In this document: piece by piece, positions 1 to 64,000 of the stretch
How positions within the stretch are numbered: the stretch's first letter is position 1
Layout of the letters: every line of letters begins with the position of its first letter
Source of the DNA: an uncultured Clostridia bacterium
GTDB taxonomy: Bacteria; Bacillota; Clostridia; UMGS1883; UMGS1540
Length of the DNA stretch: 64,000 bases
Direction: 5' to 3'
Assembly: GCA_937966555.1 (NCBI GenBank)
Contig: CALCLY010000025.1
Coordinates: 57,970-121,969, forward strand
Notes under the pieces: model-generated
Databases searched by the model: none
The model's input: only the letters and a program-made list of their open reading frames with translations
What the model was told of the DNA's origin: nothing
Translations under genes and position numbers: made by a program

Positions 1-695
1 TCGGGCTTATCGGTTTTGCGGATGACTATATCAAAATCGCAAAGAAAAGGAATCTGGGTCTTACGGCAAAGCAAAAAATGGCTGCGCAGATTCTTGTTGC
101 CGCAGCGTTTGCGCTTTTCATGATGCAGGCGGGGAAAAATGCTCTTCTGCACATTCCCTTTACGGATATTGACATAGATCTCGGCTATTGGTTTATCCCT
201 GTTTCGATTTTTGTGACGGTCGGAATGGTAAATTCCGTAAATCTTACGGACGGTCTTGACGGACTTGCTTCTTTTATAAGCACGGTTGTATCGATATTTT
301 TTGCCGTTGCGGCAAAAAAGTACGGTTTTTCGTCAATTGCGGTTGTCTGCTCGGCGCTTGCCGGCGGACTTGTCGGTTTTCTTATATATAACATATACCC
401 CGCAAAAGTTTTTATGGGTGACACGGGAAGCCTTTTTATAGGAGGTCTTCTTTCGGCGGCTGCGGTATATATGGGACTCGATATCGTGTTCTTTATTGCA
501 GGGGGTATATTTGTCTGCGAAACGCTTTCGGTAATTTTGCAGGTGACGTCATATAAACTTACGGGTAAAAGAATTTTTAAAATGAGCCCGATTCACCATC
601 ATTTTGAAATGCTTGGATTTTCGGAAACAAAAATTGTGGCGCTATTTACATTTGTTACAATACTTTTGTGTGTTGCGGCATATTTTGCGCTTTAA
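1..695 (+). CDS. mraY: Phospho-N-acetylmuramoyl-pentapeptide transferase MraY, 5' end truncated by window (reading frame starts at nt 3)
   Basis: The in-frame translation from nt 3 reads GLIGFADDYIKIAKKRNLGLTAKQK, then runs continuously into the 205 aa ORF ending at 695. Membrane-protein composition and position at the head of the dcw cluster upstream of ftsW/murG support the call. Confidence 0.85.
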   Translation, partial: GLIGFADDYIKIAKKRNLGLTAKQKMAAQILVAAAFALFMMQAGKNALLHIPFTDIDIDLGYWFIPVSIFVTVGMVNSVNLTDGLDGLASFISTVVSIFFAVAAKKYGFSSIAVVCSALAGGLVGFLIYNIYPAKVFMGDTGSLFIGGLLSAAAVYMGLDIVFFIAGGIFVCETLSVILQVTSYKLTGKRIFKMSPIHHHFEMLGFSETKIVALFTFVTILLCVAAYFAL

Positions 696-754
696 GTTTT
701 TCGCATACCCGCGGCGGAAACTGAAAATTACGGCGGGAGGAAAGGCTGTAAAAA

Positions 755-1906
755 ATGGCAAGAAAACGCAGAACAAAAACTGCAGGGGGCGGAATCGACA
801 TATCGCTTTTCATCACACTTATGATAATGCTTGCCTTCGGACTTATAATGGTGTTCAGCGCATCTGCTCCTTCGGCATTTTATGAAGAGGGAAATCAGCT
901 TTATTACATAAAAAAGCAGCTTGTCTGGACGGCTATAGGTCTCGTGGCTATGTTTTTAATATCAAATGTAAATTACAAAATTGTTAAGAAATATGCGGGA
1001 CTTTTCTGTGCCGCGGCATTTGTTTTAATGGTGCTCGTTATCCTCATGGGTGTTACGGGCGGCGGAGCACAGAGATGGATAAAAATTGGAGGAGTAACGC
1101 TTCAGCCGTCGGAAATTGCAAAATTTGCACTTATTCTGCTTTTTGCAAAAAAACTTTCCGAACAGCCGCAAAAACGCCTGAGACATTTTTCGGGAGGACT
1201 TACACCGTATCTTTTTTTAATAGCGGTTTTCTGCGGAGCGATGGTTTTGCAGGATCACCTGAGCGCCGCTATAATTACCGCGGCAACGCTTATTGTTATG
1301 CTTGCGGTTGCCGGTGCGGATTTAAAACAGCTTTTTGTGCTGATGATAGTTGGTGTTGCAATCGCAATTCCGCTTGTATTTTTTGAAGGTTACCGCGCAA
1401 ACAGAATCAAAGCGTATCTCGATCCTTTTGCTTATAAGGACAGCATAGGCTGGCAGATTGTTGAGGGTCTTTATGCCATAGGCTCCGGAGGTATTTTCGG
1501 AAGAGGACTCGGGCAGAGCAGACAGAAGTTTCTGTATGTTCCGGAGGCACATAATGACTATATTTATGCGATACTCTGTGAAGAACTCGGGCTTATGGGC
1601 GCAATAATAGTGATGGTGCTGTTTGCGGTTTTCATAACAAGATGTATAAAAATTGCACTTGCGGCTCCGGATAAATTTTCAAGTCTTTCGGTATTCGGCA
1701 TCACAACGCTTATAGGGTTTCAGTACATAATAAACATAGGAGTTGTAACGGGAGTTATCCCGAATACAGGTATGCAGCTGCCGTTTTTCAGCGCCGGAGG
1801 CTCGTCGCTTGTATTTATGCTTGCGGCTATGGGATTTGTGTTTAATGTATCGCGTTATGTAAAGAAGGAAGAAGAAATTCCGAAAGGAGAACTGAACGCT
1901 TTATGA
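755..1906 (+). CDS. ftsW: SEDS-family peptidoglycan glycosyltransferase FtsW/SpoVE
   Basis: 383 aa polytopic membrane protein with FtsW/RodA-type motifs (GGAQRWIKIGGVTLQPSE; NTGMQLPFFSAGGSS). RBS GGGAGGAAAGG upstream of the ATG. Located between mraY and murG. Confidence 0.85.
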   Translation: MARKRRTKTAGGGIDISLFITLMIMLAFGLIMVFSASAPSAFYEEGNQLYYIKKQLVWTAIGLVAMFLISNVNYKIVKKYAGLFCAAAFVLMVLVILMGVTGGGAQRWIKIGGVTLQPSEIAKFALILLFAKKLSEQPQKRLRHFSGGLTPYLFLIAVFCGAMVLQDHLSAAIITAATLIVMLAVAGADLKQLFVLMIVGVAIAIPLVFFEGYRANRIKAYLDPFAYKDSIGWQIVEGLYAIGSGGIFGRGLGQSRQKFLYVPEAHNDYIYAILCEELGLMGAIIVMVLFAVFITRCIKIALAAPDKFSSLSVFGITTLIGFQYIINIGVVTGVIPNTGMQLPFFSAGGSSLVFMLAAMGFVFNVSRYVKKEEEIPKGELNAL

Positions 1907-2979
1907 GGGCAATAATCAGCGGCGGAGGAACTGCGGGTCATATAAATCCTGCAATCGCCATTGCAGGAAAAATAAAGAAAACAGACAGAAAATCCGAAAT
2001 CCTGTTTGTCGGAACCGAACACGGGCTTGAAAAAAAGCTTGTTCCGAAAGCAGGGTATAAAATAAAATATATAGATGTGCGCGGACTTAAGAGAAGGCTG
2101 ACGGCGGAGAATATTAAAATACTCGGCATGGCATTTCGCGCGTACAAAGATTCTTTGAAAATCATTGACGAGTTTAAACCCGATATCGTTATAGGAACAG
2201 GGGGGTATGTCTGTGCTCCCGTGCTTTATGCTGCGTGCAGAAGAAAAATTCCGACGCTGCTGCATGAGCAGAATGTTCCGCCGGGACTTGCTGTAAAGCT
2301 TATGGCACCGCGAGTTGATGTTACCGCGATAAGTTTTGAGGAAACACGCGGACTTTTGAAAAAAGCAAAACGCATTGAACTGTGCGGAAATCCAATACGT
2401 GACGGTATATTGAAAATCAAACCGCAAAAAACGGAAAGACCTCAGGTTATGGTAAGCGGAGGAAGTTTGGGCGCCGGAAAAATAAACGAAGCGCTTCTGG
2501 AGCTTTTAACGCTTGACGGGCAGGATTATTATGATATATGCGCCGCAACGGGCGAAAGATATTACGACGATTTTATGCGTGAGCTTTCAAAACGTGCCGT
2601 AAGCCTTGACAAGCATAAAAAGATAGTGCCGTATATACATAATATGGACGAGGTGCTTGCGTCTTCAGCTCTTGCGGTGACGCGTGCCGGTGCAATAACC
2701 GTAAGCGAGCTTTGCGCCATAGGAAAACCGGCAATTTTAATTCCGAGCCCGAATGTGGCACACGACCATCAGCGCACAAATGCGCGCTTTATGGAGAAAA
2801 ACGGTGCGGCGGTTGTAATAGAAGAAAAAGATTTGAGCGGAGTGCGGCTTGCGGAAGTTATAGATGATTTGCTGCATGACAAAGAGAGGCTCCGCAAAAT
2901 GAGCGTCAGCGGCAGTGAAATCGGAATACGCAATGCAACCGACTCCATATACGCGCTCATAGAAGAACTGCTGGCGTAA
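1903..2979 (+). CDS. murG: Undecaprenyl-PP-MurNAc-pentapeptide-UDPGlcNAc GlcNAc transferase MurG
   Basis: N-terminal GGGTAGHINPAIAIA glycine-rich motif. 358 aa. ATGA start overlaps the ftsW stop. Confidence 0.9.
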   Translation: MRAIISGGGTAGHINPAIAIAGKIKKTDRKSEILFVGTEHGLEKKLVPKAGYKIKYIDVRGLKRRLTAENIKILGMAFRAYKDSLKIIDEFKPDIVIGTGGYVCAPVLYAACRRKIPTLLHEQNVPPGLAVKLMAPRVDVTAISFEETRGLLKKAKRIELCGNPIRDGILKIKPQKTERPQVMVSGGSLGAGKINEALLELLTLDGQDYYDICAATGERYYDDFMRELSKRAVSLDKHKKIVPYIHNMDEVLASSALAVTRAGAITVSELCAIGKPAILIPSPNVAHDHQRTNARFMEKNGAAVVIEEKDLSGVRLAEVIDDLLHDKERLRKMSVSGSEIGIRNATDSIYALIEELLA

Positions 2980-3002
2980 CAACAAGACAAAAGCTGCATA
3001 TA

Positions 3003-4280
3003 TTGGTTGGTGGAGGTGTAAATGTGTGCAGGCTTAAAATAAACGGAGGCAGAAAACTATCGGGCAGTATTGCCGTACAGGGAGCTAAAAATTCCGTGTT
3101 GCCGATTCTCGCCGCAACGGTGCTGTGTGACGGTGTAAGCGTTATTCACGGCTGCCCGGCGCTTCTTGATGTGGATTCGGCGGCAGAAATATTAAAATAT
3201 ACGGGCTGCAAGGTGAAAAGAGAAGGAAATACCGTAACTGTGGACGCTTCAAACGTTTTGCCGTGCGAATTTCCTGCATCGCTTATGCATAGAATGCGCT
3301 CGTCAATCACATTTTTGGGTGCGCTTACGGCGCGCTGCAAAAGAATTAAAATGAGCTCCCCCGGAGGATGTGAGCTGGGTCCGAGACCTATCGACTTACA
3401 TATAAAAGGGCTCCGGGAGCTTAATATAAAAACCGAGGAATACGGAGGATTTATCGAAACCGCGGCAGACGATATTCTCGGAAATGATATACATCTCGAT
3501 TTTCCAAGCGTCGGCGCAACCGAAAATATTATGCTTGCTGCCGTGCTTGCAAAAGGAAAAACGACAATAAACAATGCCGCAAAAGAGCCCGAAATATGGG
3601 ATTTGCAGTGCTTTTTAAAAAAGATGGGCGCGAAAATCTCGGGTGCCGGCACGGACAGAATAGAAATTGAAGGCGTAAAAAAACTGGGCGGCGCCGAACA
3701 CACCGTAATTCCGGACAGAATTGTGGCTTCAACATATCTTTGTGCCGCGGCAATGTGCGGCGGAAAGATAGAACTCCGAAATATTGAACCGCTTCACATA
3801 AACTCTGTTTTATCCGTTTTGAAACAGACGGGAACGCCGGTAACCGTAAACGGAAAATCCGTGTTGCTTGAATCTCCTGAACGGCTTTCCTGCGTTGATA
3901 TGATACGCACCATGCCTTATCCCGGTTTTCCCACAGACGCGCAGGCGGCAGCTTCTGTCATGCTTTCCGTTGCGGACGGCACGAGCGTTATTCTGGAAAA
4001 TATATTTGAAAACAGATTTAAGCATTTGGGTGAGCTCGGCAAAATGGGAGCCGATATAAAAATGAGCGGCAAAGTTGCGGTTATACGCGGTGTAAAAGAA
4101 CTTTACGGAGCAAGTGTAAGCGCCATGGAGCTTCGCGGCGGAGCGGCGCTTGTATGTGCCGGATGCCGTGCACACGGAGAAACACAGGTGCTTGACATAG
4201 AGCATATTGAGAGAGGTTATGCCGATATTGCGGCGGATTTGTCCGCTCTCGGCGCAGATATTTGCAGAATCGGACAATAA
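3003..4280 (+). CDS. murA: UDP-N-acetylglucosamine 1-carboxyvinyltransferase MurA; true start probably GTG at 3024 (GGAGG at 3012-3016)
   Basis: LKINGGRKLSGSIAVQGAKNSVLPILAATVL N-terminus is typical of MurA, and the ~420 aa length fits. The listed ORF start is TTG; an in-frame GTG follows 21 nt later with a well-spaced RBS. Confidence 0.85.
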   Translation: MVGGGVNVCRLKINGGRKLSGSIAVQGAKNSVLPILAATVLCDGVSVIHGCPALLDVDSAAEILKYTGCKVKREGNTVTVDASNVLPCEFPASLMHRMRSSITFLGALTARCKRIKMSSPGGCELGPRPIDLHIKGLRELNIKTEEYGGFIETAADDILGNDIHLDFPSVGATENIMLAAVLAKGKTTINNAAKEPEIWDLQCFLKKMGAKISGAGTDRIEIEGVKKLGGAEHTVIPDRIVASTYLCAAAMCGGKIELRNIEPLHINSVLSVLKQTGTPVTVNGKSVLLESPERLSCVDMIRTMPYPGFPTDAQAAASVMLSVADGTSVILENIFENRFKHLGELGKMGADIKMSGKVAVIRGVKELYGASVSAMELRGGAALVCAGCRAHGETQVLDIEHIERGYADIAADLSALGADICRIGQ

Positions 4281-4294
4281 GATATTTATAAATT

Positions 4295-4342
4295 GCCCGC
4301 GCAGGGGGAATCGCAGAAAAAACAATGCGCGGGCGGTTTATG
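4295..4342 (+). terminator. Weak hairpin after murA (GCCCGCGCA...TGCGCGGGC followed by GGTTTATGG); partial terminator or attenuator
   Basis: 9 bp GC-rich inverted repeat seen directly in the sequence. The downstream U-tract is poor. Confidence 0.3.
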
Positions 4343-4371
4343 GATTGTGATATAGAAAAAAGGAGGTCAGT

Positions 4372-5100
4372 ATGGCACGGCGCAGAAAGAAAAAAAGAAA
4401 AATAAATTTAAAAGTTCTTATAGCTTTAATAATAATCATCGGCGTGACGACCGGATTGCTGACGGCTCCGATATTTAATATTTCAAAAATATCAGTAAGC
4501 GGCATTGAGCGCCTTACTGAGGAACAGGTGATAAGTGTTTCGGGAATAGGACTCGGCAAAAACATTTTCAGGACAAGCATAGGCAGGGCAAGAAAGAAAA
4601 TAATGTCTCAGCCGATGGTTGAAAATGTGAAGATATTAAGAAAATTTCCGGCGCGTATAGAAATATCGGTTGAGGAAAGAAAGCTTTTTGCATACGTGCC
4701 GTTCGGAGATGTTTATTACGGAATAGACAAAAACTGTACTGTGATTGAAACTGTTACTGAATGCGCGGAAGACAGCCCGAAGCTTACGGGGCTTTATACT
4801 CTTGAAGCGCCCGAAGGCGGCGAAATAAAATTTCAAAACGACGGCGAAACCGAGCTTGTCAAAAAAATTGCGGGGGCGCTTTACGAAAACGGTATGGGAG
4901 ACGTGATTTCCGAGCTCAATCTTCAGAATACGGTAAACATTATGCTGGTTACAAAATCGGGTCTGATTGTACAGCTTGCGGATGACAGCGAGCTTGACTA
5001 CAAAATTAAGCTGATGAAAAATATAATGGACCGCGGCTATACGTGGGGAGTTTTTGACGTAAGCAACCCTGCCGTTCCCACATATAGGAAGAATATGTAG
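4372..5100 (+). CDS. ftsQ: Cell division protein FtsQ/DivIB-like (POTRA domain)
   Basis: Basic cytoplasmic N-terminus (MARRRKKKRK), a single TM helix, then an extracellular ~200 aa POTRA-like region. RBS AAAGGAGG. Sits immediately upstream of ftsZ. Confidence 0.7.
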   Translation: MARRRKKKRKINLKVLIALIIIIGVTTGLLTAPIFNISKISVSGIERLTEEQVISVSGIGLGKNIFRTSIGRARKKIMSQPMVENVKILRKFPARIEISVEERKLFAYVPFGDVYYGIDKNCTVIETVTECAEDSPKLTGLYTLEAPEGGEIKFQNDGETELVKKIAGALYENGMGDVISELNLQNTVNIMLVTKSGLIVQLADDSELDYKIKLMKNIMDRGYTWGVFDVSNPAVPTYRKNM

Positions 5101-5171
5101 GTATTTTATGCAGATTTTAGGAGGTAATTGTAAATTTTTTTAAAAAAAATTAAAAAATTTGCACTTTTCTC

Positions 5172-5200
5172 TTGAAAAAAATCCTAAAAGGATATACAAT
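5172..5200 (+). promoter_or_regulatory. Sigma-A type promoter upstream of ftsZ (TTGAAA - 17 bp - TACAAT; a second TATAAT at 5203-5208)
   Basis: Hexamers and spacing read directly in the AT-rich ftsQ-ftsZ gap. Confidence 0.5.
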
Positions 5201-5239
5201 ATATAATAAGTAATCGAAAATGACGAAGGAGGAGTAAAG

Positions 5240-6301
5240 GTGGCAAACGAATATGCAAATTATATTCAGGTAATAAAGGTCATCGGTGTAGGCGGCGGCG
5301 GTTCAAATGCTGTTAACAGAATGGTAGACGCACAGGTAGAAGGCGTTGAATTTGTTGTTGTTAATACGGACAAGCAGGCTTTGGAGCTTTCCAAGGCAAA
5401 AACAAAAATTCAGATAGGCGAAAAAATCACAAGGGGTATGGGCGCAGGAGCAAATCCCGAGGTTGGAAGAAAAGCTGCGGAAGAAAGCCGCGGCGAAATA
5501 GAAAAAGCTGTTAAGGATGCCAATATGGTTTTCGTAACGGCAGGCATGGGCGGCGGTACAGGTACCGGCGCGGCTCCCGTTGTTGCTGATATTGCAAAAC
5601 AGATGGGAATACTTACAGTAGGTATAGTAACAAAGCCGTTTGCTTTTGAGGGCAGACGCCGTATGACACAGGCGGAATCCGGTATATCCGCACTTACGGA
5701 GTGTGTTGATACAATAATCGTAATCCCCAATGACAGACTTCTTACAATAAGCAGTGCAAAAACACTCTTTACGGAAGCATTTAAAATGGCGGACGAAAGT
5801 CTTCGCCAGGGTGTTCAGGGTGTATCCGACCTGATTTACAGACCGGGCACAATAAACGTTGACTTTGCAGACGTTACGTCCATCATGAAAGACGCCGGTC
5901 TTGCTCATATGGGCATAGGCCGTGCGAAGGGTGACAACAGAGCTGAAGAGGCTGCAAGAATAGCAATCGAAAGCCCGCTTCTTGAAACATCTATAGACGG
6001 TGCTACGGGTGTTCTTATAAACATTACGGGCGGCCCCGATCTGACGCTGTTTGAAATAAACTCCGCAACAACTCTTATACAAAACTGTGCGGACGCGAAT
6101 GCAAACATCATATTCGGTACGGCTATTGACAACAAGATGGAAGATGAAATTTCCGTAACTGTTATTGCAACGGGTTTCCCGAGCGGCAATAAGCAGAAGG
6201 ATATTGATGTTGATACAAACATGATAAATAAAAACTCAAACTTTAATGATGAGGATTTAACCCTTCCCGGTTTCCTCAAAAAATCAAGTTTTGATTTTTA
6301 A
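5240..6301 (+). CDS. ftsZ: Cell division GTPase FtsZ (GTG start)
   Basis: Tubulin signature GGGTGTG plus the [14 protein letters not shown]-terminus. RBS GAAGGAGG 6 nt upstream of the GTG. Confidence 0.95.
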
Positions 6302-6320
6302 TTTTAAAGCATTGTCACGT

Positions 6321-6350
6321 GCGGCTTCGGAAAGAAGCCGCATTTTTTAT
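6321..6350 (+). terminator. Rho-independent terminator after ftsZ (GCGGCTTC-ggaaa-GAAGCCGC + TTTTTTAT)
   Basis: Perfect 8 bp GC-rich stem with a U-tract. It also lies at the 3' end of the convergent small minus-strand ORF. Confidence 0.8.
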
Positions 6351-6508
6351 CTTCTGCGGCATTTTCCGCGTTTTCTGAAGATGCTTGAAAACCGTTTGTG
6401 AATCTCGCAGCCGGTGTCAGCTGCTTTTTTTGCGGCTCTTTTAAGAGCAAGCATTTCAAGGTACGCTTCAACCTCGCAAAGATAATCGCTGTATCTGTTT
6501 TTTTTCAT
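6347..6508 (-). CDS. Possible small basic protein (53 aa, MKKNRYSDYLCEVEAYLEMLALKRAAKKAADTGCEIHKRFSSIFRKRGKCRRR)
   Basis: Not in the supplied ORF track because it is under 60 aa. The ATG is preceded by GGAGAG at a 6 nt spacing. It is convergent with ftsZ and ends in the shared terminator hairpin. Confidence 0.3.
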   Translation of the reverse strand: MKKNRYSDYLCEVEAYLEMLALKRAAKKAADTGCEIHKRFSSIFRKRGKCRRR

Positions 6509-6629
6509 ATTAATCTCTCCGATCAGTTATATTCTATGTGAAAATATCCCGATTGATGATAATATGCTTTTCTTGACTTTTTAAGCGTAATATGATAAAA
6601 TGACTTTAAAATAACAAAGGAGAACAGCC

Positions 6630-7604
6630 ATGAAAAAGAGAATTATTGCTTTTTTTTCGGTTCTTATGATTTTTTGTGCGGCAGTTCCTGTAAATGCGGC
6701 GTCTTTATGCCCTATAAACTACAGCTGCTTTATTACGCATGACGATGAGGGAGTACCGAGTATTCATTTCAGGTTTGTAAACACGTCTGAAAAAAAGATA
6801 GTCCGCGCGGACTACCGCGGCAACCTGCTGGACAGATCGTTTGCGCCCGCTAACGACAGAACGGGCAAAACATCTTCGTTTTATATAAGAATAACAAATT
6901 TAAGTGTTGAAGGAAATGCGGCAGAGCAAAGCGAAACCGTAACGTCGCTTTCAACATATCCGAGTGCCGCACATGTTGAAAAAGTAACTTATTTGAAAAT
7001 TGTTTTTGATGACGGAACATCATGGGAGGGAAGCGCTTCGCCCGAGGCACATGCAAAGCTTCTGTGCCGCGATGCTATAAAAGACGGAAGATATGCATCC
7101 GAAGACGGTACATTGCATTTTGCGGACGCTTCAAACGGTTCGCAGATGCGCGAATGGTTTTATTGGGATGACGGAAGCATGGAATGGAAGCTTTTTTCCA
7201 CTGATTTGTGCCCGTTATTTAAAACTTCTCTGGCGGAAAACTGTATAAAACTTCAGATAAACGGCGATCCGATGAACTATGACATTATGAGCGTATCGGC
7301 ATCTGTTCCGCGCATTGCCGCAACGCTTTATAACAGCGGAGAAACGCTTTACTCCGACAGCGGCATAATGTCTTTTAAACCTGCGGAGCTCGGTGCGCCT
7401 TACAAAATTGCTCTTTGGGATTTCAATGAAGGAAAATCATCGCGGAAATGGTTTTTGTGGAGCGATGAGCAGGGCGGCTGGCAGTTTGTTTCATCTGAAC
7501 GGGGACCGATGCTTGACATGATTTCAAAAGCCCCCATATGCCTGAAAGTGGAATATGAGGGCAATCATCAGGATTATCTTGTATATAACATATATATGCA
7601 GTGA
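6630..7604 (+). CDS. Secreted hypothetical protein with cleavable signal peptide and two W-rich repeats (REWFYWDDGSMEWKLFSTD / RKWFLWSDEQGGWQFVSSE)
   Basis: N-terminal MKKRIIAFFSVLMIFCAAVPVNA signal peptide. RBS AAGGAGAA. The internal repeat was seen directly in the translation. Confidence 0.6.
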   Translation: MKKRIIAFFSVLMIFCAAVPVNAASLCPINYSCFITHDDEGVPSIHFRFVNTSEKKIVRADYRGNLLDRSFAPANDRTGKTSSFYIRITNLSVEGNAAEQSETVTSLSTYPSAAHVEKVTYLKIVFDDGTSWEGSASPEAHAKLLCRDAIKDGRYASEDGTLHFADASNGSQMREWFYWDDGSMEWKLFSTDLCPLFKTSLAENCIKLQINGDPMNYDIMSVSASVPRIAATLYNSGETLYSDSGIMSFKPAELGAPYKIALWDFNEGKSSRKWFLWSDEQGGWQFVSSERGPMLDMISKAPICLKVEYEGNHQDYLVYNIYMQ

Positions 7605-7606
7605 AA

Positions 7607-7918
7607 TCAGTTTCGGAAAGGCAATGCCGCAATCATGCCGAAAAGTGAAACGGCAAGCAGAACGGATACATAAATCCATGCTGTGGAGTTATAAAAAATA
7701 AAAAGTGTTACGGTGTACAAAGCAGGGCTTCCGAGCGCATAAAGCGGGCGGAAGCCGTTTTTGTATCCGTATATAAAAGATGTAACAAGACATATAAGAG
7801 GCATAATTATAAGCATAATAAGTATTGCGCTTCCCGTGTCTCTTATAAAAATGGGGAGCACACATATGTTTACTATCATTATAATGTAAAAAACAAGATT
7901 ATTCTTCAGTCTGCTCAT
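7607..7918 (-). CDS. Small integral membrane protein (3 predicted TM helices), co-transcribed with the TetR regulator
   Basis: 103 aa hydrophobic ORF overlapping the 3' end of the TetR gene by 20 nt. Confidence 0.5.
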   Translation of the reverse strand: MSRLKNNLVFYIIMIVNICVLPIFIRDTGSAILIMLIIMPLICLVTSFIYGYKNGFRPLYALGSPALYTVTLFIFYNSTAWIYVSVLLAVSLFGMIAALPFRN

Positions 7919-8513
7919 CGGAAGTTTTCTCCCTGATTCTTTTATTTTTATATTTTTTCATAAACATCAAAACCGTTTCCTTGAGTATTTTTATCTGCGA
8001 GAGCATATAATACTCATCTTCAAAAAGAGCATAATGCACGGAGGCACGCACAAACATAAAGATAAGCGGCGCGATAACATCGTAAGGCAGACCGATTTTT
8101 GGCTCGAGCTGATGAGCATATTCGGTGTATCTGCGGCTTACGCCGTCAAAGAATTTTTTGCCGTATTCAATGTATTTCGGATGAGTGTATACCTGATACA
8201 TAAGGCGGTATTTCTTTCCGTGTTTTTCTGCTGTCCAGTAAGGAATTTCTGATAGAAATCTCATGACGTCTTCGGGATTTTCCGGAGCCAGCGCCATAAA
8301 ATCATCTTCAACTTTTGTCATGCAATATTCTGTGGATTCAATTATTAAATCGTCCAGATTTTTAAAATAAGCATATAGGTTTCCCGGCGTCATGGAGCAG
8401 GCTTTGCCCAGGGCTTTTATACCTGTGTTTCGGAGACCGAGTTCGGCATAGCATTCGAAGCACTTTTCCATTATTTCTTTTTTCTTTTCTTCTTTGTATT
8501 CTACAGAACGCAC
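7899..8513 (-). CDS. TetR/AcrR family transcriptional regulator (GTG start)
   Basis: N-terminal HTH typical of the TetR family (EKCFECYAELGLRNTGIKALGKACSMTPGNLYAYFKNLDDLI). ~200 aa. RBS GGAAAGGA upstream. Confidence 0.75.
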   Translation of the reverse strand: MRSVEYKEEKKKEIMEKCFECYAELGLRNTGIKALGKACSMTPGNLYAYFKNLDDLIIESTEYCMTKVEDDFMALAPENPEDVMRFLSEIPYWTAEKHGKKYRLMYQVYTHPKYIEYGKKFFDGVSRRYTEYAHQLEPKIGLPYDVIAPLIFMFVRASVHYALFEDEYYMLSQIKILKETVLMFMKKYKNKRIREKTSDEQTEE

Positions 8514-8544
8514 TTTGATAATTCCTTTCCTATATAATAATGAA

Positions 8545-8573
8545 GATATTCTTTTTCATTTGAATATATACTA
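8545..8573 (-). promoter_or_regulatory. Candidate promoter for the TetR gene (minus strand reads TTGACT - 17 - TAGTAT with TG at -15/-14)
   Basis: Read from the reverse complement of 8540-8580. Confidence 0.35.
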
Positions 8574-9030
8574 TCATATTTTGCTTCAAAAGTCAATGAA
8601 TTGTTTGCGCTTACAGAGTTTCTTTGAGAAAAAACGGGTTGTTTTTTCTCTGTTTTTAAATTAAAACAGAGCTGTTTTGTAACAAATTTGATAAAAAATT
8701 TGAATTTGACACCGCAAGATGTTGTGTTTGATTTTTTGAGATATTAGCAGATGTAGTATGTCAATGCGTCGAAAAAAGTCCGATTTTACGGCATTTTGAG
8801 TGTTTTTTGAGATGTTTGTAAATAAGCTTTTTTGAAAAAACCGGGCAAAAAAACTTAAAAAAAACCGATTTTTTGAAAAAAAATTTAAAAAATTTTTTAA
8901 TATTTTTTTAAAACTTTTAACACAATTCAAACCCTTGCGGCAAAAGGGTTACAGAGATTTTTTTAAAAAAAATTCCTTAGGATTTGCAGCCTAAAAATGG
9001 AAAATCAAAATAAAAATTACAAAAAAAGGT

Positions 9031-9059
9031 TTGACAAATTTGAATTTTTGCGTTAAAAT
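9031..9059 (+). promoter_or_regulatory. Sigma-A promoter for the 3D-domain gene (TTGACA - 17 bp - TAAAAT)
   Basis: Consensus -35 with a good -10, ~25 nt upstream of the RBS AAAGGAG. Confidence 0.55.
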
Positions 9060-9081
9060 ATCTGCTCAAAGGAGTGATTCA

Positions 9082-10374
9082 ATGTTTAGATTCAGAAAAA
9101 TGTCGAAACAAAAGAGAAAAAAATACTTAGTTACAACTTCTGTTTCGTTTCTACTTCTGGTACTCCTCTTTTTGCTTATGGCCGCATGGTCGAATTACAC
9201 CGTTACTGTGGACGATAACGGAAACGCGGTTACATTAAAGACAAAACAGAGCACTGTGGGTGAAGTTTTGGCGGAAGCCGGCATAACTCTCGGTGATTTT
9301 GACAAAGTCGAGCCCGCAAAGGGTGAGACGGTTTACAATAACATGAATATTGTAATTTCAAGAGCCGTTCTTCTTTCGGTTACGGACGGCGGTACGTCAA
9401 TAGAGTATTACAGCACGGCTAAAACCGTTGAAGGTGTTTTGAACCAAACGGGTTACACGCTCGGAGAATACGATAAGACCGTTCCGGAACTGACGGAACC
9501 CGTACAGGGCGGAACCGAGATTAAGATACTCAGAGCAAAGAAGTATACGGTTATAGACGAAAACGGTGAAAGAGAAGTTATGTCTGCGGCTCAGACCGTC
9601 GGAGAATTTGCGGTTGAAAACGGTCTTTATGACAAAGAGGGAGTAAGGCTTAACCTTAAAAACGATGTTCAGCTTAAAGAAGGAATGAAAATAAAGGTTT
9701 CCCAGGTTGAAATACGTTATGAAGATGTTACCGAGATTGTGCCTTACACTGAGGAAACCGTTCAGACGAGCTCTCTGCAAAAAGGTCAGACCAGAGTGGC
9801 GCAAAAGGGCAGAAACGGCGTCAGAGTTACAACTTATGAAGTGGAAATAAAAGACGGCGCGGAAACGGCGCGTTATGCCGTGAATACGGTTACGCAGGAA
9901 GAAGCACAGAAAAAAATTATTGAGGTTGGAACTGGTGCGGGCGGCGAGAATGCGGTTGTTAAAACATCGGCTGCTCAAAGCGCTCCCGTGCAGACAAAGC
10001 AGGCTTCAAATTCATCGGCAAACACAAGTGCTTCATCAACAGGTTTCAGTTATTCCAAAGTGCTTGTATGTACGGCAACGGGATATGATCTTTCTTACGA
10101 AAGCTGCGGAAAAAACCCCGGAGATTCGCATTACGGCATTACGGCAAGCGGAATGAAGGCTCAGCGCGGAGTTGTTGCGGTAGATCCGTCTGTTATACCG
10201 CTTGGCACAAAGCTTTATATCGAAGCTGAAGACGGTTCGTGGAGATACGGATATGCCGTTGCGGGTGACACCGGCGGAAATATCCGAGGAAACAGAATTG
10301 ACCTGTTTTTTGACAGCAGAGCGGAAGCTTTGCAGTTTGGCAGAAAGCAGGCAAGAGTATATGTTCTCAAATAA
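9082..10374 (+). CDS. YabE-like cell-wall protein with DUF348 repeats, a G5-like region and a C-terminal 3D (MltA-like) domain
   Basis: The C-terminus LVCTATGYDLSYESCGKNPGDSHYGITASGMKAQRGVVAVDPSVIPLGTKLYIE...GDTGGNIRGNRIDLFFDS matches the 3D domain. N-terminal TM helix. The start is taken at the ATG at 9082 with an AGGAG RBS, rather than the track start at 9031. Confidence 0.75.
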   Translation: MFRFRKMSKQKRKKYLVTTSVSFLLLVLLFLLMAAWSNYTVTVDDNGNAVTLKTKQSTVGEVLAEAGITLGDFDKVEPAKGETVYNNMNIVISRAVLLSVTDGGTSIEYYSTAKTVEGVLNQTGYTLGEYDKTVPELTEPVQGGTEIKILRAKKYTVIDENGEREVMSAAQTVGEFAVENGLYDKEGVRLNLKNDVQLKEGMKIKVSQVEIRYEDVTEIVPYTEETVQTSSLQKGQTRVAQKGRNGVRVTTYEVEIKDGAETARYAVNTVTQEEAQKKIIEVGTGAGGENAVVKTSAAQSAPVQTKQASNSSANTSASSTGFSYSKVLVCTATGYDLSYESCGKNPGDSHYGITASGMKAQRGVVAVDPSVIPLGTKLYIEAEDGSWRYGYAVAGDTGGNIRGNRIDLFFDSRAEALQFGRKQARVYVLK

Positions 10375-10408
10375 TAAAAAAACGCGGAATTCCGCGTTTT
10401 TTTATTAT
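10375..10408 (+). terminator. Rho-independent terminator (perfect palindrome AACGCGGAATTCCGCGTT + TTTTTTATTATTT)
   Basis: 18 bp perfect palindrome followed by a U-tract. Confidence 0.85.
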
Positions 10409-10520
10409 TTAAAGACTTATGAACGGAACTATTTGACTTTTTAAAAAAGTTGTGATATAATAACTCTAATTATAGAGTACACTTGTCGTTTGTAATTAAG
10501 CGGCGGAACGGAGAAAAAGA

Positions 10521-11819
10521 ATGTTTATTTCAAAGGCTCTCGGAATAAGCCGGGACGGTAATTTAACTGTCGGCGGAGCGGACACGGTGCTTCTTGCGGA
10601 GCATTTCGGTACGCCGCTGTACGTTATGGATGAAAATCTTATTGTTGAAAATATAAAAGCATACAAAGACAGTATTGAGCAAAGTTATGACGGGCACGGA
10701 ATGGTTTTATACGCCTCCAAGGCTTTTATGTGCAAAGAAATGGCACGTATTGCCGAGAGAGAGGGAATAGGTCTTGACATTGTTTCCGGCGGAGAACTTT
10801 ACACGGCGGATTCCGTCGGCTTTCCGCTTGAACGTGCATGCCTGCACGGAAACAACAAAGATATGTCCGAAATTGAAACGGCTTTGGAACGCGGAGTCGG
10901 CAGAATAGTTGCAGACTCTGCGGAGGAGCTTTCTATTATAAATTCACTGGCACTCTCGATGAAAAAACACCCCAAAGTGCTTTTGCGCATAAAACCCGGT
11001 GTGGAGGCGCACACGCATGAATTTATTCAGACGGGGCAAAATGACAGCAAGTTCGGCGTTTCGCTTGAAGGCGGAGAAGCGTTTGACGTTTTTGACAGAG
11101 CCAGAAAATATGACGGGATAGATCTTTGCGGCATACATTGCCACATAGGGTCGCAGATTTTTGACGAGGAGCCGTTCATATTTGCGGCACGCCTTTTGAT
11201 AAAATTTATGGCAAAGCTTAAAAATGAACTCGGAATAAAAATTACGGAACTTAACCTGGGCGGCGGTTTTGGCATTAAATACCTTTCTTCGGACAAGCCG
11301 AAGCCTTACAGAATTTATATGGACGATCTGCTTTCGGGCGTAAAGCGCGCCTGTGATGATTTCGGCGTTGAGAGACCGTTTATAATGGTTGAACCGGGCA
11401 GATCCATTGTCGGTGCCGCAGGTGCCACAATATACGAAGTGGGTGCGGTTAAAGATATTCCGGGTGTGCGCAAATATGTTTCCGTAAACGGCGGAATGAG
11501 CGACAACCCTAGATATATTCTTTACGGCGCCGAATACGAAGCGCTTTTGTGCCGCGCGCCTTATGCGGAAAAACTTGAAAAAGTTACAATTGTCGGAAAA
11601 CACTGTGAATCCGGCGATATTCTTATAAAAGACGCCAAGATGCCGCATCTTAAAAGAGGGGACATAATAGCCGTTTTGCAGACGGGAGCATATAATTACT
11701 CCATGGCAAGCAACTATAACCGCGTTACGCGTCCCGCGGCGGTTATGGTGCGCGACGGTGTCCCGAGACTTATTATAAAAAGAGAATCCTTTGAGGATTT
11801 GGTTAGGAATGATATTTAA
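10521..11819 (+). CDS. lysA: Diaminopimelate decarboxylase LysA
   Basis: 432 aa fold-III PLP decarboxylase features (FGTPLYVMDE, LYASKAF, HCHIGSQI, the GGG loop and the C-terminal CESGD motif). Confidence 0.85.
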   Translation: MFISKALGISRDGNLTVGGADTVLLAEHFGTPLYVMDENLIVENIKAYKDSIEQSYDGHGMVLYASKAFMCKEMARIAEREGIGLDIVSGGELYTADSVGFPLERACLHGNNKDMSEIETALERGVGRIVADSAEELSIINSLALSMKKHPKVLLRIKPGVEAHTHEFIQTGQNDSKFGVSLEGGEAFDVFDRARKYDGIDLCGIHCHIGSQIFDEEPFIFAARLLIKFMAKLKNELGIKITELNLGGGFGIKYLSSDKPKPYRIYMDDLLSGVKRACDDFGVERPFIMVEPGRSIVGAAGATIYEVGAVKDIPGVRKYVSVNGGMSDNPRYILYGAEYEALLCRAPYAEKLEKVTIVGKHCESGDILIKDAKMPHLKRGDIIAVLQTGAYNYSMASNYNRVTRPAAVMVRDGVPRLIIKRESFEDLVRNDI

Positions 11820-12473
11820 ATGCTTTTAAACGGTTTGGGATTGAAAGAAATTTTGCTGCGCCTGCCGATTATATTTATTGCAATTACCGTGCATGAATAT
11901 GCGCACGGCTATGCGGCGCTAAAAATGGGTGATCCGACTGCCAAATTAAGCGGCAGACTTTCCATGAATCCGCTTGCGCATATGGATATAGTGGGCGCTT
12001 TATCAATGCTCATTTTCGGTTTCGGCTGGGCAAAACCCGTGCCGATAAATCCGAATAATTTTAAAAATCACAAAAAAGGAACTGTTATTGTTTCGCTGGC
12101 AGGTCCGATTTCAAATCTTTTTCTTGCATTTTTGGGATCGGTTTTGTACGGAATTTTCAGAAGAATAGGTTTCGGCAATTTCAGTTCCCAGTTTTCAGAG
12201 ATATTTTACGGACTTTTGGCGCAGCTTATTTTGCTTAACGTATGTTTCGGCATTTTTAACCTTGTGCCGTTTCCGCCGCTTGACGGAGCGAAAATTGTCG
12301 GAGCATTTCTGCCGTATAAGACTTATTTTAAGATAATGCAGTATGAAAGATATGCATTTCCGATATTGATTGTGCTTATGTATCTCGGAATTTTTGACAA
12401 GATACTCGGCGTTTTGATAACACCGATTGTAAGCTCGCTTAATGCGCTTATTGCGCTCATTGCAGGCCTATGA
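11820..12473 (+). CDS. Site-2 protease family (peptidase M50) zinc metalloprotease, membrane
   Basis: HEYAHG zinc motif in the first TM region. 217 aa polytopic membrane protein. Starts immediately after the lysA stop. Confidence 0.7.
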   Translation: MLLNGLGLKEILLRLPIIFIAITVHEYAHGYAALKMGDPTAKLSGRLSMNPLAHMDIVGALSMLIFGFGWAKPVPINPNNFKNHKKGTVIVSLAGPISNLFLAFLGSVLYGIFRRIGFGNFSSQFSEIFYGLLAQLILLNVCFGIFNLVPFPPLDGAKIVGAFLPYKTYFKIMQYERYAFPILIVLMYLGIFDKILGVLITPIVSSLNALIALIAGL

Positions 12474-13198
12474 CGGAAAATTTGAGATTTTCTCTTGAAG
12501 TGTATGACGGGCCGCTGGACCTGCTTTTAACGCTTCTTCAGAAAAATAAACTTGACATTTTTGATATTCCGATATCGGAAATTACAGGGCAGTATATGGA
12601 GGAGCTTCGCCGCATGGCGGAAGCAGATCTTGAAATAAGCACGGAATTTCTGCTTATGGCTTCAAAGCTTTTGCTTATGAAGTCGCGTGCTCTTTTGCCC
12701 GTGGAAAAACCGGAAGAGGACGAAATGACGCCCGAGCAGCTCTCGGAAAGGCTTGCCGAGTATAAAAAAGTTAAAGAAGCGGCGCGGCTTTTGGGAGAGG
12801 TTCAGTTTTCTTCTGCGGCAAACTATTTTAAGCTTCCGGAAAAACTTCCGAAAATTCCGCCCGAAAATCCTTCTATGGAAAAGAATTCTCTGCTGCGTGC
12901 GCTTTTCGCCGTTTTGCAGAGAGTGGAAGACAGGCAGCCGCCGACGGCGGAAAATTTCAGCGGCATTGTCGGACATGAAAAGGTTTCGCTGCCGGATAAA
13001 ATAAAAGAAGTTATGTCATTTGTACGCAAAAGAAAAAAAGCTTCGTTCGGAAGCATTTTTGAAGGCTGCAAGTCGCGCGGAGAAGTTGTCACGGTGTTTC
13101 TTGCCGTGCTGCATCTTGTGTCACGCGGGCGAATCAAAATGAAAGAAACAAAAGACGATATTTTTTTTACAAAAACAGGTGAAGATGATGAAGAATAA
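12470..13198 (+). CDS. scpA: Segregation and condensation protein A
   Basis: N-terminus LEVYDGPLDLLLTLLQKNKLDIFDIPISEIT is typical of ScpA. ATGA overlap with the upstream stop. Followed by scpB. Confidence 0.85.
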   Translation: MTENLRFSLEVYDGPLDLLLTLLQKNKLDIFDIPISEITGQYMEELRRMAEADLEISTEFLLMASKLLLMKSRALLPVEKPEEDEMTPEQLSERLAEYKKVKEAARLLGEVQFSSAANYFKLPEKLPKIPPENPSMEKNSLLRALFAVLQRVEDRQPPTAENFSGIVGHEKVSLPDKIKEVMSFVRKRKKASFGSIFEGCKSRGEVVTVFLAVLHLVSRGRIKMKETKDDIFFTKTGEDDEE

Positions 13199-13733
13199 GC
13201 TTGTGCTTGCGGCGGAGGCGATTTTTTTCAGCTGTGCGGACGCGGTTTCGCTTTCTGAGCTTTCGGCGTCTTTGGGAGTTTCAAAAAATGCTGCGCTTGA
13301 TATTGCGCTGGATCTTCAGAAAGACTATGACGATGAAAAACGCGGTGTAAAGCTCATACGTCTTGAAGACGCGTTTCAGATGTGCTCGAGAGAAGATTAT
13401 TTCGGTTTTATAAGAGACGTTACCGAGCCGCGGCAGAAACAGGCTTTGTCTCCGGCGGCGCTTGAAACGCTTTCGGTGATTGCGTATAATCAGCCGGCAA
13501 CAAGAGCGAGAGTTGAATTTATACGCGGAGTGGACTGCACGGGCAGCATAGGAAGGCTTTTGGAGCGCGGACTTATTGACGAGGTCGGAAGAATGGACAC
13601 TCCGGGCAAGCCGATTTTGTACGGCACAACGGACGAGTTTCTGCGCTGTTTCGGTCTTTCCGCTTTAAGCGAATTACCGAAAATCGACGATGAACCAAAA
13701 CAGGAGAATTTTTTGGAAAAGAGCGGGGAATAA
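13179..13733 (+). CDS. scpB: Segregation and condensation protein B
   Basis: Winged-helix ScpB motifs (LETLSVIAYNQPATRARVEFIRGV; DTPGKPILYGTTDEFL). Confidence 0.85.
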   Translation: MKMMKNKLVLAAEAIFFSCADAVSLSELSASLGVSKNAALDIALDLQKDYDDEKRGVKLIRLEDAFQMCSREDYFGFIRDVTEPRQKQALSPAALETLSVIAYNQPATRARVEFIRGVDCTGSIGRLLERGLIDEVGRMDTPGKPILYGTTDEFLRCFGLSALSELPKIDDEPKQENFLEKSGE

Positions 13734-13740
13734 TAGCCTT

Positions 13741-14322
13741 ATGATTATTGCGGCTTTTATCATTTTGCTTATATGTATATTGCTTATTTTGCCCGTGAGC
13801 CTTGATTTAAAATATTTGTATCTGGGCGGCAGCGGAAGAATGACGGTTCGCGCCGGAATTTCAGCTTTGCATGTCACGGTTTTTGACAGTGCAAAGCAAG
13901 AAAAAATGAAAACGGAAGAATCGAAAAAAGATGATGAAAAAAAGAAGGAAAAGAAAGAAAAACTTGATTTCGGAAGGATGAAAAAAATTCTTTCGGAGAG
14001 TTTGAAGCTTTTGTCATATCTTTCAAAAAGACTTACCGTTGACAGGCTTAAACTGCATTTTCATATAGGGCTTGAGGATGCTGCGGCAACGGGAATTGCC
14101 ACAGGTGCCGCATGGGCTTTTTTATACGATTTTGTGTCGCTGTGCGACAATAAGCTGAAGCTTAAAAGCCACAGCGTTAATGTATGCCCCGATTTTAGAG
14201 AAGAAGTTTTTGAAACGGATATAAGGCTTGTTATAAGTATCAGAATCATTTTTGCCGTTATACTGGCTGTAAAGGCAATGAAATTATATTTAAAAATGAA
14301 GGGAGACAATAAAAATGAGTGA
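13741..14322 (+). CDS. YtfI-like membrane protein (DUF2953 type) preceding ytfJ; start taken at the ATG at 13741
   Basis: N-terminal TM helix and a lysine/glutamate-rich linker. Position immediately upstream of, and overlapping, ytfJ as in Bacillus ytfI-ytfJ. Confidence 0.5.
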   Translation: MIIAAFIILLICILLILPVSLDLKYLYLGGSGRMTVRAGISALHVTVFDSAKQEKMKTEESKKDDEKKKEKKEKLDFGRMKKILSESLKLLSYLSKRLTVDRLKLHFHIGLEDAAATGIATGAAWAFLYDFVSLCDNKLKLKSHSVNVCPDFREEVFETDIRLVISIRIIFAVILAVKAMKLYLKMKGDNKNE

Positions 14323-14725
14323 GCATCATCCTATTTCGGATTTGGTAAGTTCGGCTATGCAGAGTATACGTGAGATGGTGGACGTTAATACAATTATCGG
14401 CACACCGATTGAAACTGCAGACGGCACAACGATTATACCGATTTCCAAAGTAAGTTTCGGTTTCGGTGCCGGCGGAAGTGAGTTTGCGCCGAAAAAGTCC
14501 GAAGAAAAAGACAATCTTTTCGGCGGCGGAAGCGGAGCGGGCGTTTCGATTAACCCGGTCGGTTTCCTTGTTGTTTCCGGAGGAGACGTAAAGCTTGTTT
14601 CGGTTGAAAACGGAACCGGGGAAGGGATAGACAAGCTTTTGGGAGCTTTACCCGGCGTTGCGCAGAAAATAAGCGATTTCTTCAAAAAGAAAAAAGAAGA
14701 TAAAAGCGATGAAATCATAGATTGA
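14315..14725 (+). CDS. ytfJ: Sporulation protein YtfJ / GerW family
   Basis: 136 aa. Motifs GTPIETADGTTIIPISKVSFGFGAGGSEF and GAGVSINPVGFLVVSGGDVKLV are typical of YtfJ/GerW. Confidence 0.75.
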   Translation: MSEHHPISDLVSSAMQSIREMVDVNTIIGTPIETADGTTIIPISKVSFGFGAGGSEFAPKKSEEKDNLFGGGSGAGVSINPVGFLVVSGGDVKLVSVENGTGEGIDKLLGALPGVAQKISDFFKKKKEDKSDEIID

Positions 14726-14732
14726 TTTGCTT

Positions 14733-14775
14733 TAAAGCCGTTGGTTTGTTTTAAACAAACCAACGGCTTTTTTCA
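14733..14775. terminator. Strong hairpin terminator (AAAGCCGTTGGTTTGTTT-taa-AAACAAACCAACGGCTTT + TTTCAGG) between ytfJ and the convergent sigK gene
   Basis: 18 bp perfect inverted repeat. The U-tract is on the + strand, so it mainly serves ytfJ. Confidence 0.8.
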
Positions 14776-14806
14776 GGTTCCGGAGTTTTTTAACATCCCC
14801 TTTTTG

Positions 14807-15499
14807 CTATACTTCAAAACTCTCCCTAAGCTTTTTTAAAGCCTTTTTCTCTATTCTTGACACATATGAACGTGATATACCGAGTTCCCCGGCGATTTCG
14901 CGCTGTGTTTTTGCTTCTTTGCCGAAAAGCCCGTATCTTTTCGCGATAATTTCCGCTTCTCTTTTACAGAGCACGGTTTTTACGGCATTATAAAGTTTTT
15001 TGATTTTTGTTTTAAGTTCGATTTTTTCCGTGGCATCTTCATCGTCGGTTTTCAGAATCTCCATAAGGCTCACTTCGTTTCCTTCTTTGTCAAATCCTAT
15101 CGGGTCGTTTAAAGAAACCTCGTTTTGCAGTTTCCTGTTTGAGCGCAAAACCATTAATACTTCGTTTTCGATGCAGCGCGCGGCATATGTTGCAAGCCTT
15201 ATGTTTTTCTGCGGATTATATGTAGATATAGCCTTAATCAGACCTATTGTGCCTATGGAAATCAAATCGTCGTTTTCTATTCCCGAGCCGCAGTATTTTT
15301 TAACGACGTGAGCCACAAGGCGGAGATTGCGTTCTATGAGAATATTTTTTGCCTCTTCACTGCCTTCGCCCCACATGGCGAGATATTTTTCTTCTTCTTC
15401 CTTTGAAAGCTGAGGCGGAAAAGACGTTCCTCCGCTTACAAATGATACGAGAAAAACGTTTTCGAGAAGAAATGAAATAAAACCTATTAAAATGTTCAT
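14807..15499 (-). CDS. sigK: Sporulation sigma factor SigK (pro-sigma-K, uninterrupted)
   Basis: Pro-sequence plus regions 2 and 4 closely resemble B. subtilis SigK rather than SigE: FPPQLSKEEEEKYL, NLRLVAHVVKKY, ISIGTIGLIKAI, RLATYAARCIENEVLM, DPIGFDKEGNEVSL, KTQREIAGELGISRSYVSRIEKKAL. Confidence 0.65.
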   Translation of the reverse strand: MNILIGFISFLLENVFLVSFVSGGTSFPPQLSKEEEEKYLAMWGEGSEEAKNILIERNLRLVAHVVKKYCGSGIENDDLISIGTIGLIKAISTYNPQKNIRLATYAARCIENEVLMVLRSNRKLQNEVSLNDPIGFDKEGNEVSLMEILKTDDEDATEKIELKTKIKKLYNAVKTVLCKREAEIIAKRYGLFGKEAKTQREIAGELGISRSYVSRIEKKALKKLRESFEV

Positions 15500-15647
15500 T
15501 GCGATAATCTCCGTTTCGTTTAGGATATTAAAATATTATGAATGTAAATCGGGTTTTGTGCGTGTCCCTAAAAAGATTTGTCTTGCGAGGAAGGTGTTTT
15601 TGGGCTATAATGGGAACGAAAAAATTGTTTATAAGAGGGTGATTATT

Positions 15648-16064
15648 TTGGAATGGAAATTAAATAATGAAAAATTTACATATATATTGCGTTATTATCT
15701 GCCTGCACTTCCTCAGTACGGAGAAGAAGTGACAAAGAGCAGACTTTGCGAGCTTATTGACTTTTGCAAAGAATGTGACGTTAAAGCAGTGATGTTTTAC
15801 GTTGATTTAAACCCCTATTGGTACTATATGCCCGATACCGAGGAGCATAACAGCTACCTTGTCGGAGTTATATCCGAAGCTGCGGAAAAACTTCGTGAAA
15901 ACGGAATATCATATCAGCTTAATTATCAGAATCTTTTCGGCTCGTGGGACGGCAATTTTGACCACAGAGACATGCTTACGTGGGAGTGCTATGTTGACGA
16001 ATATAAATACGGCGTCTATGAAAAGGTTCTGATATGGGAAAAGGAAAGTATATCGCCGTTTTAA
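15648..16064 (+). CDS. Hypothetical cytoplasmic protein (~138 aa). The track ORF starts at 15492, but the likely start is the TTG at 15648 or GTG at 15639, after RBS AGAGGG
   Basis: The upstream part of the track ORF overlaps the sigK start and promoter region. Aromatic-rich sequence with no recognised family. Confidence 0.4.
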   Translation: MEWKLNNEKFTYILRYYLPALPQYGEEVTKSRLCELIDFCKECDVKAVMFYVDLNPYWYYMPDTEEHNSYLVGVISEAAEKLRENGISYQLNYQNLFGSWDGNFDHRDMLTWECYVDEYKYGVYEKVLIWEKESISPF

Positions 16065-16087
16065 CAAATTCATATTTTTTGCAGCTG

Positions 16088-16130
16088 CGAAAAACTTTAT
16101 TGAGAACTTTCCGCAGCTAATTTTTTTAAA
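16088..16130 (+). terminator. Putative terminator (GCAGCTGCG ... CGCAGCT + AATTTTTTTAAA)
   Basis: 7-9 bp stem with a long loop, followed by a T-run. Confidence 0.35.
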
Positions 16131-16203
16131 CGCTCATGTTATGAATAAATATTTATTTACATAAGAAAAAATACAGCAAATGGCAAAAAAGGTCTAAAAA
16201 CAT

Positions 16204-16231
16204 TGACGGAAAAAACATTTTGTGGTATACT
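16204..16231 (+). promoter_or_regulatory. Promoter for the GGDEF gene (TTGACG - 16 - TGgTATACT extended -10)
   Basis: Read directly from the sequence, ~45 nt upstream of the ATG. Confidence 0.45.
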
Positions 16232-16273
16232 GTAAAATACAATAAAAATTGATTGGGAGTTTTTATATTAACT

Positions 16274-17209
16274 ATGAATACCGATATGCTGAATTTAAAT
16301 GCAAAGGTATCGGAAAACGGCAAAAATATAAACATTCCGCTTTCCGAACTTCGAAAAGACATTCCGCATCTCACCGGAGGACAGATGAGAGAGCTGATGG
16401 GGTTTTTTAATAGAATGTTTGCCTTGGTCAGACTTGTAAAACCTTCAGTATGTGCGCAGTATTTATATGAAGATGGGACGCTGGAGAAAAAAGAACTTAA
16501 ATGCTACTGTAAATGGGGCAAAGACAGACGGTGCGAAAACTGCATTTCCGCTATTGCCGAGAGAAACGGTGCGTCCGAGACAAAAATAGAGTTTTTAAAC
16601 GACAGACTTTACAGTATTTCGGCGGCGCCCATGGTTGTGGACGGTGAGAATTTTGTACTGGAGCTTGCAACCTTTGTAGATTGCGGGGACGGTATTTCGG
16701 AAACCGAAAAAAATGAAATTTGGGGCGCCATAAAAAGACACGCCGGCAGACTGTATAGGGATCCTGTAACAGGTGTTTACAACAGACATTATTTTAATGA
16801 TAAGCTGAGCGGACTTAAAGGAAATTTTTCATTTGCCATGCTTGATATAGACAATTTTAAAAACATAAACGATATATACGGGCACATGGCAGGAGATGCG
16901 GCGCTTGTCGCGGCGGCACAGACGGTGAAAGAAATTATCGGAGAAAAAGGCGCGGTTATCCGTTACGGCGGAGATGAATTCTTTCTTTTGTTTAATAATG
17001 TCAAAAAAGATGAAACGGAAGAAATATTTTCGGAAATACTGAGAGCTGTAAGAAAAATCAAGCTTAAAAATTATCCCGAAATTAATTTGACCGTAAGCAT
17101 CGGCGGAGCAAGCGGACAAGGGAAAATGTCTCAGATTCTGCAAAATGCAGATTTGGCTTTATATGAAGCCAAAAATACAAAAGACACCTATAAAATATTT
17201 GCAGGATGA
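16274..17209 (+). CDS. Diguanylate cyclase (GGDEF domain) with a Cys-rich N-terminal sensory region (CYCKWGKDRRCENC)
   Basis: GGDEF domain with an intact active site (RYGGDEF), the YNRHYF motif before it and the DIDNFKNINDIYGH motif. No TM segments. Start taken at the ATG at 16274. Confidence 0.8.
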   Translation: MNTDMLNLNAKVSENGKNINIPLSELRKDIPHLTGGQMRELMGFFNRMFALVRLVKPSVCAQYLYEDGTLEKKELKCYCKWGKDRRCENCISAIAERNGASETKIEFLNDRLYSISAAPMVVDGENFVLELATFVDCGDGISETEKNEIWGAIKRHAGRLYRDPVTGVYNRHYFNDKLSGLKGNFSFAMLDIDNFKNINDIYGHMAGDAALVAAAQTVKEIIGEKGAVIRYGGDEFFLLFNNVKKDETEEIFSEILRAVRKIKLKNYPEINLTVSIGGASGQGKMSQILQNADLALYEAKNTKDTYKIFAG

Positions 17210-20200
17210 CAGGAAGATTTGTGTGATTGGGAACATTAAAAAGAAGAAAACTAAATATAATATTTTAAGAAATGCGGTTTTGCATTCTGTTATATTCACA
17301 CTTGTAATTTTGTGCGCTTTTCTTTTTCTCAATGCTAAACTCGGAAAAGCGGTGCAGACAAGGGCATACAGACTTCTTTCAGACGCTGCGCATGTGCAGA
17401 AAGCCGCTACGAACGAGCGTGTTGAGTCGTACTTCACTCGTCTTCAAATAATGGCTTCGAGCCTTAACTGGGACTGTGATATATATACAGATTCGGATCT
17501 TTTGGCGCATCTTAAGGAACTTGCGCGGGGCAGTCAGTTTGAAAATGTCGGGATTTCGGATACAAGCGGTAAGATACTTTACCAAGACGGCACAAAGAAG
17601 GACTGCGCGGACAGAGAATATATTAAAAACGCAATTGAAGGAAACCGGAGCACGCAGTTTTTAACGCACGGCCGCATGAGCGGAGACTCGATTTTGGTCT
17701 TTGCTTTGCCGGTATATTCATACGGCGTGGTGTCGGACGTGATTGTTGCAACAAAAAAAGTAAGCGATATAAGCCGCGAACTCGGCGGTATAGAATTAAA
17801 TGACGAGCAGCATTGTTTCCTTTGTTATGAAAGCGGCACAGTTGTTGCCGCACCGCAGGACAATTCCACGGGAATAGTACTCGGGAGCAGTATACAGGAT
17901 TTCTTTATAAATGACAGTGCACCCGAAGAAATACCGATAAACGAAGTGCGTGAATACACTTATAACGGGGAAAAATATTTTGGTGTATATACTGAGTCCG
18001 GGCTTGATGATGTATATATATTCAGCGTGGCAACGGTTTCATACGCTTCCAGCCTCGCGGGTCTTTATAACAGGCTCGCAACAATGATTATTGTTGCGGC
18101 ATTTATTGTATTCTTTATTGTTGCCGTCAACGTAATAATCAGAATGGCGCGTAAAATCAAAGAAGCGGAGAGGCAGGATCTGGAAAGACGCAAAAAGCTT
18201 TCCGAGTATCATGAATTTCAAAATAAGCGTTCTTCAAGCCGGGCAAATGTTTTGGCATCATATCATATTAATATTACCGAGAACAAGTCTATCGGTGGAA
18301 AAAGCGCAATAAATGCGGGTAAATTCGAAAATCTCAAGACGGTAGATGAGTTTTATGCCGCTGTGGCTGAAGACATACATCCGCTTGATAAAATAAGATT
18401 TGATGAAATTTTTTCTGTGGACGAACTCAAAAAAGTATTTGAAAACGGAGAATCTACCGTGCAGGGCGATTTTCTGTTTTATGAAAACGGAAAGCGCTAT
18501 ATTTGGCTGAGAATTGTTGCAGATCTTGTCCGTAATCCGCTTAACGACAGCTTGGAGACGATTATTTCGGCTATAGATATAAACCGCGGCAAACGTCTTG
18601 AGCAAATAGGCGATAAGCTCATAAAAGACGGATTTGACTCTATAGGGCTTATAGATGTTAAATCCGGCTGCGTTTATGGAACCAAAAAAATGGCAGCCTC
18701 AGAGCTGTTTGGCGGTTTTGTGGTAGACAAAGGCGTTTCGTATGACAGGGCAGCAAGAATTGTACTTAAAAGGGTGCTCGCAAAGCATGATTATGATTAC
18801 ATAATTGAAAGTTTTAAGCTTTCAAATGTAATTCATGAGCTTGAAAATAAACAGTTTTATTTTCTGACAACAAGATTTTATAATCGCAGTGCGAAAAAAG
18901 ATTTGCAGTACAGAATAAGTTTTTCGTATATTGATGAAAGAAAAGAGAGCATATTGGTCTCAAACGAAGATATTTCACATGTTTTGGCAAGTAAGACCGA
19001 TATTGAAACAGGGCTTTTGAATTCTACCGGATTTCATGAAAAGGTCGAAAAATGGCTTGAGGAGAATCCGAATAAAAAGTATAGAGTTTACAGGTACATT
19101 CTTGACGGCTTTAATGATATTAACGGCGTTTACGGCTTTGAAACAGGTAACAAGATTTTGCGCGATGTCGGCGTTTTCATGCGTATGCATAATGATGAGA
19201 ACAGCTTTTCGGCGCATCTTAATGCAAATCATTTTGTGCGTTTTTGTTCCGAAGATCATAACTCCGCCGAGACGGTGCTGAAAGAATTTAACGAATATTT
19301 CTCACATTACGATATTGACTATCCGCTTTCAATTCACATAGGCGTTTATGACCTTTGCGAAGAAAATTGTGATTCTCTTGCAATGGTGTATAAAGCATAT
19401 ATTGCTCTGCAGTCATTGGAAACAAGCGCTTCAAAGCGCATTGCATATTATGCTCCGGGGCTTTTAAGCAATGTGCAGAGCCGCAGGGAGCTTCTCGGCG
19501 AACTTAAAAGCGCAATTTCCGGCGGACAGTTTGAAATATGGTTCCAGCCGCAAATAGATTATAAAACAAAATCCATAGTCGGAGCAGAGGCACTGGTGCG
19601 CTGGAGACACCCCGAAAGAGGTTTTATACCGCCTTCGGAGTTTATTCCGCTGCTTGAGCGCAGCAGGCAGATAACGGTGCTTGACAGATACGTTTGGGAG
19701 CAGTGCTGCCGCTATGTACGGCATTTGATGGATATGGGAGTTACTTTGCCGGTATCCGTAAATGTTTCGCGCGTAGATATTGAGGATATAAAAGTTTGCG
19801 ATATTATTCTGGAATATGTAAAAAAATATAAAATATCTCCCGAGCTTATTAAGCTTGAAATTACAGAAAGCGCGTATATGAGCAGAAGAGATGAGCTGAA
19901 AAACGTTGTTACGCAGTTTAAAAAAGCAGGCTTTACGGTTGAAATGGACGATTTCGGAGAGGGCTATTCTTCACTTAATATTCTGAAAGACAGTGATGTT
20001 GACGTATTAAAACTCGATATGAATTTAACCGCCGGAATAGAAGACGCAAAGACGGTGGAAATTCTGAAAAGCGTTGTTAATATGGCGCATAATCTTAATG
20101 TTTTTGTTATTGCCGAGGGTGTGGAAAGCAAAGCGCAGGCAGATACTCTGGCAAGTCTGAAATGCCGATATATGCAGGGATACTTTTTCGGAAAGCCTAT

Positions 20201-20258
20201 GCCGGCTGCGGAATTTGAAAAGCTTTTAAAGGAAAGGGATATAAAGTCGATTCAATAA
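17145..20258 (+). CDS. Membrane-anchored c-di-GMP phosphodiesterase: periplasmic Cache-like sensor, TM, degenerate GGDEF domain, C-terminal EAL domain
   Basis: EAL motifs: QPQID...GAEALVRW, ELIKLEITESAY, the DDFGEGYSSL loop and EGVE. The middle GGDEF-like region lacks GG(D/E)EF. Two TM helices flank a ~250 aa extracytoplasmic domain. The start (17145, 17163 or 17223) is ambiguous and overlaps the upstream gene. Confidence 0.8.
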   Translation: MQIWLYMKPKIQKTPIKYLQDDRKICVIGNIKKKKTKYNILRNAVLHSVIFTLVILCAFLFLNAKLGKAVQTRAYRLLSDAAHVQKAATNERVESYFTRLQIMASSLNWDCDIYTDSDLLAHLKELARGSQFENVGISDTSGKILYQDGTKKDCADREYIKNAIEGNRSTQFLTHGRMSGDSILVFALPVYSYGVVSDVIVATKKVSDISRELGGIELNDEQHCFLCYESGTVVAAPQDNSTGIVLGSSIQDFFINDSAPEEIPINEVREYTYNGEKYFGVYTESGLDDVYIFSVATVSYASSLAGLYNRLATMIIVAAFIVFFIVAVNVIIRMARKIKEAERQDLERRKKLSEYHEFQNKRSSSRANVLASYHINITENKSIGGKSAINAGKFENLKTVDEFYAAVAEDIHPLDKIRFDEIFSVDELKKVFENGESTVQGDFLFYENGKRYIWLRIVADLVRNPLNDSLETIISAIDINRGKRLEQIGDKLIKDGFDSIGLIDVKSGCVYGTKKMAASELFGGFVVDKGVSYDRAARIVLKRVLAKHDYDYIIESFKLSNVIHELENKQFYFLTTRFYNRSAKKDLQYRISFSYIDERKESILVSNEDISHVLASKTDIETGLLNSTGFHEKVEKWLEENPNKKYRVYRYILDGFNDINGVYGFETGNKILRDVGVFMRMHNDENSFSAHLNANHFVRFCSEDHNSAETVLKEFNEYFSHYDIDYPLSIHIGVYDLCEENCDSLAMVYKAYIALQSLETSASKRIAYYAPGLLSNVQSRRELLGELKSAISGGQFEIWFQPQIDYKTKSIVGAEALVRWRHPERGFIPPSEFIPLLERSRQITVLDRYVWEQCCRYVRHLMDMGVTLPVSVNVSRVDIEDIKVCDIILEYVKKYKISPELIKLEITESAYMSRRDELKNVVTQFKKAGFTVEMDDFGEGYSSLNILKDSDVDVLKLDMNLTAGIEDAKTVEILKSVVNMAHNLNVFVIAEGVESKAQADTLASLKCRYMQGYFFGKPMPAAEFEKLLKERDIKSIQ

Positions 20259-20513
20259 AAGTAAAAGGGGATGTTAAAAAGCTCCGGAACGCAAGAAAAG
20301 GGGAAAATCAAATATCACGGAATATGCAAATGATGCAGTTAGATTTAATTAGAGGCAGAAAAATCAAAAAAATGATTTTTCAAAAAATATACCTTTTCTT
20401 GCTATCAGCAAACTTCACCTCTCGACGTACCTATGTACGCCTTCGGGTAACCCAAAACAAAAGTTTTGGCTCAGTTTGCCGATTCCAAAGCTTTTTTCCT
20501 ATCCCCTTGAAAA

Positions 20514-20545
20514 AATGGGCTTTTTAAAAAGCCCCGATTTTATAA
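20514..20545 (-). terminator. Terminator for the RpiR gene (GGGCTTTTTAAAAAGCCC palindrome followed by ATTTTTTC on the minus strand)
   Basis: Palindrome read directly, with a U-tract on the minus strand. Confidence 0.6.
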
Positions 20546-20558
20546 ATCTTTTCTGCTA

Positions 20559-21395
20559 TTAATATTTCTTTGTTTTTAAAGCATTTTCAACGTTATTTAT
20601 TGCGCGCGCCGCATCTTCGCCCATGTGATTTACAATGTAGGCATAAATTGAATCTATTATAGCAAGCGCCGCAATACGTGAGTTAAGCCCCAAAATTGAA
20701 TACTGTGTTTCTTTTGAAGACGTATAAAGCGAAATATCCGAAGCTTTAACAATTGGAGATTTGCCGTGATTGGTTATCGAAATTGTGAAAGCTTCGTTTT
20801 TTTTGGCAATTTGCAGAGCTTCAACAATATCGCGCGAAGAACCCGAGTGGGATATTCCCAAAGCCACATCGCCTTTTTTCATGTGAGACGCGGCAATTGC
20901 CTGCATGTGGTTGTCGCAGTATGCAAACGCGCTGCACCCCGCGCGCATGAATTTGTGCGCGGCATCAAGCGCCACGGCGGAGGAATTACCGAGCCCGAAT
21001 ATGTAGACGGCTCCGGCTGTGAGTATTTTTTGCGCCGCAAGCTCAAGTGTTTTGGAATTTAAGCTGCTTTTGGTCATTTCGAGGGAGCGGTATATATCAT
21101 CGGAAAGCTTTTCAAATATTTCAAAACAGCTGTCTGTCGGCAATATATCGGGGTTTGTAAGATTTTGACCGCTTTCCTGTGCAACCGAGATTTTGAGTGC
21201 CTGGTATCCCGAAAAGCCGAGGCGGCGTGCAAAACGGACTATTGTGGCTTCGGAGCTTTCCGCTGCATCGGCAAGCTCGGTTATGGACAGGGGAATAATT
21301 GCCTGTGGGTTGGCGAGAATAAAATCCGCTATTTTTTTTTCCGATTTCCCCATTTTTTCATATTTTATTTGTATGTTTAATATTGTTTTGTTCAT
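20559..21395 (-). CDS. RpiR/MurR family transcriptional regulator (HTH + SIS domain)
   Basis: N-terminal HTH_6 (ITELADAAESSEATIVRFARRLGFSGYQAL) and a C-terminal SIS phosphosugar-binding domain. 278 aa. Divergent from the sugar catabolic operon. Confidence 0.8.
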   Translation of the reverse strand: MNKTILNIQIKYEKMGKSEKKIADFILANPQAIIPLSITELADAAESSEATIVRFARRLGFSGYQALKISVAQESGQNLTNPDILPTDSCFEIFEKLSDDIYRSLEMTKSSLNSKTLELAAQKILTAGAVYIFGLGNSSAVALDAAHKFMRAGCSAFAYCDNHMQAIAASHMKKGDVALGISHSGSSRDIVEALQIAKKNEAFTISITNHGKSPIVKASDISLYTSSKETQYSILGLNSRIAALAIIDSIYAYIVNHMGEDAARAINNVENALKTKKY

Positions 21396-21591
21396 ATAAT
21401 TTCTTCACTTTCGGTTATTGATTTAAGAGCGTTTTAAATGTTTTTTTCACTATATATATTTTATATCAAAAAAAATATCCTGTCAATGAAAAAATTTTTT
21501 AAAAACACTTGAAATTTCTTTTTATTTGTGCTATAATTTTTTTGAAAAAAGAGCTTAAAAACGAAAAATATTTTCAGAATGGAGAGGTTTT

Positions 21592-23013
21592 ATGAACGAT
21601 TTACTGTTTACTCTGATATTAACAGAGCTTGAAGATGCAGTCGGAAAAGAAAATTGTTCGACAAAAGAGATTGATAAAATAACTCACAGTGTCGACTATT
21701 TCTGGCTTTCGAGAATGTGGGCCGACAGGGGGCTCAGAATGCCCGAAGCGGCGGCTGTTGTTTCGCCGAAAAATGCCAAAGAGGTAAGCGCGGTACTTAA
21801 AATTGCAAATTATTACAAGATCCCCGTGACGACATGGGGCGGCGGCGGCGGCACCCAGGGAGGGGCGCTTCCCGTGGCAGGCGGCATTGTTCTCGATACG
21901 AAGAGAATGAATGAGATTTATGACATAAATGAAAAATCAATGTACATAGAGTGCGGAACCGGCGCTATATATAAGCACCTCGAATGGGCGGCAAACGAGA
22001 GGGGATATGCCACAATGCATTACCCGAGTTCTTTGACATGCTCCACCGTCGGCGGATTTTTGGCACACCGCGGCATAGGCGTTGTTTCCACAAAATACGG
22101 AAAAATTGACGATATGGTGCTCGGCATGGAGGTTGTTTTGCCAAACGGCGATATTATTGAAACGTCTCCGGCGCCGAAACATGCGGCAGGTCCCGATTTA
22201 AATCAGATTTTTATAGGCTCTGAGGGAACTCTGGGCATTATGACAAAGGCACAGATGCGTATTTACGATATGCCCGAGGAGAGACGCTTCCGCGGTTTCC
22301 TGTTCCAGAATATGGACGACGCTTTTTGCGGCGCACGTGAGCTTTTGCAGAAATTCAAACCGTCCGTTATGAGGCTTTACGATGAAGCGGAAACGGCAAC
22401 GCTTATCAAAAAAATAGTCGGGGTAGAGAAAAAGGGCGCGTTTATGAACGTTGCGATAGAAGGTGTTTCAGAGCTTGTTGAAGTTGAAGAAAAGATTCTT
22501 CTCGATACGTTTGTAAATAAATATCATGCGGAGGATTTGGGCTCCGAGTACGGTGAAAAATGGTGGAAGGAGAAAATAACGTTCTTCTATCCGGGGCACA
22601 TGATGGATGTTCCGCAGATGTTCGGAACAATGGATACCATAGCTCCGTATGACAAAATCGAAAAAATATACTGGGAGATGAAAAAAGCAATAGAAACAAA
22701 TTTCCCCATGGCAAGGTTTATTGCGCATTTTTCGCACTGGTACGAATGGGGCTGCATGATTTACGACAGATTTATCGTAGACGATGTTCCGAAAGATCCG
22801 CATGACGCACTCCGTCTTCACCAGGAAATATGGACGTGCGGCGTAAGAACGGCACTCCAAAACGGCGGTGTTGTAAACGATCATCACGGAGTCGGCATTA
22901 AGCTCGGCAGACTTATGAAAGAACAGTACGGCCCTGCAATGCAGGTGTTTGAAGGACTTAAAAAACAGCTTGATCCTAACGGAATTATGAATCCGTACAA
23001 GCTGGGATTATAA
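21592..23013 (+). CDS. FAD-linked oxidase (PCMH-type FAD binding, GlcD / D-lactate dehydrogenase-like)
   Basis: 473 aa with an FAD-binding region (PVTTWGGGGGTQGGALPVAGGIVLDTKRMNEI) and a C-terminal oxidase domain. Confidence 0.7.
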   Translation: MNDLLFTLILTELEDAVGKENCSTKEIDKITHSVDYFWLSRMWADRGLRMPEAAAVVSPKNAKEVSAVLKIANYYKIPVTTWGGGGGTQGGALPVAGGIVLDTKRMNEIYDINEKSMYIECGTGAIYKHLEWAANERGYATMHYPSSLTCSTVGGFLAHRGIGVVSTKYGKIDDMVLGMEVVLPNGDIIETSPAPKHAAGPDLNQIFIGSEGTLGIMTKAQMRIYDMPEERRFRGFLFQNMDDAFCGARELLQKFKPSVMRLYDEAETATLIKKIVGVEKKGAFMNVAIEGVSELVEVEEKILLDTFVNKYHAEDLGSEYGEKWWKEKITFFYPGHMMDVPQMFGTMDTIAPYDKIEKIYWEMKKAIETNFPMARFIAHFSHWYEWGCMIYDRFIVDDVPKDPHDALRLHQEIWTCGVRTALQNGGVVNDHHGVGIKLGRLMKEQYGPAMQVFEGLKKQLDPNGIMNPYKLGL

Positions 23014-23023
23014 GGAGGGTATT

Positions 23024-24109
23024 ATGCATTTTTCGGAATCAGCTAAAAAGAATATAGACTCATGCCGTTTCTGCTGGATGTGCAGACATATTTGCCCCAT
23101 CGGAAACGTAACGGGACAGGAGAGAAATACGGCAAGAGCAAGAGCGCTGTCGCTTTCCATGGTGGCGCGCGGCTCGGCAGATTTTTCGGAGGATATTATA
23201 GATAACGTTTATCAGTGCGCATTGTGCAGAGCCTGCACAAATGACTGCGCAACAGGCTACGACCCGGTTGTATACACAAAAGAAGCAAGACTCATGGCGG
23301 CTTTGGAGGGTAAAATGCCCGAGTATGCCGAGAGACTTCTTTTAAATATTGAAAAAACGGGCAATGTGTACGGCGAAAAGAAAATTGACGAAGAGCTTAT
23401 GGCGGAAATCAGCCCGGGAGGAGAAAAGAGCGATACGCTTTTCTATCTGGGTACGGATGCAATTTACAAAACGCCAAAAAACGCAATTGCCGCAATACGC
23501 GTTTTGAGAAAAGCAGGAATTAAATTTGAGCTTCTTAAAGATGAACCCGAAAGCGGTTATGCCGAAGATTTTCTTTTCGGTGCGGCGGACGAAACGAAGA
23601 AAGCGATGAAAAAATGCGCAAAGGCTTTAAACGAATATAAAACCGTAATCGTTTATAACCCCGACGATGCAAAAGAATTTTTAAGAGAATATAAGGAATG
23701 GGGAACAGACCTTTCCGCAAATATCAGAACTTTTGTTTCCGTATTGGCGGAAAGCGTTAAAAACGGCAGCCTTAAAGCGGAAAAAGGCGAAAAGACGTTT
23801 ACGCCTCAGGACACGCCGTCGCTTTCGAGAGAGCTTGAGGATTCGGAAAGTCTGAGAGACGTGCTTTCTGCATTCGGAGAAATAAAAGAAATGCTTCTTA
23901 TAAAGAAAGACACCGTGCTTTGCGCAAATCTTATTATGAACGAATATATGCCGGGCGTTATGAAAGCCGTTGCGGAAAAAAGATGGGCGGACGCGCTGCA
24001 TGTGGGCGCAAAAACGGTTGTGACTTCGTCACCTGCCGAATATTTCATGCTCCAAAGCACAAAGCCCGAGGGAATAGAGCTCCTGAGCATAGAGGAGGTA
24101 GTTTTGTAA
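23024..24109 (+). CDS. Fe-S oxidoreductase with 4Fe-4S motifs and CCG-like domain (GlcF/LutA-like partner of the FAD oxidase)
   Basis: Two Cys clusters (CRFCWMCRHICP; CALCRACTNDC) followed by a Cys-poor C-terminal domain. Directly downstream of the oxidase. Confidence 0.6.
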   Translation: MHFSESAKKNIDSCRFCWMCRHICPIGNVTGQERNTARARALSLSMVARGSADFSEDIIDNVYQCALCRACTNDCATGYDPVVYTKEARLMAALEGKMPEYAERLLLNIEKTGNVYGEKKIDEELMAEISPGGEKSDTLFYLGTDAIYKTPKNAIAAIRVLRKAGIKFELLKDEPESGYAEDFLFGAADETKKAMKKCAKALNEYKTVIVYNPDDAKEFLREYKEWGTDLSANIRTFVSVLAESVKNGSLKAEKGEKTFTPQDTPSLSRELEDSESLRDVLSAFGEIKEMLLIKKDTVLCANLIMNEYMPGVMKAVAEKRWADALHVGAKTVVTSSPAEYFMLQSTKPEGIELLSIEEVVL

Positions 24110-24936
24110 TGCTTTTAAATTTAAAACAATTACTTGATTATACAAACGGGAAGGAATTTGCCGTTCCCGCGTTTAATGTATATAATATGGAAACGGTTAT
24201 GGGTATAATGGCTGCGGCGGAAGAAACAAACGCGCCCGTTATAATCCAGTGTTACTCGCGTCTTTTCACAAACGGCGAGGGAGCATATGTTGCACCTTTG
24301 GCGGTTGCGGCGGCTGAAATGGCACACACACCCGTTTGTTTCCATCTGGACCACGGCGCGGGCGAAGCGGAAGTTATGAAAGCTTTGCGCGGCGGAGCAA
24401 CGGGAATTATGATAGACGGTTCCGCATACAGCTTTGAGGAAAATGTGGCGCTTACAAAGCGCGTAAGAAAACTCTGCGATGCACTCGGCGTGCCGGTTGA
24501 GGCGGAACTCGGACATGTGGGGACGGTAAATGATGAGCATATGGCAGATTTTACTGAAGTTTCCGACGCTGTAAAGTTCGTTCAGGAAACGGGCGTGGCA
24601 TCTCTTGCCGTTATGGTCGGTACGGCTCACGGCAGATACAAAAAAGCGCCGCGGCTTGACATGCAGCGCATTCGCGACATAAGCCGCGAGACAGGTATTC
24701 CGATAGTGCTGCACGGTGGAAGCGGCGTGCCGGACGATCAGATAAAAGAGGCAATAAAGTGCGGCATAAGAAAAGTAAATTTTGGAACGGACGTATGCTA
24801 TTCGTTCCTTGACAAGGTTTTTGAAACATCGCGCGACAAAGTGGCGATAGATATGTTTATGAAAGACGCGGTTCAAAACGTAAAGAATTTTGCCGTAAAC
24901 AAAATAAAGCTTTTGGGAGCTGACAATAAAGCATGA
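24109..24936 (+). CDS. Class II ketose-bisphosphate aldolase (FBA_II family; tagatose-/fructose-1,6-bisphosphate aldolase-like). Start at the TAATG overlap at 24109, not the track start at 23920
   Basis: Motifs PVIIQ, HLDHGAG, the GGATGIMIDGS region and the HGGSG loop of class II aldolases. RBS AGGAGG at 24092-24097. Confidence 0.75.
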   Translation: MLLNLKQLLDYTNGKEFAVPAFNVYNMETVMGIMAAAEETNAPVIIQCYSRLFTNGEGAYVAPLAVAAAEMAHTPVCFHLDHGAGEAEVMKALRGGATGIMIDGSAYSFEENVALTKRVRKLCDALGVPVEAELGHVGTVNDEHMADFTEVSDAVKFVQETGVASLAVMVGTAHGRYKKAPRLDMQRIRDISRETGIPIVLHGGSGVPDDQIKEAIKCGIRKVNFGTDVCYSFLDKVFETSRDKVAIDMFMKDAVQNVKNFAVNKIKLLGADNKA

Positions 24937-25865
24937 TAAAAATAGTGGGAATAGGTGCAAATGTACATGATACTTTAATATCCGTGCCGCATTTCCCGAA
25001 AGAGGACACAAAATCAAAGTGCACTTTTGTAACGGAAAGTGGCGGAGGGCCCTGTGCAACGGGTCTTGTTGCGGCATCAAAACTCGGCGCGGAGTGTGCG
25101 TATATAGGCGCGCTGGCAGATGATGCCGGCGGAAAGTTTCTGCTTTCCGATATGATAAAATTCGGAGTTTCGGCAGAATACACGGTTTTGCAAAAAAACG
25201 CTTCGTCCTTTGCCTCATATATTCTTTTAAACACCGGGAACGCGACAAGAACATGCGTTTTTAACAAAGATAATCTGCCGATTTTTGAAATTGACGAAAA
25301 TGCAAAAAAAGCCATTGAGGCGGCAGAGGTTCTGATGGTGGACGGAAATGAGCTTGAAAACGCCGTAAAAGGCGCAAAAATTGCGCGCGGTGCCAAAACG
25401 AAAGTGCTTTATGACGCGGGCGGAATTTATGAAGACGTTGAAAAGCTTTTGAGACTTACCGACATACTTATTCCGTCCGAAGAATTTTCACTGGAATTTA
25501 CGGGAAAGAAAACTGCCGAAGATGCGGCACATGCGCTTTTTGAGATGTTCTCGTCCGAGGTTGTTGTAATAACGCAGGGCAAAGAAGGCGGAATAATTCT
25601 GCAAAACGGTGAAATACGGCGCTATCCATCATTTAAAGTAAATGCCGTGGATTCAAACGGCGCCGGAGACGTATTTCACGGTGCATTTGCATACGGTGTA
25701 ACAAAAGGCTTTTCATATTATGACTGCTGCGTTTTTGCAAGTGCGGTTTCGGCGCTTAAGTGCACTGCAGTAGGTGCGCGCGCGGCGGTTCCCTCATATA
25801 ACGATACAATTAACTTTTTAAAGGAGTGCGGACATGATGAATTTAAAGAAAACATGGAACGGTAA
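24933..25865 (+). CDS. PfkB-family carbohydrate kinase (ribokinase fold; KdgK/tagatose-6-P kinase-like)
   Basis: C-terminal NGAGDVFHGAF motif of PfkB kinases. 310 aa. ATGA overlap with the aldolase. Confidence 0.75.
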   Translation: MIKIVGIGANVHDTLISVPHFPKEDTKSKCTFVTESGGGPCATGLVAASKLGAECAYIGALADDAGGKFLLSDMIKFGVSAEYTVLQKNASSFASYILLNTGNATRTCVFNKDNLPIFEIDENAKKAIEAAEVLMVDGNELENAVKGAKIARGAKTKVLYDAGGIYEDVEKLLRLTDILIPSEEFSLEFTGKKTAEDAAHALFEMFSSEVVVITQGKEGGIILQNGEIRRYPSFKVNAVDSNGAGDVFHGAFAYGVTKGFSYYDCCVFASAVSALKCTAVGARAAVPSYNDTINFLKECGHDEFKENMER

Positions 25866-26625
25866 GTATGGAAAAAGCGAAATTATAACGCGGAAAAACA
25901 GTACGATGGAGCGCGTTGAAATCAATGCCCTAAAGCTTCACGACGGCGAAACAAAAAAATACAGCGAGTGCGGCAAGGAGTACGGCATAACGATTTTGGG
26001 CGGAAAATGCTCCGTTGAGGGAGACGGATTTTCGTTTGAAAAAATCGGAAAGAGAAAAAACGTGTTTGACGGCACGGCAACCTGCGTATATATTCCGCGC
26101 AACAAGGAGTTTACAATAAAGGGCGAAGGAGAAGTTTCGATGATTGTGGCAAAATGCCCGTCGGAAAAAGACTGTGCTCCGCGCCTTATAAGCCCGGATG
26201 ACATTATAGTAAAATCTTTGGGCAAGCCCGGCTGGCAGCGTGACGCGCACTTTGTTCTCGATGAAAGATGCGATGCGGATATGATTTACATAGGAGAGGC
26301 ATATGTTGAAGGCGGTCAGTGGTCGAGCTTTCCTCCTCATAAGCATGACGATGACAACATGCCCACCGAGGCAGACACGGAAGAGGTTTATTACTATGAA
26401 TTCGATAAGCCGGAGGGTTTTGGTATTCAAATGATCTATTCAAAAGAGGGCGATGTTGACGAGACGATAAAGGTTAAAACAGGTGATTTTGCGGAAATTC
26501 ACAGAGGATATCATCCGCTTGCAACGGCGCCCGGATACAAGTGCTACTATTACTGGGTTATGGCAGGGAAAAACAGAGGATTTTTCATGACAACTGACGA
26601 AGAGCATGCATGGCTCAATAAATAA
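25834..26625 (+). CDS. KduI/IolB-family sugar isomerase (cupin; 5-dehydro-4-deoxyglucuronate / 5-deoxyglucuronate isomerase-like)
   Basis: ~263 aa with a beta-rich sequence and a PPHKHDDD metal-binding-like motif. The family assignment is from memory of KduI/IolB and is uncertain. Confidence 0.45.
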   Translation: MMNLKKTWNGKYGKSEIITRKNSTMERVEINALKLHDGETKKYSECGKEYGITILGGKCSVEGDGFSFEKIGKRKNVFDGTATCVYIPRNKEFTIKGEGEVSMIVAKCPSEKDCAPRLISPDDIIVKSLGKPGWQRDAHFVLDERCDADMIYIGEAYVEGGQWSSFPPHKHDDDNMPTEADTEEVYYYEFDKPEGFGIQMIYSKEGDVDETIKVKTGDFAEIHRGYHPLATAPGYKCYYYWVMAGKNRGFFMTTDEEHAWLNK

Positions 26626-26642
26626 ATTATCGGAGAGCAGCT

Positions 26643-28112
26643 ATGAAATATGTACTCGGAATAGACTTTGGCGGAGGTTCTTCAAAAGCTTTGCTGCTTT
26701 CGGAATCGGGGGAAATTGCAGCCGAAGCGTCGGTTGAATATCCGACGTATTTCCCCGAAAACGGATTTTGCGAGCAAAGACCCGCCGACTGGTATGATGC
26801 GGCATGTGAAAACATACGTATTCTGCTTGAAAAAAGCGGGGTTTCAAGCTCAGATATAAAGGCGATGGCGCTTGACGCCGCAACGCACACGGCGGTGCTG
26901 TGCGACGAAAATTTCAATGTTCTGCGCGATTCGGTTTACTGGACAGACACAAGAAGCTTTGCCGAATGTAAATTTCTTCGCGAAAAATACGGTGATCTTA
27001 TTTTGCGGCAATGTTATCACAGCCCGGACACAATCTGGACTTTGCCGCAGCTTTTGTGGATTAAAAACCATGAGCCGCAGCTTTTCTCAAAGGTTCGGAA
27101 AATTATGTTTGCAAAAGACTATGTGCGCCACATGCTGACGGGTGATTTTGTGACAGACAATGTGGAAGCCGAGGGAAGCATGCTTTTTGATTTTGAAACG
27201 CAGAGCTGGTCACATGAACTTTGCTGCATTTTGGGCATTTCGCCGTCATTTCTGCCGAAGATTGTAAAGCCTTATGATATGGCAGGAAGGATAACAAAAC
27301 AAGCCGCGCTCAGCACGGGACTGTGCGAAGGTATGCCCGTTTTATGCGGAACCACGGATACTCTTATGGAGGTGTTTGCCGCAGGCGGCACAAAAAAAGG
27401 AGCAATGACCGTAAAGCTTGCTACGGCAGGCAGAATCTGCGTTATAACGGATGCACCTCTTAAGGGACGCGACTTTGTAAATTACAGCCATTTTAAGGAT
27501 GGACTGTGGTATCCCGGGACGGCTACAAAATCGTGCGCGGCGTCGCTTCGGTGGTACCGCGATACGTTCGGGGGCAAATATGATGAAATGGATAATGAGG
27601 CGGAAAGAATTCCGGCAGGTGCGGAAGGACTTTTGTTCCATCCGTATTTAAACGGCGAACTTACCCCATATGCCGACCCGGAACTTTGCGCAAGCTTTGT
27701 GGGAATACGTGCCGGGCATACAAAAGCACATTTTACAAGAGCTCTTTTAGAGGGCGTGGCTTTTTCGCTTTTGGAATGCAAAAATGCGCTTGACAAAAAG
27801 ATGACAGACCATGACAGTGCAGCTGCGGCAATAGGCGGAGGAGCAAAAAGTCCTCTTTGGCGGCAGATTGTTTCGGATGTGCTTAACATAAAACTTGCAG
27901 TTAAAAACTGCAGTGACTCATCTTTGGGAAGCGCAATGCTTGCAGGTGTGTATGCAGGATTTTTCGATTCGTACGAAAGCGCGCTGCAAAAATGCACACA
28001 CACGGTTTCCGAAACCGTGCCATCAAAGGCAAGACACGAAAAATATATGAAAGTTTTCGGGCGCTACAAGGCAGTGCATGACGCTTTGGCGCCGATATAT
28101 AAAATGAAATGA
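26643..28112 (+). CDS. FGGY-family sugar kinase (xylulokinase/glycerol kinase fold)
   Basis: N-terminal LGIDFGGGSSKALL motif, a second actin-fold domain with a GGGAKS-like loop. 489 aa. Confidence 0.8.
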   Translation: MKYVLGIDFGGGSSKALLLSESGEIAAEASVEYPTYFPENGFCEQRPADWYDAACENIRILLEKSGVSSSDIKAMALDAATHTAVLCDENFNVLRDSVYWTDTRSFAECKFLREKYGDLILRQCYHSPDTIWTLPQLLWIKNHEPQLFSKVRKIMFAKDYVRHMLTGDFVTDNVEAEGSMLFDFETQSWSHELCCILGISPSFLPKIVKPYDMAGRITKQAALSTGLCEGMPVLCGTTDTLMEVFAAGGTKKGAMTVKLATAGRICVITDAPLKGRDFVNYSHFKDGLWYPGTATKSCAASLRWYRDTFGGKYDEMDNEAERIPAGAEGLLFHPYLNGELTPYADPELCASFVGIRAGHTKAHFTRALLEGVAFSLLECKNALDKKMTDHDSAAAAIGGGAKSPLWRQIVSDVLNIKLAVKNCSDSSLGSAMLAGVYAGFFDSYESALQKCTHTVSETVPSKARHEKYMKVFGRYKAVHDALAPIYKMK

Positions 28113-29461
28113 AGATATTGGTTTGCGTTAAAATCATAAAGGGCGATGTAAATCCGTTTGACGAGTGTGCGCTTGAGGCGGCGCTGAGGCTTTCGGACGA
28201 TGTTACGGTGCTTTCTATGGGACCGGTTTCGTGCCGTGAGCCGCTTCAAAAACTGACGCGCCTCGGGGCGCGGTGTATACTGCTTTCGGACAGCGATTTT
28301 GCCGGTTCCGACACGCTTGCAACATCGTATATTTTGTCCGAAGCGGCAAAAAAAGCAGGGTTTGACCTGATAATCTGCGGCAGACAGAGCATAGACGGCG
28401 ACACAGGGCAAGTTGGCGCGATGATGTCACATATGCTGGATATAAGGCTTTATCCGTTTGTAACAAAGCTTGAGGGACTTAGGGCTCATATGCGGAGCGG
28501 CAAAACGGAGGATATAAAGCTGCCTGCGCTTATTACGGTTGAGAGGATAAATACTCTGCGCTTTCCGTCTATACGCTCACGTGCCGGCGAGGTCACGGTG
28601 TGGGACAATTCCGTTCTTGGTGCCGACAGAGAGCGGTGCGGCATTTCGGGTTCGCCGACAAGGGTTATAAAAAGCTTTGAAAACGAAAGCGGAAAAAGAC
28701 ACTGCCGTTTTATAAAGCTTTCGGAGCTCGATGAGATAATTAAAAACTACAGAAGAAAACCGCGCGCCGTGCGTGAAAGCCATGGCAAGCTTAAAAAGGT
28801 ATGGTGTGTGGGAGAAGAGGCGGCGGCTGAAGCCTTGTGCATTTCTGACGATATTAAGGTGTTGGAAGAAAACAATCCGCTTTTGATTGCAAAGTATGCA
28901 AAAGAAGAAAAGCCGAACGCAATTTTGTGGAAAGCGGATTTGGAGGGCAGAACTGCCGCTCCGATTTGCGCGGCGGAGCTTTCGGCAGGTCTTTGCGCAG
29001 ACTGCACGGAACTTGAAACTGACGGCGAAACTCTTTTTATGTACCGACCGGCGGGAAGCGGCAAAATATATGCGAAGATAAAATGTATTACGGCTCCGTG
29101 TTTAGCCACTGTGAGAACTGCCGCGCTCGGCGGAAGAATAACGGTTTCGGCAGGGAAGGGCGCAAAGGATGCGCTTGAAGCTGTGCACACTTTTGCAAAA
29201 AAATACGGAGCGGATTTCGGAGCTTCGCGTGCCGCGGTTGACATGGGACTTGCGCCGTACGAAGCGCAGATAGGACTTACGGGAAAAAGTATATCGAGCG
29301 ATATATATATAGCAGTCGGGATTTCCGGTGCGGTGCAGCATATGTGCGCCGCCGAAGGGTGCGGACTTATAATAGCCGTAAATTCCGATAAAAATGCGGA
29401 CATATTCGACTATGCCGATATGGGAATAGTATGTGACGCCGACAGGCTGGGAGATATATGA
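28109..29461 (+). CDS. Single-chain electron transfer flavoprotein: EtfB-like N-terminal domain fused to an EtfA-like C-terminal FAD domain
   Basis: N-terminus MKILVCVKIIKGDVNPFDECALEAALRL is the EtfB signature. The C-terminus carries EtfA motifs (LCADCTELE, RPAGSGKIYAKIKC, IAVGISGAVQHMCAAEGCGLIIAVNSD). It is 450 aa, where separate subunits would total ~580. Confidence 0.65.
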   Translation: MKILVCVKIIKGDVNPFDECALEAALRLSDDVTVLSMGPVSCREPLQKLTRLGARCILLSDSDFAGSDTLATSYILSEAAKKAGFDLIICGRQSIDGDTGQVGAMMSHMLDIRLYPFVTKLEGLRAHMRSGKTEDIKLPALITVERINTLRFPSIRSRAGEVTVWDNSVLGADRERCGISGSPTRVIKSFENESGKRHCRFIKLSELDEIIKNYRRKPRAVRESHGKLKKVWCVGEEAAAEALCISDDIKVLEENNPLLIAKYAKEEKPNAILWKADLEGRTAAPICAAELSAGLCADCTELETDGETLFMYRPAGSGKIYAKIKCITAPCLATVRTAALGGRITVSAGKGAKDALEAVHTFAKKYGADFGASRAAVDMGLAPYEAQIGLTGKSISSDIYIAVGISGAVQHMCAAEGCGLIIAVNSDKNADIFDYADMGIVCDADRLGDI

Positions 29462-30639
29462 TTATTAAAAACGGAAAAGTTGTAACAAAAGAAAAAATAC
29501 TTTCCGGATTCGATATAAAATGCGAAAACGGAAAAATTACGGAAATTGCGGAGAATCTGCCGCCCTGCGATGATACTCTATTTGCCGACGGTATGTTTGT
29601 GCTGCCGGGTCTTGTGGATATTCATACTCACGGCGGATACGGCGCGGATTTTATGGATGCCACAAAAGAGGCTTTTGACACGGCGCTTTCGTTTCATATG
29701 CAAAACGGCACGACTTCCGTGCTCGCATCAAGCGTAACGGCGCCCGTTGAAAGCATAGAAAAAATGCTTTGCGCAACGCGCGGATATATGAAGAAGAGCG
29801 GCGGTGTGTGCCGCGTTTTGGGTGCGCACATAGAAGGTCCGTTCATTTCTTATAAAAACAAGGGTGCGCAAAAAGCGGAATATTTAAAAATACCGTCCAA
29901 AGACGGATATTCGTTTATTCTGAACAATGCGGATATTATAAAAAATGTCACCTTGGCAACAGAGCTTGACGGGGCGGTGCAAATGACAAAAAAGCTGACT
30001 TCTCTGGGAATAACCGTTTCGTGCGGACATGATGACGGCAATCTTTTAACTCTTTTGCCGTGTATTGATGCCGGAATGACAAACTGTACGCACTGGAGCT
30101 GCGCGATGAGCTCCGCGGCGGTGCGTGACGGAGTGAGAAATGTAGGTCTTACGGAGCTTGCACTTATAGATGAAAGACTCACGCTGGAACTTTTGGCAGA
30201 CAATCATCATCTGCCGCCCGAGATGGTAAAGCTTGCATATAAGTGCCGCGGAGCGGACAAATTGTGCATAGTTTCCGACTGTCTCCGTGCCGGCGGCATG
30301 CCGCGTGACGGCAGAGTGTATTCTCTCGGAGCCGGAGCGGAGGGAGAAACCTCTCGGTTTATTGTATCGGACGGTGTGGCGCGCCTTACGGACGGAACAA
30401 GATTTGCCGGAAGTATTCAGCCTCTCGGGCAAATGATACGCAATCTTGTTTTTGACTGTAATATACCGCTTGTTGACGCCGTTAAAGCCGCGTCGGCAAA
30501 CCCGGCGAAAATTATAGGCGAAGACGGGTTTGTTGGTTCAATAGAAAAGGGCAAGGCGGCGGACTTTTATATTTGCGACGCGGCTCTCAATCCCAAAATG
30601 ACGATAGTAAATCAGATAATAAAAAATAAATTAATGTAA
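29458..30639 (+). CDS. NagA-family amidohydrolase (N-acetylglucosamine/galactosamine-6-phosphate deacetylase-like)
   Basis: Motifs LPGLVDIHTHGGYGADFMD and HIEGPFIS, and ~390 aa length. Confidence 0.75.
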   Translation: MIIKNGKVVTKEKILSGFDIKCENGKITEIAENLPPCDDTLFADGMFVLPGLVDIHTHGGYGADFMDATKEAFDTALSFHMQNGTTSVLASSVTAPVESIEKMLCATRGYMKKSGGVCRVLGAHIEGPFISYKNKGAQKAEYLKIPSKDGYSFILNNADIIKNVTLATELDGAVQMTKKLTSLGITVSCGHDDGNLLTLLPCIDAGMTNCTHWSCAMSSAAVRDGVRNVGLTELALIDERLTLELLADNHHLPPEMVKLAYKCRGADKLCIVSDCLRAGGMPRDGRVYSLGAGAEGETSRFIVSDGVARLTDGTRFAGSIQPLGQMIRNLVFDCNIPLVDAVKAASANPAKIIGEDGFVGSIEKGKAADFYICDAALNPKMTIVNQIIKNKLM

Positions 30640-30661
30640 AACAAGGAAAGGAAGACCTAAT

Positions 30662-31483
30662 GTGAAAGAAACATATTATTGCAGCCCCGAAGAATTTGCA
30701 AAAAACAGCAAGATTCCGCTGCGCGTTATGAAGACGGAAGAATCCATGTACGAAGAAATCGGCAGACTCATGGCAGATACGATAAAAAATAACGGAGATG
30801 ACAAAACGGTTATAATTTGCCCCGTGGGGCCAATTGCACAGTACACTCACTTTGCAGATATAGTAAACCGCGAAAAAATTAGCCTTAAAAACTGCTGGTT
30901 TATCAATATGGATGAGTATCTGACAGATGACGATAAAACAATAGCTTACAACAATCCTCTAAGCTTTCATGCCACCATGGACAGAATGCTTTATTCAAAG
31001 ATTGACCCCGAGCTTTTGATGCCCGAAAGCCAAAGGCTTTTTCCGATTCCGGGAAAAGAAAAGGAAACAGATGAGCTTTTTGAAAAGCTCGGCAAGGTTG
31101 ATATCTGTCTTACGGGCGTCGGCATAAACGGACATATTGCATTTAATGAGCCGGCAGAGCCGGGAGACGATATAACCGATGCGGAATACATGGAGCTCGG
31201 AACGCGCTGCATGGATATTTCACGCGAAACGATAGTAAATAACGGCGCTCACAAAATCCGCGGCGCTTTGGATATATTTCCGAAAAGATGCATAACCCTG
31301 GGCGTAAAGCAGCTTATGAAAGCAAAGGTTTTGAAGGTTTATCTCTACTGCGACTGGCAGTGGGGAATTGCGAGGAAAATAGCTCTTGAGCCTGCGTCGC
31401 GCTTTATGCCGGCTTCATTTTTGCAGCTTCATGATAATGCGGAGATGGTAATAACGGAGGATTTGTATAATTTTATGCTGTAA
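30662..31483 (+). CDS. Glucosamine-6-phosphate deaminase/isomerase family protein (NagB/AgaI-like), GTG start
   Basis: NagB-family motifs (VICPVGPIAQYTHF; NCWFINMDEYL; DICLTGVGINGHIAFNEP). 273 aa. Confidence 0.7.
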   Translation: MKETYYCSPEEFAKNSKIPLRVMKTEESMYEEIGRLMADTIKNNGDDKTVIICPVGPIAQYTHFADIVNREKISLKNCWFINMDEYLTDDDKTIAYNNPLSFHATMDRMLYSKIDPELLMPESQRLFPIPGKEKETDELFEKLGKVDICLTGVGINGHIAFNEPAEPGDDITDAEYMELGTRCMDISRETIVNNGAHKIRGALDIFPKRCITLGVKQLMKAKVLKVYLYCDWQWGIARKIALEPASRFMPASFLQLHDNAEMVITEDLYNFML

Positions 31484-31517
31484 GATGCTTGTATCGGGCA
31501 TATTATCGGTAAACAAA

Positions 31518-31567
31518 AGCAAGGTGCTGCAAAACGGTTTCGTTTTGCAGCACCTTGCTTTAAAAAA
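31518..31567. terminator. Bidirectional terminator between the nagB-like gene and the convergent AraC gene (AAGCAAGGTGCTGCAAAAC-ggtttc-GTTTTGCAGCACCTTGCTT, flanked by A/T runs)
   Basis: 19 bp perfect inverted repeat, with TAAAAAA downstream and AAACAAAA upstream. Confidence 0.85.
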
Positions 31568-32473
31568 TCACCTCAGCGACGATTTATATTCCGAAGGCGA
31601 CATGCCGCATATTTTCTTAAACTGCATTGAAAAATAGTACGGCGAACTGTAACTTAATAAATTTGATATTTGATTTATATTGTATTTTCCGCTGCGCAGA
31701 AGCATTTTTGCTTCTACCGTTTTTAAATTGTTGTAATATTGCATAACGGAATATCCGGTATGCTTTTTAAACTCCGTGCACATCATGGTTTTGCTGTAGT
31801 TTAAATCATGACATATCTGTTCTATTGAAACGTTTCCGTAAATATTTTTTCTGAGATATTCCGCAACTTTTTCACACATGTCGCTGTTAAATTCGCTTTT
31901 TGAAAAGAATAAAGTTCCGGTATCCGCTTCGGTAGTTTTTCTGACAAGATTTATAAAAAGCAGTTCCAAATATGCTTTGATATACTGAAAGCTTGCAAAT
32001 TTAAGATTTTTTTCATCCTTTTCTTCAAGCTGCCGAAGATTGTACTGTATTGCAGGAAGTACTTTGTTTGGTGCGGTATCAAAAGGGTTGTTCGGAATTT
32101 CTGAAATAAGGTTTTTAATTATTTCGCGGGATTCTTTGTCAAGCTGTGGGTTGTATTTCGGAATAGAATAAAGAATCTCGCTTTTTGATGTAAAGGTTAA
32201 TATAAATGCGTGCGGACGAACAGGGTTTTCACCCACGTCTGTAATTTGATGATATTCGTTCGGCTGATGCAGATACATGTCACCTTTTTTCAGGGTATAT
32301 TCTCTGTCTCCGGCAAAAAGCTTAAGTTCGCCTACGTCAATATATATAAGCTCCCAGAAATCATGAGTTTCCGGAGGGTCATAATAACCATAGGGAAAGT
32401 TTCTGTAAAAATAGGTAATAACTTGCCTTATATTGATTTTCTGGGTTAATGTGTGTTTGATATATTTTGGCAT
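31568..32473 (-). CDS. AraC-family transcriptional regulator (N-terminal cupin sensor + C-terminal dual HTH)
   Basis: C-terminal AraC HTH (QYYNNLKTVEAKMLL...ISNLLSYSSPYYFSMQFKKICGMSPSEYK). Start taken at the second Met at 32473 with RBS GGAGAA; the track start is 32503. Confidence 0.8.
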   Translation of the reverse strand: MPKYIKHTLTQKINIRQVITYFYRNFPYGYYDPPETHDFWELIYIDVGELKLFAGDREYTLKKGDMYLHQPNEYHQITDVGENPVRPHAFILTFTSKSEILYSIPKYNPQLDKESREIIKNLISEIPNNPFDTAPNKVLPAIQYNLRQLEEKDEKNLKFASFQYIKAYLELLFINLVRKTTEADTGTLFFSKSEFNSDMCEKVAEYLRKNIYGNVSIEQICHDLNYSKTMMCTEFKKHTGYSVMQYYNNLKTVEAKMLLRSGKYNINQISNLLSYSSPYYFSMQFKKICGMSPSEYKSSLR

Positions 32474-32735
32474 TTTGTTCTCCTTATAAAATCGTACGAA
32501 CAATTTATTAAAAAAATTATCTTATTTTATATGGACTTTTTATACTATATATTGTATCATGAAATTGTAAATTAGTCAAGTATCACAAACGCAACCCAAA
32601 ATCCGGTAAAGGAGCTTGATGCGAAAAATTTTCCGCGTCGGTCTCCGGCAGGATCTCCTTTAGTTTTTGCTGCGCGGAGGAGATTTGATTTTGATATTAT
32701 TAATGCCGACGCGCAGCGGCGGAATGGAGTTTTAT

Positions 32736-35700
32736 ATGAAAAAAATAGCTGCAATCATGACGTCGGTTTTCATGTGCTCGTCGTTTCTGCCCGTTTCGGC
32801 CGCACAAAGCGAGACGGTGACGATTCCCTACGTATATCACGAAACCTTCAACGATACCGCGGACGGTTTGGTGCCGTCAAGTATGGTGGCGAACGCCAAG
32901 ACAAATAAAATAGAGGTTAAAAGCGTTCCGTCCGAGAGTGACAAGAGTCTTAAATTCACATCCTCCACTCCGTCGGATTTTTACACAGACATAAGCCTCG
33001 GAGGCCTCGAAGACAATGTAGTAATAGATTTCAAGGTAAGATTTGACAAAAAATCGAATTCGGATTTCAGAATATACATGAAAAACTCGGCGGGAAAAGA
33101 GAGCGAGGTTTTGAGAATCAACAACAGTTTGCAGCTTTGCTCGCCTGACGGAACGGCGTATTCAAAGCTTACTACGGGTAAGTTTTATAAGCTGACAGTT
33201 AAAATCAATACCAAATCAGGACTTGCAAATTACTATGTGCGCGGCAAGGAGCGTGCGCGCGATATTTTGATAGGCGGCGGAACTTTTCAGAATATAAGCA
33301 TTCTCAGATTTCATTCTCTGGGCTTTGCGGGAGGCAACGTTTACCCCGAGTTTTATATTGACGAAATATCAGTTTACCAAAGCGAAAAACCAGATTTTGT
33401 GTTGAAAAACGAGGGTAAAGATGTTTCTTTGGGCGGCGGAACGGTAGGAAGCTCCGCAAGCGGAATTGCATCGGAAAGTGCGGTGGAGGATTATATGGGG
33501 AATGCAGCGGCTTTTTATATAGGTCAGCCGAGAATGTATGTGGACGGCGGCGTACAGTATGTAGACGCGGACAACACGTCGGCGGCGCCTTACATAAAGG
33601 AAGGGAGAACCATGGTGCCGCTTCGCGCGGCGGGAGAAGCTCTCGGGGCGGACCTTACGTACAGCGAAAAAGACCGGTCGGTGACGGTGGAATATGAAGA
33701 TAAAACCGCAGTGTTTACGGTTGATAAAAAAACATTTGAAAAGGACGGCGAAAAAATATCTCTTGACGCGGCGCCCGAAATCACGGCTTCGAGAGTATAT
33801 GTGCCTATCCGCGCAATCAGCGAGACTTTCGGCAAAAAGGTTACGTACGATAAATGCGGGCTGGTTGTTATTGCCGACCGCGAGGATTTCTTTAATTTCG
33901 TAACGGATCTCGATGTTTTCAGAAAGCTTACGGGCGACCTTTGCTTCCATGCGCCCACGGGTGCGGAGCTGGTAAGGAGGATAAAAGAAAACTTCCCGGA
34001 TAACGAGCATCCGCGTCTTTATGCAAACAGCGATAAAATTGCGGTTTTGCGTGAAAGAATTAAAAACGATGCGAATGTTGCAAAATGGTTTGAGAGTGTA
34101 AAGCAGCTTACGGAGGTATATTTCAAGACAGACCCGGTTGTATATGATATTTACGACGGAATAAGGCTTCTTTCAATATGCCGTACGGCAAGAGACAGAA
34201 TGCAGAATCTCGCCTTTTGCTATCAGATGACGGGCGAGACAAGATATGCCGACAGATGCATAGAAGAGATGAAGGCCGTTTGCAATTTTAAAGACTGGAA
34301 CCCGTATCATTTCCTTGATACCTCCGAGATGACAGAGGCTCTTTCCTTTGCATACGACTGGCTTTACGACTATTTGACGCCTGATATGCGCGAAACAGCG
34401 AAAACAGCAATTATTGAAAAGGGCTTAAATCAGATACTTGAAGACTACAGAGACGAGCCTTCGGGCAGAAGAAGAACCTGGAAATGGGCGCAGAGCCCTG
34501 TTGCGGACAACTGGAATTTAGTTTGCAACTCGGGTCTTTTGCAGGGCGCGATGGCTGTTGCGGAGGATGTCCCCGAAATTGCCGCGGAGGTGTTTGACGG
34601 CGGTTTGGAGCTTATCAAAAAAGCCGTTTTGCTTTACGGGCCGGACGGCGCATGGTATGAAGGACCCGGCTACTGGCTCTATGCTACAAGCTACTACACC
34701 GACCTTATGTGCTGTCTTGACTCGGTGTTCTCCGACACCTTCGGCTACTTAAACGTACCCGGTATTGCGCAGACAGGCTATTACATAACTTCGATTACGG
34801 GGCCGTGCGGAAACTTTAACTTTCACGATTCCGACATTGGAAGCGTAAACTCTCCCGAGATATTCTTCCTTGCGGATAAGCTTCATGACGCCGCTCTTTC
34901 AAATCTGCGAATGGAGCAGATGGCAGACAGGGGAACAAACGGAACCATAAGAGATATTTTGTATTATAATCCCGGACTTTCGGGAACAGCGGCAACAATG
35001 CAGAAGGATTACTATTTCCGCGATACGGAGGTTGCGTCTTTCAGAAGCGACTGGGATGACTCAAATTCAATATTCCTCGGCGTTCATGCCGGCAAAACAA
35101 ACGTATATCACGGTCATATGGACGCGGGAAGCTTTGTGCTTGACGGCTTCGGAACACGCTACGCCTCGGATCTGGGCGCGGACAACTACAATATCAGAGA
35201 CAGCGTGTGGAATCTTTACCGCTACAGAGCGGAGGGGCATAACACACTTGTTATAAATCCCTCAAAGGATGGCGGACAGAGGCTTGCCGGCGCGGCAAGG
35301 ATTGACAGATTCGAGTCGGGCATAAACAGCGGCTATGCGATAATGGATCTTACCGATATGTATAAGGACGCCGAAAGCGTCAGCCGCGGCTTTAAGCTTA
35401 CAAATAACCGCTCGGCGGTAATCGTACAGGACGAGATAAAGACAGCGGAGCCTGCCGATATATGGTGGTTCATGCACACAACAAACGACATTGAGGTGGC
35501 GGAGGACGGAAAGAGCGCGACTGTCAAGGGCAAATATAAAAATCTTAAGGTATCGCTTCTTGCCGACACACCGGGAACCTTCTCCGTTATGAGCGCTTCG
35601 CCTATGGAGACTTCGCCGCAGAACTCGGAGCAGAACAAAAACTTAATGTACAAAAAGCTTGCGTTCCATGCGGAAAATGTAACTGATATTACGATTCCCG

Positions 35701-36473
35701 TATTAATGCAGTTTGTAATACCGGTTGAAGGTTTTGAAGAAGAACTCAGCGTTCCGCTTGTTCCGCTCGCACAGTGGACGCTTGACGAAACCGGTGCTTC
35801 CGAAAAACCGATGCTTACAAGCATCACGGTGGACGGTGCAGAGCTTTCAGGCTTTAAACCCGACAGATATGTTTATACATACAGAATACCGGCGGAAAGC
35901 GACAGAATGCCTGAGGTTAAAGCGGAGGGCAGCGGAGAGGTAAGCGTTAAATACACCTCCTCGGTACCGGGATATGCGGTGATTACGGTAAACGACAGGG
36001 TTGACAGCAACGTTATAAACCAGTACATAATTAAAATAGATAAGGAAATCTTAAAACAGGCGCCCGAAGGCGTTTCACAGCTGAGTGTAAAGGAAGTTAA
36101 GGCAAGCTCTGTTCCGCAGCCTGAGAACAGCCCCGAAAACACGCTTGACGGCGATCTTTCAACGCGCTGGTCGGCTGAGGGCAATGCGAATATTGTGTTC
36201 GATCTCGGAGAGAGCAGGTCAGTAAAATATCTCGGTCTGGCGGTTTACCAGGATACGACAAACGACGGAAGACAGCAGTATTTTGATGTGCTTGTATCCG
36301 AAGACGGAGAAAATTATACTCAGGTCTACAGCGGCGAAAGCTCGGGAACAACGCTTGAGGAGGAAATATTCCCGATTCCCGAAACACGCGGAAGATATGT
36401 GAAGATTTATTGTAAGGGAACAAGCGTCGGAAACTGGAATTCGCTTACGGAGTGCACTTTGTACGGCAATTGA
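32736..36473 (+). CDS. Secreted multidomain polysaccharide lyase 1: signal peptide, LamG/DUF1080-like jellyroll, Cu-amine-oxidase-N-like domain, heparinase II/III-family domain, C-terminal F5/8 type C (discoidin) domain
   Basis: Signal peptide MKKIAAIMTSVFMCSSFLPVSAAQS. Heparinase II/III motifs (NWNLVCNSGLLQGAMAV; YHGHMDAGSFVLDGFGTRYASDLG). C-terminal NTLDGDLSTRWSAEG discoidin region. Start chosen at the ATG at 32736, with GGAG 6 nt upstream, in frame with the track start at 32667. Confidence 0.75.
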   Translation: MKKIAAIMTSVFMCSSFLPVSAAQSETVTIPYVYHETFNDTADGLVPSSMVANAKTNKIEVKSVPSESDKSLKFTSSTPSDFYTDISLGGLEDNVVIDFKVRFDKKSNSDFRIYMKNSAGKESEVLRINNSLQLCSPDGTAYSKLTTGKFYKLTVKINTKSGLANYYVRGKERARDILIGGGTFQNISILRFHSLGFAGGNVYPEFYIDEISVYQSEKPDFVLKNEGKDVSLGGGTVGSSASGIASESAVEDYMGNAAAFYIGQPRMYVDGGVQYVDADNTSAAPYIKEGRTMVPLRAAGEALGADLTYSEKDRSVTVEYEDKTAVFTVDKKTFEKDGEKISLDAAPEITASRVYVPIRAISETFGKKVTYDKCGLVVIADREDFFNFVTDLDVFRKLTGDLCFHAPTGAELVRRIKENFPDNEHPRLYANSDKIAVLRERIKNDANVAKWFESVKQLTEVYFKTDPVVYDIYDGIRLLSICRTARDRMQNLAFCYQMTGETRYADRCIEEMKAVCNFKDWNPYHFLDTSEMTEALSFAYDWLYDYLTPDMRETAKTAIIEKGLNQILEDYRDEPSGRRRTWKWAQSPVADNWNLVCNSGLLQGAMAVAEDVPEIAAEVFDGGLELIKKAVLLYGPDGAWYEGPGYWLYATSYYTDLMCCLDSVFSDTFGYLNVPGIAQTGYYITSITGPCGNFNFHDSDIGSVNSPEIFFLADKLHDAALSNLRMEQMADRGTNGTIRDILYYNPGLSGTAATMQKDYYFRDTEVASFRSDWDDSNSIFLGVHAGKTNVYHGHMDAGSFVLDGFGTRYASDLGADNYNIRDSVWNLYRYRAEGHNTLVINPSKDGGQRLAGAARIDRFESGINSGYAIMDLTDMYKDAESVSRGFKLTNNRSAVIVQDEIKTAEPADIWWFMHTTNDIEVAEDGKSATVKGKYKNLKVSLLADTPGTFSVMSASPMETSPQNSEQNKNLMYKKLAFHAENVTDITIPVLMQFVIPVEGFEEELSVPLVPLAQWTLDETGASEKPMLTSITVDGAELSGFKPDRYVYTYRIPAESDRMPEVKAEGSGEVSVKYTSSVPGYAVITVNDRVDSNVINQYIIKIDKEILKQAPEGVSQLSVKEVKASSVPQPENSPENTLDGDLSTRWSAEGNANIVFDLGESRSVKYLGLAVYQDTTNDGRQQYFDVLVSEDGENYTQVYSGESSGTTLEEEIFPIPETRGRYVKIYCKGTSVGNWNSLTECTLYGN

Positions 36474-36510
36474 CAGGCGGACAAAACATAGAATAACAGA
36501 ATATTTGTAG

Positions 36511-36573
36511 GGACAATTCACGAATTGTCCGCATGGTGTGCGGAAACTAAAGCGGGAGATTCACAAATCTCCC
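36511..36573 (+). promoter_or_regulatory. Two similar palindromic hairpins/operator-like sites (GGACAATTCACGAATTGTCC and GGGAGATTCACAAATCTCCC) upstream of the next gene
   Basis: Both share the TTCAC(G/A)AAT core. Neither has a U-tract. They lie ~120-180 nt upstream of the ATG at 36690. Confidence 0.4.
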
Positions 36574-36689
36574 CTACGATACATTATTGAACACGGAAAA
36601 GGCTTAAATTCGTAAAAAAGCCGCGGCGTGTGCACAAGAATTTAACGGTGTGTGAAAACAAAAAACGGATAACGGAAAGGAGAAGTGCA

Positions 36690-38540
36690 ATGAATTTTAA
36701 AAAAGCAATATCGGCGGCGCTGTCATCACTGCTGCTGCTTGCTTCGATTCCGTCTTATGCGGCGCCTGCCGCAAGCGAAAAAATCCCGTACGACACATTT
36801 GAAACGTACGGCAGCAAGCTCGGAGGCGGATGGAGAGTGCAGGGAGCGGATACCACGGCGCCGATTGTCGAAACCGAGAAGGGCAAAAGCGTGATGGGTG
36901 TGACAAGCCCGGGAGGAATGCTTGAGATTTTCAGAGATTTTGCGCAGACGGGAGAGAATGTAACGAGCGTTGCATGCGTGTTTTCGATTAAAATCGCGGA
37001 TCAAAATTCCCAAAGAAGTTTTTATACGAGAACTTCAAGCGGAGAATACGCTGTTTTGGCAATACAAAAGGGCGGGAAAATTAAAGTCGGAAAAACGGAA
37101 TATACGGAAATGTTGGTTGAAATTGACAAGTGGTATAACTTTTTTGTGGAATACAATGCAAAAAGCGGATACACAAGATGCCATATATCCGACGGCTCCG
37201 AAACAGTTACGGTATGCTCAAATCAAGATGCCGTAAATCTTACGGGACTGTACAGAATGAATTTTGCGCTTTTTAAACCCGATGAGGGCGAAAGCGTAAC
37301 ATACATCGATAATGCAGCTTTCTACGAGCTTCCGTATGATGTTGAAGCATATGCTGACGGAAAGGACACAAACGCACCTGAAACATTTGATGATTTTGAG
37401 CCTGCCGCTGACGGACTTACGGCGCCGCAGCCCGGCTGGAGGCTTCAGAACATCGAAGCCGGAAAGACTTCTCTTACGGCAGAATCCGCAGAGGGCAGAG
37501 GCAAATATCTGAAAATGCACAGTGAAGGGTTTAATCATTTTGAGCTTGTAAAAGATACGGGATTATTGGAGGGTGAGGCTGAAATTTCTTTTGATTTCAT
37601 GAAAACACCGCAGTCGTATTTTAAATTCGGCCTCCGCGGCACCAGGCCTGACGGAAGCCATATGAACGGAGCCTTTCCGATAGAGCTCACAAAGTCCGGA
37701 ATGCTGAATATAAGCGATGAAGCTCTGACAGCTCTTTCCGACAATGTATGGTACAAATTAAAAAATGAGTTTAACACAGAAAGCAATACAATGAAGATAA
37801 CGGTTTTGGAAGGAGATACAGAAGCGGCCTCCAAAACAATACCGATACCTCAAAATCTTATAAACATTACGGCGTATGAGTTTTATATGACGGTTACCGG
37901 AAATGCAAGCACGGTTTGCTTTGACAATTGCTTTGCGGGCAAAAATGTGTCGAAAGAAGCAGGCGTTTCCGGAATAAGCCCGGCGTTTGGAAATGTTTCT
38001 AAAAATATTGATAAGATTACAGTTTCGTTTGATGAAAAAATAACGGATGAAAACTTGGAAAATGCCGAGGCGCTTATAAACGGCAGCGCGGAGAATATTA
38101 AAGAAATCAAAGCGGAAGGGAAAACCGCGGTTATAACACTTTCGCATGAGCTTGCGGAGAATATGGGTTATCTTTTTGAGCTTACGGGCGTTAAAATAGG
38201 CGAAAAAGAGCTTTCGGCGATAATGTTTTATCAGACGCGCCCCGCCTTTGAGGTTATAAGCGTTGAGGGAGGAGAGCTTAAACCCGGCTTGTTTTCCTTC
38301 ACCGCGAAGATGGCTGCGACGGACGGAGGACCCGAAAAGGCTACGCTTATAACGATTATTTACGATAACAAAACCAATGCAATGGTCGGTGCGGATTTCT
38401 GCACGGCAGACCTCACCCCCGACGGGACGGAGTACAACACAAGCGTGGCACTTCCCGAGGGCAGCTACAGAGCTGTAAACTACATATGGGATAACGTTAA
38501 AAATATGCGTTCGCTTAACGCATTTTATGAAATAAAATAA
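36690..38540 (+). CDS. Secreted protein with two tandem LamG/DUF1080-like jellyroll repeats plus C-terminal beta-rich domains
   Basis: Signal peptide MNFKKAISAALSSLLLLASIPSYAAPAA. Repeat units begin (I/E)P..F/TFDDFE...GW..Q and end YIDNAAFYE / CFDNCFAG. RBS AAAGGAG. Confidence 0.6.
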   Translation: MNFKKAISAALSSLLLLASIPSYAAPAASEKIPYDTFETYGSKLGGGWRVQGADTTAPIVETEKGKSVMGVTSPGGMLEIFRDFAQTGENVTSVACVFSIKIADQNSQRSFYTRTSSGEYAVLAIQKGGKIKVGKTEYTEMLVEIDKWYNFFVEYNAKSGYTRCHISDGSETVTVCSNQDAVNLTGLYRMNFALFKPDEGESVTYIDNAAFYELPYDVEAYADGKDTNAPETFDDFEPAADGLTAPQPGWRLQNIEAGKTSLTAESAEGRGKYLKMHSEGFNHFELVKDTGLLEGEAEISFDFMKTPQSYFKFGLRGTRPDGSHMNGAFPIELTKSGMLNISDEALTALSDNVWYKLKNEFNTESNTMKITVLEGDTEAASKTIPIPQNLINITAYEFYMTVTGNASTVCFDNCFAGKNVSKEAGVSGISPAFGNVSKNIDKITVSFDEKITDENLENAEALINGSAENIKEIKAEGKTAVITLSHELAENMGYLFELTGVKIGEKELSAIMFYQTRPAFEVISVEGGELKPGLFSFTAKMAATDGGPEKATLITIIYDNKTNAMVGADFCTADLTPDGTEYNTSVALPEGSYRAVNYIWDNVKNMRSLNAFYEIK

Positions 38541-38556
38541 AAGGAGATGTTTTTGT

Positions 38557-41007
38557 ATGTTCGGAAAAAAACTAACGGCGATTTTTTGTGCGGCGGCAAT
38601 GACCTTGTCTTTGTGCGCATTGACAGCAGGGGCATCGGCAGGAGATATTCTTATTCCGCAAACAGATTTTGAAGGATACGACTTAGGTCACGAATTCCCC
38701 AAGAAGCAGGGAGTAGCATCTCCCGAATGGTCATATCAGAACGCAGGCTCCGCGGTTATAGCGGAGACGGAAAGAGGCAAAAGCGTTAAGGTTGCGGGAG
38801 AGGCTCACTGTGAATTCAGATACGGAAACCTCGAATGGAATATCGAAGACACAATTACATCAAGCTTTGCCATAAAGAGAGAAACGTCGATAAAAGACAT
38901 TGCTCTTATTATGTATCACAACAGCGACGCAAACTCCAGACAGGTTTTAAAGCTCCGCAATGACGGAGGCATCACCCTCTGGAAATCGAGTTACCCTCTT
39001 TCGGATTTCAAGATGGAGCTTGGCAAATGGTATGATATAACGGTTAAATACAGTAAAACAGGTAAGGTTTACGCGCATATATCGGGTAACGGCGATGAAT
39101 TTGAATGCTATGCCGAGGACAGCAAGATGGCTCTTGAAAAGGTATTGGTTTTCGATATATACACACCCGGTGCGGACACATATTATTTTGATGATGCCTT
39201 TGTTAAGGAAGATGCACCTTTAAAACATGTATTTACGCAGAGAGAAATTTTAAACGTTGATTTTTCGCAGTATGACGAAGGCACAACATGGGAGTCTCTT
39301 TACGGAGCTCCCGGAGGCGCTGCAAACGGCGCGGCAGTCGTTGCAAGTGAAAACGGAAAAAAATATATGAAGCTTACAAGCACGGGCAGTTATTTCCAAC
39401 CTGAAGTTGCGGCTTCGGTTCCGATGAGCGAAAAAGCATTTGTTTTTGAAGCCGATATAAGATATGCGGCGGCGGGCAAATTCAATTTCCAGCCGAGGAA
39501 CACCGCGGGTGAATGTAACTTTATGTATGTAGATATTAACGGAAAGATAAATTTTGGCACAAATAATTCAAGCGCTACCATTAAGTGCGGCGAAAATTCT
39601 CCGTGGTATCATGTTACATACTATTATCTCTTTGATGAGCAGACTGGCGTTGTTTTCTTTGATGACGGAGACCGAATTGTTTCTGCAAGCGGGAAAGCTA
39701 CAACGCCTGATAATAAAGATATCACAAAATGGGGATTTGTTCTCTGGGGCGGCGAAATGGATATTGCCAATATGTCCGTAAAGACATTTGACCCCAATAA
39801 AATTTCAAAGCAGGGAATAACAATAAACGATTTCTCATTTGACAATGTTGGAGACAAAATTTTAGATCCTGTCGCTGACGGCGCCGAGCCTGCAAAAAAC
39901 GCGTATTACGGCTGGATGCAGACAAATACGAAAAACGGCGAGGTTATAAGAGCAACCGCAAAGGGTGAAACCGTAGACGGCAGGAAGGTTGTTGCGTTAA
40001 AGGATATAACGGGTACGTATTCGGAGTTTATAAACGATAATTTGGGGATAGCCAAGAATATGCTCGTTGAAACCGTGCTCCGCGTGACGGACGGCTCGCC
40101 TCTTCATGTTCAGCTTCGCGGACTCAATAAAGAAGGAGCTGCGGCTAATGTGGATTCGGGGTTTGTGTATTTCACCGGAGACAGCTTTAGGCTTTTGGAC
40201 AAAAAGGTATGCGCAATTAATCCTGCGGAATGGTACAGGCTTTCGGTATACCTTGACACAGATGCCGACACGCCTCACGCATATGTGGGCATTACGAATC
40301 TTTCAAGCGGAGAGACCTTTAAGGCTGACGCAGATATACCGCGCGCAATTGCAACAATTACGAGACTCGGCTTCTTTATTCCGAACAAACCGGGAGCAGT
40401 GGCTTATATAGACAGCTGCCGCGTAAGCCAAAAGGGGCAAAACACAATAACCGAGGCTCCGAAGGACGGCGTCGTTATAGCGGCGGACGGAAAGCTTGAT
40501 TTTGCGGTTGATCTCGCAAATATCGACCCCATTGCAAGTTCGATTAAATTAAACGGTGCGGAAGCGGACGCAAGCTTTGATACCTTGAAAGACAGAAGGG
40601 TTTCCGTGTCCGGAAGCTTTGAAGAAAACAAAAATTACACAATGGAATATACGTTTAAGGACTATGCCGGCGGAAGCGTTACGGGTACGCTTGACTTTAA
40701 AACGCTCGCAAGCTACGAGTTTGGAAGCATTGAGCTTTCAAAAACGGCAATTGAAGCGGGTGCGGTTTCAGCCACGGTAAACGGCAGAGTGCTTGATTCG
40801 AAGCATTACGCTACCTTTATTATTGCCGTGAAAAACGCAAACGGACGTATTCTCGACATAGAGCTTAAAACAATCAGATACAACGCCGATAACACGGATC
40901 ATACCGTTTCGGCGGAGGTCCCCGCGGAGGAAGGCAACTACAGCGTATCGGCAATGCTCTGGAAGAGCAATATGCAGCCGATACAGAAGGCGGCTGAAAT
41001 AAAATAA
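38557..41007 (+). CDS. Secreted paralog with three tandem LamG/DUF1080-like jellyroll repeats and a C-terminal beta-rich region
   Basis: Signal peptide MFGKKLTAIFCAAAMTLSLCALTAGASA. The repeats resemble those of the upstream gene (ETERGKSVKVAG vs ETEKGKSVMGV; YFDDAFVKE vs YIDNAAFYE). Confidence 0.6.
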   Translation: MFGKKLTAIFCAAAMTLSLCALTAGASAGDILIPQTDFEGYDLGHEFPKKQGVASPEWSYQNAGSAVIAETERGKSVKVAGEAHCEFRYGNLEWNIEDTITSSFAIKRETSIKDIALIMYHNSDANSRQVLKLRNDGGITLWKSSYPLSDFKMELGKWYDITVKYSKTGKVYAHISGNGDEFECYAEDSKMALEKVLVFDIYTPGADTYYFDDAFVKEDAPLKHVFTQREILNVDFSQYDEGTTWESLYGAPGGAANGAAVVASENGKKYMKLTSTGSYFQPEVAASVPMSEKAFVFEADIRYAAAGKFNFQPRNTAGECNFMYVDINGKINFGTNNSSATIKCGENSPWYHVTYYYLFDEQTGVVFFDDGDRIVSASGKATTPDNKDITKWGFVLWGGEMDIANMSVKTFDPNKISKQGITINDFSFDNVGDKILDPVADGAEPAKNAYYGWMQTNTKNGEVIRATAKGETVDGRKVVALKDITGTYSEFINDNLGIAKNMLVETVLRVTDGSPLHVQLRGLNKEGAAANVDSGFVYFTGDSFRLLDKKVCAINPAEWYRLSVYLDTDADTPHAYVGITNLSSGETFKADADIPRAIATITRLGFFIPNKPGAVAYIDSCRVSQKGQNTITEAPKDGVVIAADGKLDFAVDLANIDPIASSIKLNGAEADASFDTLKDRRVSVSGSFEENKNYTMEYTFKDYAGGSVTGTLDFKTLASYEFGSIELSKTAIEAGAVSATVNGRVLDSKHYATFIIAVKNANGRILDIELKTIRYNADNTDHTVSAEVPAEEGNYSVSAMLWKSNMQPIQKAAEIK

Positions 41008-41036
41008 GAAAATCTGCCGCAGAAACGGAGAAGTAT

Positions 41037-42635
41037 ATGAAAGAAAAAATAATTCCAATCGCACTGTGCGTTGCACTTGCGGCGGGCGCTTCGGCGTCCG
41101 CCGGCGAGATAAATTCCGCAACGGTTGACAAAACCACACACCGTGTGAGCATATCGGGCACGGCTGACAACGCGGGAGAAAGGGTTACGGTTGAAATTCT
41201 TTATCCGAATGTTTCGGAAAGCGATATAGATTCCGTAACACCCGAAAGCTTTACAAAGGTGTTCAGCAACGTTTTCGAGGTTGTGTCGGGTGCGGACAAA
41301 AAATTCACGGTGCCCGAGTATACTCTGGGCGATGTGTCGGGGCTTTACGGGATAAGGGTTATGGAGAGCAGCGGCGAAGCGCCGAGATTTTTCGAAAAAG
41401 CTTTCCGATATATTTCCGACACTTTTGAAGAAGAACTTGCCGCAGCGGCAAAAAACGGCACTCTTTATGATTTTACGGTTAAAAACGCGGAGATTCTGAC
41501 GGGTTTTGCGGACAAATTTTCAGAACTTTCGGAAGATGAGAAAAAAACAATAGTTTCTCTGTGCGAAAGTGCCGCAAAAAGCGGAACGGAATCATACGGA
41601 CGCGCTTTTGCAAGAGCCATGTTCTTAAAGAGCGGAGATGAGGCGTTCTTGACAGAATGCGGCTTTTCCGAAGATGTTAAGCCTGCGGAATACTTTAAAG
41701 ATTTCAGTGCCGATGATAAAAAGAACATCGTTTCCGGAGTTTCGGGAAAAACGCTTGATGAGATGACAAAAAGTTTCGGAGACGCATGTTTTATAGCAAA
41801 ACTTGCCACCGTTTCGGGAAGTTCAGGCATTGAAGAAATTTTGCTGCAAAATGAAGATTGGCACAAAATCGATTTGACAAAATACAAAGCTTTAAAAAGC
41901 AAAAAAAGTGTGAACACCGCGATTGCGGAGGAAAAACCGCAGAGCATTTCAAAGCTTGCGGCGCTTATTGACAAAGAAGTTTCAAAAGTTTCCGGCACAT
42001 CGAGCGGTTCAGGCAGAACGGAAACCTCGGGGCGCGGCGGCACAGGTTCGGCAGGGTTTACACCGGCGGATAAGAAAACCCCGGAAGACCAAACCGAACT
42101 TTTCACAGATCTTGCAGGTTTTGACTGGGCGAAGGAATATATAGAAAAGCTTGCCGAAAAGAAAATAGTTTCGGGAACAGGCGAGAAAAAGTTTTCACCC
42201 GAGAGAACCGTTACAAGAGAAGAATTTGTAAAGCTTATATGCGCGGCATTTGCAGGCGGTACGGCAGAATACAGAAATAACTTTGCCGATGTTTCCGCTT
42301 CCGACTGGTTTGCACCTTTTGTGGCGCGCGGCGTTGAAAAAGGCATTGTAAAAGGAATAGCCGGGGACCGTTTCGGAACGGGACTTAATATAACGCGTGA
42401 GGATATGGCGGTTATGGCGTTTAAGGCGTCGGGGCTTTCGCAAAAAGGCGACAGCATCAGCTTTTCGGATTTCTCCGAAATTTCCGAATACGCAAGAGAC
42501 GCCGTTGCGGCGATGAAGGAGCACGGAATAATTACAGGACGCGGCAATAACGAGTTTGCTCCGAAGGCATATGCCACAAGAGCCGAGGCGGCAAAAATTA
42601 TATGCATGCTGCTTGACGCCGTAAACGGGAGGTAA
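41037..42635 (+). CDS. Cell-surface protein with signal peptide and three C-terminal S-layer homology (SLH) domains
   Basis: The C-terminal ~180 aa contain three SLH-like repeats (FTDLAGFDWAKEYIEKLAEKKIVSG...; FADVSASDWFAPFVARGVEKGIVKG...; FSDFSEISEYARDAVAAMKEHGIITG...). Confidence 0.65.
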   Translation: MKEKIIPIALCVALAAGASASAGEINSATVDKTTHRVSISGTADNAGERVTVEILYPNVSESDIDSVTPESFTKVFSNVFEVVSGADKKFTVPEYTLGDVSGLYGIRVMESSGEAPRFFEKAFRYISDTFEEELAAAAKNGTLYDFTVKNAEILTGFADKFSELSEDEKKTIVSLCESAAKSGTESYGRAFARAMFLKSGDEAFLTECGFSEDVKPAEYFKDFSADDKKNIVSGVSGKTLDEMTKSFGDACFIAKLATVSGSSGIEEILLQNEDWHKIDLTKYKALKSKKSVNTAIAEEKPQSISKLAALIDKEVSKVSGTSSGSGRTETSGRGGTGSAGFTPADKKTPEDQTELFTDLAGFDWAKEYIEKLAEKKIVSGTGEKKFSPERTVTREEFVKLICAAFAGGTAEYRNNFADVSASDWFAPFVARGVEKGIVKGIAGDRFGTGLNITREDMAVMAFKASGLSQKGDSISFSDFSEISEYARDAVAAMKEHGIITGRGNNEFAPKAYATRAEAAKIICMLLDAVNGR

Positions 42636-42640
42636 AGGCA

Positions 42641-45265
42641 ATGAAATTTAAAAAACTTATATGTATGGCGGTTTCGGCGCTGATGCTTCTTTCCGTGCCT
42701 GTGTATGCAGATACTGCCGCCGAGGTGTCTGAGGAGTATACGCTGCTTTCCGAGCTGGGCTTTATATCGGCATCGGCAGCAAAGAAATTCAATTCAGACA
42801 AAAAAATCAAACGCGGCGAATTTGCTTCACTGACATCGCTTTCGATGGGACTTGAAAAGTCGGGACTTTCCCCCGAGGGGGCAGAAGGCTTTGACGATGT
42901 TACGACAAACAACGAAAACTATAAGGATATTCTTTTGTGCAAAGCCGCGGGAGTGTTTAAGGGTGACGGAAACGGAAATTTCCGCCCGCTTGACAAAATG
43001 ACATGTGCCGAAGGCGTAAAAGTAATCATGTCCGCTTTGGGATATGATGAGCTTGCAAAGGCATACGGCGGTTACCCTGCGGGATATTTCGTATGTGCGG
43101 CGGAAAACAAAATAACAAGCGGCATAAGGCTTGACGGAGAACGCTCCATGACATGGGGAGACGCCTTAAAGCTTTTTGCAAACGCCGTTGACACAAAGAT
43201 TTTCAAGCAGACCGTTTTCGGCTCCGAGGCTGTGTATGATTCAGGCACGGGCGAAACGTGGATTGAAAAATATCACGGACTGAAAAAATATTCCGGAAGC
43301 TTTCGCGCAGCGGAGGGTATCTCCTTTGAAAATGCAGATTCCATGGAAAAGGGAAAAATCATGGTTGACGGGACGATATTCGATTATAACGGCAGCAGGC
43401 TTGATCTTGCAGGAAGAGATATTTATTATTATGCCGAAAAGGATGAGGATATTATAGCGGCAATAACTCCGAAAAACAAGTCGGAGCAGATTGTTACGCT
43501 TTCGCCCGACGATGTTGCGTCGTTTAAAAACGGTGTCCTTACGTATTATGAGGGTGAAAGTGAAAAGCACATTACTGTTTCCTCCTCCGCGGACACGGTA
43601 TATAACGGCAGACCGGCATATTTGTCAGCTTCGGACTACACTGATTTCAAGGGAAACATAAAGCTTGTTTTAAACGGCAGCAGATGCAATACTGTTATTG
43701 TTGAGGACCCCGAGACGTTTGCGGTTAAAAAATCAATCGGTGCAAAAGATTTATTTTTCGATATGTACGAGAGCGGAAAGAGCTTTTCCTCAAAGGACAA
43801 AGAAATAACGTTTACCGACGAATACGGCGATACTGTGGAAATAGAAGAGCTCGGCGAATACGATATAGTTTCCGTGCTTCAAAGCCGTGACGGCAAGTAT
43901 GCAAAACTTTATTATTCAAGCCGCGAAATTTCAGGAACGCTTAATTCAGTTGATGAAAGCGGAGGAAATGTAACGGTTGAGGTAGACGGAAGCTTTTTTA
44001 AGGTTTCGGCAAACTATAAAAATGAAATCAGAAAGCTTTCGATAGGCAGTACGGGCTTGTGGGGAATTAATGTTTACGGCGAAATTTCGGCAATGAAGCC
44101 GTATTCTGCAAGCATGAAGTGGGCTTATCTGATAGAAAGCAGGAAAGACAAAGGCTTTGCCGGAGAATACAGGCTGCGTATTCTCTGTGATGACGGGAAG
44201 GTTCGTATATTTACCGCCGCATCGCGCGTTACGGTGGACGGCGATTCGGTTAAAAAGGAAAATCTTGACGGCGCTCTGCCGGCGGAGGGAATAATACGCT
44301 TCTCCGAAGCCGGCGGTATAATAAGCAGCATAGATACTCTGCAAAAGGGTGCGGATGAAAATGAAGAAAGCCTGACGGCTCTTTATGAGGGATATGATTC
44401 GTCAAAAAACACACTCGGAGATTTGCAATACAACGCGTATCAGTATATTTTCGGCTCGAGAGTGCCGATAAATAACAGCACAAAAATATTTATGGTGCCT
44501 TCCGTTGTGGAATACGATGACAGTCTTTACAGGGTGAAGAACCGCAGCTACTATATAAACGACAGAAGATACTCCATAAACGCTTACGCCGACCGTGCGG
44601 ATTCCCACATAGCCGGAGCTGTCCTCATGTTTACGGGCAGCGGCGCTGAGAAGATAGACGAAAACGTTGAGGTAACCATTATCGATTACGTTACGCGCGG
44701 AGTATCGGCGGACGGCACCTCCTGTTATATAATACACGGTCTGCGCGGCGGAGCGGAGGTAACAAACATAGTTAAAGACAATTCCGTTATAGACAATCTC
44801 ATGTCAATCGTTCCCGGACTGAGCGGACAAAAGCATACGCTTTCCTGCGGAGACGCCGTAAAGCTTGCTTTGAATTCCGAAACTCAGGAGGTTACGGACA
44901 TTGAGCTTTACTATGACAGAGAGAATGACTATATCCTCAAAAACTCCGGAATAACAAAAGATATTTCCGACAGCAACAGAATGCTCAAGGCAAGCGTTTA
45001 TTCCGAGGAGGGCGGCAATCTGTGGCTCACTCAGGAGGATCTTGACAAAGACGGAGTGGTTTTGAAGGCAGAGGATGTTGAGTCGGTTAACGCACTGCTC
45101 TACAGAGTTTATAAGCTTGAGCTTAAAAACGGAAAGCTCAAGGCTTCGGTTGCGGGTACGGGGGATATCTGCGACTATAAAAACACAGGAGAGAATTATT
45201 CCAAGATTGCAATGTTCAGTAAATACAACAATCCCGGAGTAATCCTGATATATAATTATGAATAA
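42641..45265 (+). CDS. Cell-surface protein with signal peptide and N-terminal SLH domains, followed by a ~650 aa domain of unknown function
   Basis: Signal peptide MKFKKLICMAVSALMLLSVPVYA. SLH-like repeats at residues ~30-190. RBS GGGAGG. Confidence 0.6.
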   Translation: MKFKKLICMAVSALMLLSVPVYADTAAEVSEEYTLLSELGFISASAAKKFNSDKKIKRGEFASLTSLSMGLEKSGLSPEGAEGFDDVTTNNENYKDILLCKAAGVFKGDGNGNFRPLDKMTCAEGVKVIMSALGYDELAKAYGGYPAGYFVCAAENKITSGIRLDGERSMTWGDALKLFANAVDTKIFKQTVFGSEAVYDSGTGETWIEKYHGLKKYSGSFRAAEGISFENADSMEKGKIMVDGTIFDYNGSRLDLAGRDIYYYAEKDEDIIAAITPKNKSEQIVTLSPDDVASFKNGVLTYYEGESEKHITVSSSADTVYNGRPAYLSASDYTDFKGNIKLVLNGSRCNTVIVEDPETFAVKKSIGAKDLFFDMYESGKSFSSKDKEITFTDEYGDTVEIEELGEYDIVSVLQSRDGKYAKLYYSSREISGTLNSVDESGGNVTVEVDGSFFKVSANYKNEIRKLSIGSTGLWGINVYGEISAMKPYSASMKWAYLIESRKDKGFAGEYRLRILCDDGKVRIFTAASRVTVDGDSVKKENLDGALPAEGIIRFSEAGGIISSIDTLQKGADENEESLTALYEGYDSSKNTLGDLQYNAYQYIFGSRVPINNSTKIFMVPSVVEYDDSLYRVKNRSYYINDRRYSINAYADRADSHIAGAVLMFTGSGAEKIDENVEVTIIDYVTRGVSADGTSCYIIHGLRGGAEVTNIVKDNSVIDNLMSIVPGLSGQKHTLSCGDAVKLALNSETQEVTDIELYYDRENDYILKNSGITKDISDSNRMLKASVYSEEGGNLWLTQEDLDKDGVVLKAEDVESVNALLYRVYKLELKNGKLKASVAGTGDICDYKNTGENYSKIAMFSKYNNPGVILIYNYE

Positions 45266-45298
45266 GGCGGACGCCTTACGCGAAAGGAAGTTTTAAAA

Positions 45299-46354
45299 AT
45301 GGAAAAAAAAGTAAAATACGCAGTGGTTGGAACGGGTTCATTCGGTTCGCATCATATTAATACGCTGAGCCTTATCAGAAACGTAGAAATAGTTGCCGTA
45401 TGTGACGTACACCGCGACACGGCTGAAAAAGTGGCCGAAAAATATGGAATTAAAGGTGTTTACAGCGACGTTGACGAGATGCTCGCAAAAGAGGATATTG
45501 ATATCGTAACCGTTGCAACCGGTGACAAGGCACATAAGGATGCCACGATTAAAGCTTTAAATGCCGGCAAAAACGTTTTGTGCGAAAAGCCGATGTCTCT
45601 CCATGTTGAAGACTGTGCTGAGATGATAAAGGCTGCCGATAAAAGCGGTAAAATTCTTATGGTAGGTCAGATTTGCAGATACACACCGGGCTTTATTGAA
45701 GCCAAGAGAATGGTTGACGAAGGTTACATAGGCGAGCTTTTCTATGTTGAATCCGAATATGCTCACGATTATGCACATATTCCCGGTACTGACAACTGGA
45801 GAGTTGACCCCGACCGCGACCCCATTATAGGCGGCGCGTGCCACGCTATAGACCTTCTGCGCTGGATAGCCGGCGATCCCAAAGAGGTTTCGGCTTTCTC
45901 AAATCATAAAATGCTTACAACATGGCCCGTAAACGACTGCACAGTTGCAATATTCAAGTTCCCGAATGATGTAATAGGCAAGGTGTTCACGTCCATCGGC
46001 TGTAAGAGAGATTACACCATGAGAACCGTGCTTTACGGAAGCCGCGGAACAATCGTTGTTACAAACACAGACAATCATCTCACTCTCTACAGAGCACAGG
46101 ACGGTGACGAGGCGACGGACAAATTCCTCGGCGGCGTATTCCCGGGTGCTGACCAGTGCATAAGACATGAAATTCCCGTTGTGGTTAACAACCACAATAT
46201 AGGCGGCGAGCAGGAAGCTATGATCGATTCGTTCTTAAACGGAACTCCCGTTCTTATGACGGGCATGGAAGGTGCGAAAACCGTTGCCGTTTGCTGTGCG
46301 GCGGTTGAGTCTGCAAAGAAAGGCGAAATCGTAAAAATAGATTATAATTTCTGA
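45299..46354 (+). CDS. Gfo/Idh/MocA-family NAD(P)-dependent oxidoreductase
   Basis: N-terminal Rossmann motif KYAVVGTGSFGSHHINTL and the conserved EKP motif (VLCEKPMSL). 351 aa. Confidence 0.8.
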   Translation: MEKKVKYAVVGTGSFGSHHINTLSLIRNVEIVAVCDVHRDTAEKVAEKYGIKGVYSDVDEMLAKEDIDIVTVATGDKAHKDATIKALNAGKNVLCEKPMSLHVEDCAEMIKAADKSGKILMVGQICRYTPGFIEAKRMVDEGYIGELFYVESEYAHDYAHIPGTDNWRVDPDRDPIIGGACHAIDLLRWIAGDPKEVSAFSNHKMLTTWPVNDCTVAIFKFPNDVIGKVFTSIGCKRDYTMRTVLYGSRGTIVVTNTDNHLTLYRAQDGDEATDKFLGGVFPGADQCIRHEIPVVVNNHNIGGEQEAMIDSFLNGTPVLMTGMEGAKTVAVCCAAVESAKKGEIVKIDYNF

Positions 46355-46409
46355 TTTACGGTTTTAATAAGGAAAAGCTATCAATTTCCGCGGACAGTTA
46401 AAATTTCGT

Positions 46410-46452
46410 GGGGGGGGTAGACAGGCGTTACACTTGTTTGCCCCCCTTTTTT
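46410..46452 (+). terminator. Possible terminator: G8 ... C6 followed by T6, with a large loop
   Basis: GGGGGGGG(46410-46417) ... CCCCCC(46441-46446) TTTTTT, downstream of the oxidoreductase gene. Confidence 0.35.
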
Positions 46453-46501
46453 AATAAGTTTTGTTTCGGTTAAAAAATAAAAAATATACGGAGGTTTTGA
46501 A

Positions 46502-49500
46502 ATGAGCAAAAAATTATTTTCTGTTTTGGTAATTATCTCTGTGCTGGCGGCACTTTTTACATCGTTTTGTGCGGCGGACGAACACGTTAATATTTTGCCG
46601 GCGAAAACAAAAAGCATAGCGGCAAATATATCAAAACGCAATCAGGGTTTGGAAATAGAAAATGTTATTGACGGAATTGACAGTACGCGGTTTGTATCAA
46701 AGGAATCGGAAACGGGAGAACTTACGGTAACCGTTAATCTAAAAAAAGAATTCAGTTTAACTGCCGTTGCGGTACGCGAGCGTTTCTTTACCGTAGGTTC
46801 TATGGCGAACGGCGTAAATGTTGAAGTAGGTACATCAGAAACAATGAAGGCGGTTGTTCAAAACGGTAAATTAAACAGCGGAACAACCGGAAGTGACGGA
46901 GAAATCGTCAGAACGGAATTTTCTTTTGCGGCGGCAAGCGGAAACATAATTAAATTTACTTTCACGCCCGGAGCATTAAAGGGAAACGGTGAATCTTTAT
47001 ACCAGCTTGCGGAGCTTGAGGCATTCGGAACGGAAATATCTTCGGGTGAAAGCGGAGAGGAAGAGACAAATTATATGACAGAGAGAATATACAATCCGTA
47101 CCTGCCGAGTTATGAATATATACCGGACGGGGAGCCGCATGTTTTCGGTGACCGCGTGTATATTTTCGGAAGTCACGACCATTACGAAGGAGCCGATTGG
47201 TGCGGCACGGATTATGTTGCATGGTCTGCACCGGCAAACGATTTATCGGCGTGGAGGTGTGACGGCGTAATCTGGGACTGTGACAGTGACCCGAGTTATT
47301 CTTCGGGTCAGGCGCTTTACGCACCCGATGTTACAAAGGGCGCAGACGGCAAGTATTATCTTTACTATCCTTTAAACGGCTCGGGAAGAATAGGCGTTGC
47401 GAAATGCGATACGCCGGCAGGAAAATATGAATATCTCGGAGCGGTGCAATACCCCGACGGCACGAATTACGGCAGAAAAGCCGGTGATCCTCCGGCATGC
47501 GACCCGGCGGCATATGTGGATGATGACGGGAGAGTATATTTTTACGCAGGTTATACAACGCACGACGAAACGGAATACAACGGACAAATAGCAAATGGCG
47601 TGGGAGCCGACGGAGCCTATTGCGTTGAGCTGGAATCAGATATGGTAACCGTTAATGAAAACACGCGCCGGAGAATTGTTCCCGGAAAGTATATTACGGG
47701 TGAGCAGGGCAATGAAGAATATGCCGGAAACGGATTTTTCGAAGCCGCGAGCATGAGAAAAATTAACGGGAAATACTATTTTATTTATTCCAAGGAAGAG
47801 GGACATCAGCTTGCCTATGCTGTCGGAAACAGCCCGAGCGGACCGTTTTCTTTCGGCGGCATTATAGTATGCAATACCGATGTAGGTTATGAGGGAAATG
47901 TTGAGAGAAAGGCAATTTACGGAAACAACCACGGAAGCATTGCCGAGATAAACGGCGAATATTACATATTCTATCATCGTCAGACCGGGAAAAAGTGCAG
48001 ACAAGGCTGCGCCGAAAAAATAAATATAAATTCCGACGGCTCGATAAATCAGGTTGAAATAACAAGCTTTGGCTTGGGCGGCGGCCGCCCCATGCTTGCA
48101 AAGGGCAAATTCCCCGCATATATTGCCTGCAATATTTCTCAGGGTGCAAGCTACGCGCAAACAGGGAAAGACGGAGACGTTTTTGCAAAGCAATATGTTT
48201 CGGCTTTAAAGACCGGAGAGTATGTGGGATATAAATATTTTTACTTTAAAGATACGAACAAAATTTCAGTAACCGCAAAAGCTCCTTCGGGCGGAAAAAT
48301 AAAGGTTTATACAGGGGCTATGATAGGAAGTCCTATAGCGGAAATTCCTTTGTCCGCAACAAGCGAATGGACAAAGTTTTCGCAGGATGTGAAGTTTGAT
48401 AACGGCACAGAGGCGCTTTTCTTTGTGTATGAGGGCAGCGGAACTCTTGATATTCTTGATTTTACTTTGGGAGAAGAGGGAGAAAGCCATGAAGTTTCAA
48501 TAAGCGGAAGCGAAGCTGCCGTCAGCGGAGCCGGAAGCTATCAGAGCGGCGAAACCGTTGCCGTATCTGCGGGAAGCCGCGAAGGATATGCATTTGACGG
48601 ATGGACGGTGAACGGAAACGCAAAGCTTGCGGATATCGGCAGTGCGGAAACGTCGTTTATAATGCCGGAAGAAAATGTTTCACTGACGGCTTTATGGAAA
48701 GCTGCTCCGCCGACTCCGAAAAACATTTTGCTTGCCTCGCAGAATCATGTAACAAAGGCAGAGGTAAACTTGCCTGCCGTAGTGCCGGTGCTCGGCGAAT
48801 ACAAAATGCGCAACGGAGAGATAGCCTCAAACGGAGATGACCGTTACGCGGCAAAAACGGGCGATGAGCCTTTGATTATCACATATACGCTTGATAAAAT
48901 ATATGATTTTTCAAAGATTTCCGTTTACGAGCGTTTCCAGGGCTATACGTTCGGTGAGGAGGTAAAAATAGAAGTCGGCAACGTTAAAAACGGTGCATAT
49001 GTCTTTGAGGAGGCTCTTTCGGGAGGAAGACTGAAGCAGGGCGCGGAACCCGGGAATGTTAATATAGCGCCATGCGTGCGTACAGATTTTAATATTTCGG
49101 CAAAGGGAAGCGCGCTGAGGCTTACTTTTACAAATAAATGGGAGGATAAAGACGGGAACCCGACAGGCGGAGTTCAGTCAAACGGCGGAAAAGAAGTCAG
49201 CACAGGCTACAGCTTTTTTGAGCTTGAAGCTTACGGAATCGAAATTGAAGGCGGAGATTTGCCCTACAACGTATGCCTCGGAAAGGCAGTATCGGTAAAT
49301 CTGCCTGCAGAGTATGCCGCTTTGCCTGCATCGGCAATTACGGACGGTTCCTATGAAGATAAATTGATGACGGAAACCGAGTATGACAGATATACAAGTC
49401 CTCCGTCTCCGAAAGAAGCGTTGGTTGTAACAATCGACTTGGACGGAGTGTATGACATCGGCTGGGCGGAGTTTAACAGCAGATTTGTTGTAAACGAAGG

Positions 49501-50056
49501 AGTGATCGCAGACCGCGTCAAGGTCGAGGTTGGCAGATCGGGCGCTTTCGGAACAACGTGGACCGTGGCAAACGATAACGTTATATTAAATAAGGGCGGC
49601 GACGGCGAGCATGTCTCCACACTTATTCCCTTTGAAAAAACGCTTACAGGCAACGAGATACGCTTTACATTGTTCAGAAACAGTTACAGCAGTCCGTGCA
49701 ATTATAACATTGCGGAGATTATGGCATACGGAAACAAAGCTGAAACCAAAACGGAGGACAGTATAGGCAGCGTGAGATTTATGAAATCAAAGTCGGGAGC
49801 CGTGACGGCAGCCGTAAAAGTCGTAAAGCAGGAAGAAAATTCCGTTTTGCCCGAAAAAACAATACTAATATTGTGTACATATAAAAATAACAGATTAGTC
49901 AGTGTGGATAAAAAGGAATATACACCGGCGGTTGGCGGAAATGAACTTACGGCAACGGTGGACAGTGTGGACGACGGCTGTGATATAAAGGCTTTTCTTT
50001 GGGAAAGCGCCACTTTAAAGCCGCTTATCGGCTGTGAAGCATATATTGCACAATAA
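46502..50056 (+). CDS. Secreted multidomain glycoside hydrolase: N-terminal discoidin-like domain, GH43-like five-bladed propeller, additional beta-sandwich/discoidin-like modules
   Basis: Signal peptide MSKKLFSVLVIISVLAALFTSFCAA. GH43-type motifs: NPYLPSYEYIPDGEPHVF (Asp base), LYAPDV (Asp) and GFFEAASM (Glu). 1184 aa. Confidence 0.55.
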   Translation: MSKKLFSVLVIISVLAALFTSFCAADEHVNILPAKTKSIAANISKRNQGLEIENVIDGIDSTRFVSKESETGELTVTVNLKKEFSLTAVAVRERFFTVGSMANGVNVEVGTSETMKAVVQNGKLNSGTTGSDGEIVRTEFSFAAASGNIIKFTFTPGALKGNGESLYQLAELEAFGTEISSGESGEEETNYMTERIYNPYLPSYEYIPDGEPHVFGDRVYIFGSHDHYEGADWCGTDYVAWSAPANDLSAWRCDGVIWDCDSDPSYSSGQALYAPDVTKGADGKYYLYYPLNGSGRIGVAKCDTPAGKYEYLGAVQYPDGTNYGRKAGDPPACDPAAYVDDDGRVYFYAGYTTHDETEYNGQIANGVGADGAYCVELESDMVTVNENTRRRIVPGKYITGEQGNEEYAGNGFFEAASMRKINGKYYFIYSKEEGHQLAYAVGNSPSGPFSFGGIIVCNTDVGYEGNVERKAIYGNNHGSIAEINGEYYIFYHRQTGKKCRQGCAEKININSDGSINQVEITSFGLGGGRPMLAKGKFPAYIACNISQGASYAQTGKDGDVFAKQYVSALKTGEYVGYKYFYFKDTNKISVTAKAPSGGKIKVYTGAMIGSPIAEIPLSATSEWTKFSQDVKFDNGTEALFFVYEGSGTLDILDFTLGEEGESHEVSISGSEAAVSGAGSYQSGETVAVSAGSREGYAFDGWTVNGNAKLADIGSAETSFIMPEENVSLTALWKAAPPTPKNILLASQNHVTKAEVNLPAVVPVLGEYKMRNGEIASNGDDRYAAKTGDEPLIITYTLDKIYDFSKISVYERFQGYTFGEEVKIEVGNVKNGAYVFEEALSGGRLKQGAEPGNVNIAPCVRTDFNISAKGSALRLTFTNKWEDKDGNPTGGVQSNGGKEVSTGYSFFELEAYGIEIEGGDLPYNVCLGKAVSVNLPAEYAALPASAITDGSYEDKLMTETEYDRYTSPPSPKEALVVTIDLDGVYDIGWAEFNSRFVVNEGVIADRVKVEVGRSGAFGTTWTVANDNVILNKGGDGEHVSTLIPFEKTLTGNEIRFTLFRNSYSSPCNYNIAEIMAYGNKAETKTEDSIGSVRFMKSKSGAVTAAVKVVKQEENSVLPEKTILILCTYKNNRLVSVDKKEYTPAVGGNELTATVDSVDDGCDIKAFLWESATLKPLIGCEAYIAQ

Positions 50057-50253
50057 ACATTTACGGATTAGAGGAACCAAAAACGCACAGACTCCATAAA
50101 ACACTATTATTCTGCCCCCTCTTTTGGAAATTGCCGGCAGAATAATTGCTTTGCCGCACGTCAGAAAAAATCATCACACGCCGGCTGTCTCATATATACA
50201 CTTAACCTTTTTTGTCATTATATTCCGTTTTCTTGACATGTTGTATAAAATCA

Positions 50254-50283
50254 TTGACTTTGTGTTGAGTTTTATTGTATAAT
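50254..50283 (+). promoter_or_regulatory. Sigma-A type promoter for lyase 2 (TTGACT - 18 - TATAAT)
   Basis: Hexamers read directly, ~25 nt upstream of the RBS GGAGG. Confidence 0.5.
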
Positions 50284-50307
50284 TCAGAAAAAAGGTTGGA
50301 GGTAATT

Positions 50308-53300
50308 ATGAAAAAATTAACAGCAATACTTGTATCTCTTGTTATAAGTGCATCATTGTTACCCGCAAGGGCGGAAACAACCCCCGGGCACAAGCTCGAG
50401 ATGTTCATGGGAAACGCAGCCGCTTTTTACATCGGACAGCCGAAGATGTACACGGGCGGTGAAGTAAAATACGTTGACAGCGAAAACATAGCCGTATTGC
50501 CTTACATAAAGGACGGAAGAACGCTTGTTCCGCTTCGTGCGGCTGGCGAGTCAATCGGCGCAGAGATTTCGTACAACGAAATTGAAAGATCGGTAACCGC
50601 TGTTTACAACGGGGAAACGGCTGTTTTCCCGATAGGTCAAAATGAGTTTACGCTCGGCGGAAAAGAAATTCCCCTCGACGTTGCTCCCGAAATACGCGAA
50701 TCGAGAACCTTTGTTCCGATAAGAGCAATAAGCGAGGGCTTCGGGAAAAAGGTTTCCTACGATAAATGCGGTCTTGTGGTCATAGCCGACAGAGAAAATT
50801 TCTTTGATCTCGAAAAGGACCTCGATTTGTTCAGGGAGCTTACGGGCAAGCTTTGCTTTCATGCGCCCTCGGGCATCGAAGCGGTAAACAAAATAAAAGA
50901 AAACTTCCCCGATAACAAGCATCCGCGCCTTTATGCCGACGATGATAAAATCGAAGTTTTGCGCCGGAGGGTAAAAACCGACGCAAGCGTTTCAAAATGG
51001 TTTAAGGGTATAAGAGATTATGCGGATACTTATATAGGTACGGACCCCGTGGTTTATGATATTTACGACGGCATCAGGCTTTTAAATATTTCCCGTAAGG
51101 CAAGAAGCATAATGCAGGAGCTTGCATTTTGCTATCAGATGACGGGCGAAACAAAGTATGCCGACAGATGCATTAAGGAAATGAACGCCGTTTGCGAGTT
51201 TCCCGACTGGAATCCGTCTCACTTTCTCGATACGGCGGAAATGACGGAAGGACTTGCCTTTGCGTACGATTGGCTGTATAACTATATTACTCCCGATTTC
51301 CGCGAAAAGGTTAAAACGGCAATAATTGAAATGGGCTTAAAACAGGGAGTTCAGGATTACAGAAATAAGCCCGAGGACAGAAAAAGAACATACAGATGGG
51401 CGCAAAGCAGTGTTGCGGACAACTGGAACATTGTCTGCAATTCGGGACTTATTCAGGGTGCAATGGCAGTTTGCGAGGACGCGCCGGAGCTTGCGGCGGA
51501 GATTTTTGAAAGCGGAATGAAGCTTTTGGAGAAAGCTGTTTTGATGTACGGTCCCGACGGCGCATGGTATGAAGGCCCCGGCTATTGGCAGTATGCGACA
51601 GAGTATTTTATCGACCTTTGCAGCTGTCTGGATTCGGTTTTTTCCGATACGTTCGGATACTTGAGTGCGCCGGGTGTTTCGCAAACGGGCTACTACATAA
51701 CGGCAATAACAGGTCCTTGCGGAAACTTTAATTTCCATGATTCCGAAATACCTGCCGTAAACGCACCCGAGCTTTTCTTCCTTGCGGATAAGCTTTCCGA
51801 CAGCGCGCTTTCGGCGCTTCGCACGGAGCAGATGAAAAACAGAAACACAAAAGGCTCGATAAGAGACATTTTATATTATAATCCCGAGCTTTCCGGCGAC
51901 TCGGCTTTGATGAAAAAGGACTATTATTTCCGTGACACGGAGGTTGCTGCATTAAGAAGCGACTGGAACGATTACAATGCGGTATTCCTGGGCGTTCACG
52001 CAGGCAAAACAGACGTTTATCACGGACACATGGACGCGGGCAGTTTTGTTCTTGACGGCTTCGGCACGCGCTATGCCTGCGATTTGGGCGCGGATGACTA
52101 CAATATAGATGACAGCGTCTGGAATCTTTACAGATACAGAGCCGAGGGTCATAACACTCTCGTTATAAATCCTTCGAAGGACGGAGGACAGAAAATAGAA
52201 GGCTCAGCGAAGATTGACAGATTTGAGTATGACGACAACGACAGCTTGGCGGTTATGGATTTGACGGATATGTACGACGCTAAAAGCGTAAAGCGCGGCT
52301 TTAAGCTTATCGATAACCGCAGCGCCGTAATAATTCAGGACGAGATAAAGACGGATACGCCCTCGGATATCTGGTGGTTTATGCACTCGGAACAAGGCAT
52401 TGAAGTGTCGGAGGATAAAAAGAGCGCAACAATAAAGGGAGAATACAGAAATCTTAAAATTTCGCTCCTTCAAGACACGCCCGGAGAATTTTCGGTTATG
52501 GAGGCGGCCCCGATGGAGACATCGCCGCAAAATGATTCTCAGAACAAAAATTTAAAGTACAGAAAGCTTGCGTTTTGCGCGAAAAACGTAACGGATTTAA
52601 CTATTCCCATGCTCTTACGGTTTGAGCTGCCAATCGAAGGCGCGGAAGAGGGGATAAAGCCCGGTGTTACAAAGCTTGACAGCTGGACTCTTGATAACGC
52701 CGAGACGCCGAAAAAGCCGAAGCTTACAAGCATTCTGGCAGACGGCAGGGAAATCGAAGGTTTTGAGAGCGACAGATTTGTTTACGCATACAGAGGCCCT
52801 TCGGAAAATGAAAAAGCGCCCGAAATCACGGCACGCGGACAGGGTGAGATAAGCGTCGTGACAACCGGCAGCGTGCCGGGATACGCCGTGGTTTCGGTGA
52901 CCGAAAACGGAGAAACACAGCATTATGTTATAAAAATAGAACGCGAAATTTTAAAGAAGGCGCCGTCAGACGTTTTGAATTTTGAAATCAAGGGCGTTGA
53001 GGCAAGCGATGTTCCGCAGCCCGAAAACAACGCGGAAAATACCATTGACGAAAACCTTGCAACGCGTTGGTCTGCATACGGAAACGCGCATATAGTCTAT
53101 GATCTGGGCGAGGTTAAGACAATCAAATACGTAGGTCTTGCCGTTTATCAGGACAAATCAAATGACGGAAGAAGACAGTATTTTGATATATCGGTTTCGG
53201 AGGACGGAGAAAATTACAGGCATATCTTCACGGGCGAAACCACGGGAACAACGCTTGAAGAAGAAATTTTCCCGATAGGAGAGGCGAAGGGAAGATATGT

Positions 53301-53373
53301 AAAAATATATTGTAAGGGTTCAAGCATGGGAAACTGGAATTCCATCACCGAATGCAATATCTACGGGAAATAA
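50308..53373 (+). CDS. Secreted polysaccharide lyase 2: signal peptide, Cu-amine-oxidase-N-like domain, heparinase II/III-family domain, C-terminal discoidin domain
   Basis: Paralog of lyase 1 at ~75-80% nt identity in the catalytic region, sharing motifs such as YHGHMDAGSFVLDGFGTRYACDLG and NWNIVCNSGLIQGAMAV. Signal peptide MKKLTAILVSLVISASLLPARA. Start at the ATG at 50308. Confidence 0.75.
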   Translation: MKKLTAILVSLVISASLLPARAETTPGHKLEMFMGNAAAFYIGQPKMYTGGEVKYVDSENIAVLPYIKDGRTLVPLRAAGESIGAEISYNEIERSVTAVYNGETAVFPIGQNEFTLGGKEIPLDVAPEIRESRTFVPIRAISEGFGKKVSYDKCGLVVIADRENFFDLEKDLDLFRELTGKLCFHAPSGIEAVNKIKENFPDNKHPRLYADDDKIEVLRRRVKTDASVSKWFKGIRDYADTYIGTDPVVYDIYDGIRLLNISRKARSIMQELAFCYQMTGETKYADRCIKEMNAVCEFPDWNPSHFLDTAEMTEGLAFAYDWLYNYITPDFREKVKTAIIEMGLKQGVQDYRNKPEDRKRTYRWAQSSVADNWNIVCNSGLIQGAMAVCEDAPELAAEIFESGMKLLEKAVLMYGPDGAWYEGPGYWQYATEYFIDLCSCLDSVFSDTFGYLSAPGVSQTGYYITAITGPCGNFNFHDSEIPAVNAPELFFLADKLSDSALSALRTEQMKNRNTKGSIRDILYYNPELSGDSALMKKDYYFRDTEVAALRSDWNDYNAVFLGVHAGKTDVYHGHMDAGSFVLDGFGTRYACDLGADDYNIDDSVWNLYRYRAEGHNTLVINPSKDGGQKIEGSAKIDRFEYDDNDSLAVMDLTDMYDAKSVKRGFKLIDNRSAVIIQDEIKTDTPSDIWWFMHSEQGIEVSEDKKSATIKGEYRNLKISLLQDTPGEFSVMEAAPMETSPQNDSQNKNLKYRKLAFCAKNVTDLTIPMLLRFELPIEGAEEGIKPGVTKLDSWTLDNAETPKKPKLTSILADGREIEGFESDRFVYAYRGPSENEKAPEITARGQGEISVVTTGSVPGYAVVSVTENGETQHYVIKIEREILKKAPSDVLNFEIKGVEASDVPQPENNAENTIDENLATRWSAYGNAHIVYDLGEVKTIKYVGLAVYQDKSNDGRRQYFDISVSEDGENYRHIFTGETTGTTLEEEIFPIGEAKGRYVKIYCKGSSMGNWNSITECNIYGK

Positions 53374-53583
53374 AAAATATTTTTTATCCTGTTCCGCTGA
53401 CATAACAGGATGTTAAAAACTCCGGAAGACAGCGGAAAAATACATTTCTTGAGGCTTAACGTGATTTTTCGCGTTAAGCCTCAAGCTGTGTAAACAATTC
53501 ATTTTATACGCCTTATCGGTTCGTGATAAGAGATTTTTAATTATTTTTTGTGCCGGCGATTTTACGGCAAAATGGAGATTAAT

Positions 53584-55395
53584 ATGAAAAACACAAACAA
53601 AAAGGACAACCTGAAATATTTCAATGCGCCAAAGGGTTCCGAAATGGTAAAAATGATTTTGGAAAAACACCACGATAACGCTCATCCGCGCCTATATGCG
53701 GATAAAAACAAAATAAAAATTCTGCGTGAGCGGATCAAAAACGACACAAATGTCTCAAAATGGTTTGAGGATGTCAAGGAGCTTGCGGAAACATATTTTG
53801 ACATCGAGCCCGTAACATACGAAATCCCCGACGGCATAAGACTTCTTCGGAATTGCCGCAGAGCGAGAGACAGAATGCAGGAGCTTGCGTTTTGCTATCA
53901 AATGACGGGGGAGACAAGGTATGCCGAAAGATGCATAAAAGAAATGAAAGCCGTTTGCGCGTTTCCCGACTGGAATCCGTATCATTTTCTCGACACTGCC
54001 GAAATGACGGAGGGGCTTGCCTTTGCCTACGACTGGCTTTACAATTACATGTCGGAGGATTTTCGCGAAACTGTTAAATCTTCCATAATAAACAAGGGTC
54101 TGATGCAGATAGTCGAAGATTACAGAGATGAGCCGAAGGACAGGCGCAGAACATGGAAATGGGCGCAGAGCGAAGTGGCGGACAACTGGAATATTGTCTG
54201 CAATTCGGGCCTTACAGAGGGTGCGATGGCGGTTTGTGAGGACGCACCGGAGCTTGCCGCCGAGGTTTTTGACGGCGGCATGGAGCTTATTAAAAAAGCC
54301 GTTTTGTTATACGGCCCCGACGGCGCATGGTACGAAGGCCCCGCCTACTGGCAGTATGCGACAGAGTATTTTATCGGCTTTTGCTGCTGCCTTGATTCGG
54401 TTTTTTCCGACACCTTCGGTTATTTGAATGCGCCGGGAGTTTCGCAAACGGGCTACTACATCACCGCAATAACAGGTCCTTGCGGAAGCTTTAATTTCCA
54501 CGATTCGTCGATGGCGGTTATGAATGCGCCCGAGCTTTTCTTTCTTGCCGACAAGCTTTCCGACAGCGCGCTGTCCGCGCTCAGGACGGAGCAGATGACG
54601 GAAGGAAACGTTAAGGGTAAAATAAGAGATATTTTGTATTATAACCCCGAGCTTTCGGGAAAGTCGGCAAAGCTTAAAAAGGACTTTTATTTCCGCGACA
54701 CGGAGGTTGCCTCCTTCAGAAGCGGATGGGACAATGACGCGATATTTTTGGGTATTCACGCAGGCAAAACGGACGTTTATCACGGTCATATGGACGCGGG
54801 AAGCTTTGTTCTTGACGGCTTCGGCACGCGCTATGCCTGTGATTTGGGTGCGGATGATTACAATATAGAGGACAGAGTGTGGAATCTTTACAGATACAGA
54901 GCCGAGGGTCATAACACTCTCGTTATAAACCCTTCGAAGGACGGCGGACAAAGCCTTGAGGGAAATACGAAAATAGATGTTTTCAAGTCGGAGGAAAGCG
55001 CATTTGCGCAAATCAATTTAACCGATATGTACAATGCCGAAAGCGTAAAGCGCAGCTTTGAGCTTACAAACAACAGAAGTGAAATAATAATACGCGACAA
55101 AATAAAAACAAATGAAAAATCCGATGTTTGGTGGTTTATGCACACAACGTGCGAAATCAGTGTGTCGGAGGACAGGCGAAAAGCAATTTTAGCGGGGAAA
55201 AACAAGGATCTTGAGGTTTCGCTTATTTCGGACATTCCGGGAGAATTTTCGGTTATGAAGGCAATGCCCATGGAGACATCGCCGAAAAACTCCGAGCAGG
55301 ATAAAAACGAGGAATTCGTAAAGCTTGCTTTCCGTACGGAGAATGTAAAAGACGCGGAAATCTCAATATTAATGCGTTTTACGGAGAAACGGTGA
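53584..55395 (+). CDS. Polysaccharide lyase 3: heparinase II/III-family catalytic region only, with no signal peptide (predicted cytoplasmic)
   Basis: Tandem paralog of lyase 2, ~90% nt identity over long stretches. Start placed at the ATG at 53584 after GGAG; alternative starts are 53572 and 53548 (TTG). Lacks the Cu-amine-oxidase-N and discoidin modules. Confidence 0.7.
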   Translation: MKNTNKKDNLKYFNAPKGSEMVKMILEKHHDNAHPRLYADKNKIKILRERIKNDTNVSKWFEDVKELAETYFDIEPVTYEIPDGIRLLRNCRRARDRMQELAFCYQMTGETRYAERCIKEMKAVCAFPDWNPYHFLDTAEMTEGLAFAYDWLYNYMSEDFRETVKSSIINKGLMQIVEDYRDEPKDRRRTWKWAQSEVADNWNIVCNSGLTEGAMAVCEDAPELAAEVFDGGMELIKKAVLLYGPDGAWYEGPAYWQYATEYFIGFCCCLDSVFSDTFGYLNAPGVSQTGYYITAITGPCGSFNFHDSSMAVMNAPELFFLADKLSDSALSALRTEQMTEGNVKGKIRDILYYNPELSGKSAKLKKDFYFRDTEVASFRSGWDNDAIFLGIHAGKTDVYHGHMDAGSFVLDGFGTRYACDLGADDYNIEDRVWNLYRYRAEGHNTLVINPSKDGGQSLEGNTKIDVFKSEESAFAQINLTDMYNAESVKRSFELTNNRSEIIIRDKIKTNEKSDVWWFMHTTCEISVSEDRRKAILAGKNKDLEVSLISDIPGEFSVMKAMPMETSPKNSEQDKNEEFVKLAFRTENVKDAEISILMRFTEKR

Positions 55396-55496
55396 TGAGG
55401 TCTCCCGCGGCGCGCAAAAAATATGTGCATTATATATATATGTTCGGCAAATTTTTTAAACAATGTGACAAATATGTTTACCGAGCGCTTTTTTTA

Positions 55497-55525
55497 TTGA
55501 CAAAACTTGCGATAAATTGTATAAT
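55497..55525 (+). promoter_or_regulatory. Near-consensus sigma-A promoter for the hydrogenase operon (TTGACA - 17 bp - TATAAT)
   Basis: Perfect -35 and -10 hexamers with a 17 bp spacer, ~70 nt upstream of hydC. Confidence 0.7.
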
Positions 55526-55597
55526 ACTTTTTGTGTGCTTTGTGCTATATTGTGTTAAAAAAATAACAAAGCGTAATACTCGGAAGGAGGGCTATCA

Positions 55598-56089
55598 ATG
55601 CCTCATTTGAATGATGCTTCCGCAGCAAAAATATCTGAAATTTGCGACAGATACACAGCGGAAAAAACGCCTCTAATGATGATCCTCAGCGATATCCAGA
55701 ACGAATACGGTTATATTCCTCTGGAGGCGCAGGAGCTTGTTTCGGAAAAAACGGGTATTTCCGTTGCCGAAATATACGGGGTGGTTACTTTTTACTCATT
55801 TTTCTCTTTACAGCCAAAAGGGAAATATATTATAGGCTGCTGTCTCGGTACGGCATGCTATGTTAAGGGCGCGCAGCATATTATCGATAAGTTTTCCGAG
55901 GTTTTGGGCGTTAAACCCGGTGAAACGACAGAAGACGGTATGTTTACCATCGATGCGTTAAGATGTATCGGCGCCTGCGGTATTGCTCCGGCAGTATCCA
56001 TTAACGGAAAGGTATATCCCAAGGTTTCGGTTGACCAGGTTCCCGAAATTATCGAAGAATATCGTAATATGGAGGGTGCGGGTCAATGA
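55598..56089 (+). CDS. hydC: [FeFe]-hydrogenase subunit HydC (NuoE-like thioredoxin-fold [2Fe-2S] protein)
   Basis: Motifs CLGTACYVKGA and CIGACGIAPAVSING. 163 aa. RBS GGAAGGAGG. Confidence 0.8.
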   Translation: MPHLNDASAAKISEICDRYTAEKTPLMMILSDIQNEYGYIPLEAQELVSEKTGISVAEIYGVVTFYSFFSLQPKGKYIIGCCLGTACYVKGAQHIIDKFSEVLGVKPGETTEDGMFTIDALRCIGACGIAPAVSINGKVYPKVSVDQVPEIIEEYRNMEGAGQ

Positions 56090-57951
56090 TTAAAAACTTT
56101 GATGAATTAAATTCAAAAATTTGTGATTGCTCCAAAAGCTTTGACGCCAAAATGGTGGGAGAAAACGGTAAGCGCGCAATACTTCTTTGCGGCGGTACGG
56201 GATGTCTTTCGTCAAATTCGGCCGAAATTCAGGAGAAATTTTCCGAGCTTGTAAAAGAACATAAAATGGAGGACAAGGTTTCGGTTAACAAAGTCGGCTG
56301 TTTCGGCTTCTGCTCACAGGGACCTTTTGTAAAGATTTATCCCGAAGACACGCTTTACCGTCTTGTCTGTCTTGACGATGTTGAAGAAATTTTCGAAAAA
56401 GACATAATAAACCATGAGGTTGTTGAAAGACTTTTGTATGTTGACCCTGCAACAAAAGAGCATGTTACAAAGCAGGATGATATAAACTTCTATAAAAAGC
56501 AGGTGCGTGTTGCTTTGCACGGCTGCGGTCAGATAAACCCCGAGGATATCGAAGAGGCTTTGGGCTTTGACGCATTTAAGGGTCTTATAAAAGCTCTTTC
56601 AATGTCTCGCGAGGACGTTATAAAAGAGGTTTTGGATTCCGGACTTCGCGGCAGAGGAGGAGGCGGCTTCCCAACGGGCAGAAAATGGCAGTTTGCGTTT
56701 GCTCAGCCCGACGGTGAGAAATATGTTGTCTGTAACGGCGACGAGGGTGACCCCGGTGCTTTTATGGACAGGTCAATCCTCGAAGGCAACCCTCTTGCCG
56801 TTATAGAAGGCATGATGATTGCCGGTTACGCAATAGGCGCACAAAACGGTTATTTTTACGTTCGTGCGGAATATCCCATTGCCGTTAACAGACTTAAAAT
56901 AGCTATAAAGCAGGCTGAAGAGCTTGGACTTTTGGGAGAAAACATTTTGGGCACGGGTTTCTCGTTCCGCGTTCATATAAGACTCGGCGCCGGCGCATTC
57001 GTGTGCGGTGAGGAAACGGCTCTTCTGAATTCCATAGAGGGTCAGAGAGGTATGCCGCGTCCCCGTCCGCCGTTCCCGGCAGTTAAGGGTCTGTGGCAGA
57101 GCCCGACTATAGTAAATAACGTTGAAACGCTTGCAACCGTTCCCTATATATTAAGAGAGGGCGCCGCAAAGTTTGCGGAATACGGCACGGAAAATTCCAA
57201 GGGCACCAAGGTGTTCGCCCTCGGCGGTAAAATAAACAACGTTGGTCTTGTTGAGGTTCCCATGGGCACAACGCTCCGCGAGCTTATCTATGATATCGGC
57301 GGCGGAATCCCCGAAGGAAAGAAATTCAAGGCTATACAGACGGGCGGTCCCTCCGGCGGCTGTTTGACAGAGAAGGATCTCGACACGCCCATAGACTTCA
57401 ACAGTCTCGTTGCAAAAGGCTCAATGATGGGCTCCGGCGGCGCAATTGTTATGGACGAGGATAACTGTATGGTTGACGTTGCAAAATTCTATATGGAATT
57501 TATCTGCGACGAGTCCTGCGGTAAGTGCTCACCCTGCCGTATCGGTACAAAGAGAATGCTCGAGCTTCTCACAAAGATAACCGAGGGTAAGGCTGATATG
57601 GAAGATTTAAACCAGCTTGAAGAGCTTGCCGCTACAATTAAAAACGGCGCTTTGTGCGCTCTGGGGCAGACGGCGGCAAACCCCGTTACGTCAACCCTTA
57701 CTCATTTCAGAGATGAATACATAGCTCATATCGTTGACAAGAACTGTCCCGCACATGTTTGCAAGAGACTTACAAGCTACAGCATTGACCCCGACAAGTG
57801 TAAAAAATGCAGTCTCTGTGCAAGACAGTGTCCCGTTGATGCTATTTCGGGCGTTGTCGGCAAGGAACCGTTCGTAATCGACCGGAGCAAGTGTATAAAG
57901 TGCGGAATGTGTATGTCTTCCTGCAAATTCGGCGCTGTTATAAAGAAATAA
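56086..57951 (+). CDS. hydB: [FeFe]-hydrogenase subunit HydB (NuoF-like NAD(P)H/FMN-binding subunit with N-terminal [2Fe-2S] and C-terminal 2x[4Fe-4S])
   Basis: The GRGGGGFPTGRKW FMN/NADH motif, a SLBB region, the 4Fe-4S C-X2-C-X2-C-X3-C motifs CKKCSLCARQCP and CIKCGMCMSSC, and an N-terminal thioredoxin-like Cys pattern. Confidence 0.85.
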   Translation: MIKNFDELNSKICDCSKSFDAKMVGENGKRAILLCGGTGCLSSNSAEIQEKFSELVKEHKMEDKVSVNKVGCFGFCSQGPFVKIYPEDTLYRLVCLDDVEEIFEKDIINHEVVERLLYVDPATKEHVTKQDDINFYKKQVRVALHGCGQINPEDIEEALGFDAFKGLIKALSMSREDVIKEVLDSGLRGRGGGGFPTGRKWQFAFAQPDGEKYVVCNGDEGDPGAFMDRSILEGNPLAVIEGMMIAGYAIGAQNGYFYVRAEYPIAVNRLKIAIKQAEELGLLGENILGTGFSFRVHIRLGAGAFVCGEETALLNSIEGQRGMPRPRPPFPAVKGLWQSPTIVNNVETLATVPYILREGAAKFAEYGTENSKGTKVFALGGKINNVGLVEVPMGTTLRELIYDIGGGIPEGKKFKAIQTGGPSGGCLTEKDLDTPIDFNSLVAKGSMMGSGGAIVMDEDNCMVDVAKFYMEFICDESCGKCSPCRIGTKRMLELLTKITEGKADMEDLNQLEELAATIKNGALCALGQTAANPVTSTLTHFRDEYIAHIVDKNCPAHVCKRLTSYSIDPDKCKKCSLCARQCPVDAISGVVGKEPFVIDRSKCIKCGMCMSSCKFGAVIKK

Positions 57952-57965
57952 GGGAGGGAAATTAA

Positions 57966-59732
57966 GTGTCAGAAATTAATATTAAAATAGAAGGCGTTTC
58001 CTACAAAGTTGAGGAGGGGCTTACAATACTTGAGGCCGCCAAAAAGTGCGGTTATGAAATTCCGTCCCTTTGTGCATACAATCACGGTGAATGTTCAAGA
58101 GGTTCCTGCCGCGTATGTCTCGTTGAGGCAACCGGGGCAAGAGGTCTTGTAGCATCCTGTGTGTATCCCGTAAGCGAAGGAATGGAAATCACAATTTCGT
58201 CGCCCAAGGCGGTTGCGGCAAGGCGTGCATCTGTTGAGCTGCTTCTTTCAAACCACTCGACAGACTGTCAGCAGTGCGATAAAAACGAATACTGCGAGCT
58301 TTTGCACGTTGCGCGCATTACGGGCGCGAGAGAGGGTATGTTTGAGGGAGAAAAAACCCCGACAACCTTGGACGAGCTTACGCCGTCCATCGTTCGCGAT
58401 ACGTCAAAATGTATTCTCTGCGGAAGATGTATCGAAAGATGTAAAAATGCTCACGGAAAAGGTATTTTGGGATTTGAGAACCGCGGCTTTGCAACAATTG
58501 TTGCACCTGCCGAAAACAGATCCTTTGCAAATTCGCCGTGTATACTCTGCGGTCAGTGCACAAGCGTCTGTCCTACGGGCGCATTGATGGAAAAGTCCGA
58601 AATACATAAAATTGACGAGGCGAAAAGCCGCGGTAAATTCATAGTTGTTCAGACGGCTCCTGCGGTTCGTGCGGCGCTTGGCGAGGAATTCGGAATGAAA
58701 ATAGGCACGCCCGTTACCGGAAAAATGGTTGCGGCGCTTCGCCGTCTTGGTTTCGACAAGGTTTACGATACCGATTTTGCCGCTGACCTCACAATTATGG
58801 AGGAGGCAACCGAGCTTCTCGGAAGAATAACAAACGGCGGAGTTCTTCCGATGATAACATCGTGCTCCCCCGGCTGGATAAACTACGCGGAGTATAATTA
58901 TTCCGATTTGCTTCCGCATCTTTCAAGCTGCAAATCGCCTCATGAGATGTTCGGCGCAATAGTTAAGTCCTACTATGCCGAGAAAAACGGCATTGATCCG
59001 GCTGATATTTTTGTTGTTTCAATTATGCCCTGTACGGCAAAGAAATTTGAAAAGGAAAGAGAACAGCTTAAAACAAACGGATTTATGGACGTTGACGCTG
59101 TCTTAACAACACGTGAGCTTGCAAAGCTTATAAAGCGTTCAGGCATAAACTTCAAAAAGCTTCCGGATGAGGAGTTTGACGCTGATTTGCTCGGCGATTA
59201 CACCGGAGCCGGCGTTATCTTCGGCGTTACCGGCGGCGTTATGGAGGCTGCATTGAGAACGGCTTATCACGCGCTCACAGGTAAAGAGCATGAGCTTATT
59301 AAGTTTGAAGCTGTTCGCGGTTTTGACGGAATCCGTGAAGCAAGCCTTGATATAAACGGCACCATTATAAATGTTGCTGTGGCACACGGCATGAAAAACG
59401 CAAAGGTTTTGCTTGACGATATAAGAGCGGGCAAGTCAAAATATCACTTTATCGAGATAATGGGCTGCCCCGGCGGATGTATTGCGGGCGGCGGTCAGCC
59501 GTATGTGAAACCGTGCTTTTTGCCCGATGAGGATATTGATATTCTCGATACGTATAAGGAAAAGAGAGCAGCGGCGCTTTATTCCGAGGACGAAAGAAAC
59601 GCTGTGCGTCAGTCTCACAACAATATGCAGGTTAAGGCGCTTTATGATGAGTTTTTGGGAGAACCTAATTCGCATAAGGCTCATGAGCTTTTGCATACGA
59701 CATATGCGGCGCGTGAGGGCTTTAACGACTGA
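57966..59732 (+). CDS. hydA: [FeFe]-hydrogenase catalytic subunit HydA (M3 type: 2Fe-2S, His-ligated 4Fe-4S, 2x4Fe-4S, H-cluster), GTG start
   Basis: H-cluster motifs L2 MPCTAKKFE and L3 EIMGCPGGCIAGGGQP. L1 reads TSCSPGW, where the canonical form is TSCCPxW. Also the N-terminal ferredoxin-type Cys patterns. Confidence 0.85.
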   Translation: MSEINIKIEGVSYKVEEGLTILEAAKKCGYEIPSLCAYNHGECSRGSCRVCLVEATGARGLVASCVYPVSEGMEITISSPKAVAARRASVELLLSNHSTDCQQCDKNEYCELLHVARITGAREGMFEGEKTPTTLDELTPSIVRDTSKCILCGRCIERCKNAHGKGILGFENRGFATIVAPAENRSFANSPCILCGQCTSVCPTGALMEKSEIHKIDEAKSRGKFIVVQTAPAVRAALGEEFGMKIGTPVTGKMVAALRRLGFDKVYDTDFAADLTIMEEATELLGRITNGGVLPMITSCSPGWINYAEYNYSDLLPHLSSCKSPHEMFGAIVKSYYAEKNGIDPADIFVVSIMPCTAKKFEKEREQLKTNGFMDVDAVLTTRELAKLIKRSGINFKKLPDEEFDADLLGDYTGAGVIFGVTGGVMEAALRTAYHALTGKEHELIKFEAVRGFDGIREASLDINGTIINVAVAHGMKNAKVLLDDIRAGKSKYHFIEIMGCPGGCIAGGGQPYVKPCFLPDEDIDILDTYKEKRAAALYSEDERNAVRQSHNNMQVKALYDEFLGEPNSHKAHELLHTTYAAREGFND

Positions 59733-59745
59733 TATTTGCTTTTAA

Positions 59746-60075
59746 AAAAACAAAGCTGTTTAAAAAGCCACAACCCGATAAGGAAGTATTGGTTTTGAAA
59801 GCCGTTCTTTAAGTTTATACTTCGTAAACAGGCGGTCGTATACGTCAGTATTACGACCGCCTGTTTTCTTGTCTAAAGCTTAAACTCCGACCTTCAAAAC
59901 TGCTCTGCACCCTGTAAACAATATTTTTTGATGAAGTTCAAGGCAAAAAAGCGAGTAATCCTGTCGGATTTCGAGCCTTTTTTAACGCTGAAATTCGCAA
60001 AAAAGATGTTTAGCAGGGCAATACTTCCTTGCCGGGCTGTGGCTAAAGTCAGTTGACTTTTTAAACAGCTTTTTT
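59746..60075. mobile_element. MITE-like non-coding element bounded by ~50 bp imperfect terminal inverted repeats
   Basis: Left arm AAAGCTGTTTAAAAAGCCACAACCCGATAAGGAAGTATTG (59752-59792). The right arm reverse-complements to AAAGCTGTTTAAAAAG[14 nt insert]CCACAGCCCGGCAAGGAAGTATTG (60020-60072). No ORF between the arms. Confidence 0.45.
59826..59870 (+). terminator. Terminator after hydA (AAACAGGCGGTCGTA ... TACGACCGCCTGTTT + TCTTG), lying inside the MITE-like element
   Basis: 15 bp inverted repeat with a T-rich tail. Confidence 0.6.
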
Positions 60076-60089
60076 TATGAGGTAAACAA

Positions 60090-60118
60090 TTGCTTTTTAA
60101 GCTGTTTGATGATATAAT
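60090..60118 (+). promoter_or_regulatory. Promoter for the M20 amidohydrolase gene (TTGCTT - 17 - TGaTATAAT)
   Basis: Hexamers read directly, immediately right of the MITE-like element. Confidence 0.45.
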
Positions 60119-60167
60119 ATATACAATATAAGAAGAATTTGAATTTTATAAGAGGTGATTGACTGAT

Positions 60168-61511
60168 ATGAACGAACGAATGAAGCATATATCGGATGCT
60201 GTTGAAAAACATTCAAAATTGATTTTGGAAGCGGAAAGACATATCTGGAAAAACCCCGAAACAGGTTATAAAGAAGAAAAAACAAGCAAATATCTTGAAG
60301 GCAAATTCAAAGAAATGGGATATAACACAACTCCTGCCGGAGATATACCCGGGTTTTGCGCAGAGCTTGATACCGGAAGAAAAGGACCGTGTGTTCTTGT
60401 TTTGGGGGAAATGGATTCGCTTATATGCGCTGAGCACCCCGAGTGCGATCCTGTTACAAAGGCCGCACATGTATGCGGACACAATGCGCAAACCGCAGCG
60501 CTTCTCGGAGTTGCGGCAGCTTTGGCGGACAGTGATATTGCAGAAAACTGGAGCGGAAAAGTGAGATTTTGCGCCGTGCCCGCCGAAGAACTTATAGAAA
60601 TCGGTTTTCGTGATACGCTTAAGGAAAAAGGAATTATAAAATATTACGGCGGTAAAACGGAGTTTTTGTACAGAGGATATTTTGATGGTGCCGATATGGC
60701 GATGATGGTGCATGCAAGGGCATGTGAGGGGTTCTATTTTAATGCGGGAAGCGTTGGCTGTCTTGCAAAAAAAATAGTATATAAAGGAAAAAGCGCACAT
60801 GCGGGCGGAGCGCCGCATGAAGGCATTAACGCTCTGTATGCCGCAAATCTCGGGCTTTCCGCTGTAAATGCGCTTCGTGAAACCTTCAGAGAATGTGACA
60901 CTATAAGATTCCACCCGATTATAACAAAAGGCGGAAGCGCGGTAAACGCAATTCCGGACGAGGTTATCGTTGAAAGCTATGTAAGAGGTATGACACTTGA
61001 CGCAATAGAACGTGAAAACAATAAAATAAACCGCGCTCTGACAGCAGCGGCGGCCGCAATGGGCGCAAATGTTGAAATTTTTGATAACCCCGGATACAGC
61101 CCGTACGTAACGGACAAAAATTTTGCTGAGGCGGCATTAAAATCCGTTTCGGGCACGCCGTATGAATACAAATTTAATTTCGGCGAAACCGAAACATCAA
61201 GTACGGATATGGGCGATTTATCAAGCGTTATGCCTACAATTCAGCCGTATGCCGGTGGTGCCGTAGGCACTCAGCACGGCAAAGATTTTTATATAAAAGA
61301 CCCTCAGACAGCTTGTGTTGACAATGCAAAGGTTCAAATAAGAATTCTTGATGAGCTTCTGTGCGGCGGCGCGGAAACCGCAATAAAAATAGCTGCCGAA
61401 GCAAAGCCGCTTTTTGCATCAAAAGAAGATTATTTCAAAAAAATAGATTCCCTCGTTCAAAGCGGAGACCGCATAAAATATGAGGACGGCAGAATTATTT
61501 TAAGAGGCTGA
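60168..61511 (+). CDS. M20D-family amidohydrolase (aminoacylase/hippurate hydrolase-like)
   Basis: HVCGHNAQTAALLGVAAAL metal-binding motif of M20D peptidases. Start taken at the ATG at 60168 after AGAGGTGA; the track lists a TTG at 60159. Confidence 0.7.
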   Translation: MNERMKHISDAVEKHSKLILEAERHIWKNPETGYKEEKTSKYLEGKFKEMGYNTTPAGDIPGFCAELDTGRKGPCVLVLGEMDSLICAEHPECDPVTKAAHVCGHNAQTAALLGVAAALADSDIAENWSGKVRFCAVPAEELIEIGFRDTLKEKGIIKYYGGKTEFLYRGYFDGADMAMMVHARACEGFYFNAGSVGCLAKKIVYKGKSAHAGGAPHEGINALYAANLGLSAVNALRETFRECDTIRFHPIITKGGSAVNAIPDEVIVESYVRGMTLDAIERENNKINRALTAAAAAMGANVEIFDNPGYSPYVTDKNFAEAALKSVSGTPYEYKFNFGETETSSTDMGDLSSVMPTIQPYAGGAVGTQHGKDFYIKDPQTACVDNAKVQIRILDELLCGGAETAIKIAAEAKPLFASKEDYFKKIDSLVQSGDRIKYEDGRIILRG

Positions 61512-62532
61512 GCACAATAAGAAATAAAATCGACACAAAGCCCGAAAAGCCCGAAAACATGAAGATCTTTTCGGAAATAATATCGGAAAACGAAGAGAGC
61601 GAAACAGGGAAGAAAATAAGCAGAATATATGCGCACAGCGCGGATAAAACCGCACACAAAAGTTTGCCCCAAATGCAGTAAAAAAGAGAGAGGCGCGCGT
61701 CTTTTGTAAATGCCAGCGTCTGCATGAAAACGGATATGCCGCCAAACGATATCACCGCGGCGGCGCACGGAATACTTTTTGAGGCGGACGAAAAAAGCGC
61801 TGTTGTTATTTCGAAAAGTCCGCATGAAAAAAGCTCGGCATTTTCCGTCGAAAGTCCCAAGCGACAAAGAAAAGAAGTCAGAAACGAAATGACTCCGCTT
61901 TGACGGAGAATTGACAGTACAACCGAAAAAAATACCACCGTGCCGCAGAGAGACAGCATGCTTTCTGCGGCACGGCTTATTGAATTTTCGGAATTTATTG
62001 CCGATGCTGCAAACTGCTGTGTGCCGCTTTCTTGTTTTTTGGCAAAGAACGAAAAAATAATTCCGCACAAAATGGCGCCAAGGACATGTGAAACATACAA
62101 AATAACCCCGGCGCGTGTGCTGCCGAAAATGCCGAGACCCACGGCGCTTATAATAAAAAGAGGACCGGAGTTATTTGAAAAGGCCAAAAGGCGGTTGGCT
62201 TCATTTTTCGTGAGAGAACCGTTTTTATAAAGACTGCAAACCGTGGCGGCTCCGCACGGATATCCGCTTAAAAATCCTAAAACAATCGGCAGAGCGCCGC
62301 TCCCTCCGACCGAAAAAAGCGGACGGGTGATTTTGCCTGCGTATTTGGATATTTTGTCCGCTGCGCCGAGCGAAACCAATATATTTGAACATACCAAAAA
62401 AGGAAAAATTGACGGAATCAATACATCGGAACAAAGAATCAGTGCATTTTTCGCCGCTTCGCGCGACTGAACGGGCATTGCAGCAATGCAGAGCGCAAGA
62501 AGCGCCGTGAATATAACGGCAATTTTTTTCAT
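61495..62532 (-). CDS. ylbJ: Sporulation integral membrane protein YlbJ-like (nucleoside-recognition/Gate domain)
   Basis: 345 aa polytopic membrane protein with Gly-rich Gate-like segments (GGSGALPIVLGFLSGYPCGA). It is convergent with the M20 gene and divergent from yqfC. Confidence 0.5.
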   Translation of the reverse strand: MKKIAVIFTALLALCIAAMPVQSREAAKNALILCSDVLIPSIFPFLVCSNILVSLGAADKISKYAGKITRPLFSVGGSGALPIVLGFLSGYPCGAATVCSLYKNGSLTKNEANRLLAFSNNSGPLFIISAVGLGIFGSTRAGVILYVSHVLGAILCGIIFSFFAKKQESGTQQFAASAINSENSISRAAESMLSLCGTVVFFSVVLSILRQSGVISFLTSFLCRLGLSTENAELFSCGLFEITTALFSSASKSIPCAAAVISFGGISVFMQTLAFTKDARLSLFYCIWGKLLCAVLSALCAYILLIFFPVSLSSFSDIISEKIFMFSGFSGFVSILFLIVLSLLK

Positions 62533-62612
62533 AATGACACCTCACTATACTTATATTTAAAACAAGTCATAAAAATGCATAAGATGCATATATTTTTACG
62601 GAGGTGACTGCG

Positions 62613-62885
62613 GTGAAAAAAAGAATACCCAAAATAGAAAAAGCTGTGGAAGCGCTTGATCTGCCGCGCGAGCTGGTGCTGGGAATACCGTATCTCACAG
62701 TACTCGGCGACAGAGAGGCGCGCCTTGAAAACTACAGCGGCGTGGCGGAATACACCGAAACGGGAATATCCGTATGCACTTCTATAGGCATATACGAAAT
62801 CCGCGGAGAGGGGCTTTCCATAAAAGCCATAACGGGAGAAGATGTTACAATATGCGGCAGGGTGACGGGGTTTGATTTGAAATGA
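62613..62885 (+). CDS. yqfC: Sporulation protein YqfC (GTG start at 62613; track start 62604)
   Basis: ~90 aa with typical YqfC features (DLPRELVLGIPYLTVLG...ENY.GV.EYTE..I...GL.I.G..L.I). GGAGG 8 nt upstream. Immediately followed by yqfD. Confidence 0.7.
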   Translation: MKKRIPKIEKAVEALDLPRELVLGIPYLTVLGDREARLENYSGVAEYTETGISVCTSIGIYEIRGEGLSIKAITGEDVTICGRVTGFDLK

Positions 62886-64000
62886 TACTTGATTTTTTAT
62901 ATTTTTTAAGAGGATATCTTGTAATTAAGGTCTCAGGGCCTTTTATCGAGCGCTTTATTAATATTGCAACAAAAAACGGAATTTTGCTCAGAAAAATCAC
63001 GCGCGGCAAAGATTCTGCAACAATGCTTATAAGTGCACGCGGTTTCAAAAAAATCCGTTCGGCGGCAAGGAAAACAAAAACCTCCGCGAAAATCGTTGAA
63101 AAATGCGGACTTCCGCTTTTTTTACATAAACACAGAAAGCGCAGCTTTTTTTATGTGGGAATATGTATTTTCGGCGCGGTTTTATTGTGTTTATCGTCAT
63201 TTATATGGTCTGTTGAGATAGAAGGAACGGAAAAAATAGACAAAAATATTATAAGAGAAGCGTTAAGGTCTTGCGGTATTGACGCAGGTGTGGTAAAATA
63301 CAATCATAAGCTTTCCGATATACAGGATGATATGCTTTTGAAAGTGCCGTCTCTTTCGTGGTGCTGGGTGGAAATCAGAGGTACTCGTGCAATTGTTTCG
63401 GTGCGCGAAAGAAGCGAAAAACCCGAGATTGAACAAAGCGATATTCCGTGCAATATTGTTGCAAAAAGAGACGGGGTAATAAAAAAACTTACGGTTTTGC
63501 AGGGCGAGCCTGTTTTAAAAGAAGGCGAAGCTGTGCAAAAGGGCGGACTTATAGTAAGCGGCGCGCTTGACAGCTCCTTTTACGGCGTGAGACTTATTCA
63601 TGCGGACGCGGAGGTTGAGGCTGAAACATGGCATGAAAAAAGCGGTGTATTTCCGCTTGTGCGTACGGAAACGAAGGAAACGGGACGTGCGGAAAAAAGA
63701 TATGTTTTAAGTATATGCGGTAAAGATATAACGGTTTATCCGTTCTCAAAAATTTGTTTTTCGGATTATGAGATTGCGGAAGAAGAAAAAAAATTAAAGC
63801 TCTGGGGCGATTTTTATTTGCCGATTTCGGTAAAAATACAAAATGTTCGTGAAACCGAATCTGTAGAAATTCCGCAAAGCAATGAGGAGGCGGCGGATTT
63901 TTATGCTGCTGTGCTTTACGCAGACTTGGAAAAGGAAGCCGAAGATGCGGAAATAATAGAAAAAAACTCGGAATATACAGTGGAAAACGGAACAATTACA
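62882..64000 (+). CDS. yqfD: Stage IV sporulation protein YqfD, 3' end beyond the window; absent from the ORF track because no stop occurs before nt 64000
   Basis: Own translation from the ATG overlapping the yqfC TGA (ATGA): MILDFLYFLRGYLVIKVSGPFIERFINIATKNGILL...NIVAKRDGVIKKLTVLQGEPV...GGLIVSGALD. These resemble the B. subtilis YqfD hallmarks. A single TM segment sits around residue 100. Confidence 0.7.
   Translation, partial: MILDFLYFLRGYLVIKVSGPFIERFINIATKNGILLRKITRGKDSATMLISARGFKKIRSAARKTKTSAKIVEKCGLPLFLHKHRKRSFFYVGICIFGAVLLCLSSFIWSVEIEGTEKIDKNIIREALRSCGIDAGVVKYNHKLSDIQDDMLLKVPSLSWCWVEIRGTRAIVSVRERSEKPEIEQSDIPCNIVAKRDGVIKKLTVLQGEPVLKEGEAVQKGGLIVSGALDSSFYGVRLIHADAEVEAETWHEKSGVFPLVRTETKETGRAEKRYVLSICGKDITVYPFSKICFSDYEIAEEEKKLKLWGDFYLPISVKIQNVRETESVEIPQSNEEAADFYAAVLYADLEKEAEDAEIIEKNSEYTVENGTIT

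Follow-up and report, generated by a model that had tools for sequence, protein, structure and literature searches.

The pneumococcal repeats BOX and RUP are non-coding elements of 100-300 nt that carry paired terminal inverted repeats and are tightly folded (Croucher et al. 2011, PMC3049150). Both are enriched 3' of coding sequences in an orientation that mirrors the coding strand, and both are co-transcribed with their neighbours; BOX is additionally modular, with optional internal units, often abuts or provides a stop codon, and has ISSpn2 as its proposed cognate IS (PMC3049150). SPRITE, a dispersed terminator-like repeat of the same species found near gene 3' ends, is one long stem with a U-rich tract after it and may itself serve as a terminator (PMC3049150). 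The same paper also summarises ERIC and Correia as transcribed, MITE-like elements with terminal inverted repeats, the folded RNA of which can alter the processing or stability of the mRNA, in an orientation-dependent manner in the case of ERIC (PMC3049150). The REP, BIME and REPIN sequences are extragenic palindromes located 3' of genes that assemble into mosaics and are themselves targeted by other mobile elements, the REPs being 20-40 nt long, headed by GTAG or CGTC and served by RAYT transposases (Di Nocera et al. 2013, PMC3733652).

The window analysed here is a stretch of 64,000 nt from an uncultured Clostridia bacterium, in which the initial annotation had drawn attention to a recurrent sequence of about 28 nt lying immediately 3' of unrelated genes. 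With a probability that we place at roughly 80%, this 28-mer is the left terminal inverted repeat, with some adjoining A's, of E1, the name given here to a mobile, MITE-like element that is non-autonomous and non-coding.

One intact repeat and two relics

All three reported copies of the motif were recovered where they had been placed, against a chance expectation of none, and the gapped pattern GATGTTAAAAN{1,3}CTCCGGAA matches exactly these three sites in the window and nothing in 100 dinucleotide shuffles. Copy A (AAAAGGGGATGTTAAAAAACTCCGGAAC, minus strand, 14804-14777) begins 3 nt past the TAG stop of a sigK-like sigma-factor ORF (14807-15499) with matches to Sigma70_r2 and Sigma70_r4; its sequence and position had been given correctly save for the end at 14805, which is one base too far. 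Copy B (plus strand, 20263-20290) shares 27 of its 28 bases with copy A, as had been stated, the lone mismatch being A versus G, and begins 5 nt past the stop of a dCache/GGDEF/EAL ORF (17145-20258). The described core of copy C is likewise present (GGATGTTAAAAACTCCGGAA, 53408-53427), its A-run shorter by one base, and begins 35 nt past the stop of a heparinase-like ORF (50275-53373). The orientation of all three copies follows that of the upstream gene, and the fixed orientation and stop-codon proximity noticed in the window are also true lineage-wide, for the E1 copies of other genomes.

The 28-mer does not stand by itself. A conserved element running 217 nt beyond it in copy B had been overlooked. 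The flanks of about 74 copies can be aligned well past the 28-mer, which serves as terminal inverted repeat to an element of 241 nt that is whole in copy B. When an nhmmer profile made from related copies was run on the window, copy B gave a full-length match (profile positions 1-243, E = 8e-68), copy A matched only the first 34 positions (E = 4e-5) and copy C only positions 3-48 (E = 0.026). Copy B is thus an intact and fixed E1, extending on the plus strand from GGGGATG to CCTATCCCCT at 20267..20507, as delimited by nhmmer, by alignment with 21 copies from other genomes and by its fold, and it occupies its site in 10 of the 10 strains examined. Copies A and C are leftovers after internal deletion or replacement, that is, decayed stubs of E1 and not working units. 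The former, on the minus strand at 14777..14804, is a solo left end made up of the 24-nt left repeat (14800-14777) and its A-run; in its stead L115 and L111, strains of the same species, retain some 95 nt of E1, and the stub is found in eight strains. The stub adjoins a terminator hairpin read from the sequence between the sigK-like gene and ytfJ (GCCGTTGGTTTG...CAAACCAACGGC, 14737..14767), in whose place L115 and L111 have another hairpin. Copy C is a degenerate left-end remnant (plus strand, 53408..53447), in which the 20-nt core with its one-base deletion is followed by some 20 nt weakly similar to E1, and the intergenic region that contains it has one and the same length in 10 strains. For annotation, the three "motifs" amount to one intact repeat and two relics, and not to regulatory sites.

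E1 is bracketed by a left end GGGGATGTTAAAAAAC... and a right end ...TTTTTTCCTATCCCC, both near-invariant in 22 aligned copies. The left terminal inverted repeat of copy B (GGGGATGTTAAAAAGCTCCGGAAC, plus strand, 20267..20290) makes up the 5' side of P1, the closing helix, according to the 22-copy alignment and the fold. It is the core of the 28-mer of the initial annotation, which takes in four flanking A's at 20263-20266 as well. Its counterpart, the right terminal inverted repeat ATTCCAAAGCTTTTTTCCTATCCCCT (plus strand, 20482..20507), supplies the 3' strand of P1 and is near-invariant in the 22 copies. The two repeats are imperfect, with about 18-19 of 24 positions matching by eye between the left end GGGGATGTTAAAAAACTCCGGAAC and the reverse-complemented right end GGGGATAGGAAAAAAGCTTTGGAAT (AGGGGATAGGAAAAAAGCTTTGGAAT), and are paired with each other in the predicted fold. 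Copy B as a whole is predicted to fold into a three-way junction (-73.4 kcal/mol, z = -6.0). Helix P2 (plus strand, 20291..20402), which is predicted from the fold and backed by compensatory changes, pairs GCAAGAAAAGG (20291-20301) with CCTTTTCTTGC (20392-20402) and encloses the variable arm with its predicted hairpin GAAAAATCA...TGATTTTTC at 20358-20381 on the plus strand. The P3 region (plus strand, 20406..20481), in which 20406-20414 pairs with 20473-20481, encloses hairpin A (CGACGTAC...GTACGCC, plus strand, 20421-20447), with three compensatory pairs, and hairpin B (CCCAAAAC...GTTTTGG, plus strand, 20451-20469), with a G-C to A-U change in seven sequences. Nine nucleotides past the right end, a terminator scan places the hairpin GGGCTTTTTAAAAAGCCC (20517..20534), which reads on both strands and is common to the convergent EAL and RpiR-like genes.

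The comparison of structure across copies that had been proposed bears this fold out. In the alignment, 97.5% of cells are paired, compared with only 36-55% in slid-partner controls, and 14 base pairs have changed on both sides, compared with 4.2 in shuffles, none of 500 shuffles reaching 14. Five of these pairs belong to P2, three to the arm hairpin and three to hairpin A, so that the internal helices have been retained through compensatory changes. The closing helix P1 displays no such changes in the alignment, and it is therefore the P1 sequence itself, and not pairing alone, that is conserved. The TCCGGA palindrome to which the initial annotation had pointed has no special role in this structure: GGAA is paired to UUCC in the right end, and the CC lies opposite an AA mismatch. 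Distances from left to right end peak at about 155 and 242 nt (mode 242 nt), and copy lengths range over 120-490 nt, from short forms of about 120-155 nt, those of about 155 nt being without the variable arm, through the standard of about 240 nt to forms with nested modules of up to about 490 nt.

Several further roles for the sequence were considered and dismissed. E1 has no coding capacity, the only frame that starts at its internal ATG being unconserved and broken by indels in the variable arm, and the small ORF starting from the ATG within GGGGATG is not conserved and comes to just seven codons in copy A. Promoter prediction gave none inside or upstream of E1, and both a dif/Xer-like site and an ECF sigma -35 box are incompatible with the copy number and the conserved bases. 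A group II intron, suspected in the insertions within hairpin A, found no support in Rfam.

Placement behind stop codons

A genome scan for E1 returned at least 107 loci, at least 73 of which carry the element, and a further 34 E1 loci came from metagenomes. E1 is present in dozens of copies in uncultured Clostridia of the gut and rumen, in at least 15 genomes distinct at species level, with CAKSDE, CAKSJU, CAKSFM, CAKSFY, CAJKHT, JAZOOC, JAZPZI, JAGBHP and SVKF among the assemblies that bear it. What the window has in common with those loci is E1 alone (69-87% identity) and three short unrelated stretches. The genes upstream are unrelated to one another, encoding among others a solute-binding protein, an acyl-CoA synthetase, a GH42 enzyme, DnaK, a cation-efflux protein, a penicillin-binding protein, ScpA and malic enzyme; in the loci sampled, no E1 stands behind an orthologue of the window's host genes, and no association with functionally related or orthologous genes was seen. 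Copies are homogeneous inside one genome and divergent between genomes, and decay has left both left-only and right-only fragments.

The E1 family itself is undescribed in Rfam, in phage, plasmid and viral collections and in the searchable literature. Rfam 15 returned no match at the gathering score in the window, flanks included, or in four E1-bearing loci; by E-value, the best match over the element region (0.22) reached about 10% of that family's gathering score, which is chance level. Neither phage and plasmid records, searched by blastn with the element, nor IMG/VR viral contigs, scanned with its left end, gave a match, and the exact E1 sequences had none in the searchable literature, where keyword searches yielded general comparators only.

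The placement of E1 is strongly polar. Of 41 copies, 30 have a co-oriented stop codon no more than 30 nt from their left end and none has the mirror-image layout, and the left neighbour is co-oriented with E1 in 36 of 40. In a wider set of about 82 copies, a long co-oriented ORF ends no more than 45 nt upstream in 61. The strand of the right neighbour is evenly split (18 versus 18). Beyond the right end, 28 of 38 copies have a hairpin stem of 10 bp or more, compared with one of 38 on the left side. E1 thus sits between the stop codon of a gene and its terminator, inside the 3' UTR.

Such a location invites the explanation that E1 is mainly a selected cis-acting RNA module of the 3' UTR, acting perhaps as a stabiliser, as a site of processing or as a switch linked to the termination of translation, with the 28-mer as the 5' strand of a closing helix that starts within the ribosome's reach of the stop codon. 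The strictly sense orientation directly past stop codons would suit this explanation, as would the strong fold with its covarying helices and the better conservation of E1 than of the flanking DNA across species. Moreover, with no promoter predicted inside or upstream, E1 is readable only within the upstream mRNA. Nevertheless, the host genes are unrelated and share no orthologous placement with the window, strains with identical genes dispense with E1, and copies decay, lose either end and bear nested insertions while remaining uniform per genome and different among genomes. An excess of G.U over A.C pairs (72 versus 18 cells), a gauge of which strand folds that would speak for such a module, disappears when counted per position (17 versus 15), and a terminal helix conserved in sequence in the absence of covariation fits recognition by a protein better than RNA pairing. 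On this balance, we consider it quite unlikely that E1 is primarily such a module. Of the readings first offered (a shared 3'-UTR RNA element, a protein-binding site or a small dispersed repeat), it is the last that has held; E1 is nonetheless located in 3' UTRs and structured. By the initial annotation's own standard, membership of the motif in a known IS or REP family would count as a refutation, and this came true in spirit, inasmuch as it belongs to a MITE-like repeat family.

For a MITE-like E1, the placement could be accounted for by a putative insertion preference for the A-rich stretch just 5' of terminator stems, which would explain why the left end is directed towards the stop codon and the right end towards the terminator. 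Once inserted, E1 would be co-transcribed within the 3' UTR of the upstream gene. The 30-to-0 polarity is a feature that classical DDE insertion alone leaves unexplained.

Filled and empty sites

Four sites are polymorphic for the presence of E1, behind genes for a response regulator, upp, a cation-efflux protein and BioY. At the first of these, where the encoded protein is identical, L161-163 are empty and L164 is filled; the filled allele is longer by 250 nt and has AAAAAGAG on both sides of E1, which has simply been inserted in the A-tract that precedes the stem of a resident intrinsic terminator. The target duplication of this clean pair measures about 8-9 bp, a length that is ambiguous between 7 and 11 bp because the target is an A-run. 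The spacer past the right end (TTGAAAAAGNG) is alike in the copies of a given genome, so that the element may itself have brought along part of what looks like a duplication in L164. At the upp site, eight strains are empty and two hold differing E1 alleles with an identical Upp protein, and at the cation-efflux site the filled and empty alleles differ at 3 of the 1164 nt of the gene; in both, the resident terminator region has been replaced with untidy junctions, and neither is a simple insertion. The BioY site is empty in L170, L171 and L175 (three loci read) and filled in a MAG, with a short intergenic spacing that is equal in all ten listed strains. An exact target duplication is confined to one pair. 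Among the older copies as a whole, a plain comparison of flanks is indistinguishable from what A-rich sequence gives by itself (longest shared word, on average 5.26 versus 4.93). Flank words other than A-runs are shared in 6 of 54 copies against 1.8 expected, a number reached in 2 of 1000 permutations.

The replaced sites raise the question of whether E1 spreads in the absence of a dedicated transposase, by template switching or short-homology recombination at terminators, where an A-tract and a G-rich stem foot (AAAAAG..GGGG) bracket both E1 and ordinary terminators. The replacements at these two polymorphic sites are blocks that begin at or inside the stop codon, and in the cation-efflux pair two of the three gene differences are found within the final 4 nt of the gene; that pair reads T(G/A)AAA(A)GGGG at the junction whether empty or filled, and the left junctions at upp vary with differing filler bases. 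Hybrid copies can be added in its favour, namely the left end GGGCTGTTAAAAAGCTCCGCAAC of L104, the chimeras of L157 with a second repeat and the right part of L151 that mirrors its left, as can the lack of a transposase in the loci searched. Set against these are the start of the left end at one same base in more than 70 copies regardless of the flank, the tidy insertion of the L161/L164 pair, the locus-specific duplications unlike the genome's usual spacer (TTTCAAAAA in L018, AAAACAC in L103 and AAAAAGCA in L095), and a homology of 6-10 nt that is very short for dozens of independent events. Spread of this kind is in our view unlikely.

Transposition as a single strand by a Y1 HUH enzyme, with E1 as a non-autonomous IS200/IS605 derivative or a REPIN-type pair served by RAYT, would be in keeping with the polar placement, the abundance of hairpins, the resemblance of the associated hairpin family to REP sequences and the older copies with no obvious duplication. 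It is most improbable, given that the ends are inverted repeats that pair with one another, as opposed to a couple of like subterminal hairpins, that no 4-5 nt target is conserved in the variable sequence preceding the left end, that the clean pair has an apparent duplication, and that the even strand split of right neighbours argues against a replication-strand bias. E1 lacks the combination of features by which IS200/IS605 elements are recognised (no inverted-repeat ends, subterminal hairpins, a fixed target and no duplication). It is also unlike the 20-40 nt palindromes with a GTAG or CGTC head that define REP and REPIN sequences, and neither head is found on its hairpins (PMC3733652); the ends and accompanying hairpins begin with GGGGATG, GGGCTG or GGCTG. 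A tblastn search with an IS200 TnpA query, a weak test, had no match in the DNA examined.

The MITE-like reading, by comparison, would have the termini act as binding and cleavage sites for a transposase supplied in trans, and the short duplication together with ends of the GGnnnTG form would fit a DDE enzyme. In this sample, which takes in only part of each genome, no autonomous element or transposase with E1 ends was found at the at least 73 genome loci, the 34 metagenome loci or the strain loci; no ORF is enclosed by a pair of E1 ends in any locus examined; and when metagenomes were scanned for left ends with a base other than G after them, so as to enrich for an autonomous element, no match was returned. 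A gene between two inverted left ends in L104 was entertained as a transposase candidate and not upheld, its sequence reading like what we take to be an ordinary conserved clostridial protein. An insert of about 700 nt in L082 was rejected as an autonomous element, as it contains no long ORF and is a heap of repeat fragments.

A more speculative proposal, to which we assign a rather low likelihood, is that E1 and the conserved hairpin trailing it might jointly form a terminator-targeting system. Always in the same polarity, such a system would home to intrinsic terminators at their A-tract and G-rich stem foot (GGGG[A/C]TGT...), which possibly mimics the element's own end, and the resident terminator would gradually be overwritten. 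Were this true, mobile repeats would supply and homogenise a sizeable share of the 3' UTRs and terminators of the lineage, and only then would E1 represent a new class of mechanism. On the preferred MITE-like reading, the strict position and the terminator turnover around E1 show mobile repeats remodelling bacterial 3' UTRs. In practical terms, short assembly contigs end within E1, which breaks short-read assemblies of these Clostridia and mediates rearrangements between strains, and its filled and empty sites might be put to use as strain markers in metagenomes.

Relation to known repeat families

E1 is a new family of a familiar kind of bacterial repeat, that of BOX, RUP, SPRITE, ERIC and Correia. 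The DDE insertion sequence families IS1 and IS1595, as tabulated in ISfinder, have GGnnnTG ends and duplications of 8-9 bp. A MITE derived from either would resemble E1 in its ends (GGGGATG on the left, GGGGATA on the right when reverse-complemented), its apparent duplication of about 8-9 bp, its small size and its lack of an ORF, a comparison that serves as a lead only; no transposase with E1 ends was found in the loci searched.

The nesting around E1 is similar to that of REP, BIME and REPIN sequences, from which E1 differs in its 240 nt, its inverted-repeat ends and its apparent target duplication, with no RAYT gene seen in the loci examined. ERIC and Correia are proteobacterial and unrelated in sequence, and E1 is likened to them in its terminal inverted repeats and predicted fold. 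The conserved hairpin that trails E1 in most genomes behaves much as SPRITE does, whereas E1 itself is a three-way junction that precedes the terminator and lacks a terminator tail.

With BOX and RUP, E1 has in common its size class, paired ends, folding, position 3' of genes and orientation, and it is set apart from them by the absence of sequence similarity, by another host lineage and by the cognate IS, proposed for BOX and not found for E1. In its polarity of 30 to 0 and its confinement between stop codon and terminator, E1 is stricter than the enrichments reported for BOX and RUP (PMC3049150).

The window copies and the anatomy of E1

The recurrent 28-mer that the initial annotation had placed just 3' of three genes was confirmed at each of them, and a gapped-pattern search of the window returned exactly these three sites, with none in 100 shuffles. 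Copy A (AAAAGGGGATGTTAAAAAACTCCGGAAC, minus strand, 14804-14777) begins 3 nt past the TAG stop of an ORF (14807-15499) with domain matches to Sigma70_r2 and Sigma70_r4; its location was correct as first reported, but the end at 14805 lay one base too far. Copy B (plus strand, 20263-20290) begins 5 nt past the stop of a dCache/GGDEF/EAL ORF (17145-20258) and is identical to copy A at 27 of 28 positions. Copy C, a 20-nt core (53408-53427) with an A-run one base shorter, begins 35 nt past the stop of a heparinase-like ORF (50275-53373).

The sequence is real and is placed non-randomly. Among the genomes bearing it, conservation extends far past the motif; it forms the terminus of a MITE-like repeat and does not constitute a new type of signal. 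The repeat, termed E1, is a non-coding dispersed element with defined, inverted ends conserved in sequence, laid out as GGGGATGTTAAAAAACTCCGGAAC GCAAGAAAAG [variable arm] CTTTTCTTGC TATCAACAAACTTCGCC CTCGGCGTACCTATGTACGCCGTCGGG TAA CCCAAAGCTAAAGCTTTGG CTCAGTTTGTTA ATTCCAAAGCTTTTTTCCTATCCCCT. The left and right ends are imperfect inverted copies of each other (GGGGAT-GTT-AAAAAAC-TCCGGAA versus GGGGAT-AGG-AAAAAAGC-TTTGGAA), and the spacing between them clusters at ~155 nt (lacking the variable arm) and ~242 nt, with longer forms of 260-490 nt containing nested modules. A profile built from 22 copies matched the window only at A, B, and C. Copy B is an intact E1 (20267-20507, 241 nt, full-length match, E = 8e-68) and copies A (profile positions 1-34, E = 4e-5) and C (positions 3-48, E = 0.026) are relics, and they should be annotated as such.

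Several variants were observed among the sampled loci (L-numbers). The loop of E1 hairpin A (CGGCGTAC...GTACGCCG) holds an optional nested module of ~100 nt (CGAAACAAGCG...GGGAGCCCT) at L019, L083, L044, L030, L035, L092, L095, L090, and L054, the position of the module being the same in several genomes. At L104 (4397-4420), the first bases of a variant left end, GGGCTGTTAAAAAGCTCCGCAAC, agree with the stem of the hairpin family that accompanies E1 and not with the usual GGGGATG, while at L151 (~1530-1745) a mirror image of the left part has taken the place of the right part, giving a perfect long palindrome (AACAAACTTCGCCGCTCGGCGTAC CTAT GTACGCCGAGCGGCGAAGTTTGTT). E1 copies broken by a further repeat (...GCATTGGGCGCATGTGTTCG...) are found at L082 (2200-3300), an ORF-free heap of repeat fragments including a tandem duplication, and also at L035, L041, L092, and L106; a group II intron was suspected in these interrupted copies, and the Rfam search found none.

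Distribution and fold

One genome per species was scanned with the pattern GATGTTAAAAN{1,3}CTCCGGAA, which matched at least 107 loci. Around 30 among the matches listed are isolated chance matches within genes of unrelated phyla, the others listed being from uncultured Clostridia of human (Hadza and other) and ruminant guts. E1 was found in at least 15 species-level assemblies, three of which each hold at least 16-20 E1 loci among the matches listed. The DNA alignable between the window and these loci consists of E1 (69-87% identity) and three short unrelated stretches only; E1 is hence better conserved across species than the surrounding genes. The variable arm is common to the copies of one genome and different between genomes, a pattern of sequence that fits recent amplification or homogenisation per lineage. 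No E1 match was obtained in phage records, plasmid records, or IMG/VR, and the suggested Rfam search of the motif with its flanks matched no family for the window, the element region, or four E1-bearing loci.

The single-strand fold of copy B (-73.4 kcal/mol, z = -6.0) is a three-way junction, in which helix P1 is the pairing of the two ends, P2 pairs GCAAGAAAAG with CTTTTCTTGC and bears the variable arm with its own hairpin, and P3 pairs CAACAAACT with AGTTTGTT and bears two hairpins. Across the 22-copy alignment, 97.5% of cells are paired, as against only 36-55% in slid-partner controls, and 14 two-sided pair changes were observed versus 4.2 in shuffles (0 of 500 reaching 14). None of these compensatory changes falls outside the inner helices. 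The sequence of P1 is conserved, with no covariation in this alignment, which is the pattern expected of transposon ends bound by protein; L090, outside the alignment, has the left end GGAGATG and the right end ATCTCC. The excess of G.U over A.C pairs is seen by cells (72 vs 18) but not by positions (17 vs 15), and the functional strand is accordingly not indicated by the data.

Placement and strain polymorphism

The fixed orientation behind genes proposed from the window holds well beyond it, the left neighbour being co-oriented in 36 of 40 full-length copies across the lineage. A long co-oriented ORF ends within 45 nt upstream of 61 of ~82 copies (9/18 under the same strict criterion in a smaller independent sample picked by right end), and a stop codon lies within 30 nt of the left end in 30 of 41, the intervening spacer being short, A-rich, and otherwise variable. 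The mirror arrangement, with an opposite-strand stop at the right end, was seen in none of the 41. Stems of at least 10 bp occur within ~18 nt past the right end in 28 of 38 copies versus one of 38 on the left side, and the mean fold energy of the 60-nt flank is -19.1 kcal/mol on the right versus -7.6 kcal/mol on the left. As the strand of the right neighbour is evenly split (18 vs 18), the reference for the polarity is the upstream gene with its terminator and not the direction of replication. The hosts are housekeeping and metabolic genes unrelated to one another, none of those at the sampled loci being an orthologue of the window's host genes. E1 even lies within an operon at L081, where it separates the scpA stop from the scpB ribosome-binding site; in the window, scpA and scpB overlap. 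No promoter was predicted in or beside E1.

In most genomes, E1 is succeeded on its right by a conserved hairpin, GGCTGTTTAAAAAGTCAATTGACTTTTTAAACAGCC (right flanks of L001-L106, e.g. L015, L035, and L021), with a loop that differs from genome to genome and compensatory changes in the outer stem. Standalone copies of the hairpin exist too (L006 ~5000, L030 ~528 and ~3027, L061 ~3594, L084 ~2861), and in L165 and L166 it stands in place of the resident terminator still present in L164 and L161. A second terminator core, GCAAAATG-N6-CATTTTGC, lies behind unrelated genes in L138, L148 (cation-efflux site), L039, L161, and L192, which suggests another family of related terminator hairpins.

Presence/absence polymorphism of E1 was demonstrated among strains, together with one tidy insertion bearing an apparent short duplication. 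Across the strains seen of the window's species, copies B and C are fixed. At the copy A site, eight strains have a 28-nt stub and, after it, the terminator GCCGTTGGTTTG...CAAACCAACGGC, L115 retains ~95 nt of E1 with a different terminator, and L111 resembles L115 with ~350 nt inside that terminator; this variability, with more of E1 in two strains, marks copy A as a relic. The sigK 3' region (L108-L117, ~3690-4130; orthologous to window 14730-14810) has three alleles with an identical SigK protein, and the breakpoint coincides exactly with the inner edge of E1's 24-nt left end. At 59752-60072 of the window, a terminator-like hairpin, AAAGCTGTTTAAAAAG...CTTTTTAAACAGCTTT, is interrupted by another non-coding repeat (~260 nt) with inverted ends CCGATAAGGAAGTATTG (59775-59791) and CAATACTTCCTTGCCGG (60019-60035); this other repeat is also present within the sigK terminator of L111 and fused to E1 in L157.

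Further polymorphic sites were taken from an E1-rich species (assembly CAKSFM), with flanking genes identical or nearly so. At the response-regulator site, the empty alleles (L161-163) read TAA cag AAAAAAGAG GGGGGACTGTAGCAAAATG...CATTTTGCTACAGCCCCC and the filled allele (L164) TAA tag AAAAAAGAG [GGGGATG...CCTATCCCCT] TG AAAAAGAG GGGGGACTGTAGC..., which makes it 250 nt longer overall, with an identical protein in all alleles. E1, flanked on either side by AAAAAGAG, is here a simple insertion in the A-tract adjoining the resident terminator at its 5' foot; the duplication is 7-11 bp, its length being ambiguous because the target is an A-run. At the upp site, eight strains are empty and two hold E1 in rearranged alleles that differ from each other, left junctions included, Upp being identical. 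The filled and empty cation-efflux alleles differ at 3 of 1164 nt of the gene (two in the last 4 nt), and a 282-nt stretch containing E1 stands in place of 136 nt that include the resident terminator. At the BioY site, the MAG is filled and the three strain loci that were read (L170, L171, and L175) are empty, with the same short intergenic spacing in all ten listed strain loci. Non-A-run flank words of at least 7 nt are shared in 6 of 54 copies versus 1.8 expected (2 of 1000 permutations reach 6); a plain flank comparison across all copies did not rise above the A-rich background.

Transposase-independent copying by template switching at terminators would accommodate the alleles with replacements, the varying junctions, and the hybrid or chimeric forms, but is unlikely given the precision of the left end and the duplications specific to their locus. 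Recombination between E1 copies, with genome rearrangement, is indicated by two strains (L141, L160 vs L140, L164) in which the upstream gene and E1 are the same and the downstream genes differ (GH3 enzyme, RNase Y). Short contigs terminate within E1 and, like this recombination and the shared flank words, accord with a dispersed repeat. Decayed copies are left-only, right-only, or internally deleted with both ends kept; given that all these forms occur, the window's solo left ends count as ordinary relics, not specially retained. A selected 3' UTR RNA module would account for the strict sense orientation and the covariation of the helices, and is nevertheless quite improbable given the unrelated host genes, the strains that can do without E1, the decay of its copies, and ends conserved in sequence.

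Proposed mechanism and known analogues

The MITE-like reading is hypothesised to involve a transposase acting in trans, which would bind both ends, the 28-mer containing the putative left binding site. The short duplication and the ends GGnnnTG would presumably fit a DDE enzyme, e.g. of the IS1 or IS1595 family. A single-strand HUH mechanism is highly improbable given how the ends are built, that the left flank varies, and that a duplication is present. Insertion by the transposase would favour the A-tract just upstream of terminator stems, leaving the left end beside the stop codon and the right end beside the hairpin, and E1 would thereafter be transcribed as 3' UTR. Some insertion sequences (IS30, IS911) insert beside sequences resembling their own ends; speculatively, the polarity may stem from the likeness of the lineage's terminator stem feet (GGGG[A/C]TGT...AAAA) to E1's own end.

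Neither the exact E1 sequences nor a published description of the element was found in the searchable literature. Its nearest analogues are BOX and RUP of pneumococcus, which have tight folds with inverted ends pairing with each other, and are enriched downstream of genes in an orientation following the coding strand; BOX is moreover modular and often adjoins the stop codon (PMC3049150). Other analogues are SPRITE, a terminator-like repeat near gene 3' ends, and the ERIC and Correia elements (PMC3049150), while REP/REPIN, which are of another size and are defined by GTAG or CGTC heads (PMC3733652), differ from E1 on both counts. E1 has nothing in common in sequence with BOX, RUP, SPRITE, ERIC, Correia, REP, or REPIN. 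It is a new family of a known kind.

Follow-up and report, generated by a model that had tools for sequence, protein, structure and literature searches.

A nine-gene operon paired with an RpiR-family regulator

The window, a stretch of 64,000 nucleotides from a human-gut Clostridia genome, contains at positions 21592-31483 a single nine-gene operon on the + strand, for which ORF, consensus and hairpin scans gave its own promoter-like site and terminator-like hairpin. The first gene encodes an AGPS-like FAD enzyme of the VAO/GlcD superfamily (21592-23013; Pfam FAD_binding_4 and FAD-oxidase_C), followed by a 2x[4Fe-4S] partner protein (23024-24109; Pfam Fer4_8, with weak NCBIfam matches to GlpC, TfrB, GlcF and LdhH), a class II (metal-dependent) DHAP aldolase of the FBA/TBA family (24109-24936; PF01116, 1e-85), a PfkB-family ketose kinase (24933-25865; PF00294, 1.4e-40), an IolB-type aldose-ketose isomerase, which is a cupin of the KduI/IolB family (25834-26625; PF04962, 2e-75; TIGR04378), a xylulokinase-like FGGY kinase (26643-28112; FGGY_N and FGGY_C) and a single-chain ETF of 450 aa with an EtfB-like N-terminal part and an EtfA FAD domain (28109-29461; PF01012 in two stretches, and PF00766). 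Two accessory genes complete the operon, encoding a NagA-type N-acetylhexosamine-6-phosphate deacetylase (29458-30639; TIGR00221) and a divergent NagB/AgaI-like isomerase-deaminase (30662-31483; a weak NCBIfam nagB match, 3.9e-25). An RpiR/MurR-family regulator (20559-21395, - strand; Pfam HTH_6 3.7e-25, SIS 2e-19) is transcribed divergently from the operon.

Adjacent genes were coupled by TAATG at 24106-24111, where the true start of the aldolase gene (ATG 24109) overlaps the stop codon of the Fe-S gene, and by ATGA at 24933, 28109 and 29458; the PfkB and IolB ORFs overlap by 32 nt. Promoter-like sites, each identified only by its match to 11 of 12 consensus positions, precede the operon (TTGAAA-17-TATAAT with TG, 21509-21537, + strand) and the RpiR gene (TTGACA-17-TAAAAT, 21486-21458, - strand). 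A bidirectional intrinsic-terminator-like hairpin with a 20-bp stem (31517-31560) closes both the operon and a convergent AraC gene. These results demonstrated that the nine genes form one catabolic operon paired with a divergent RpiR/SIS regulator, as the original prediction had proposed. Its nine + strand ORFs and divergent regulator were all present where it had placed them, its couplings at 24109, 24933, 28109 and 29458 were found in the sequence, Pfam and NCBIfam assignments bore out its gene families, and its view that no complete known pathway matches the operon was upheld. It had also suggested that the operon processes the products of a neighboring lyase locus. A lyase-like (heparinase II/III-like) locus does lie downstream, from 32667, with the hairpin and the convergent AraC gene between it and the operon; upstream of the RpiR regulator are signalling genes of the GGDEF/EAL type rather than lyases.

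We then compared the sugar-processing enzymes with family models and solved structures. The aldolase scored 244 on TIGR00167 (cut-off 215.6) and stayed below the cut-off of every equivalog model; its best solved relative was YdjI (6ofu, 5.1e-52), followed by the SFP aldolases 8q57/8q58 and AgaY. The PfkB protein fell below every NCBIfam cut-off (ribokinase 132.7 vs 299.65; IolC N-domain 89.6 vs 300). It had been called KdgK-like, but its closest solved relative was the sulfofructose kinase YihV (143.6 bits vs 99 for ribokinase); K27 alone of the YihV sulfonate triad K27-N109-R138 (PMC8006165) is kept. The isomerase, previously considered KduI-like, had TIGR04378 as its sole NCBIfam match (236.9, cut-off 205) and matched the Salmonella IolB-like protein 2qjv at 2.4e-42. 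Every isomerase variant, including the divergent ones of sibling loci, passed the IolB equivalog cut-off, and none matched a KduI model. The FGGY kinase scored just under the XylB cut-off (TIGR01312, 374.5 vs 380.25), with xylulokinase 5vm1 as its best PDB match. NagA passed TIGR00221 (237.7 vs 225.65), while the NagB-like protein reached 88.6 on nagB (cut-off 236.9) and had no Pfam match even at E<1.

The PDB search showed that the best solved relatives of the flavoenzyme are 2uuu and 4bby, both alkyl-DHAP synthases, with D-LDH ranking lower; LctD (7qh2) was also among the matches (2.9e-28), and the top NCBIfam match was GlcD, at 195.9 against a cut-off of 567.9. Pairwise alignment revealed that Arg419, Tyr578, His616 and His617 of AGPS are kept in the window flavoenzyme, the shared residues being the Arg of MRLYD, the Tyr of CMIYDRF and the His-His of DHHGVG, and that the EHG motif of LDHD is absent. 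Identity to AGPS is distant, and the window protein lacks its ~85-150 extra N-terminal residues. Its location in a sugar operon that also encodes ETF and Fe-S partners implies net redox chemistry, whereas the AGPS reaction is reportedly redox-neutral. A lactate/glycolate-type reading of the oxidase in the original prediction was not supported, because the catalytic residues are AGPS-type and take the place of EHG and GDGN, the aligned metal-site motifs of D-LDH. The Fe-S partner carries two 4Fe-4S motifs (Cys 14/17/20/24 and 65/68/71/75) and a GlpC/GlcF-like C-terminal domain without the CCG cysteines; its best NCBIfam match is GlpC. More than 100 near-full-length fused homologues of the ETF, at 54-59% identity, were found in gut metagenomes, with invariant Cys177/199/296/299 and an IDGDTGQVG motif. 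The electron-confurcating LctBCD of Acetobacterium woodii (7qh2) likewise combines a GlcD-superfamily flavoenzyme with an ETF in an anaerobic Firmicute; however, the window flavoenzyme is AGPS-type rather than 2-hydroxyacid-dehydrogenase-type, its ETF is a single 450-aa chain, and a 2x[4Fe-4S] partner is added.

A seven-gene cassette in uncultured gut Clostridia

Fifteen loci had full coverage, namely the window and 14 siblings from uncultured gut Clostridia. The order FAD-FeS-aldolase-PfkB-IolB-...-FGGY-ETF was kept in all 14 siblings, demonstrating that a fixed-order cassette of seven genes (FAD enzyme, 2x[4Fe-4S] protein, class II aldolase, PfkB kinase, IolB isomerase, FGGY kinase and fused EtfBA) is widespread in these organisms. 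Across the 15 loci, the flavoenzyme was the most conserved protein, with a mean pairwise identity of 88% vs 53-65% for the other six. The cassette comprises two units, one of IolB, PfkB and class II aldolase and the other of the FGGY kinase and AGPS-like flavoenzyme with the 2x[4Fe-4S] partner and fused ETF. A divergent RpiR regulator, 54-86% identical, was found in L004, L005, L006, L012 and L090, and the same regulator also in L171 and L174. An Rnf complex adjoins the cassette in L174, and the host encodes an NADH/ferredoxin-type Fe-hydrogenase. The original prediction had overlooked how widespread this cassette is.

NagA together with NagB-like genes, previously treated as core members, were present in just 5 of these 15 loci, NagA being limited to the window, L005, L089, L173 and L174. 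L173 and L174 each have two NagB-like paralogues, 40-46% identical to the window protein. The other loci have instead a FucI-like isomerase, DUF4867, a mutarotase, a PMI-like protein or an AGE protein, indicating that NagA plus a NagB-like gene is one of several exchangeable entry sets and not core. No sibling locus examined had heparinase II/III-like genes beside the cassette, and the proposed processing of lyase products was not supported. There were no transporter genes inside the operons of any of the loci, and neither a uronate transporter nor a uronate-releasing glycosidase was consistently linked to the cassette in the loci examined.

The FGGY kinase and flavoenzyme outside the Clostridia

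The FGGY kinase and AGPS-like flavoenzyme form a cross-phylum unit that gut Clostridia share with a Mesorhizobium plasmid and with the ygcE/ygcU/ygcQR cluster of E. coli. The Mesorhizobium order is xylB-FAD-partner: the flavoenzyme homologue (42% identical, with AGPS-type motifs likewise present) directly follows xylB, which is 40% identical to the FGGY kinase of the window. The C-terminal domain of the Fe-S partner is homologous to the hypothetical protein beside this flavoenzyme (hhalign probability 88.6%, E 2.7e-6), and no ETF gene is adjacent to the Mesorhizobium unit. In E. coli K-12, the cluster ygcNOP-ygcQRSUW-yqcE-ygcE encodes the AGPS-like YgcU (31.7% identical, with ARLYD and HHHGIG motifs and an aligned Tyr), the FGGY kinase YgcE, the ETF YgcQR with a ferredoxin-like partner, and FixCX-like YgcNO. 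However, YgcE shares only 23% identity with the window kinase, the E. coli ETF is unfused, and aldolase, PfkB and IolB are missing, while the E. coli side has a FixC-like YgcN, the KduD-like SDR YgcW (347.5 vs cut-off 369), MFS transporters and an annotated anti-terminator regulator, YgcP, which we take to be a GlpP-family member. A literature search found no functional study of the ygc cluster. That the FGGY kinase, flavoenzyme and ETF are themselves a conserved set, recurring in E. coli ygc and Mesorhizobium, had also been missed by the original prediction.

A candidate uronate route and its alternatives

The isomerase, 1-kinase and DHAP-aldolase logic of the first unit is, by analogy, that of IolB-IolC-IolJ, YdjH-YdjI and sulfo-EMP, all three of which act on an anionic-tailed sugar. 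The myo-inositol enzymes of Bacillus subtilis and Salmonella include a cupin isomerase, a PfkB kinase and a class II FBA-family aldolase in the same logical order, and their aldolase releases DHAP from an acid-tailed sugar; unlike that pathway, the window has no IolD- or IolE-type ORFs among those scanned, its PfkB is far under the IolC cut-off, and the FGGY kinase and flavoenzyme/ETF unit are found in the cassette only. A GFO_IDH_MocA oxidoreductase at 45299-46354 falls, at superfamily level, with IolG. E. coli YdjH/YdjI likewise combine a kinase of the PfkB family and a class II aldolase, with carboxylate-tailed higher ketoses as candidate physiological substrates, but the ydj cluster has dehydrogenases instead of IolB, FGGY and ETF genes. 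YdjI is said to be a carboxylate-tailed ketose-1-P aldolase. Sulfo-EMP (YihS/YihV/YihT; SqvB/SqvD/SqiK/SqiA) shares the isomerase, 1-kinase and aldolase logic and accessory Pfam families, and its SFP aldolase SqiA is near the window aldolase (PMC10665668); the sulfonate triad is incomplete, however, sulfoquinovosidase, SLA-processing enzyme and exporter are absent from the cassette loci, and the additional IolB, FGGY and flavoenzyme/ETF genes belong to no described sulfoglycolysis, PMC12890257 making no mention of them.

We tentatively propose, as a possibility, that IolB, PfkB and aldolase together break down an acidic sugar of the uronate type to DHAP and a C3 acid, which would be phosphorylated and reduced via flavoenzyme and ETF to 3-phosphoglycerate. 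The variable genes encode mutarotases and aldose-ketose isomerases, suggesting that a free reducing sugar is the starting substrate. This acidic aldose, a hexuronate set free along with GlcNAc or other companion sugars, would be converted to the keto-uronate by IolB, phosphorylated by PfkB on the hydroxymethyl group adjoining the keto group and cleaved by the aldolase to DHAP and tartronate semialdehyde. Conversion of the latter to its tautomer hydroxypyruvate would be spontaneous or depend on promiscuity of IolB, which is assigned to the hexuronate step. The FGGY kinase would then yield 3-phosphohydroxypyruvate, a DHAP mimic for which an AGPS-like pocket would be well suited, and the flavoenzyme would reduce it to 3-phosphoglycerate with electrons from NADH, possibly ferredoxin-coupled, via the ETF and Fe-S partner. 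NagA and the NagB-like protein would turn companion GlcNAc-6-P into fructose-6-P. A single 2-electron device is encoded by the cassette, and conversion of a uronate to DHAP and 3-PG should need exactly one 2-electron reduction, while neutral hexoses and sulfonated or sulfated sugars should need none. Against this route, we know of no precedent for a hydroxypyruvate kinase or a flavin/ETF-dependent phosphohydroxypyruvate reductase, and NADH-dependent SerA-type enzymes would easily perform the latter reduction. The Mesorhizobium unit without adjacent ETF would, in an aerobe, more naturally be oxidative. Moreover, FucI-like, DUF4867 and FGGY proteins recur together in other clostridia as a triad of xylose type (PMC6158908, PMC11968277), so that the FGGY kinase may act on a ketose and not on a C3 acid.

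A somewhat unlikely alternative refines the original prediction into two interleaved pathways for glycosaminoglycan-type disaccharides. Unsaturated uronate (DHU) would pass to DKII (KduI/IolB-like enzyme), DKII-6-phosphate (FGGY kinase) and KDPG (flavoenzyme/ETF), with the FGGY kinase and flavoenzyme standing in for KdgK and KduD and Eda encoded elsewhere, while GlcNAc/GalNAc-6-P would yield ketose-6-P (NagA and NagB-like protein) and then triose phosphates (PfkB and class II aldolase) by Aga/Nag logic. This would need exactly one 2-electron reduction and fits the downstream heparinase II/III-like genes, and the KduD-like YgcW of E. coli, in the place of the KduI/IolB-family protein of the clostridial cassette, would point to a shared hydroxymethyl-keto acid intermediate. 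The operon resembles the Nag/Aga routes in its NagA above cut-off, NagB/AgaI-like protein, PfkB kinase and class II aldolase, and the KduI-KduD-KdgK-KdgA route in the Pfam family of its isomerase. However, the NagB-like protein is far under its cut-off, and PfkB and aldolase are always present while NagA/NagB are missing from most cassettes. The isomerase is IolB-type by score, KduD and KdgA are absent from the operon, and Eda, KduD, GH88 and GH105 were not seen among the window ORFs scanned. Lyase adjacency recurs in no sibling, and genes of two supposed pathways would be interleaved in a fixed order. We also consider unlikely a polyol-phosphate or reduced-sugar logic, as in GlpK/GlpABC and EryA/EryB. 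Here the FGGY kinase would phosphorylate a terminal -CHOH-CH2OH group, and the flavoenzyme, GlpC-like partner and ETF (confurcating to NAD+) would oxidise the adjacent carbinol to a 2-keto-1-phosphate "DHAP-like head", from which the aldolase would release DHAP, leaving an aldehyde for IolB and PfkB. Such a product suits an AGPS-like pocket, GlpC is the best NCBIfam match of the Fe-S protein, the Mesorhizobium genes for kinase, flavoenzyme and GlpC-like partner lie side by side, and the annotated anti-terminator YgcP and ETF-QO-like YgcN of E. coli suit an oxidative dehydrogenase. Yet the mutarotases and aldose-ketose isomerases of the entry sets handle sugars with the oxidation state of a hexose, NAD is the usual acceptor in polyol oxidation, and no polyol-making reductase is present to balance the electrons of an oxidative step.

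Quite improbable is a pathway for a hexose with an anionic C6 substituent, either sulfoquinovose (by a hybrid sulfo-EMP) or 6-O-sulfated GlcNAc/Glc. After isomerisation by a FucI-like enzyme or by NagA and the NagB-like protein, the YihV-like PfkB and the SqiA-like aldolase would give DHAP and X-CH2-CHOH-CHO, IolB and the FGGY kinase would form 1-X-DHAP, and the AGPS-like enzyme would remove sulfite or sulfate to give a second DHAP; the AGPS reaction itself displaces a C1 leaving group of a DHAP derivative. The resemblance of PfkB to YihV and of the aldolase to SqiA favors this route, PMI, NagA and NagB homologues normally use 6-phosphates, which a sulfonate or sulfate mimics, and the accessory families PF02952, PF16161, PF01263 and PF07221 are those given for the SQ isomerases and "mutarotases" of sulfo-EMP1/2 (PMC10665668). 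However, Arg138 and Asn109 of the YihV triad are not conserved, the FucI-like proteins score only ~100 vs 700 on the SftI model, and the AGE protein of L089 scores as an N-acylglucosamine 2-epimerase, not YihS. DUF4867, FucI-like and FGGY proteins also mark xylose operons, and the sibling loci examined have no GH31 sulfoquinovosidase, SLA reductase/dehydrogenase, sulfonate exporter or sulfite reductase. Moreover, no net redox change accompanies desulfonation or desulfation to DHAP, which leaves the invariant ETF and Fe-S genes unexplained. Plain annotation, finally, would make the cassette a chance fusion of the lower myo-inositol branch (IolB-IolC-IolJ on 5-deoxyglucuronate) with an LctBCD-like D-lactate/glycolate dehydrogenase-ETF and a xylulokinase. 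The isomerase passes the IolB equivalog cut-off, and GlcD and LctD are among the flavoenzyme matches, but this reading is very improbable given PfkB and GlcD scores far below cut-off, the AGPS-type residues that replace EHG and GDGN, and sibling loci that, like the window ORFs scanned, have no IolD- or IolE-type gene.

The fixed order and translational coupling of the seven genes in 15 loci, together with the 88% conservation of the flavoenzyme, argue for one pathway. If this is the proposed uronate route, its net reaction would convert uronate, 2 ATP and 2[H] to DHAP and 3-PG.

Layout and surroundings of the operon

The original prediction described nine genes on the + strand (window 21592-31483) and a divergent RpiR/SIS regulator (20559-21395, - strand). 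The ORF list placed all of them at exactly these positions, and Pfam and NCBIfam upheld their family assignments. The products comprise a flavoenzyme (FAD_binding_4/FAD-oxidase_C), a two-cluster ferredoxin-type Fe-S protein, a class II FBA-family aldolase, a PfkB kinase, a KduI/IolB protein, an FGGY kinase, a polypeptide with both ETF and ETF_alpha, NagA and a weakly matching NagB-like protein. The regulator carries HTH_6 and SIS domains and belongs to the RpiR/MurR family. The TTG at 23920, listed as the aldolase start, was rejected; the gene begins instead with the ATG at 24109, sharing a TAATG with the stop codon of the gene before it. The other proposed translational couplings were also real, with ATGA at the aldolase/PfkB, FGGY/ETF and ETF/NagA junctions, and the PfkB and IolB genes overlap by 32 nt. 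A promoter-like site lies at 21509-21537 (+ strand, 11/12 consensus matches), and a bidirectional terminator-like hairpin with a 20-bp stem (31517-31560) closes the operon. No operator was called in the regulator/operon spacer, where the sole inverted repeat is AT-rich with a 76% match.

The DNA comes from a human-gut metagenome Clostridium, and the window also encodes a dcw cluster, a DUF2953 gene, a sigma-70-family factor and an NADH/ferredoxin-type Fe-hydrogenase. The division/cell-wall cluster (MraY-like, FtsW/SpoVE, MurG, MurA-like, FtsQ, FtsZ) with the DUF2953 and sigma-70-family genes (78-6301 and 13690-15499) shows that the host is a Firmicute, probably a spore-forming one. GGDEF/EAL genes lie directly upstream of the regulator (16253-20258), namely a GGDEF protein and a 1037-aa dCache-GGDEF-EAL protein; the latter neighbour was also found in L001, a locus from the same organism. 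At 56086-59732, the gene for a NuoF-like flavoprotein with Complex1_51K, 2Fe-2S and 4Fe-4S domains precedes that for an [FeFe]-hydrogenase large subunit. The pair resembles a HydABC-type NADH/ferredoxin-coupled hydrogenase, which could plausibly serve as partner to the ETF-linked redox chemistry.

The operon had been proposed to process the products of an adjacent lyase locus. The lyase-like genes (DUF4962/DSE-like_N plus Hepar_II_III_C) are real and lie downstream, past the terminator and a convergent AraC gene. However, heparinase-like neighbours occurred at none of the examined sibling loci, and the link between operon and lyases is therefore specific to this lineage. The large surface-protein locus behind the AraC regulator (32667-55395) contains three DSE-like_N (DUF4962) plus Hepar_II_III_C proteins, two of which also have copper-amine-oxidase N-terminal and F5/8 type C domains. 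It further encodes SLH proteins, a GFO_IDH_MocA oxidoreductase, a GH43 protein with CBM6, a 636-aa protein with Big_5 as its only domain and an 816-aa protein without Pfam match; none of its products was recognised as an ABC transporter, a sulfatase or GH88/GH105.

A conserved core with exchangeable entry genes

Gut metagenomes contain more than 100 full-length homologues of the fused 450-aa ETF, at 54-59% identity. A scan of genome contigs yielded nine true fused homologues, the others being ordinary EtfAB pairs; in a metagenome-contig scan with the ETF alignment, nearly all of the matches listed were unfused EtfBA pairs, and among those listed one locus (L091) was the sole true homologue. 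The sibling set comprised 14 loci covering the whole cassette and several partial ones; their MAGs carry the names Candidatus Fimenecus, Ructibacterium, Oscillospiraceae and 'Clostridia bacterium'. At fully covered loci the gene order was invariant: flavoenzyme, Fe-S protein, aldolase, PfkB, IolB, variable genes, FGGY kinase, ETF. The divergent RpiR gene was usual wherever upstream DNA was present, and transporter genes were found inside the operon at none of the examined loci. An SSF transporter adjoining the cassette of L174 proved to be PutP and hence unrelated. Two unrelated loci each carry a 685-aa ORF after the cassette (L006, 11523-13580; L011, 12630-14687); the one in L006 encodes a Metallophos/5'-nucleotidase-type protein.

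NagA and the NagB-like protein, listed among the operon's enzymes in the original prediction, were limited to the window and four sibling loci (L005, L089, L173 and L174), and are therefore accessory. Other loci carry a FucI-like isomerase of 466-487 aa (11 loci), DUF4867 (7), aldose 1-epimerase (3-4), a PMI-like cupin (3) or an N-acylglucosamine-2-epimerase-like protein (2). NagA exceeded the TIGR00221 cut-off of 225.65 in the window (237.7) and in L089 (255). The NagB-like protein reached only 88.6 bits against 236.9 for TIGR00502 and had no Pfam match at E<1, PF01182 included. It belongs to a NagB/AgaI-like family of ~265-283-aa proteins without Pfam match, with members at window 30662-31483, at L173 6500-7351 and 12538-13332, and at L174 5618-6466 and 9194-9997, so that L173 and L174 each hold two paralogues within the cassette. 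Deaminase, isomerase and lactonase are possibilities for its function.

Two enzyme units within the cassette

The IolB, PfkB and aldolase genes form the first unit. The predicted "KduI/IolB-like isomerase" held for its IolB half: the window protein passed the equivalog cut-off of TIGR04378 for the 5-deoxy-glucuronate isomerase IolB (236.9 against 205 bits), as did all sibling variants (213-249), even those only 35-48% identical to it, and no KduI model matched. The PfkB protein fell below every NCBIfam cut-off (IolC N-domain model, 89.6 vs 300), and its nearest solved relative by far was the sulfofructose kinase YihV (143.6 bits vs 99 for ribokinase). The sulfonate recognition triad of YihV is K27-N109-R138 (PMC8006165); pairwise alignment to 7ag6 showed that Lys27 is kept, with Val at position 109 and Asn in place of Arg138. 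The aldolase was nearest to YdjI, followed by class II sulfofructose-phosphate aldolases and AgaY. It scored 244 against 215.6 in the TIGR00167 subfamily, and all FBA, GatY and KbaY equivalog models were below cut-off. The aldolase sulfonate pocket (PMC10665668) is mostly backbone and hence not diagnostic. The unit repeats the isomerase/1-kinase/DHAP-aldolase logic of IolB-IolC-IolJ, YdjH-YdjI and sulfo-EMP. To our knowledge, all known examples of this logic act on an anionic-tailed sugar.

The second unit consists of the FGGY kinase, the flavoenzyme, its Fe-S partner and the ETF. The "oxidase" of the original prediction was not a GlcD/D-2-hydroxyacid dehydrogenase: TIGR00387 gave 195.9 vs 567.9, GlcE was absent, and the Fe-S protein has no CC pairs. 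The best solved relatives of the flavoenzyme were alkyl-DHAP synthases (AGPS), with D-lactate dehydrogenase behind. Pairwise alignments showed that the AGPS catalytic residues Arg419, Tyr578 and the His616/His617 loop are kept, and that MRLYD, CMIYDRF and DHHGVG of the flavoenzyme align with IRLMD, ACIYFYF and HHHGVG of 4bby and 2uuu. In turn, GEHGIG and GHVGDGN of the aligned D-LDH, whose EHG and GDGN we take to be metal-site motifs, are replaced by DHHGVG and AHFSHWY. Unlike AGPS (584-658 aa), the 473-aa window protein lacks the N-terminal domain and full architecture, and the alignment begins at window residue 55-58 versus AGPS residue 140 or 211. Between 15 loci, the flavoenzyme (21592-23013 and orthologues in L004-L174) was 81-98% identical (mean pairwise 88%), whereas the mean for the other six core proteins was 53-65%; its constraint is exceptional and far above that of its partners.

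Besides two CxxCxxCxxxC motifs, the Fe-S partner carries a GlpC/GlcF-like C-terminal domain, from which the CCG cysteines have been lost. The ETF (28109-29461) combines PF01012, in two stretches, with PF00766 in a single 450-aa chain, in which a truncated EtfB-like part is fused to the EtfA FAD domain. Its IDGDTGQVG motif may mark bifurcating character. Four cysteines are invariant (C177, C199, C296, C299; GLCADC motif) and could bind a metal or cluster. A standalone copy of the ETF, 47% identical and without the cassette, occurs in L013, a Thermoguttaceae (Planctomycetota) MAG. Against the XylB model TIGR01312 (380.25), the FGGY kinase scored 374.5 in the window and 368 in L006, and the kinase next to a Mesorhizobium flavoenzyme scored 392.

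That Mesorhizobium flavoenzyme, found by tblastn of plasmids in Mesorhizobium sp. B2-1-8, is 42% identical to the window protein. Its gene is directly downstream of the FGGY kinase gene (40% identical to the window's), and a hypothetical protein directly downstream of it matches the C-terminal domain of the window Fe-S protein (hhalign probability 88.6%, E 2.7e-6). The three-gene unit of xylB-like kinase, AGPS-like flavoenzyme and cysteine-poor partner (L175, plasmid NZ_CP083953, 10489-14570) adjoins a LacI regulator, an unclassified ABC importer, two aminotransferases and D-amino-acid-dehydrogenase-like genes. These neighbours offer suggestive hints, nothing more, of an amino-alcohol or serine-derived substrate in Mesorhizobium. 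In E. coli K-12, YgcU is 31.7% identical to the flavoenzyme and has ARLYD, HHHGIG and the aligned Tyr (NMYFVY). The ygc cluster also encodes an FGGY kinase (YgcE), EtfAB (YgcQR), FixCX-like YgcNO, an annotated anti-terminator regulator (YgcP), a KduD-like SDR (YgcW) and two MFS transporters; no functional study of it was found in the literature searched. Since the pairing of FGGY kinase and AGPS-like flavoenzyme recurs in both organisms, sequence comparison indicates that the two, with or without ETF/Fe-S proteins, form an uncharacterised unit conserved in evolution, which the clostridial cassette joins to the IolB/PfkB/aldolase unit.

Candidate pathways and their implications

Because the variable genes encode mutarotases and aldose-ketose isomerases or deaminases, the substrate or substrates would come in as free reducing sugars. 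Two kinases and one DHAP aldolase are encoded in the cassette, together with a single two-electron device. On paper, neutral hexoses, sulfoquinovose and sugar sulfates would yield triose phosphates without net redox, and 6-deoxy sugars would need a thermodynamically inaccessible hydroxylation; hexuronates, converted to DHAP and 3-phosphoglycerate, would require exactly one reduction. We tentatively favour a uronate route, which is possible but on balance doubtful as a specific assignment. In this route, IolB would turn the uronate into a keto-uronate, PfkB would phosphorylate it at position 1, and the aldolase would split the product into DHAP and tartronate semialdehyde. The FGGY kinase would phosphorylate hydroxypyruvate, the tautomer of the latter, and reduction of the resulting 3-phosphohydroxypyruvate to 3-phosphoglycerate would fall to the AGPS-like enzyme, supplied with electrons by the ETF and Fe-S partner. 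Companion GlcNAc-6-P would, in the window lineage, pass to NagA and the NagB-like protein. The host Fe-hydrogenase and an Rnf complex beside the L174 cassette fit ferredoxin/NADH-linked ETF chemistry. Paper models that took DHU/DKII, sialic acid/Kdn, Kdo, hexitols, 6-deoxyhexoses or 4-O-methyl-glucuronate as starting compound failed in every case, either because one or more invariant enzymes had no chemically possible substrate or because the electron balance was impossible.

The original prediction saw overlap with amino-sugar and unsaturated-uronate pathways. In a refined two-pathway form, the FGGY kinase and flavoenzyme/ETF would replace KdgK and KduD (DKII to DKII-6-P to KDPG); we consider this unlikely, as lyase adjacency is not conserved, the isomerase matches the IolB model only, and PfkB and aldolase are invariant. 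SDR and Eda, expected of a KduI-KduD-KdgK-KdgA route, are absent from the operon and sibling cassettes. Oxidation of a polyol phosphate by a GlpK/GlpABC- or EryA/EryB-like system supplying the aldolase agrees with the Mesorhizobium and E. coli contexts but is at odds with the aldose entry enzymes, and its likelihood is low. A plain iolBCJ branch with a lactate/glycolate dehydrogenase is very improbable; scanned window ORFs and sibling loci gave no IolD- or IolE-type matches.

A hybrid sulfo-EMP or 6-sulfated-sugar pathway, in which the AGPS-like enzyme would strip the sulfur group off 1-substituted DHAP, draws on a striking match between the accessory Pfam families and those of PMC10665668. 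DUF4867, FucI-like and FGGY proteins, however, are equally a mark of clostridial xylose operons (PMC6158908, PMC11968277). Because, in addition, the YihV triad is incomplete, the sulfoquinovose-specific genes (GH31 sulfoquinovosidase, SLA reductase/dehydrogenase, sulfonate exporter) are absent from the window and examined sibling loci, and the redox unit would be left idle, this reading was downgraded and seems quite improbable.

More broadly than the uronate assignment, we give nearly even weight to the view that the AGPS-like flavoenzyme, Fe-S partner and single-chain ETF may be a new system whose substrate is a phosphorylated hydroxymethyl-ketone supplied by the FGGY kinase. It might reduce 3-phosphohydroxypyruvate, or cleave or reduce a 1-substituted DHAP. 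The cassette would then be an undescribed, widespread route of human-gut Clostridia from an acidic (uronate-, sulfo- or similar) sugar to only glycolytic C3 phosphates, and would give E. coli ygcE/ygcU/ygcQR a function. The gene families are ordinary; in the literature searched, which included a 2026 sulfoglycolysis review, we found nothing on the cassette, on AGPS-like enzymes in sugar operons, on their coupling to a single-chain ETF, on the ygc link or on sulfatase-free catabolism of 6-sulfated sugars. There is a substantial chance that this sugar catabolic operon hides new enzyme chemistry.

If the cassette is a distinct pathway, it would define how a broad group of uncultured Clostridia of the human and animal gut (Fimenecus, Ructibacterium and Oscillospiraceae MAGs) harvests a class of sugars, and its ETF-coupled step may conserve energy. 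It would also provide a first physiological role for the AGPS-like flavoenzymes of bacteria, among whose relatives only eukaryotic ether-lipid enzymes have been characterised, and would open the long-orphan ygc cluster to direct tests in a tractable organism. Exchange among the entry genes (NagA/NagB-like, FucI-like, DUF4867, PMI-like, AGE) would then be a natural experiment for mapping which glycans, dietary or from the host, supply the route.

Follow-up and report, generated by a model that had tools for sequence, protein, structure and literature searches.

The window, a stretch of 64,000 nucleotides from an uncultured Clostridia bacterium, contains an operon on the forward strand that is headed by an FAD-linked enzyme of the GlcD family (positions 21592–23013) and an Fe-S protein (23024–24109). 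These are followed by a class II ketose-bisphosphate aldolase (24109–24936; PF01116, E = 4.8e-86, with TIGR00167 above its cut-off), a PfkB-family sugar kinase (24933–25865, from profiles and synteny), a KduI/IolB-family isomerase (25834–26625; TIGR04378, 236.9 against 205, above the IolB equivalog cut-off), an FGGY (XylB-like) sugar kinase (26643–28112) and a compact single-chain EtfB-EtfA flavoprotein (compact Etf; 28109–29461). Two accessory genes complete the operon and encode a NagA-like deacetylase (29458–30639; TIGR00221, 237.7 against 225.65) and, as the last product, a NagB-like protein with a sub-threshold match (30662–31483), 3′ of which lies a hairpin with a 20-bp stem (31517–31560). 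An RpiR/SIS regulator, identified by profiles, is encoded divergently on the reverse strand (20559–21395) and the best promoter-like sites face each other beside it, at 21458–21537. The original prediction had coupled the Etf gene to both of its neighbors through ATGA overlaps, and both overlaps are real by coordinates, with the Etf start codon (28109–28111) overlapping the FGGY stop codon (28110–28112) and the NagA start codon (29458–29460) overlapping the Etf stop codon (29459–29461).

The order GlcD-like enzyme, Fe-S protein, aldolase, PfkB kinase, IolB-like isomerase, FGGY kinase and Etf was observed in all loci of sufficient length to reveal it. A search for the same fusion in similar operons recovered this core cassette, with the Etf as its last gene, from Clostridia, Paenibacillaceae, and Planctomycetota. 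The predicted linkage of the Etf to the FAD-linked enzyme and the Fe-S protein at the head of the operon also holds across loci, and the Thermoguttaceae have the dehydrogenase part as well as the Etf, though at separate loci. The aldolase (syntenic in all loci), the two kinases and the isomerase are invariant partners; the FGGY gene always lies directly upstream of the Etf gene, and the two stay together at identities as low as 38%, and likewise in a second compact type. The GlcD-like enzymes of three phyla are 82–91% identical, and the cassette is horizontally mobile. The RpiR/SIS regulator also adjoins the cassette in loci L001, L009, and L085. The NagA gene is missing from most cassettes (it was seen in the window and locus L003 only) and, among the loci examined, the NagB-like gene was seen in the window only. 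The amino-sugar pathway originally proposed as the setting of the Etf is consequently a lineage-specific feature, as these two genes do adjoin the cassette in the window but lie outside the conserved core. A search for a described pathway matching the carbohydrate cassette found none. A HydABC-type [FeFe]-hydrogenase is also encoded in the window and the host is therefore a ferredoxin/NADH-based anaerobe; cassette hosts were recovered largely from gut and rumen metagenomes. The Paenibacillaceae that carry the cassette are not obligate fermenters, which counts against the reading favored below.

The compact Etf is encoded by one uninterrupted ORF of 450 codons with an ATG start and the window holds no separate alpha and beta subunits, whereas two genes were found in 68 of 68 comparison loci. 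PF01012 (ETF) matched the chain in two stretches (E = 2.8e-43, 148 bits against a cut-off of 26.7) and PF00766 (ETF_alpha) was placed at residues 344–414 (E = 5.7e-22, 77.9 bits against 27). Alignment with the PDB matched residues 13–192 to solved EtfB chains and residues ∼204–339 and 342–446 to solved EtfA chains. Profiles and structures thus agree with the predicted EtfB start and EtfA end of the chain, including its EtfA-like C-terminal half. All of the motifs quoted in support were found, but ADCTELE and RPAGSGKIYAKIKC belong to EtfA domain I, beside the second-FAD site, and not to the C-terminal FAD domain. The AF2 model of the chain (pLDDT 90.2, pTM 0.87) has structural matches to Etf chains only. 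The top PDB relatives are all bifurcating Etfs (5ol2, 7koe, 6fah, 4kpu, and 7qh2; E from 1e-24 to 4e-31), with non-bifurcating ETFs scoring lower (1e-6 to 1e-13 for EtfB chains and at best 6e-23 for EtfA chains). The chain has no Cys motif, the clusters being carried by the separate Fe-S protein.

An origin of this ORF in faulty assembly or sequencing, or in the recent pseudo-fusion of two ordinary etf genes, has a negligible probability. The identical sequence is present on seven independent contigs or assemblies (NCBI, JGI, Logan, and ENA), and every listed member of its 90% cluster (n = 177) has 450 residues. The best 120 homologue clusters are all full length at ∼446–470 residues, with hundreds of full-length relatives of ∼450 residues extending down to 37% identity. 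Moreover, the deletions that shorten the protein are in-frame and common to the family, the structure model is confident, and no evidence favoring an artefact was found. The independent contigs, shared in-frame deletions and full-length relatives refute a frameshift that splits two normal genes. Full-size EtfB-EtfA fusions form a group apart, with three matched stretches each. The ORF is a real, conserved and size-reduced EtfB-then-EtfA fusion, ∼150 residues shorter than a normal Etf, and is in this respect the compacted fusion that had been predicted.

The EtfB-type domain III core spans residues 1–181 (28109–28651, forward strand, as are all segments of the chain) and includes SDxFAG, a remnant of the NAD motif (residues 60–66), the second-FAD (b-FAD) recognition motif (residues 96–104; 28394–28420) and the recognition-loop equivalent LRFPSIxS (residues 150–157), whose invariance in the compact family fits one fixed partner. 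The b-FAD motif was assigned from conservation counts, where D, G, D, T, Q, V, and G were each found in 40 of 40 compact members, A in 37 and P in 38; the window has DGDTGQVGA against the family consensus DGDTAQVGP, which amounts to two substitutions (A100G and P104A). In A. woodii, mutation of the motif costs about one FAD per protomer (PMC9232219). The SPT anchor (residues 182–184), conserved in 40 of 40 compact members, and the EtfB arm (residues 184–214) follow (28652–28750) and align with the canonical EtfB C terminus, with both the strand and the helix of the arm retained and the helix located at residues 204–213 of the model. A variable fusion linker (residues 215–228; 28751–28792), with a mean majority fraction of 0.40 compared with 0.77–0.79 in the domain regions, leads into the remnant of EtfA domain I (residues 229–336; 28793–29116), which was delimited by alignment to 49 canonical EtfA sequences and contains GLCADCT and the YRPA motif with Arg313. 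This arginine is invariant in the compact family and its equivalents, R205 in A. woodii and R136 in C. difficile, hydrogen bond to N5 of the b-FAD (PMC9232219, PMC5691135). The alignments then place a seven-residue junction (29117–29137) and EtfA domain II, the electron-transferring FAD domain (residues 344–441; 29138–29431), which is defined by PF00766 and by alignments to 5ol2_A, 7koe_B, and 6fah_A. It carries ASRxxVD, QxGLTGK, and GISGAxQH, of which ASR and the latter two motifs are conserved in the compact family. As the best-scoring PDB relatives are without exception bifurcating Etfs, and as both the b-FAD motif and the N5 arginine are conserved, a bifurcating-type ancestry is indicated. 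Judged by its sequence, the compact Etf is of the bifurcating type and probably binds two FAD.

Three blocks are missing relative to a normal Etf. A 20-residue deletion at residues 8–13 (28130–28147) removes the “EtfB protrusion,” about 33 residues are lost with the first β-α unit of EtfA domain I, and 42 residues comprising the end of domain I and the I-II linker are replaced by the seven-residue junction. The 42-residue block probably includes the “EtfA hairpin,” as we infer from PMC5691135. In bifurcating Etfs the protrusion and the hairpin guide the swing of domain II and cover the b-FAD and NADH (PMC5691135). An I-II connection of only seven residues, together with the third tether that the fusion adds, may restrict this swing, which must cover ∼75–80° to reach the D and B states. 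At the NAD site, the Arg of the RxFxG motif (Arg in 62 of 66 canonical sequences and Lys in 3) is replaced in the compact family by Ser (21), Asn (5), Gly (4), Ala (3) or others (Pro and Thr), with F/Y and G kept, and one of three mutationally defined residues is thus not conserved. The second-FAD/NADH site is accordingly divided, with the b-FAD motif, the N5 arginine and the SPT anchor kept but the RxFxG arginine lost. The loss of this arginine, the protrusion and 42-residue deletions and the two b-FAD motif substitutions in the window all speak against a bifurcating reading. Confurcation with NAD may be possible.

The GlcD-like enzyme, which is proposed as the redox partner of the compact Etf, has Pfam domains of the FAD-linked GlcD family. 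Its best PDB match is alkyl-dihydroxyacetonephosphate (alkyl-DHAP) synthase (ADPS; 2uuu, E = 3e-39), above any 2-hydroxyacid dehydrogenase, which makes ADPS/AGPS (2UUU and 4BBY) its best-scoring solved relative. With 473 residues compared with 584–658 in ADPS, it lacks the long N-terminal region, and the alignment begins at ADPS residue ∼140/211. Both enzymes have the AHxSHxY and HHGVG motifs. Tyr578 and Arg419 of ADPS, which from the ADPS structural literature we take to be catalytic residues, correspond to Y391 and R261. His616 and His617 in the HHH loop of ADPS, which have an active-site role (PMC13019191), correspond to H431 and H432, with the first His of the loop being Asp in the GlcD-like enzyme.

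The original prediction had likened the operon to a lactate dehydrogenase-Etf complex, in which D-lactate, glycolate or a D-lactyl or glycolyl group from amino-sugar catabolism would be oxidized. The GlcD-family domains are consistent with such a reaction, as are a sub-threshold match to the glcD profile (195.9 against a cut-off of 567.9), the adjacent NagA gene in the window and the RpiR/MurR-type regulator. The analogy fails, however, at the level of residues. The metal triad of Ldh consists of His377, His384, and Glu422 (PMC9232219), and Ldh H377, H384, E422, and H423 align with H380, G387, H431, and H432, such that the triad reads His/Gly/His and neither it nor the Glu-His pair is conserved (H/G/H, DHH; PMC9232219). 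The GlcD-like enzyme has DHHGVG, as in ADPS, compared with (G/A)EHG(I/V)G in D-lactate, glycolate and D-2-hydroxyglutarate dehydrogenases; solved D-LDH, glycolate oxidase, and D2HGDH carry GEHGIG or AEHGVG. Oxidation of a D-lactyl or glycolyl moiety is consequently not favored. Moreover, ADPS outscores every 2-hydroxyacid dehydrogenase, NagA is absent from most cassettes and the NagB-like gene from all others examined, and there is no MurQ-type etherase, leaving an Ldh-Etf-like oxidation very improbable. What stands of the “GlcD-like oxidase” is an FAD-linked enzyme of this family, in the same operon as the Etf and genetically locked to it, with ADPS-type residues in place of the Ldh triad.

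The Fe-S protein (361 residues) is a soluble EtfD/GlcF/HdrD-like protein, matched in Pfam by Fer4_8 only, with two CxxCxxCxxxC [4Fe-4S] sites whose cysteines (C14/17/20/24 and C65/68/71/75) are invariant in its family. Its AF2 model (pLDDT 87.7) has EtfD as the top Foldseek match (9ojn, E = 1.9e-11, TM 0.77), with a LutA model and HdrB also found. The first cluster motif occurs at residue 14 and the soluble fold covers the whole chain, leaving no membrane/haem b domain. It had been described as a CCG-type protein, which is borne out by its EtfD/HdrB/LutA-like fold ancestry but not by its cysteines, since PF02754 was not found even at E ≤ 10 and only one further Cys, C198, is conserved. The motifs and the model together indicate that it is a CCG-type fold without CCG cysteines, predicted to hold two cubane clusters only. 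In common with the EtfD/FadF/DgcB family (9OJN; PMC13083937), GlcF and HdrD, it has the soluble fold, two cubane sites and a linkage to Etf; unlike the EtfD family, it has neither the membrane/haem b part nor the CCG cysteines that hold the linear [3Fe-4S] and noncubane [4Fe-4S] clusters. EtfD is a proven Etf partner (PMC13083937). The CCG clusters are thought to take electrons from ETF in EtfD-family proteins, and their lack in the cassette protein counts against the reading favored below.

These properties would also suit a linear, non-bifurcating wire, in which single electrons pass from the dehydrogenase FAD through the Etf flavin(s) and the two [4Fe-4S] clusters to ferredoxin or another acceptor, without NAD(H), and in which the losses of the protrusion, the hairpin and the NAD-site arginine would reflect lost bifurcation. 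The unconserved arginine, the deletion of the protrusion and of the domain I tail and the resemblance of the Fe-S protein to EtfD, a plain ETF acceptor (PMC13083937), are all consistent with such a wire, and non-bifurcating Etfs close to bifurcating ones are known (PMC9232219; F. nucleatum Ldh-ETF-Bcd, PMC12630350). However, the strict conservation of the b-FAD motif, the N5 arginine and the SPT anchor is hard to explain with an idle second site, reduction of ferredoxin by a mid-potential substrate would require coupling, and a high-potential sink in the form of a quinone or haem part is lacking in the Fe-S protein. The linear wire is therefore a serious but doubtful alternative.

Three known systems bear on the arrangement. 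SaETF, a monomeric fused bifurcating ETF from Sulfolobus acidocaldarius (PMC12042025), resembles the compact Etf in having EtfB then EtfA in one chain, bifurcating-Etf signatures and a third tether that joins the mobile domain to the base. It is, however, full size (EtfB part 4–266, EtfA part 287–607; PMC12042025), compared with 450 residues and three deletions, and adjoins acyl-CoA dehydrogenase, FixCX or ETF-QO genes, whereas the compact Etf lies among sugar-cassette genes, one of which encodes an ADPS-like enzyme. Ldh-EtfAB (LctBCD) of Acetobacterium woodii (7QH2; PMC9232219) likewise combines a GlcD/VAO-fold FAD dehydrogenase, a bifurcating-type Etf and an Fe-S relay, and its Etf shares the b-FAD motif, N5 arginine and SPT anchor. 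Its dehydrogenase has the metal triad and Glu-His pair that the cassette enzyme lacks, and its relay is an N-terminal [4Fe-4S] ferredoxin domain of EtfA as opposed to a separate 361-residue EtfD-like protein; the cassette Etf, in contrast, is single-chain and truncated and its NAD-site arginine is not conserved. FixABCX/EtfABCX also has a bifurcating-type Etf and a separate small Fe-S protein, FixX, that mediates the dehydrogenase contact, but the cassette contains neither FixX, which is a small ferredoxin, nor FixC, a quinone reductase of the ETF-QO-like kind.

On balance, the compact Etf appears moderately likely to be a minimized single-chain Etf of the two-FAD bifurcating lineage and the dedicated carrier of a three-protein redox module, together with the ADPS-like FAD enzyme and the soluble di-cluster EtfD/GlcF-like protein. 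This module would perform the one redox step of a sugar cassette otherwise made up of isomerases, FGGY and PfkB kinases and a class II aldolase. The FGGY kinase would furnish the substrate, probably a ketose or polyol phosphate whose end resembles DHAP. Electrons would pass from the substrate to the dehydrogenase FAD, on to the FAD of Etf domain II and from there to the second FAD, which would lie where domains I and III meet. Transfer to or from ferredoxin may be relayed by the di-cluster protein, as the counterpart of the EtfA-fused ferredoxin domain of the Ldh-Etf and caffeyl-CoA reductase complexes, or of FixX. NAD(H) would be the likeliest pyridine-nucleotide partner at the second FAD, giving a confurcating or bifurcating device, and this is the least secure step. 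The reaction of ADPS, an enzyme with a lipid tunnel that catalyzes acyl/alkyl exchange on DHAP, is redox-neutral, which counts against this reading, whereas the linkage of its cassette relative to an Etf and an Fe-S protein implies net redox chemistry.

The electrons could also run in the opposite sense, with NADH reducing the second FAD, one electron passing via domain II to the ADPS-like enzyme and the other via the di-cluster protein to ferredoxin. The enzyme would then reduce a high-potential sugar-derived acceptor, and the scheme would conserve energy in the manner of the butyryl-CoA dehydrogenase-Etf and caffeyl-CoA reductase complexes. This reductive bifurcation draws on the same motif evidence as the redox module favored above, the nearest solved relatives are reductive bifurcating complexes, and the host has a ferredoxin-consuming HydABC hydrogenase. 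It is nevertheless decidedly unlikely, as the cassette offers no obvious candidate for a high-potential acceptor, the arginine of the NAD site is missing, and GlcD/VAO-fold enzymes normally oxidize their substrates.

A fuller version of the favored three-protein module is more tentative, and rather unlikely in all its parts. Here, a minimal single-chain Etf that still bifurcates or confurcates, with a soluble, cluster-depleted EtfD-like relay, would link the NAD and ferredoxin pools to an ADPS-like covalent-flavin enzyme that catalyzes a net two-electron reaction on a sugar phosphate, at a DHAP-like carbon. Speculative examples of this reaction are the oxidation of a polyol phosphate to a ketose phosphate, or a water-dependent hydroxylation or an ether or ester cleavage beside the keto group. 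If true, the three proteins would jointly mark out an unrecognized, horizontally mobile sugar pathway and a new class of Etf-dependent sugar-phosphate oxidoreductase.

Etfs are a model system for flavin-based electron bifurcation, and in current models the EtfB protrusion, the EtfA hairpin and long flexible linkers gate the swing of the flavin domain. The compact family has removed all three of these elements yet keeps the second-FAD site strictly, which makes it a clear example of how bifurcation is dismantled or else a minimal bifurcating device; either outcome is a direct test of the gating models. Interest in SaETF arose from electrochemical and “bifurcation on a chip” work, for which a monomeric Etf of small size is attractive as well. 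An ADPS-like flavoenzyme and a soluble EtfD-like protein are unexpected partners for an Etf, and their presence in a cassette for which no described pathway was found points to an uncharacterized redox step in anaerobic sugar catabolism.

The open reading frame at 28109..29461 (+) starts with ATG and encodes a chain of 450 aa that contains all of the motifs cited in the original prediction. An ATGA overlap is found at both ends, joining the stop of the FGGY kinase gene to the start of the Etf gene and the stop of the Etf gene to the start of the NagA-like gene. Pfam matched the chain to the ETF domain twice (E = 2.8e-43) and to the EtfA FAD-binding domain once (E = 5.7e-22), both far exceeding the curated cut-offs, and solved EtfB chains align with residues 13–192 and solved EtfA chains with residues ∼204–339 and 342–446, such that EtfB is followed by EtfA and the retained segments of each can be mapped. 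Seven contigs, drawn from four independent sources, carry the identical 450-aa sequence, and all listed members of its 177-member cluster are 450 aa in length. The best 120 homologue clusters are likewise full length, at 446–470 aa and 54–58% identity, with two nearer relatives at 74 and 98%. These observations rule out a frameshift or assembly artefact and a pair of normal etfB and etfA genes, and bear out the predicted compacted EtfB-EtfA single chain.

To define what has been lost, 40 compact members were aligned with 66 canonical EtfB and 49 canonical EtfA sequences, all encoded by standard etfB-etfA gene pairs that share the 'DGDTAQVG' type. The compact Etf consists of an EtfB domain III core (aa 1–181), the SPT anchor and EtfB arm (aa 182–214), a poorly conserved linker (aa 215–228; majority fraction 0.40 versus about 0.79 elsewhere), a remnant of EtfA domain I (aa 229–336), a domain I–II junction of seven residues between aa 336 and 344, and EtfA domain II (aa 344–441). 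In total it has ∼150 residues fewer than the canonical pair (about 262 + 340 aa). Twenty of these are missing right behind the first strand ('CVK'), where the exposed segment was named the EtfB protrusion by Demmer et al. (PMC5691135), and a further four or five are missing from the region of the recognition loop. Domain I has lost its first β-α unit (about 33 aa), three small loops and a 42-residue block after 'ATVR', which comprises the end of the domain and the domain I–II linker. We infer that the missing block includes the 'EtfA hairpin', the element covering the second FAD and nicotinamide (PMC5691135).

An exhaustive search across 1.84 billion cluster representatives placed the compact form in ∼30 clusters at 50% identity, and its homologues are labeled by NCBI simply as "FAD-binding protein." Full-size EtfB-EtfA fusions (550–640 aa) form a separate group that ranks below the compact form and matches it in three pieces. 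Split versions of the compact form were sought among half-length matches from the representative search and rejected, as these are mostly fragments that end mid-domain or begin within the arm helix. One homologue, P0230 (236 aa), is apparently an unfused EtfB, with a compact-like first ∼125 residues (no protrusion) and a C-terminal arm of canonical appearance, and may represent an evolutionary intermediate or a chimera. A second type of compact fused Etf, of 465–487 aa (P0175, P0179 and P0210; locus L087, 315-1778), retains the N-terminal protrusion, with domain III shorter by ∼20 residues; its gene in L087 again lies after an FGGY gene and before an alkaline-ceramidase-family gene.

The motifs of the A. 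woodii Ldh-EtfAB complex have been defined by mutagenesis, with the second-FAD motif (122-DGDTAQVGP-130), the NAD motif (87-RxFxG-91) and the arm anchor (223-SPT-225) in EtfB, and Arg205 of EtfA at N5 of the second FAD (PMC9232219). In the compact family, the Asp, Gly, Asp, Thr, Gln, Val and Gly residues of the FAD motif are each present in 40/40 sequences, Ala in 37/40 and Pro in 38/40, with DGDTGQVGA as the version in the protein studied here. SPT is also found in 40/40 and the equivalent of the N5 Arg, R313, is invariant. The Phe/Tyr and Gly of RxFxG are retained; however, its Arg, which is Arg or Lys in 65/66 canonical sequences, is Ser, Asn, Gly, Ala, Pro or Thr in the compact family. Of the second FAD/NADH site of bifurcating Etfs, proposed earlier as a check, the FAD part is thus conserved and the NAD part is not intact. 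Domain II has an intact electron-transferring FAD site. The equivalent of the recognition loop, 'LRFPSIxS', hardly varies, suggesting that the protein partner is a single, fixed one. Every top-ranking PDB match is a bifurcating Etf (5ol2, 7koe, 6fah, 4kpu, and 7qh2), with non-bifurcating ETFs scoring lower, which argues that the compact Etf derives from a two-FAD lineage. As judged from its sequence, it has very probably kept the ability to bind the second FAD, and has lost one NAD-site residue and the structural elements thought to choreograph bifurcation.

The AlphaFold2 model of the compact Etf (pLDDT 90.2, pTM 0.87) has structural matches only to Etf chains. The whole EtfA half of the model (213–215 residues) superposes at 2.2–2.5 Å on the free, closed ETFs 1efp and 5ow0, whereas only a single domain (125 residues) superposes on the D-state complex 6fah_E. 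Similarly, the Foldseek r.m.s. deviation is 5.0 Å for 4kpu_A compared with 11–13 Å for the D-state complexes 5ol2, 7qh2 and 6fah. Consequently, the conformation modeled is a closed, B-like arrangement, as a static prediction and not a description of dynamics.

The operon probably extends over 21592-31483, as its first gene is preceded by the best + strand promoter-like site (21509-21537) and its last is followed by a hairpin with a 20-bp stem (31517-31560). The promoter-like site is faced by the divergent promoter of an RpiR/SIS regulator, just upstream of which two GGDEF and GGDEF-EAL signaling proteins are encoded (16253-20258, +). The genes encode, in order, the GlcD-family FAD enzyme, the Fe-S protein, a class II ketose-bisphosphate aldolase, a PfkB kinase, a KduI/IolB-family isomerase that scores over the IolB equivalog cut-off, an FGGY (XylB-like) kinase, the Etf, a NagA-like deacetylase and a NagB-like protein. 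In relatives whose proteins are only 46–66% identical, the order FAD enzyme/Fe-S/aldolase/PfkB/IolB/variable genes/FGGY/Etf is invariant. A Paenibacillaceae contig also has the full cassette, with a fused Etf of 489 aa.

Among 185,579 species-representative genomes, the compact Etf is confined to about a dozen, from Clostridia (among them Ca. Fimenecus, Faecalimonas, Ruminococcus, Ructibacterium and Oscillospiraceae) and one member of the Thermoguttaceae. In the Thermoguttaceae, the dehydrogenase part and the Etf are at separate loci. In this Planctomycetota lineage, the cassette at L084 (8356-20242) is broken by mechanosensitive channel and GH67N/DUF4838 genes and has neither FGGY nor Etf, and L010 (9998-11413), another contig, has a compact Etf on its own among unrelated neighbors, with 47% identity to the one studied here. 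Even the compact member that has diverged furthest (38% identity, with a rearranged cassette order) keeps the FGGY-Etf pair, as does the second compact type; apart from this upstream FGGY gene in L087, the contexts of the second type and of the full-size fusions (L088) are unlike the cassette.

The original prediction placed the Etf module in an amino-sugar pathway. NagA-like and NagB-like genes are indeed present in the window, but NagA is found in only some loci and the NagB-like gene in none of the others examined; the cassette is a mobile unit for an aldose or ketose, of which the amino-sugar pathway is a local elaboration. The NagB-like ORF (30662-31483, +) has a GTG start, no Pfam match and a score of 88.6 bits against a nagB cut-off of 236.9, and is at best weakly assigned as a deaminase. 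In their place, other loci have genes for DUF4867, PMI-type cupins, an AGE-family epimerase, an ARMT1-like phosphatase or, ahead of the FAD enzyme, a FucI/AraA-like protein of ∼470 aa. The FucI-like protein (∼450–480 aa), which is absent from the window, belongs to no Pfam family and has a faint resemblance to the FucI C terminus (E = 0.02). Its gene immediately precedes that of the FAD enzyme in many cassettes and adjoins the Etf in L089 (L001 1020-2432, L009 1424-2839, L084 8356-9795, L086 8590-9987, and L089 1650-3011). The IolB/KduI-family proteins of L007 (7719-8504), L009 (7149-7934) and L086 (14284-15075) are 35–37% identical to that of the window, compared with 48–68% elsewhere, suggesting two isomerase subtypes within a single cassette layout.

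The FAD enzyme (21592-23013) is 80–88% identical between loci whose other proteins share 46–66%, and its homologues (P0271–P0390) are 82–91% identical across Clostridia, Bacilli, Paenibacillaceae and Planctomycetota, a pattern that would reflect either unusually strong constraint or recent horizontal spread. It had been likened to the lactate dehydrogenase of Ldh-Etf. No Ldh-type genes were found beside 68 canonical etfBA pairs, and the dehydrogenase residues were therefore compared through PDB alignments, in which alkyl-DHAP synthase (ADPS; 2uuu, E = 3e-39) is the best match, followed by mouse D-LDH (7e-33) and A. woodii LctD (3e-28). In Ldh, the substrate site binds its metal through His377, His384 and Glu422 and uses His423 as the base (PMC9232219). 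Residues aligned to this site in the FAD enzyme are His380, Gly387, His431 and His432, the first three at the metal-ligand positions, and where all solved 2-hydroxyacid dehydrogenases with this fold carry (G/A)EHG(I/V)G, the FAD enzyme has DHHGVG. This motif and 'AHFSHWY' resemble 'HHHGVG' and 'AHISHTY' of ADPS, and Arg261, Tyr391, His431 and His432 align with Arg419, Tyr578, His616 and His617 of guinea-pig ADPS, where Arg419 and Tyr578 have catalytic roles. His616 and His617 are cited as active-site residues (PMC13019191). With the Ldh site and EHG motif replaced and the ADPS pattern matched, the FAD enzyme is in its details not a lactate or glycolate dehydrogenase, and looks built for a DHAP-like keto-phosphate moiety. 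Oxidation of lactate or glycolate, as first suggested, is very improbable.

In the Fe-S protein (23024-24109), predicted to be of CCG type, two CxxCxxCxxxC motifs are invariant and a single additional Cys is conserved; CCG motifs are absent and Pfam gave no CCG match, with the C-terminal part searched to E ≤ 10. An orthologue of this protein is present in the cultured species Ructibacterium gallinarum. Its AlphaFold model (pLDDT 87.7) nevertheless has the related fold, with the soluble region of mycobacterial EtfD (9ojn; E = 1.9e-11, TM 0.77) as the best structural match, followed by a LutA model and HdrB. EtfD accepts electrons from ETF and delivers them to menaquinone by way of CCG-bound clusters, two cubane clusters and haem b (PMC13083937). 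The Fe-S protein is a soluble version of EtfD that keeps only the two cubane clusters.

The best-supported interpretation is a dedicated three-protein redox module of FAD enzyme, Fe-S protein and compact Etf. The ADPS-like enzyme would carry out the sole redox step of the cassette, probably on the product of the FGGY kinase, and Etf domain II would carry electrons between its FAD and the second FAD of the Etf. The di-cluster Fe-S protein would act as a relay to or from ferredoxin, functionally equal to FixX or to the ferredoxin domain fused to EtfA that is essential in Ldh-Etf (PMC9232219). A HydABC-type (bifurcating-type) hydrogenase is encoded at 55598-59732 (+), by three adjacent genes for a thioredoxin-like [2Fe-2S] protein, a NuoF-like FMN/Fe-S protein and the [FeFe]-hydrogenase large subunit, marking reduced ferredoxin and NADH as redox currencies of the host, a ferredoxin/NADH-dependent anaerobe. 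A confurcating oxidation, in which substrate and reduced ferredoxin would together yield NADH, is hence physiologically sensible. Against this reading stand the loss of the NAD-site Arg, of the protrusion and of the domain I tail, the very short I–II junction and the extra tether, and for these reasons three other readings were kept. Besides lactate or glycolate oxidation, these are a linear, non-bifurcating wire, which we consider unlikely given the conserved second-FAD motif, and operation in the reductive bifurcating direction, which is more doubtful still.

Several routes were considered for the substrate of the three-protein module. For an IolB/IolC/IolJ-type route (5-deoxyglucuronate to DHAP and malonic semialdehyde), the cassette has neither a substrate source nor a malonic semialdehyde sink, and a KduI/uronate route is chemically incompatible with a DHAP-type aldolase; both would also leave the flavoenzyme without a role. 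Tagatose/GalNAc, 6-deoxy-sugar, hexitol and sulfo-sugar routes were likewise considered and none is established. DUF4867 is a cupin whose largest sequence cluster neighbors FucI-family and FGGY genes (PMC11968277); as a lead to sulfoquinovose degradation it was not adopted, as no sulfoquinovosidase was seen. Downstream polysaccharide genes common to the cassette loci gave no clue beyond SLH domains, the heparinase II/III-like and GH43 genes of the window not being shared by other loci. The former encode three proteins (PF07940 + DUF4962; 32667-36473, 50275-53373 and 53548-55395, +), two with Cu_amine_oxidN1 and F5/8 type C domains, and adjoin genes for SLH-domain proteins, a GH43/CBM6 protein and a GFO/IDH/MocA oxidoreductase in a polysaccharide-utilization neighborhood. 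At its start, the window carries a cell-division/cell-wall cluster (within 78-6301, +: the end of MraY, FtsW, MurG, MurA, FtsQ and FtsZ) and is therefore chromosomal.

A literature search found no published account of the cassette (iolB, Etf, FAD-linked oxidase, xylulokinase and aldolase). Fused EtfB-EtfA proteins are already known, SaETF being a full-size, two-FAD, NADH-reactive monomer whose gene adjoins ACAD, FixCX or ETF-QO genes (PMC12042025). The compact Etf differs from SaETF in its smaller size, specific loss of mobile-domain guides and other partners. It belongs to the ETF superfamily and derives from the bifurcating group, and lacks several of the features by which canonical bifurcating Etf and the Ldh-Etf complex are defined. 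As a natural minimal Etf, it can be used to test current gating models, and it points to an unexplored Etf-dependent step, catalyzed by an ADPS-like enzyme, in anaerobic sugar catabolism.
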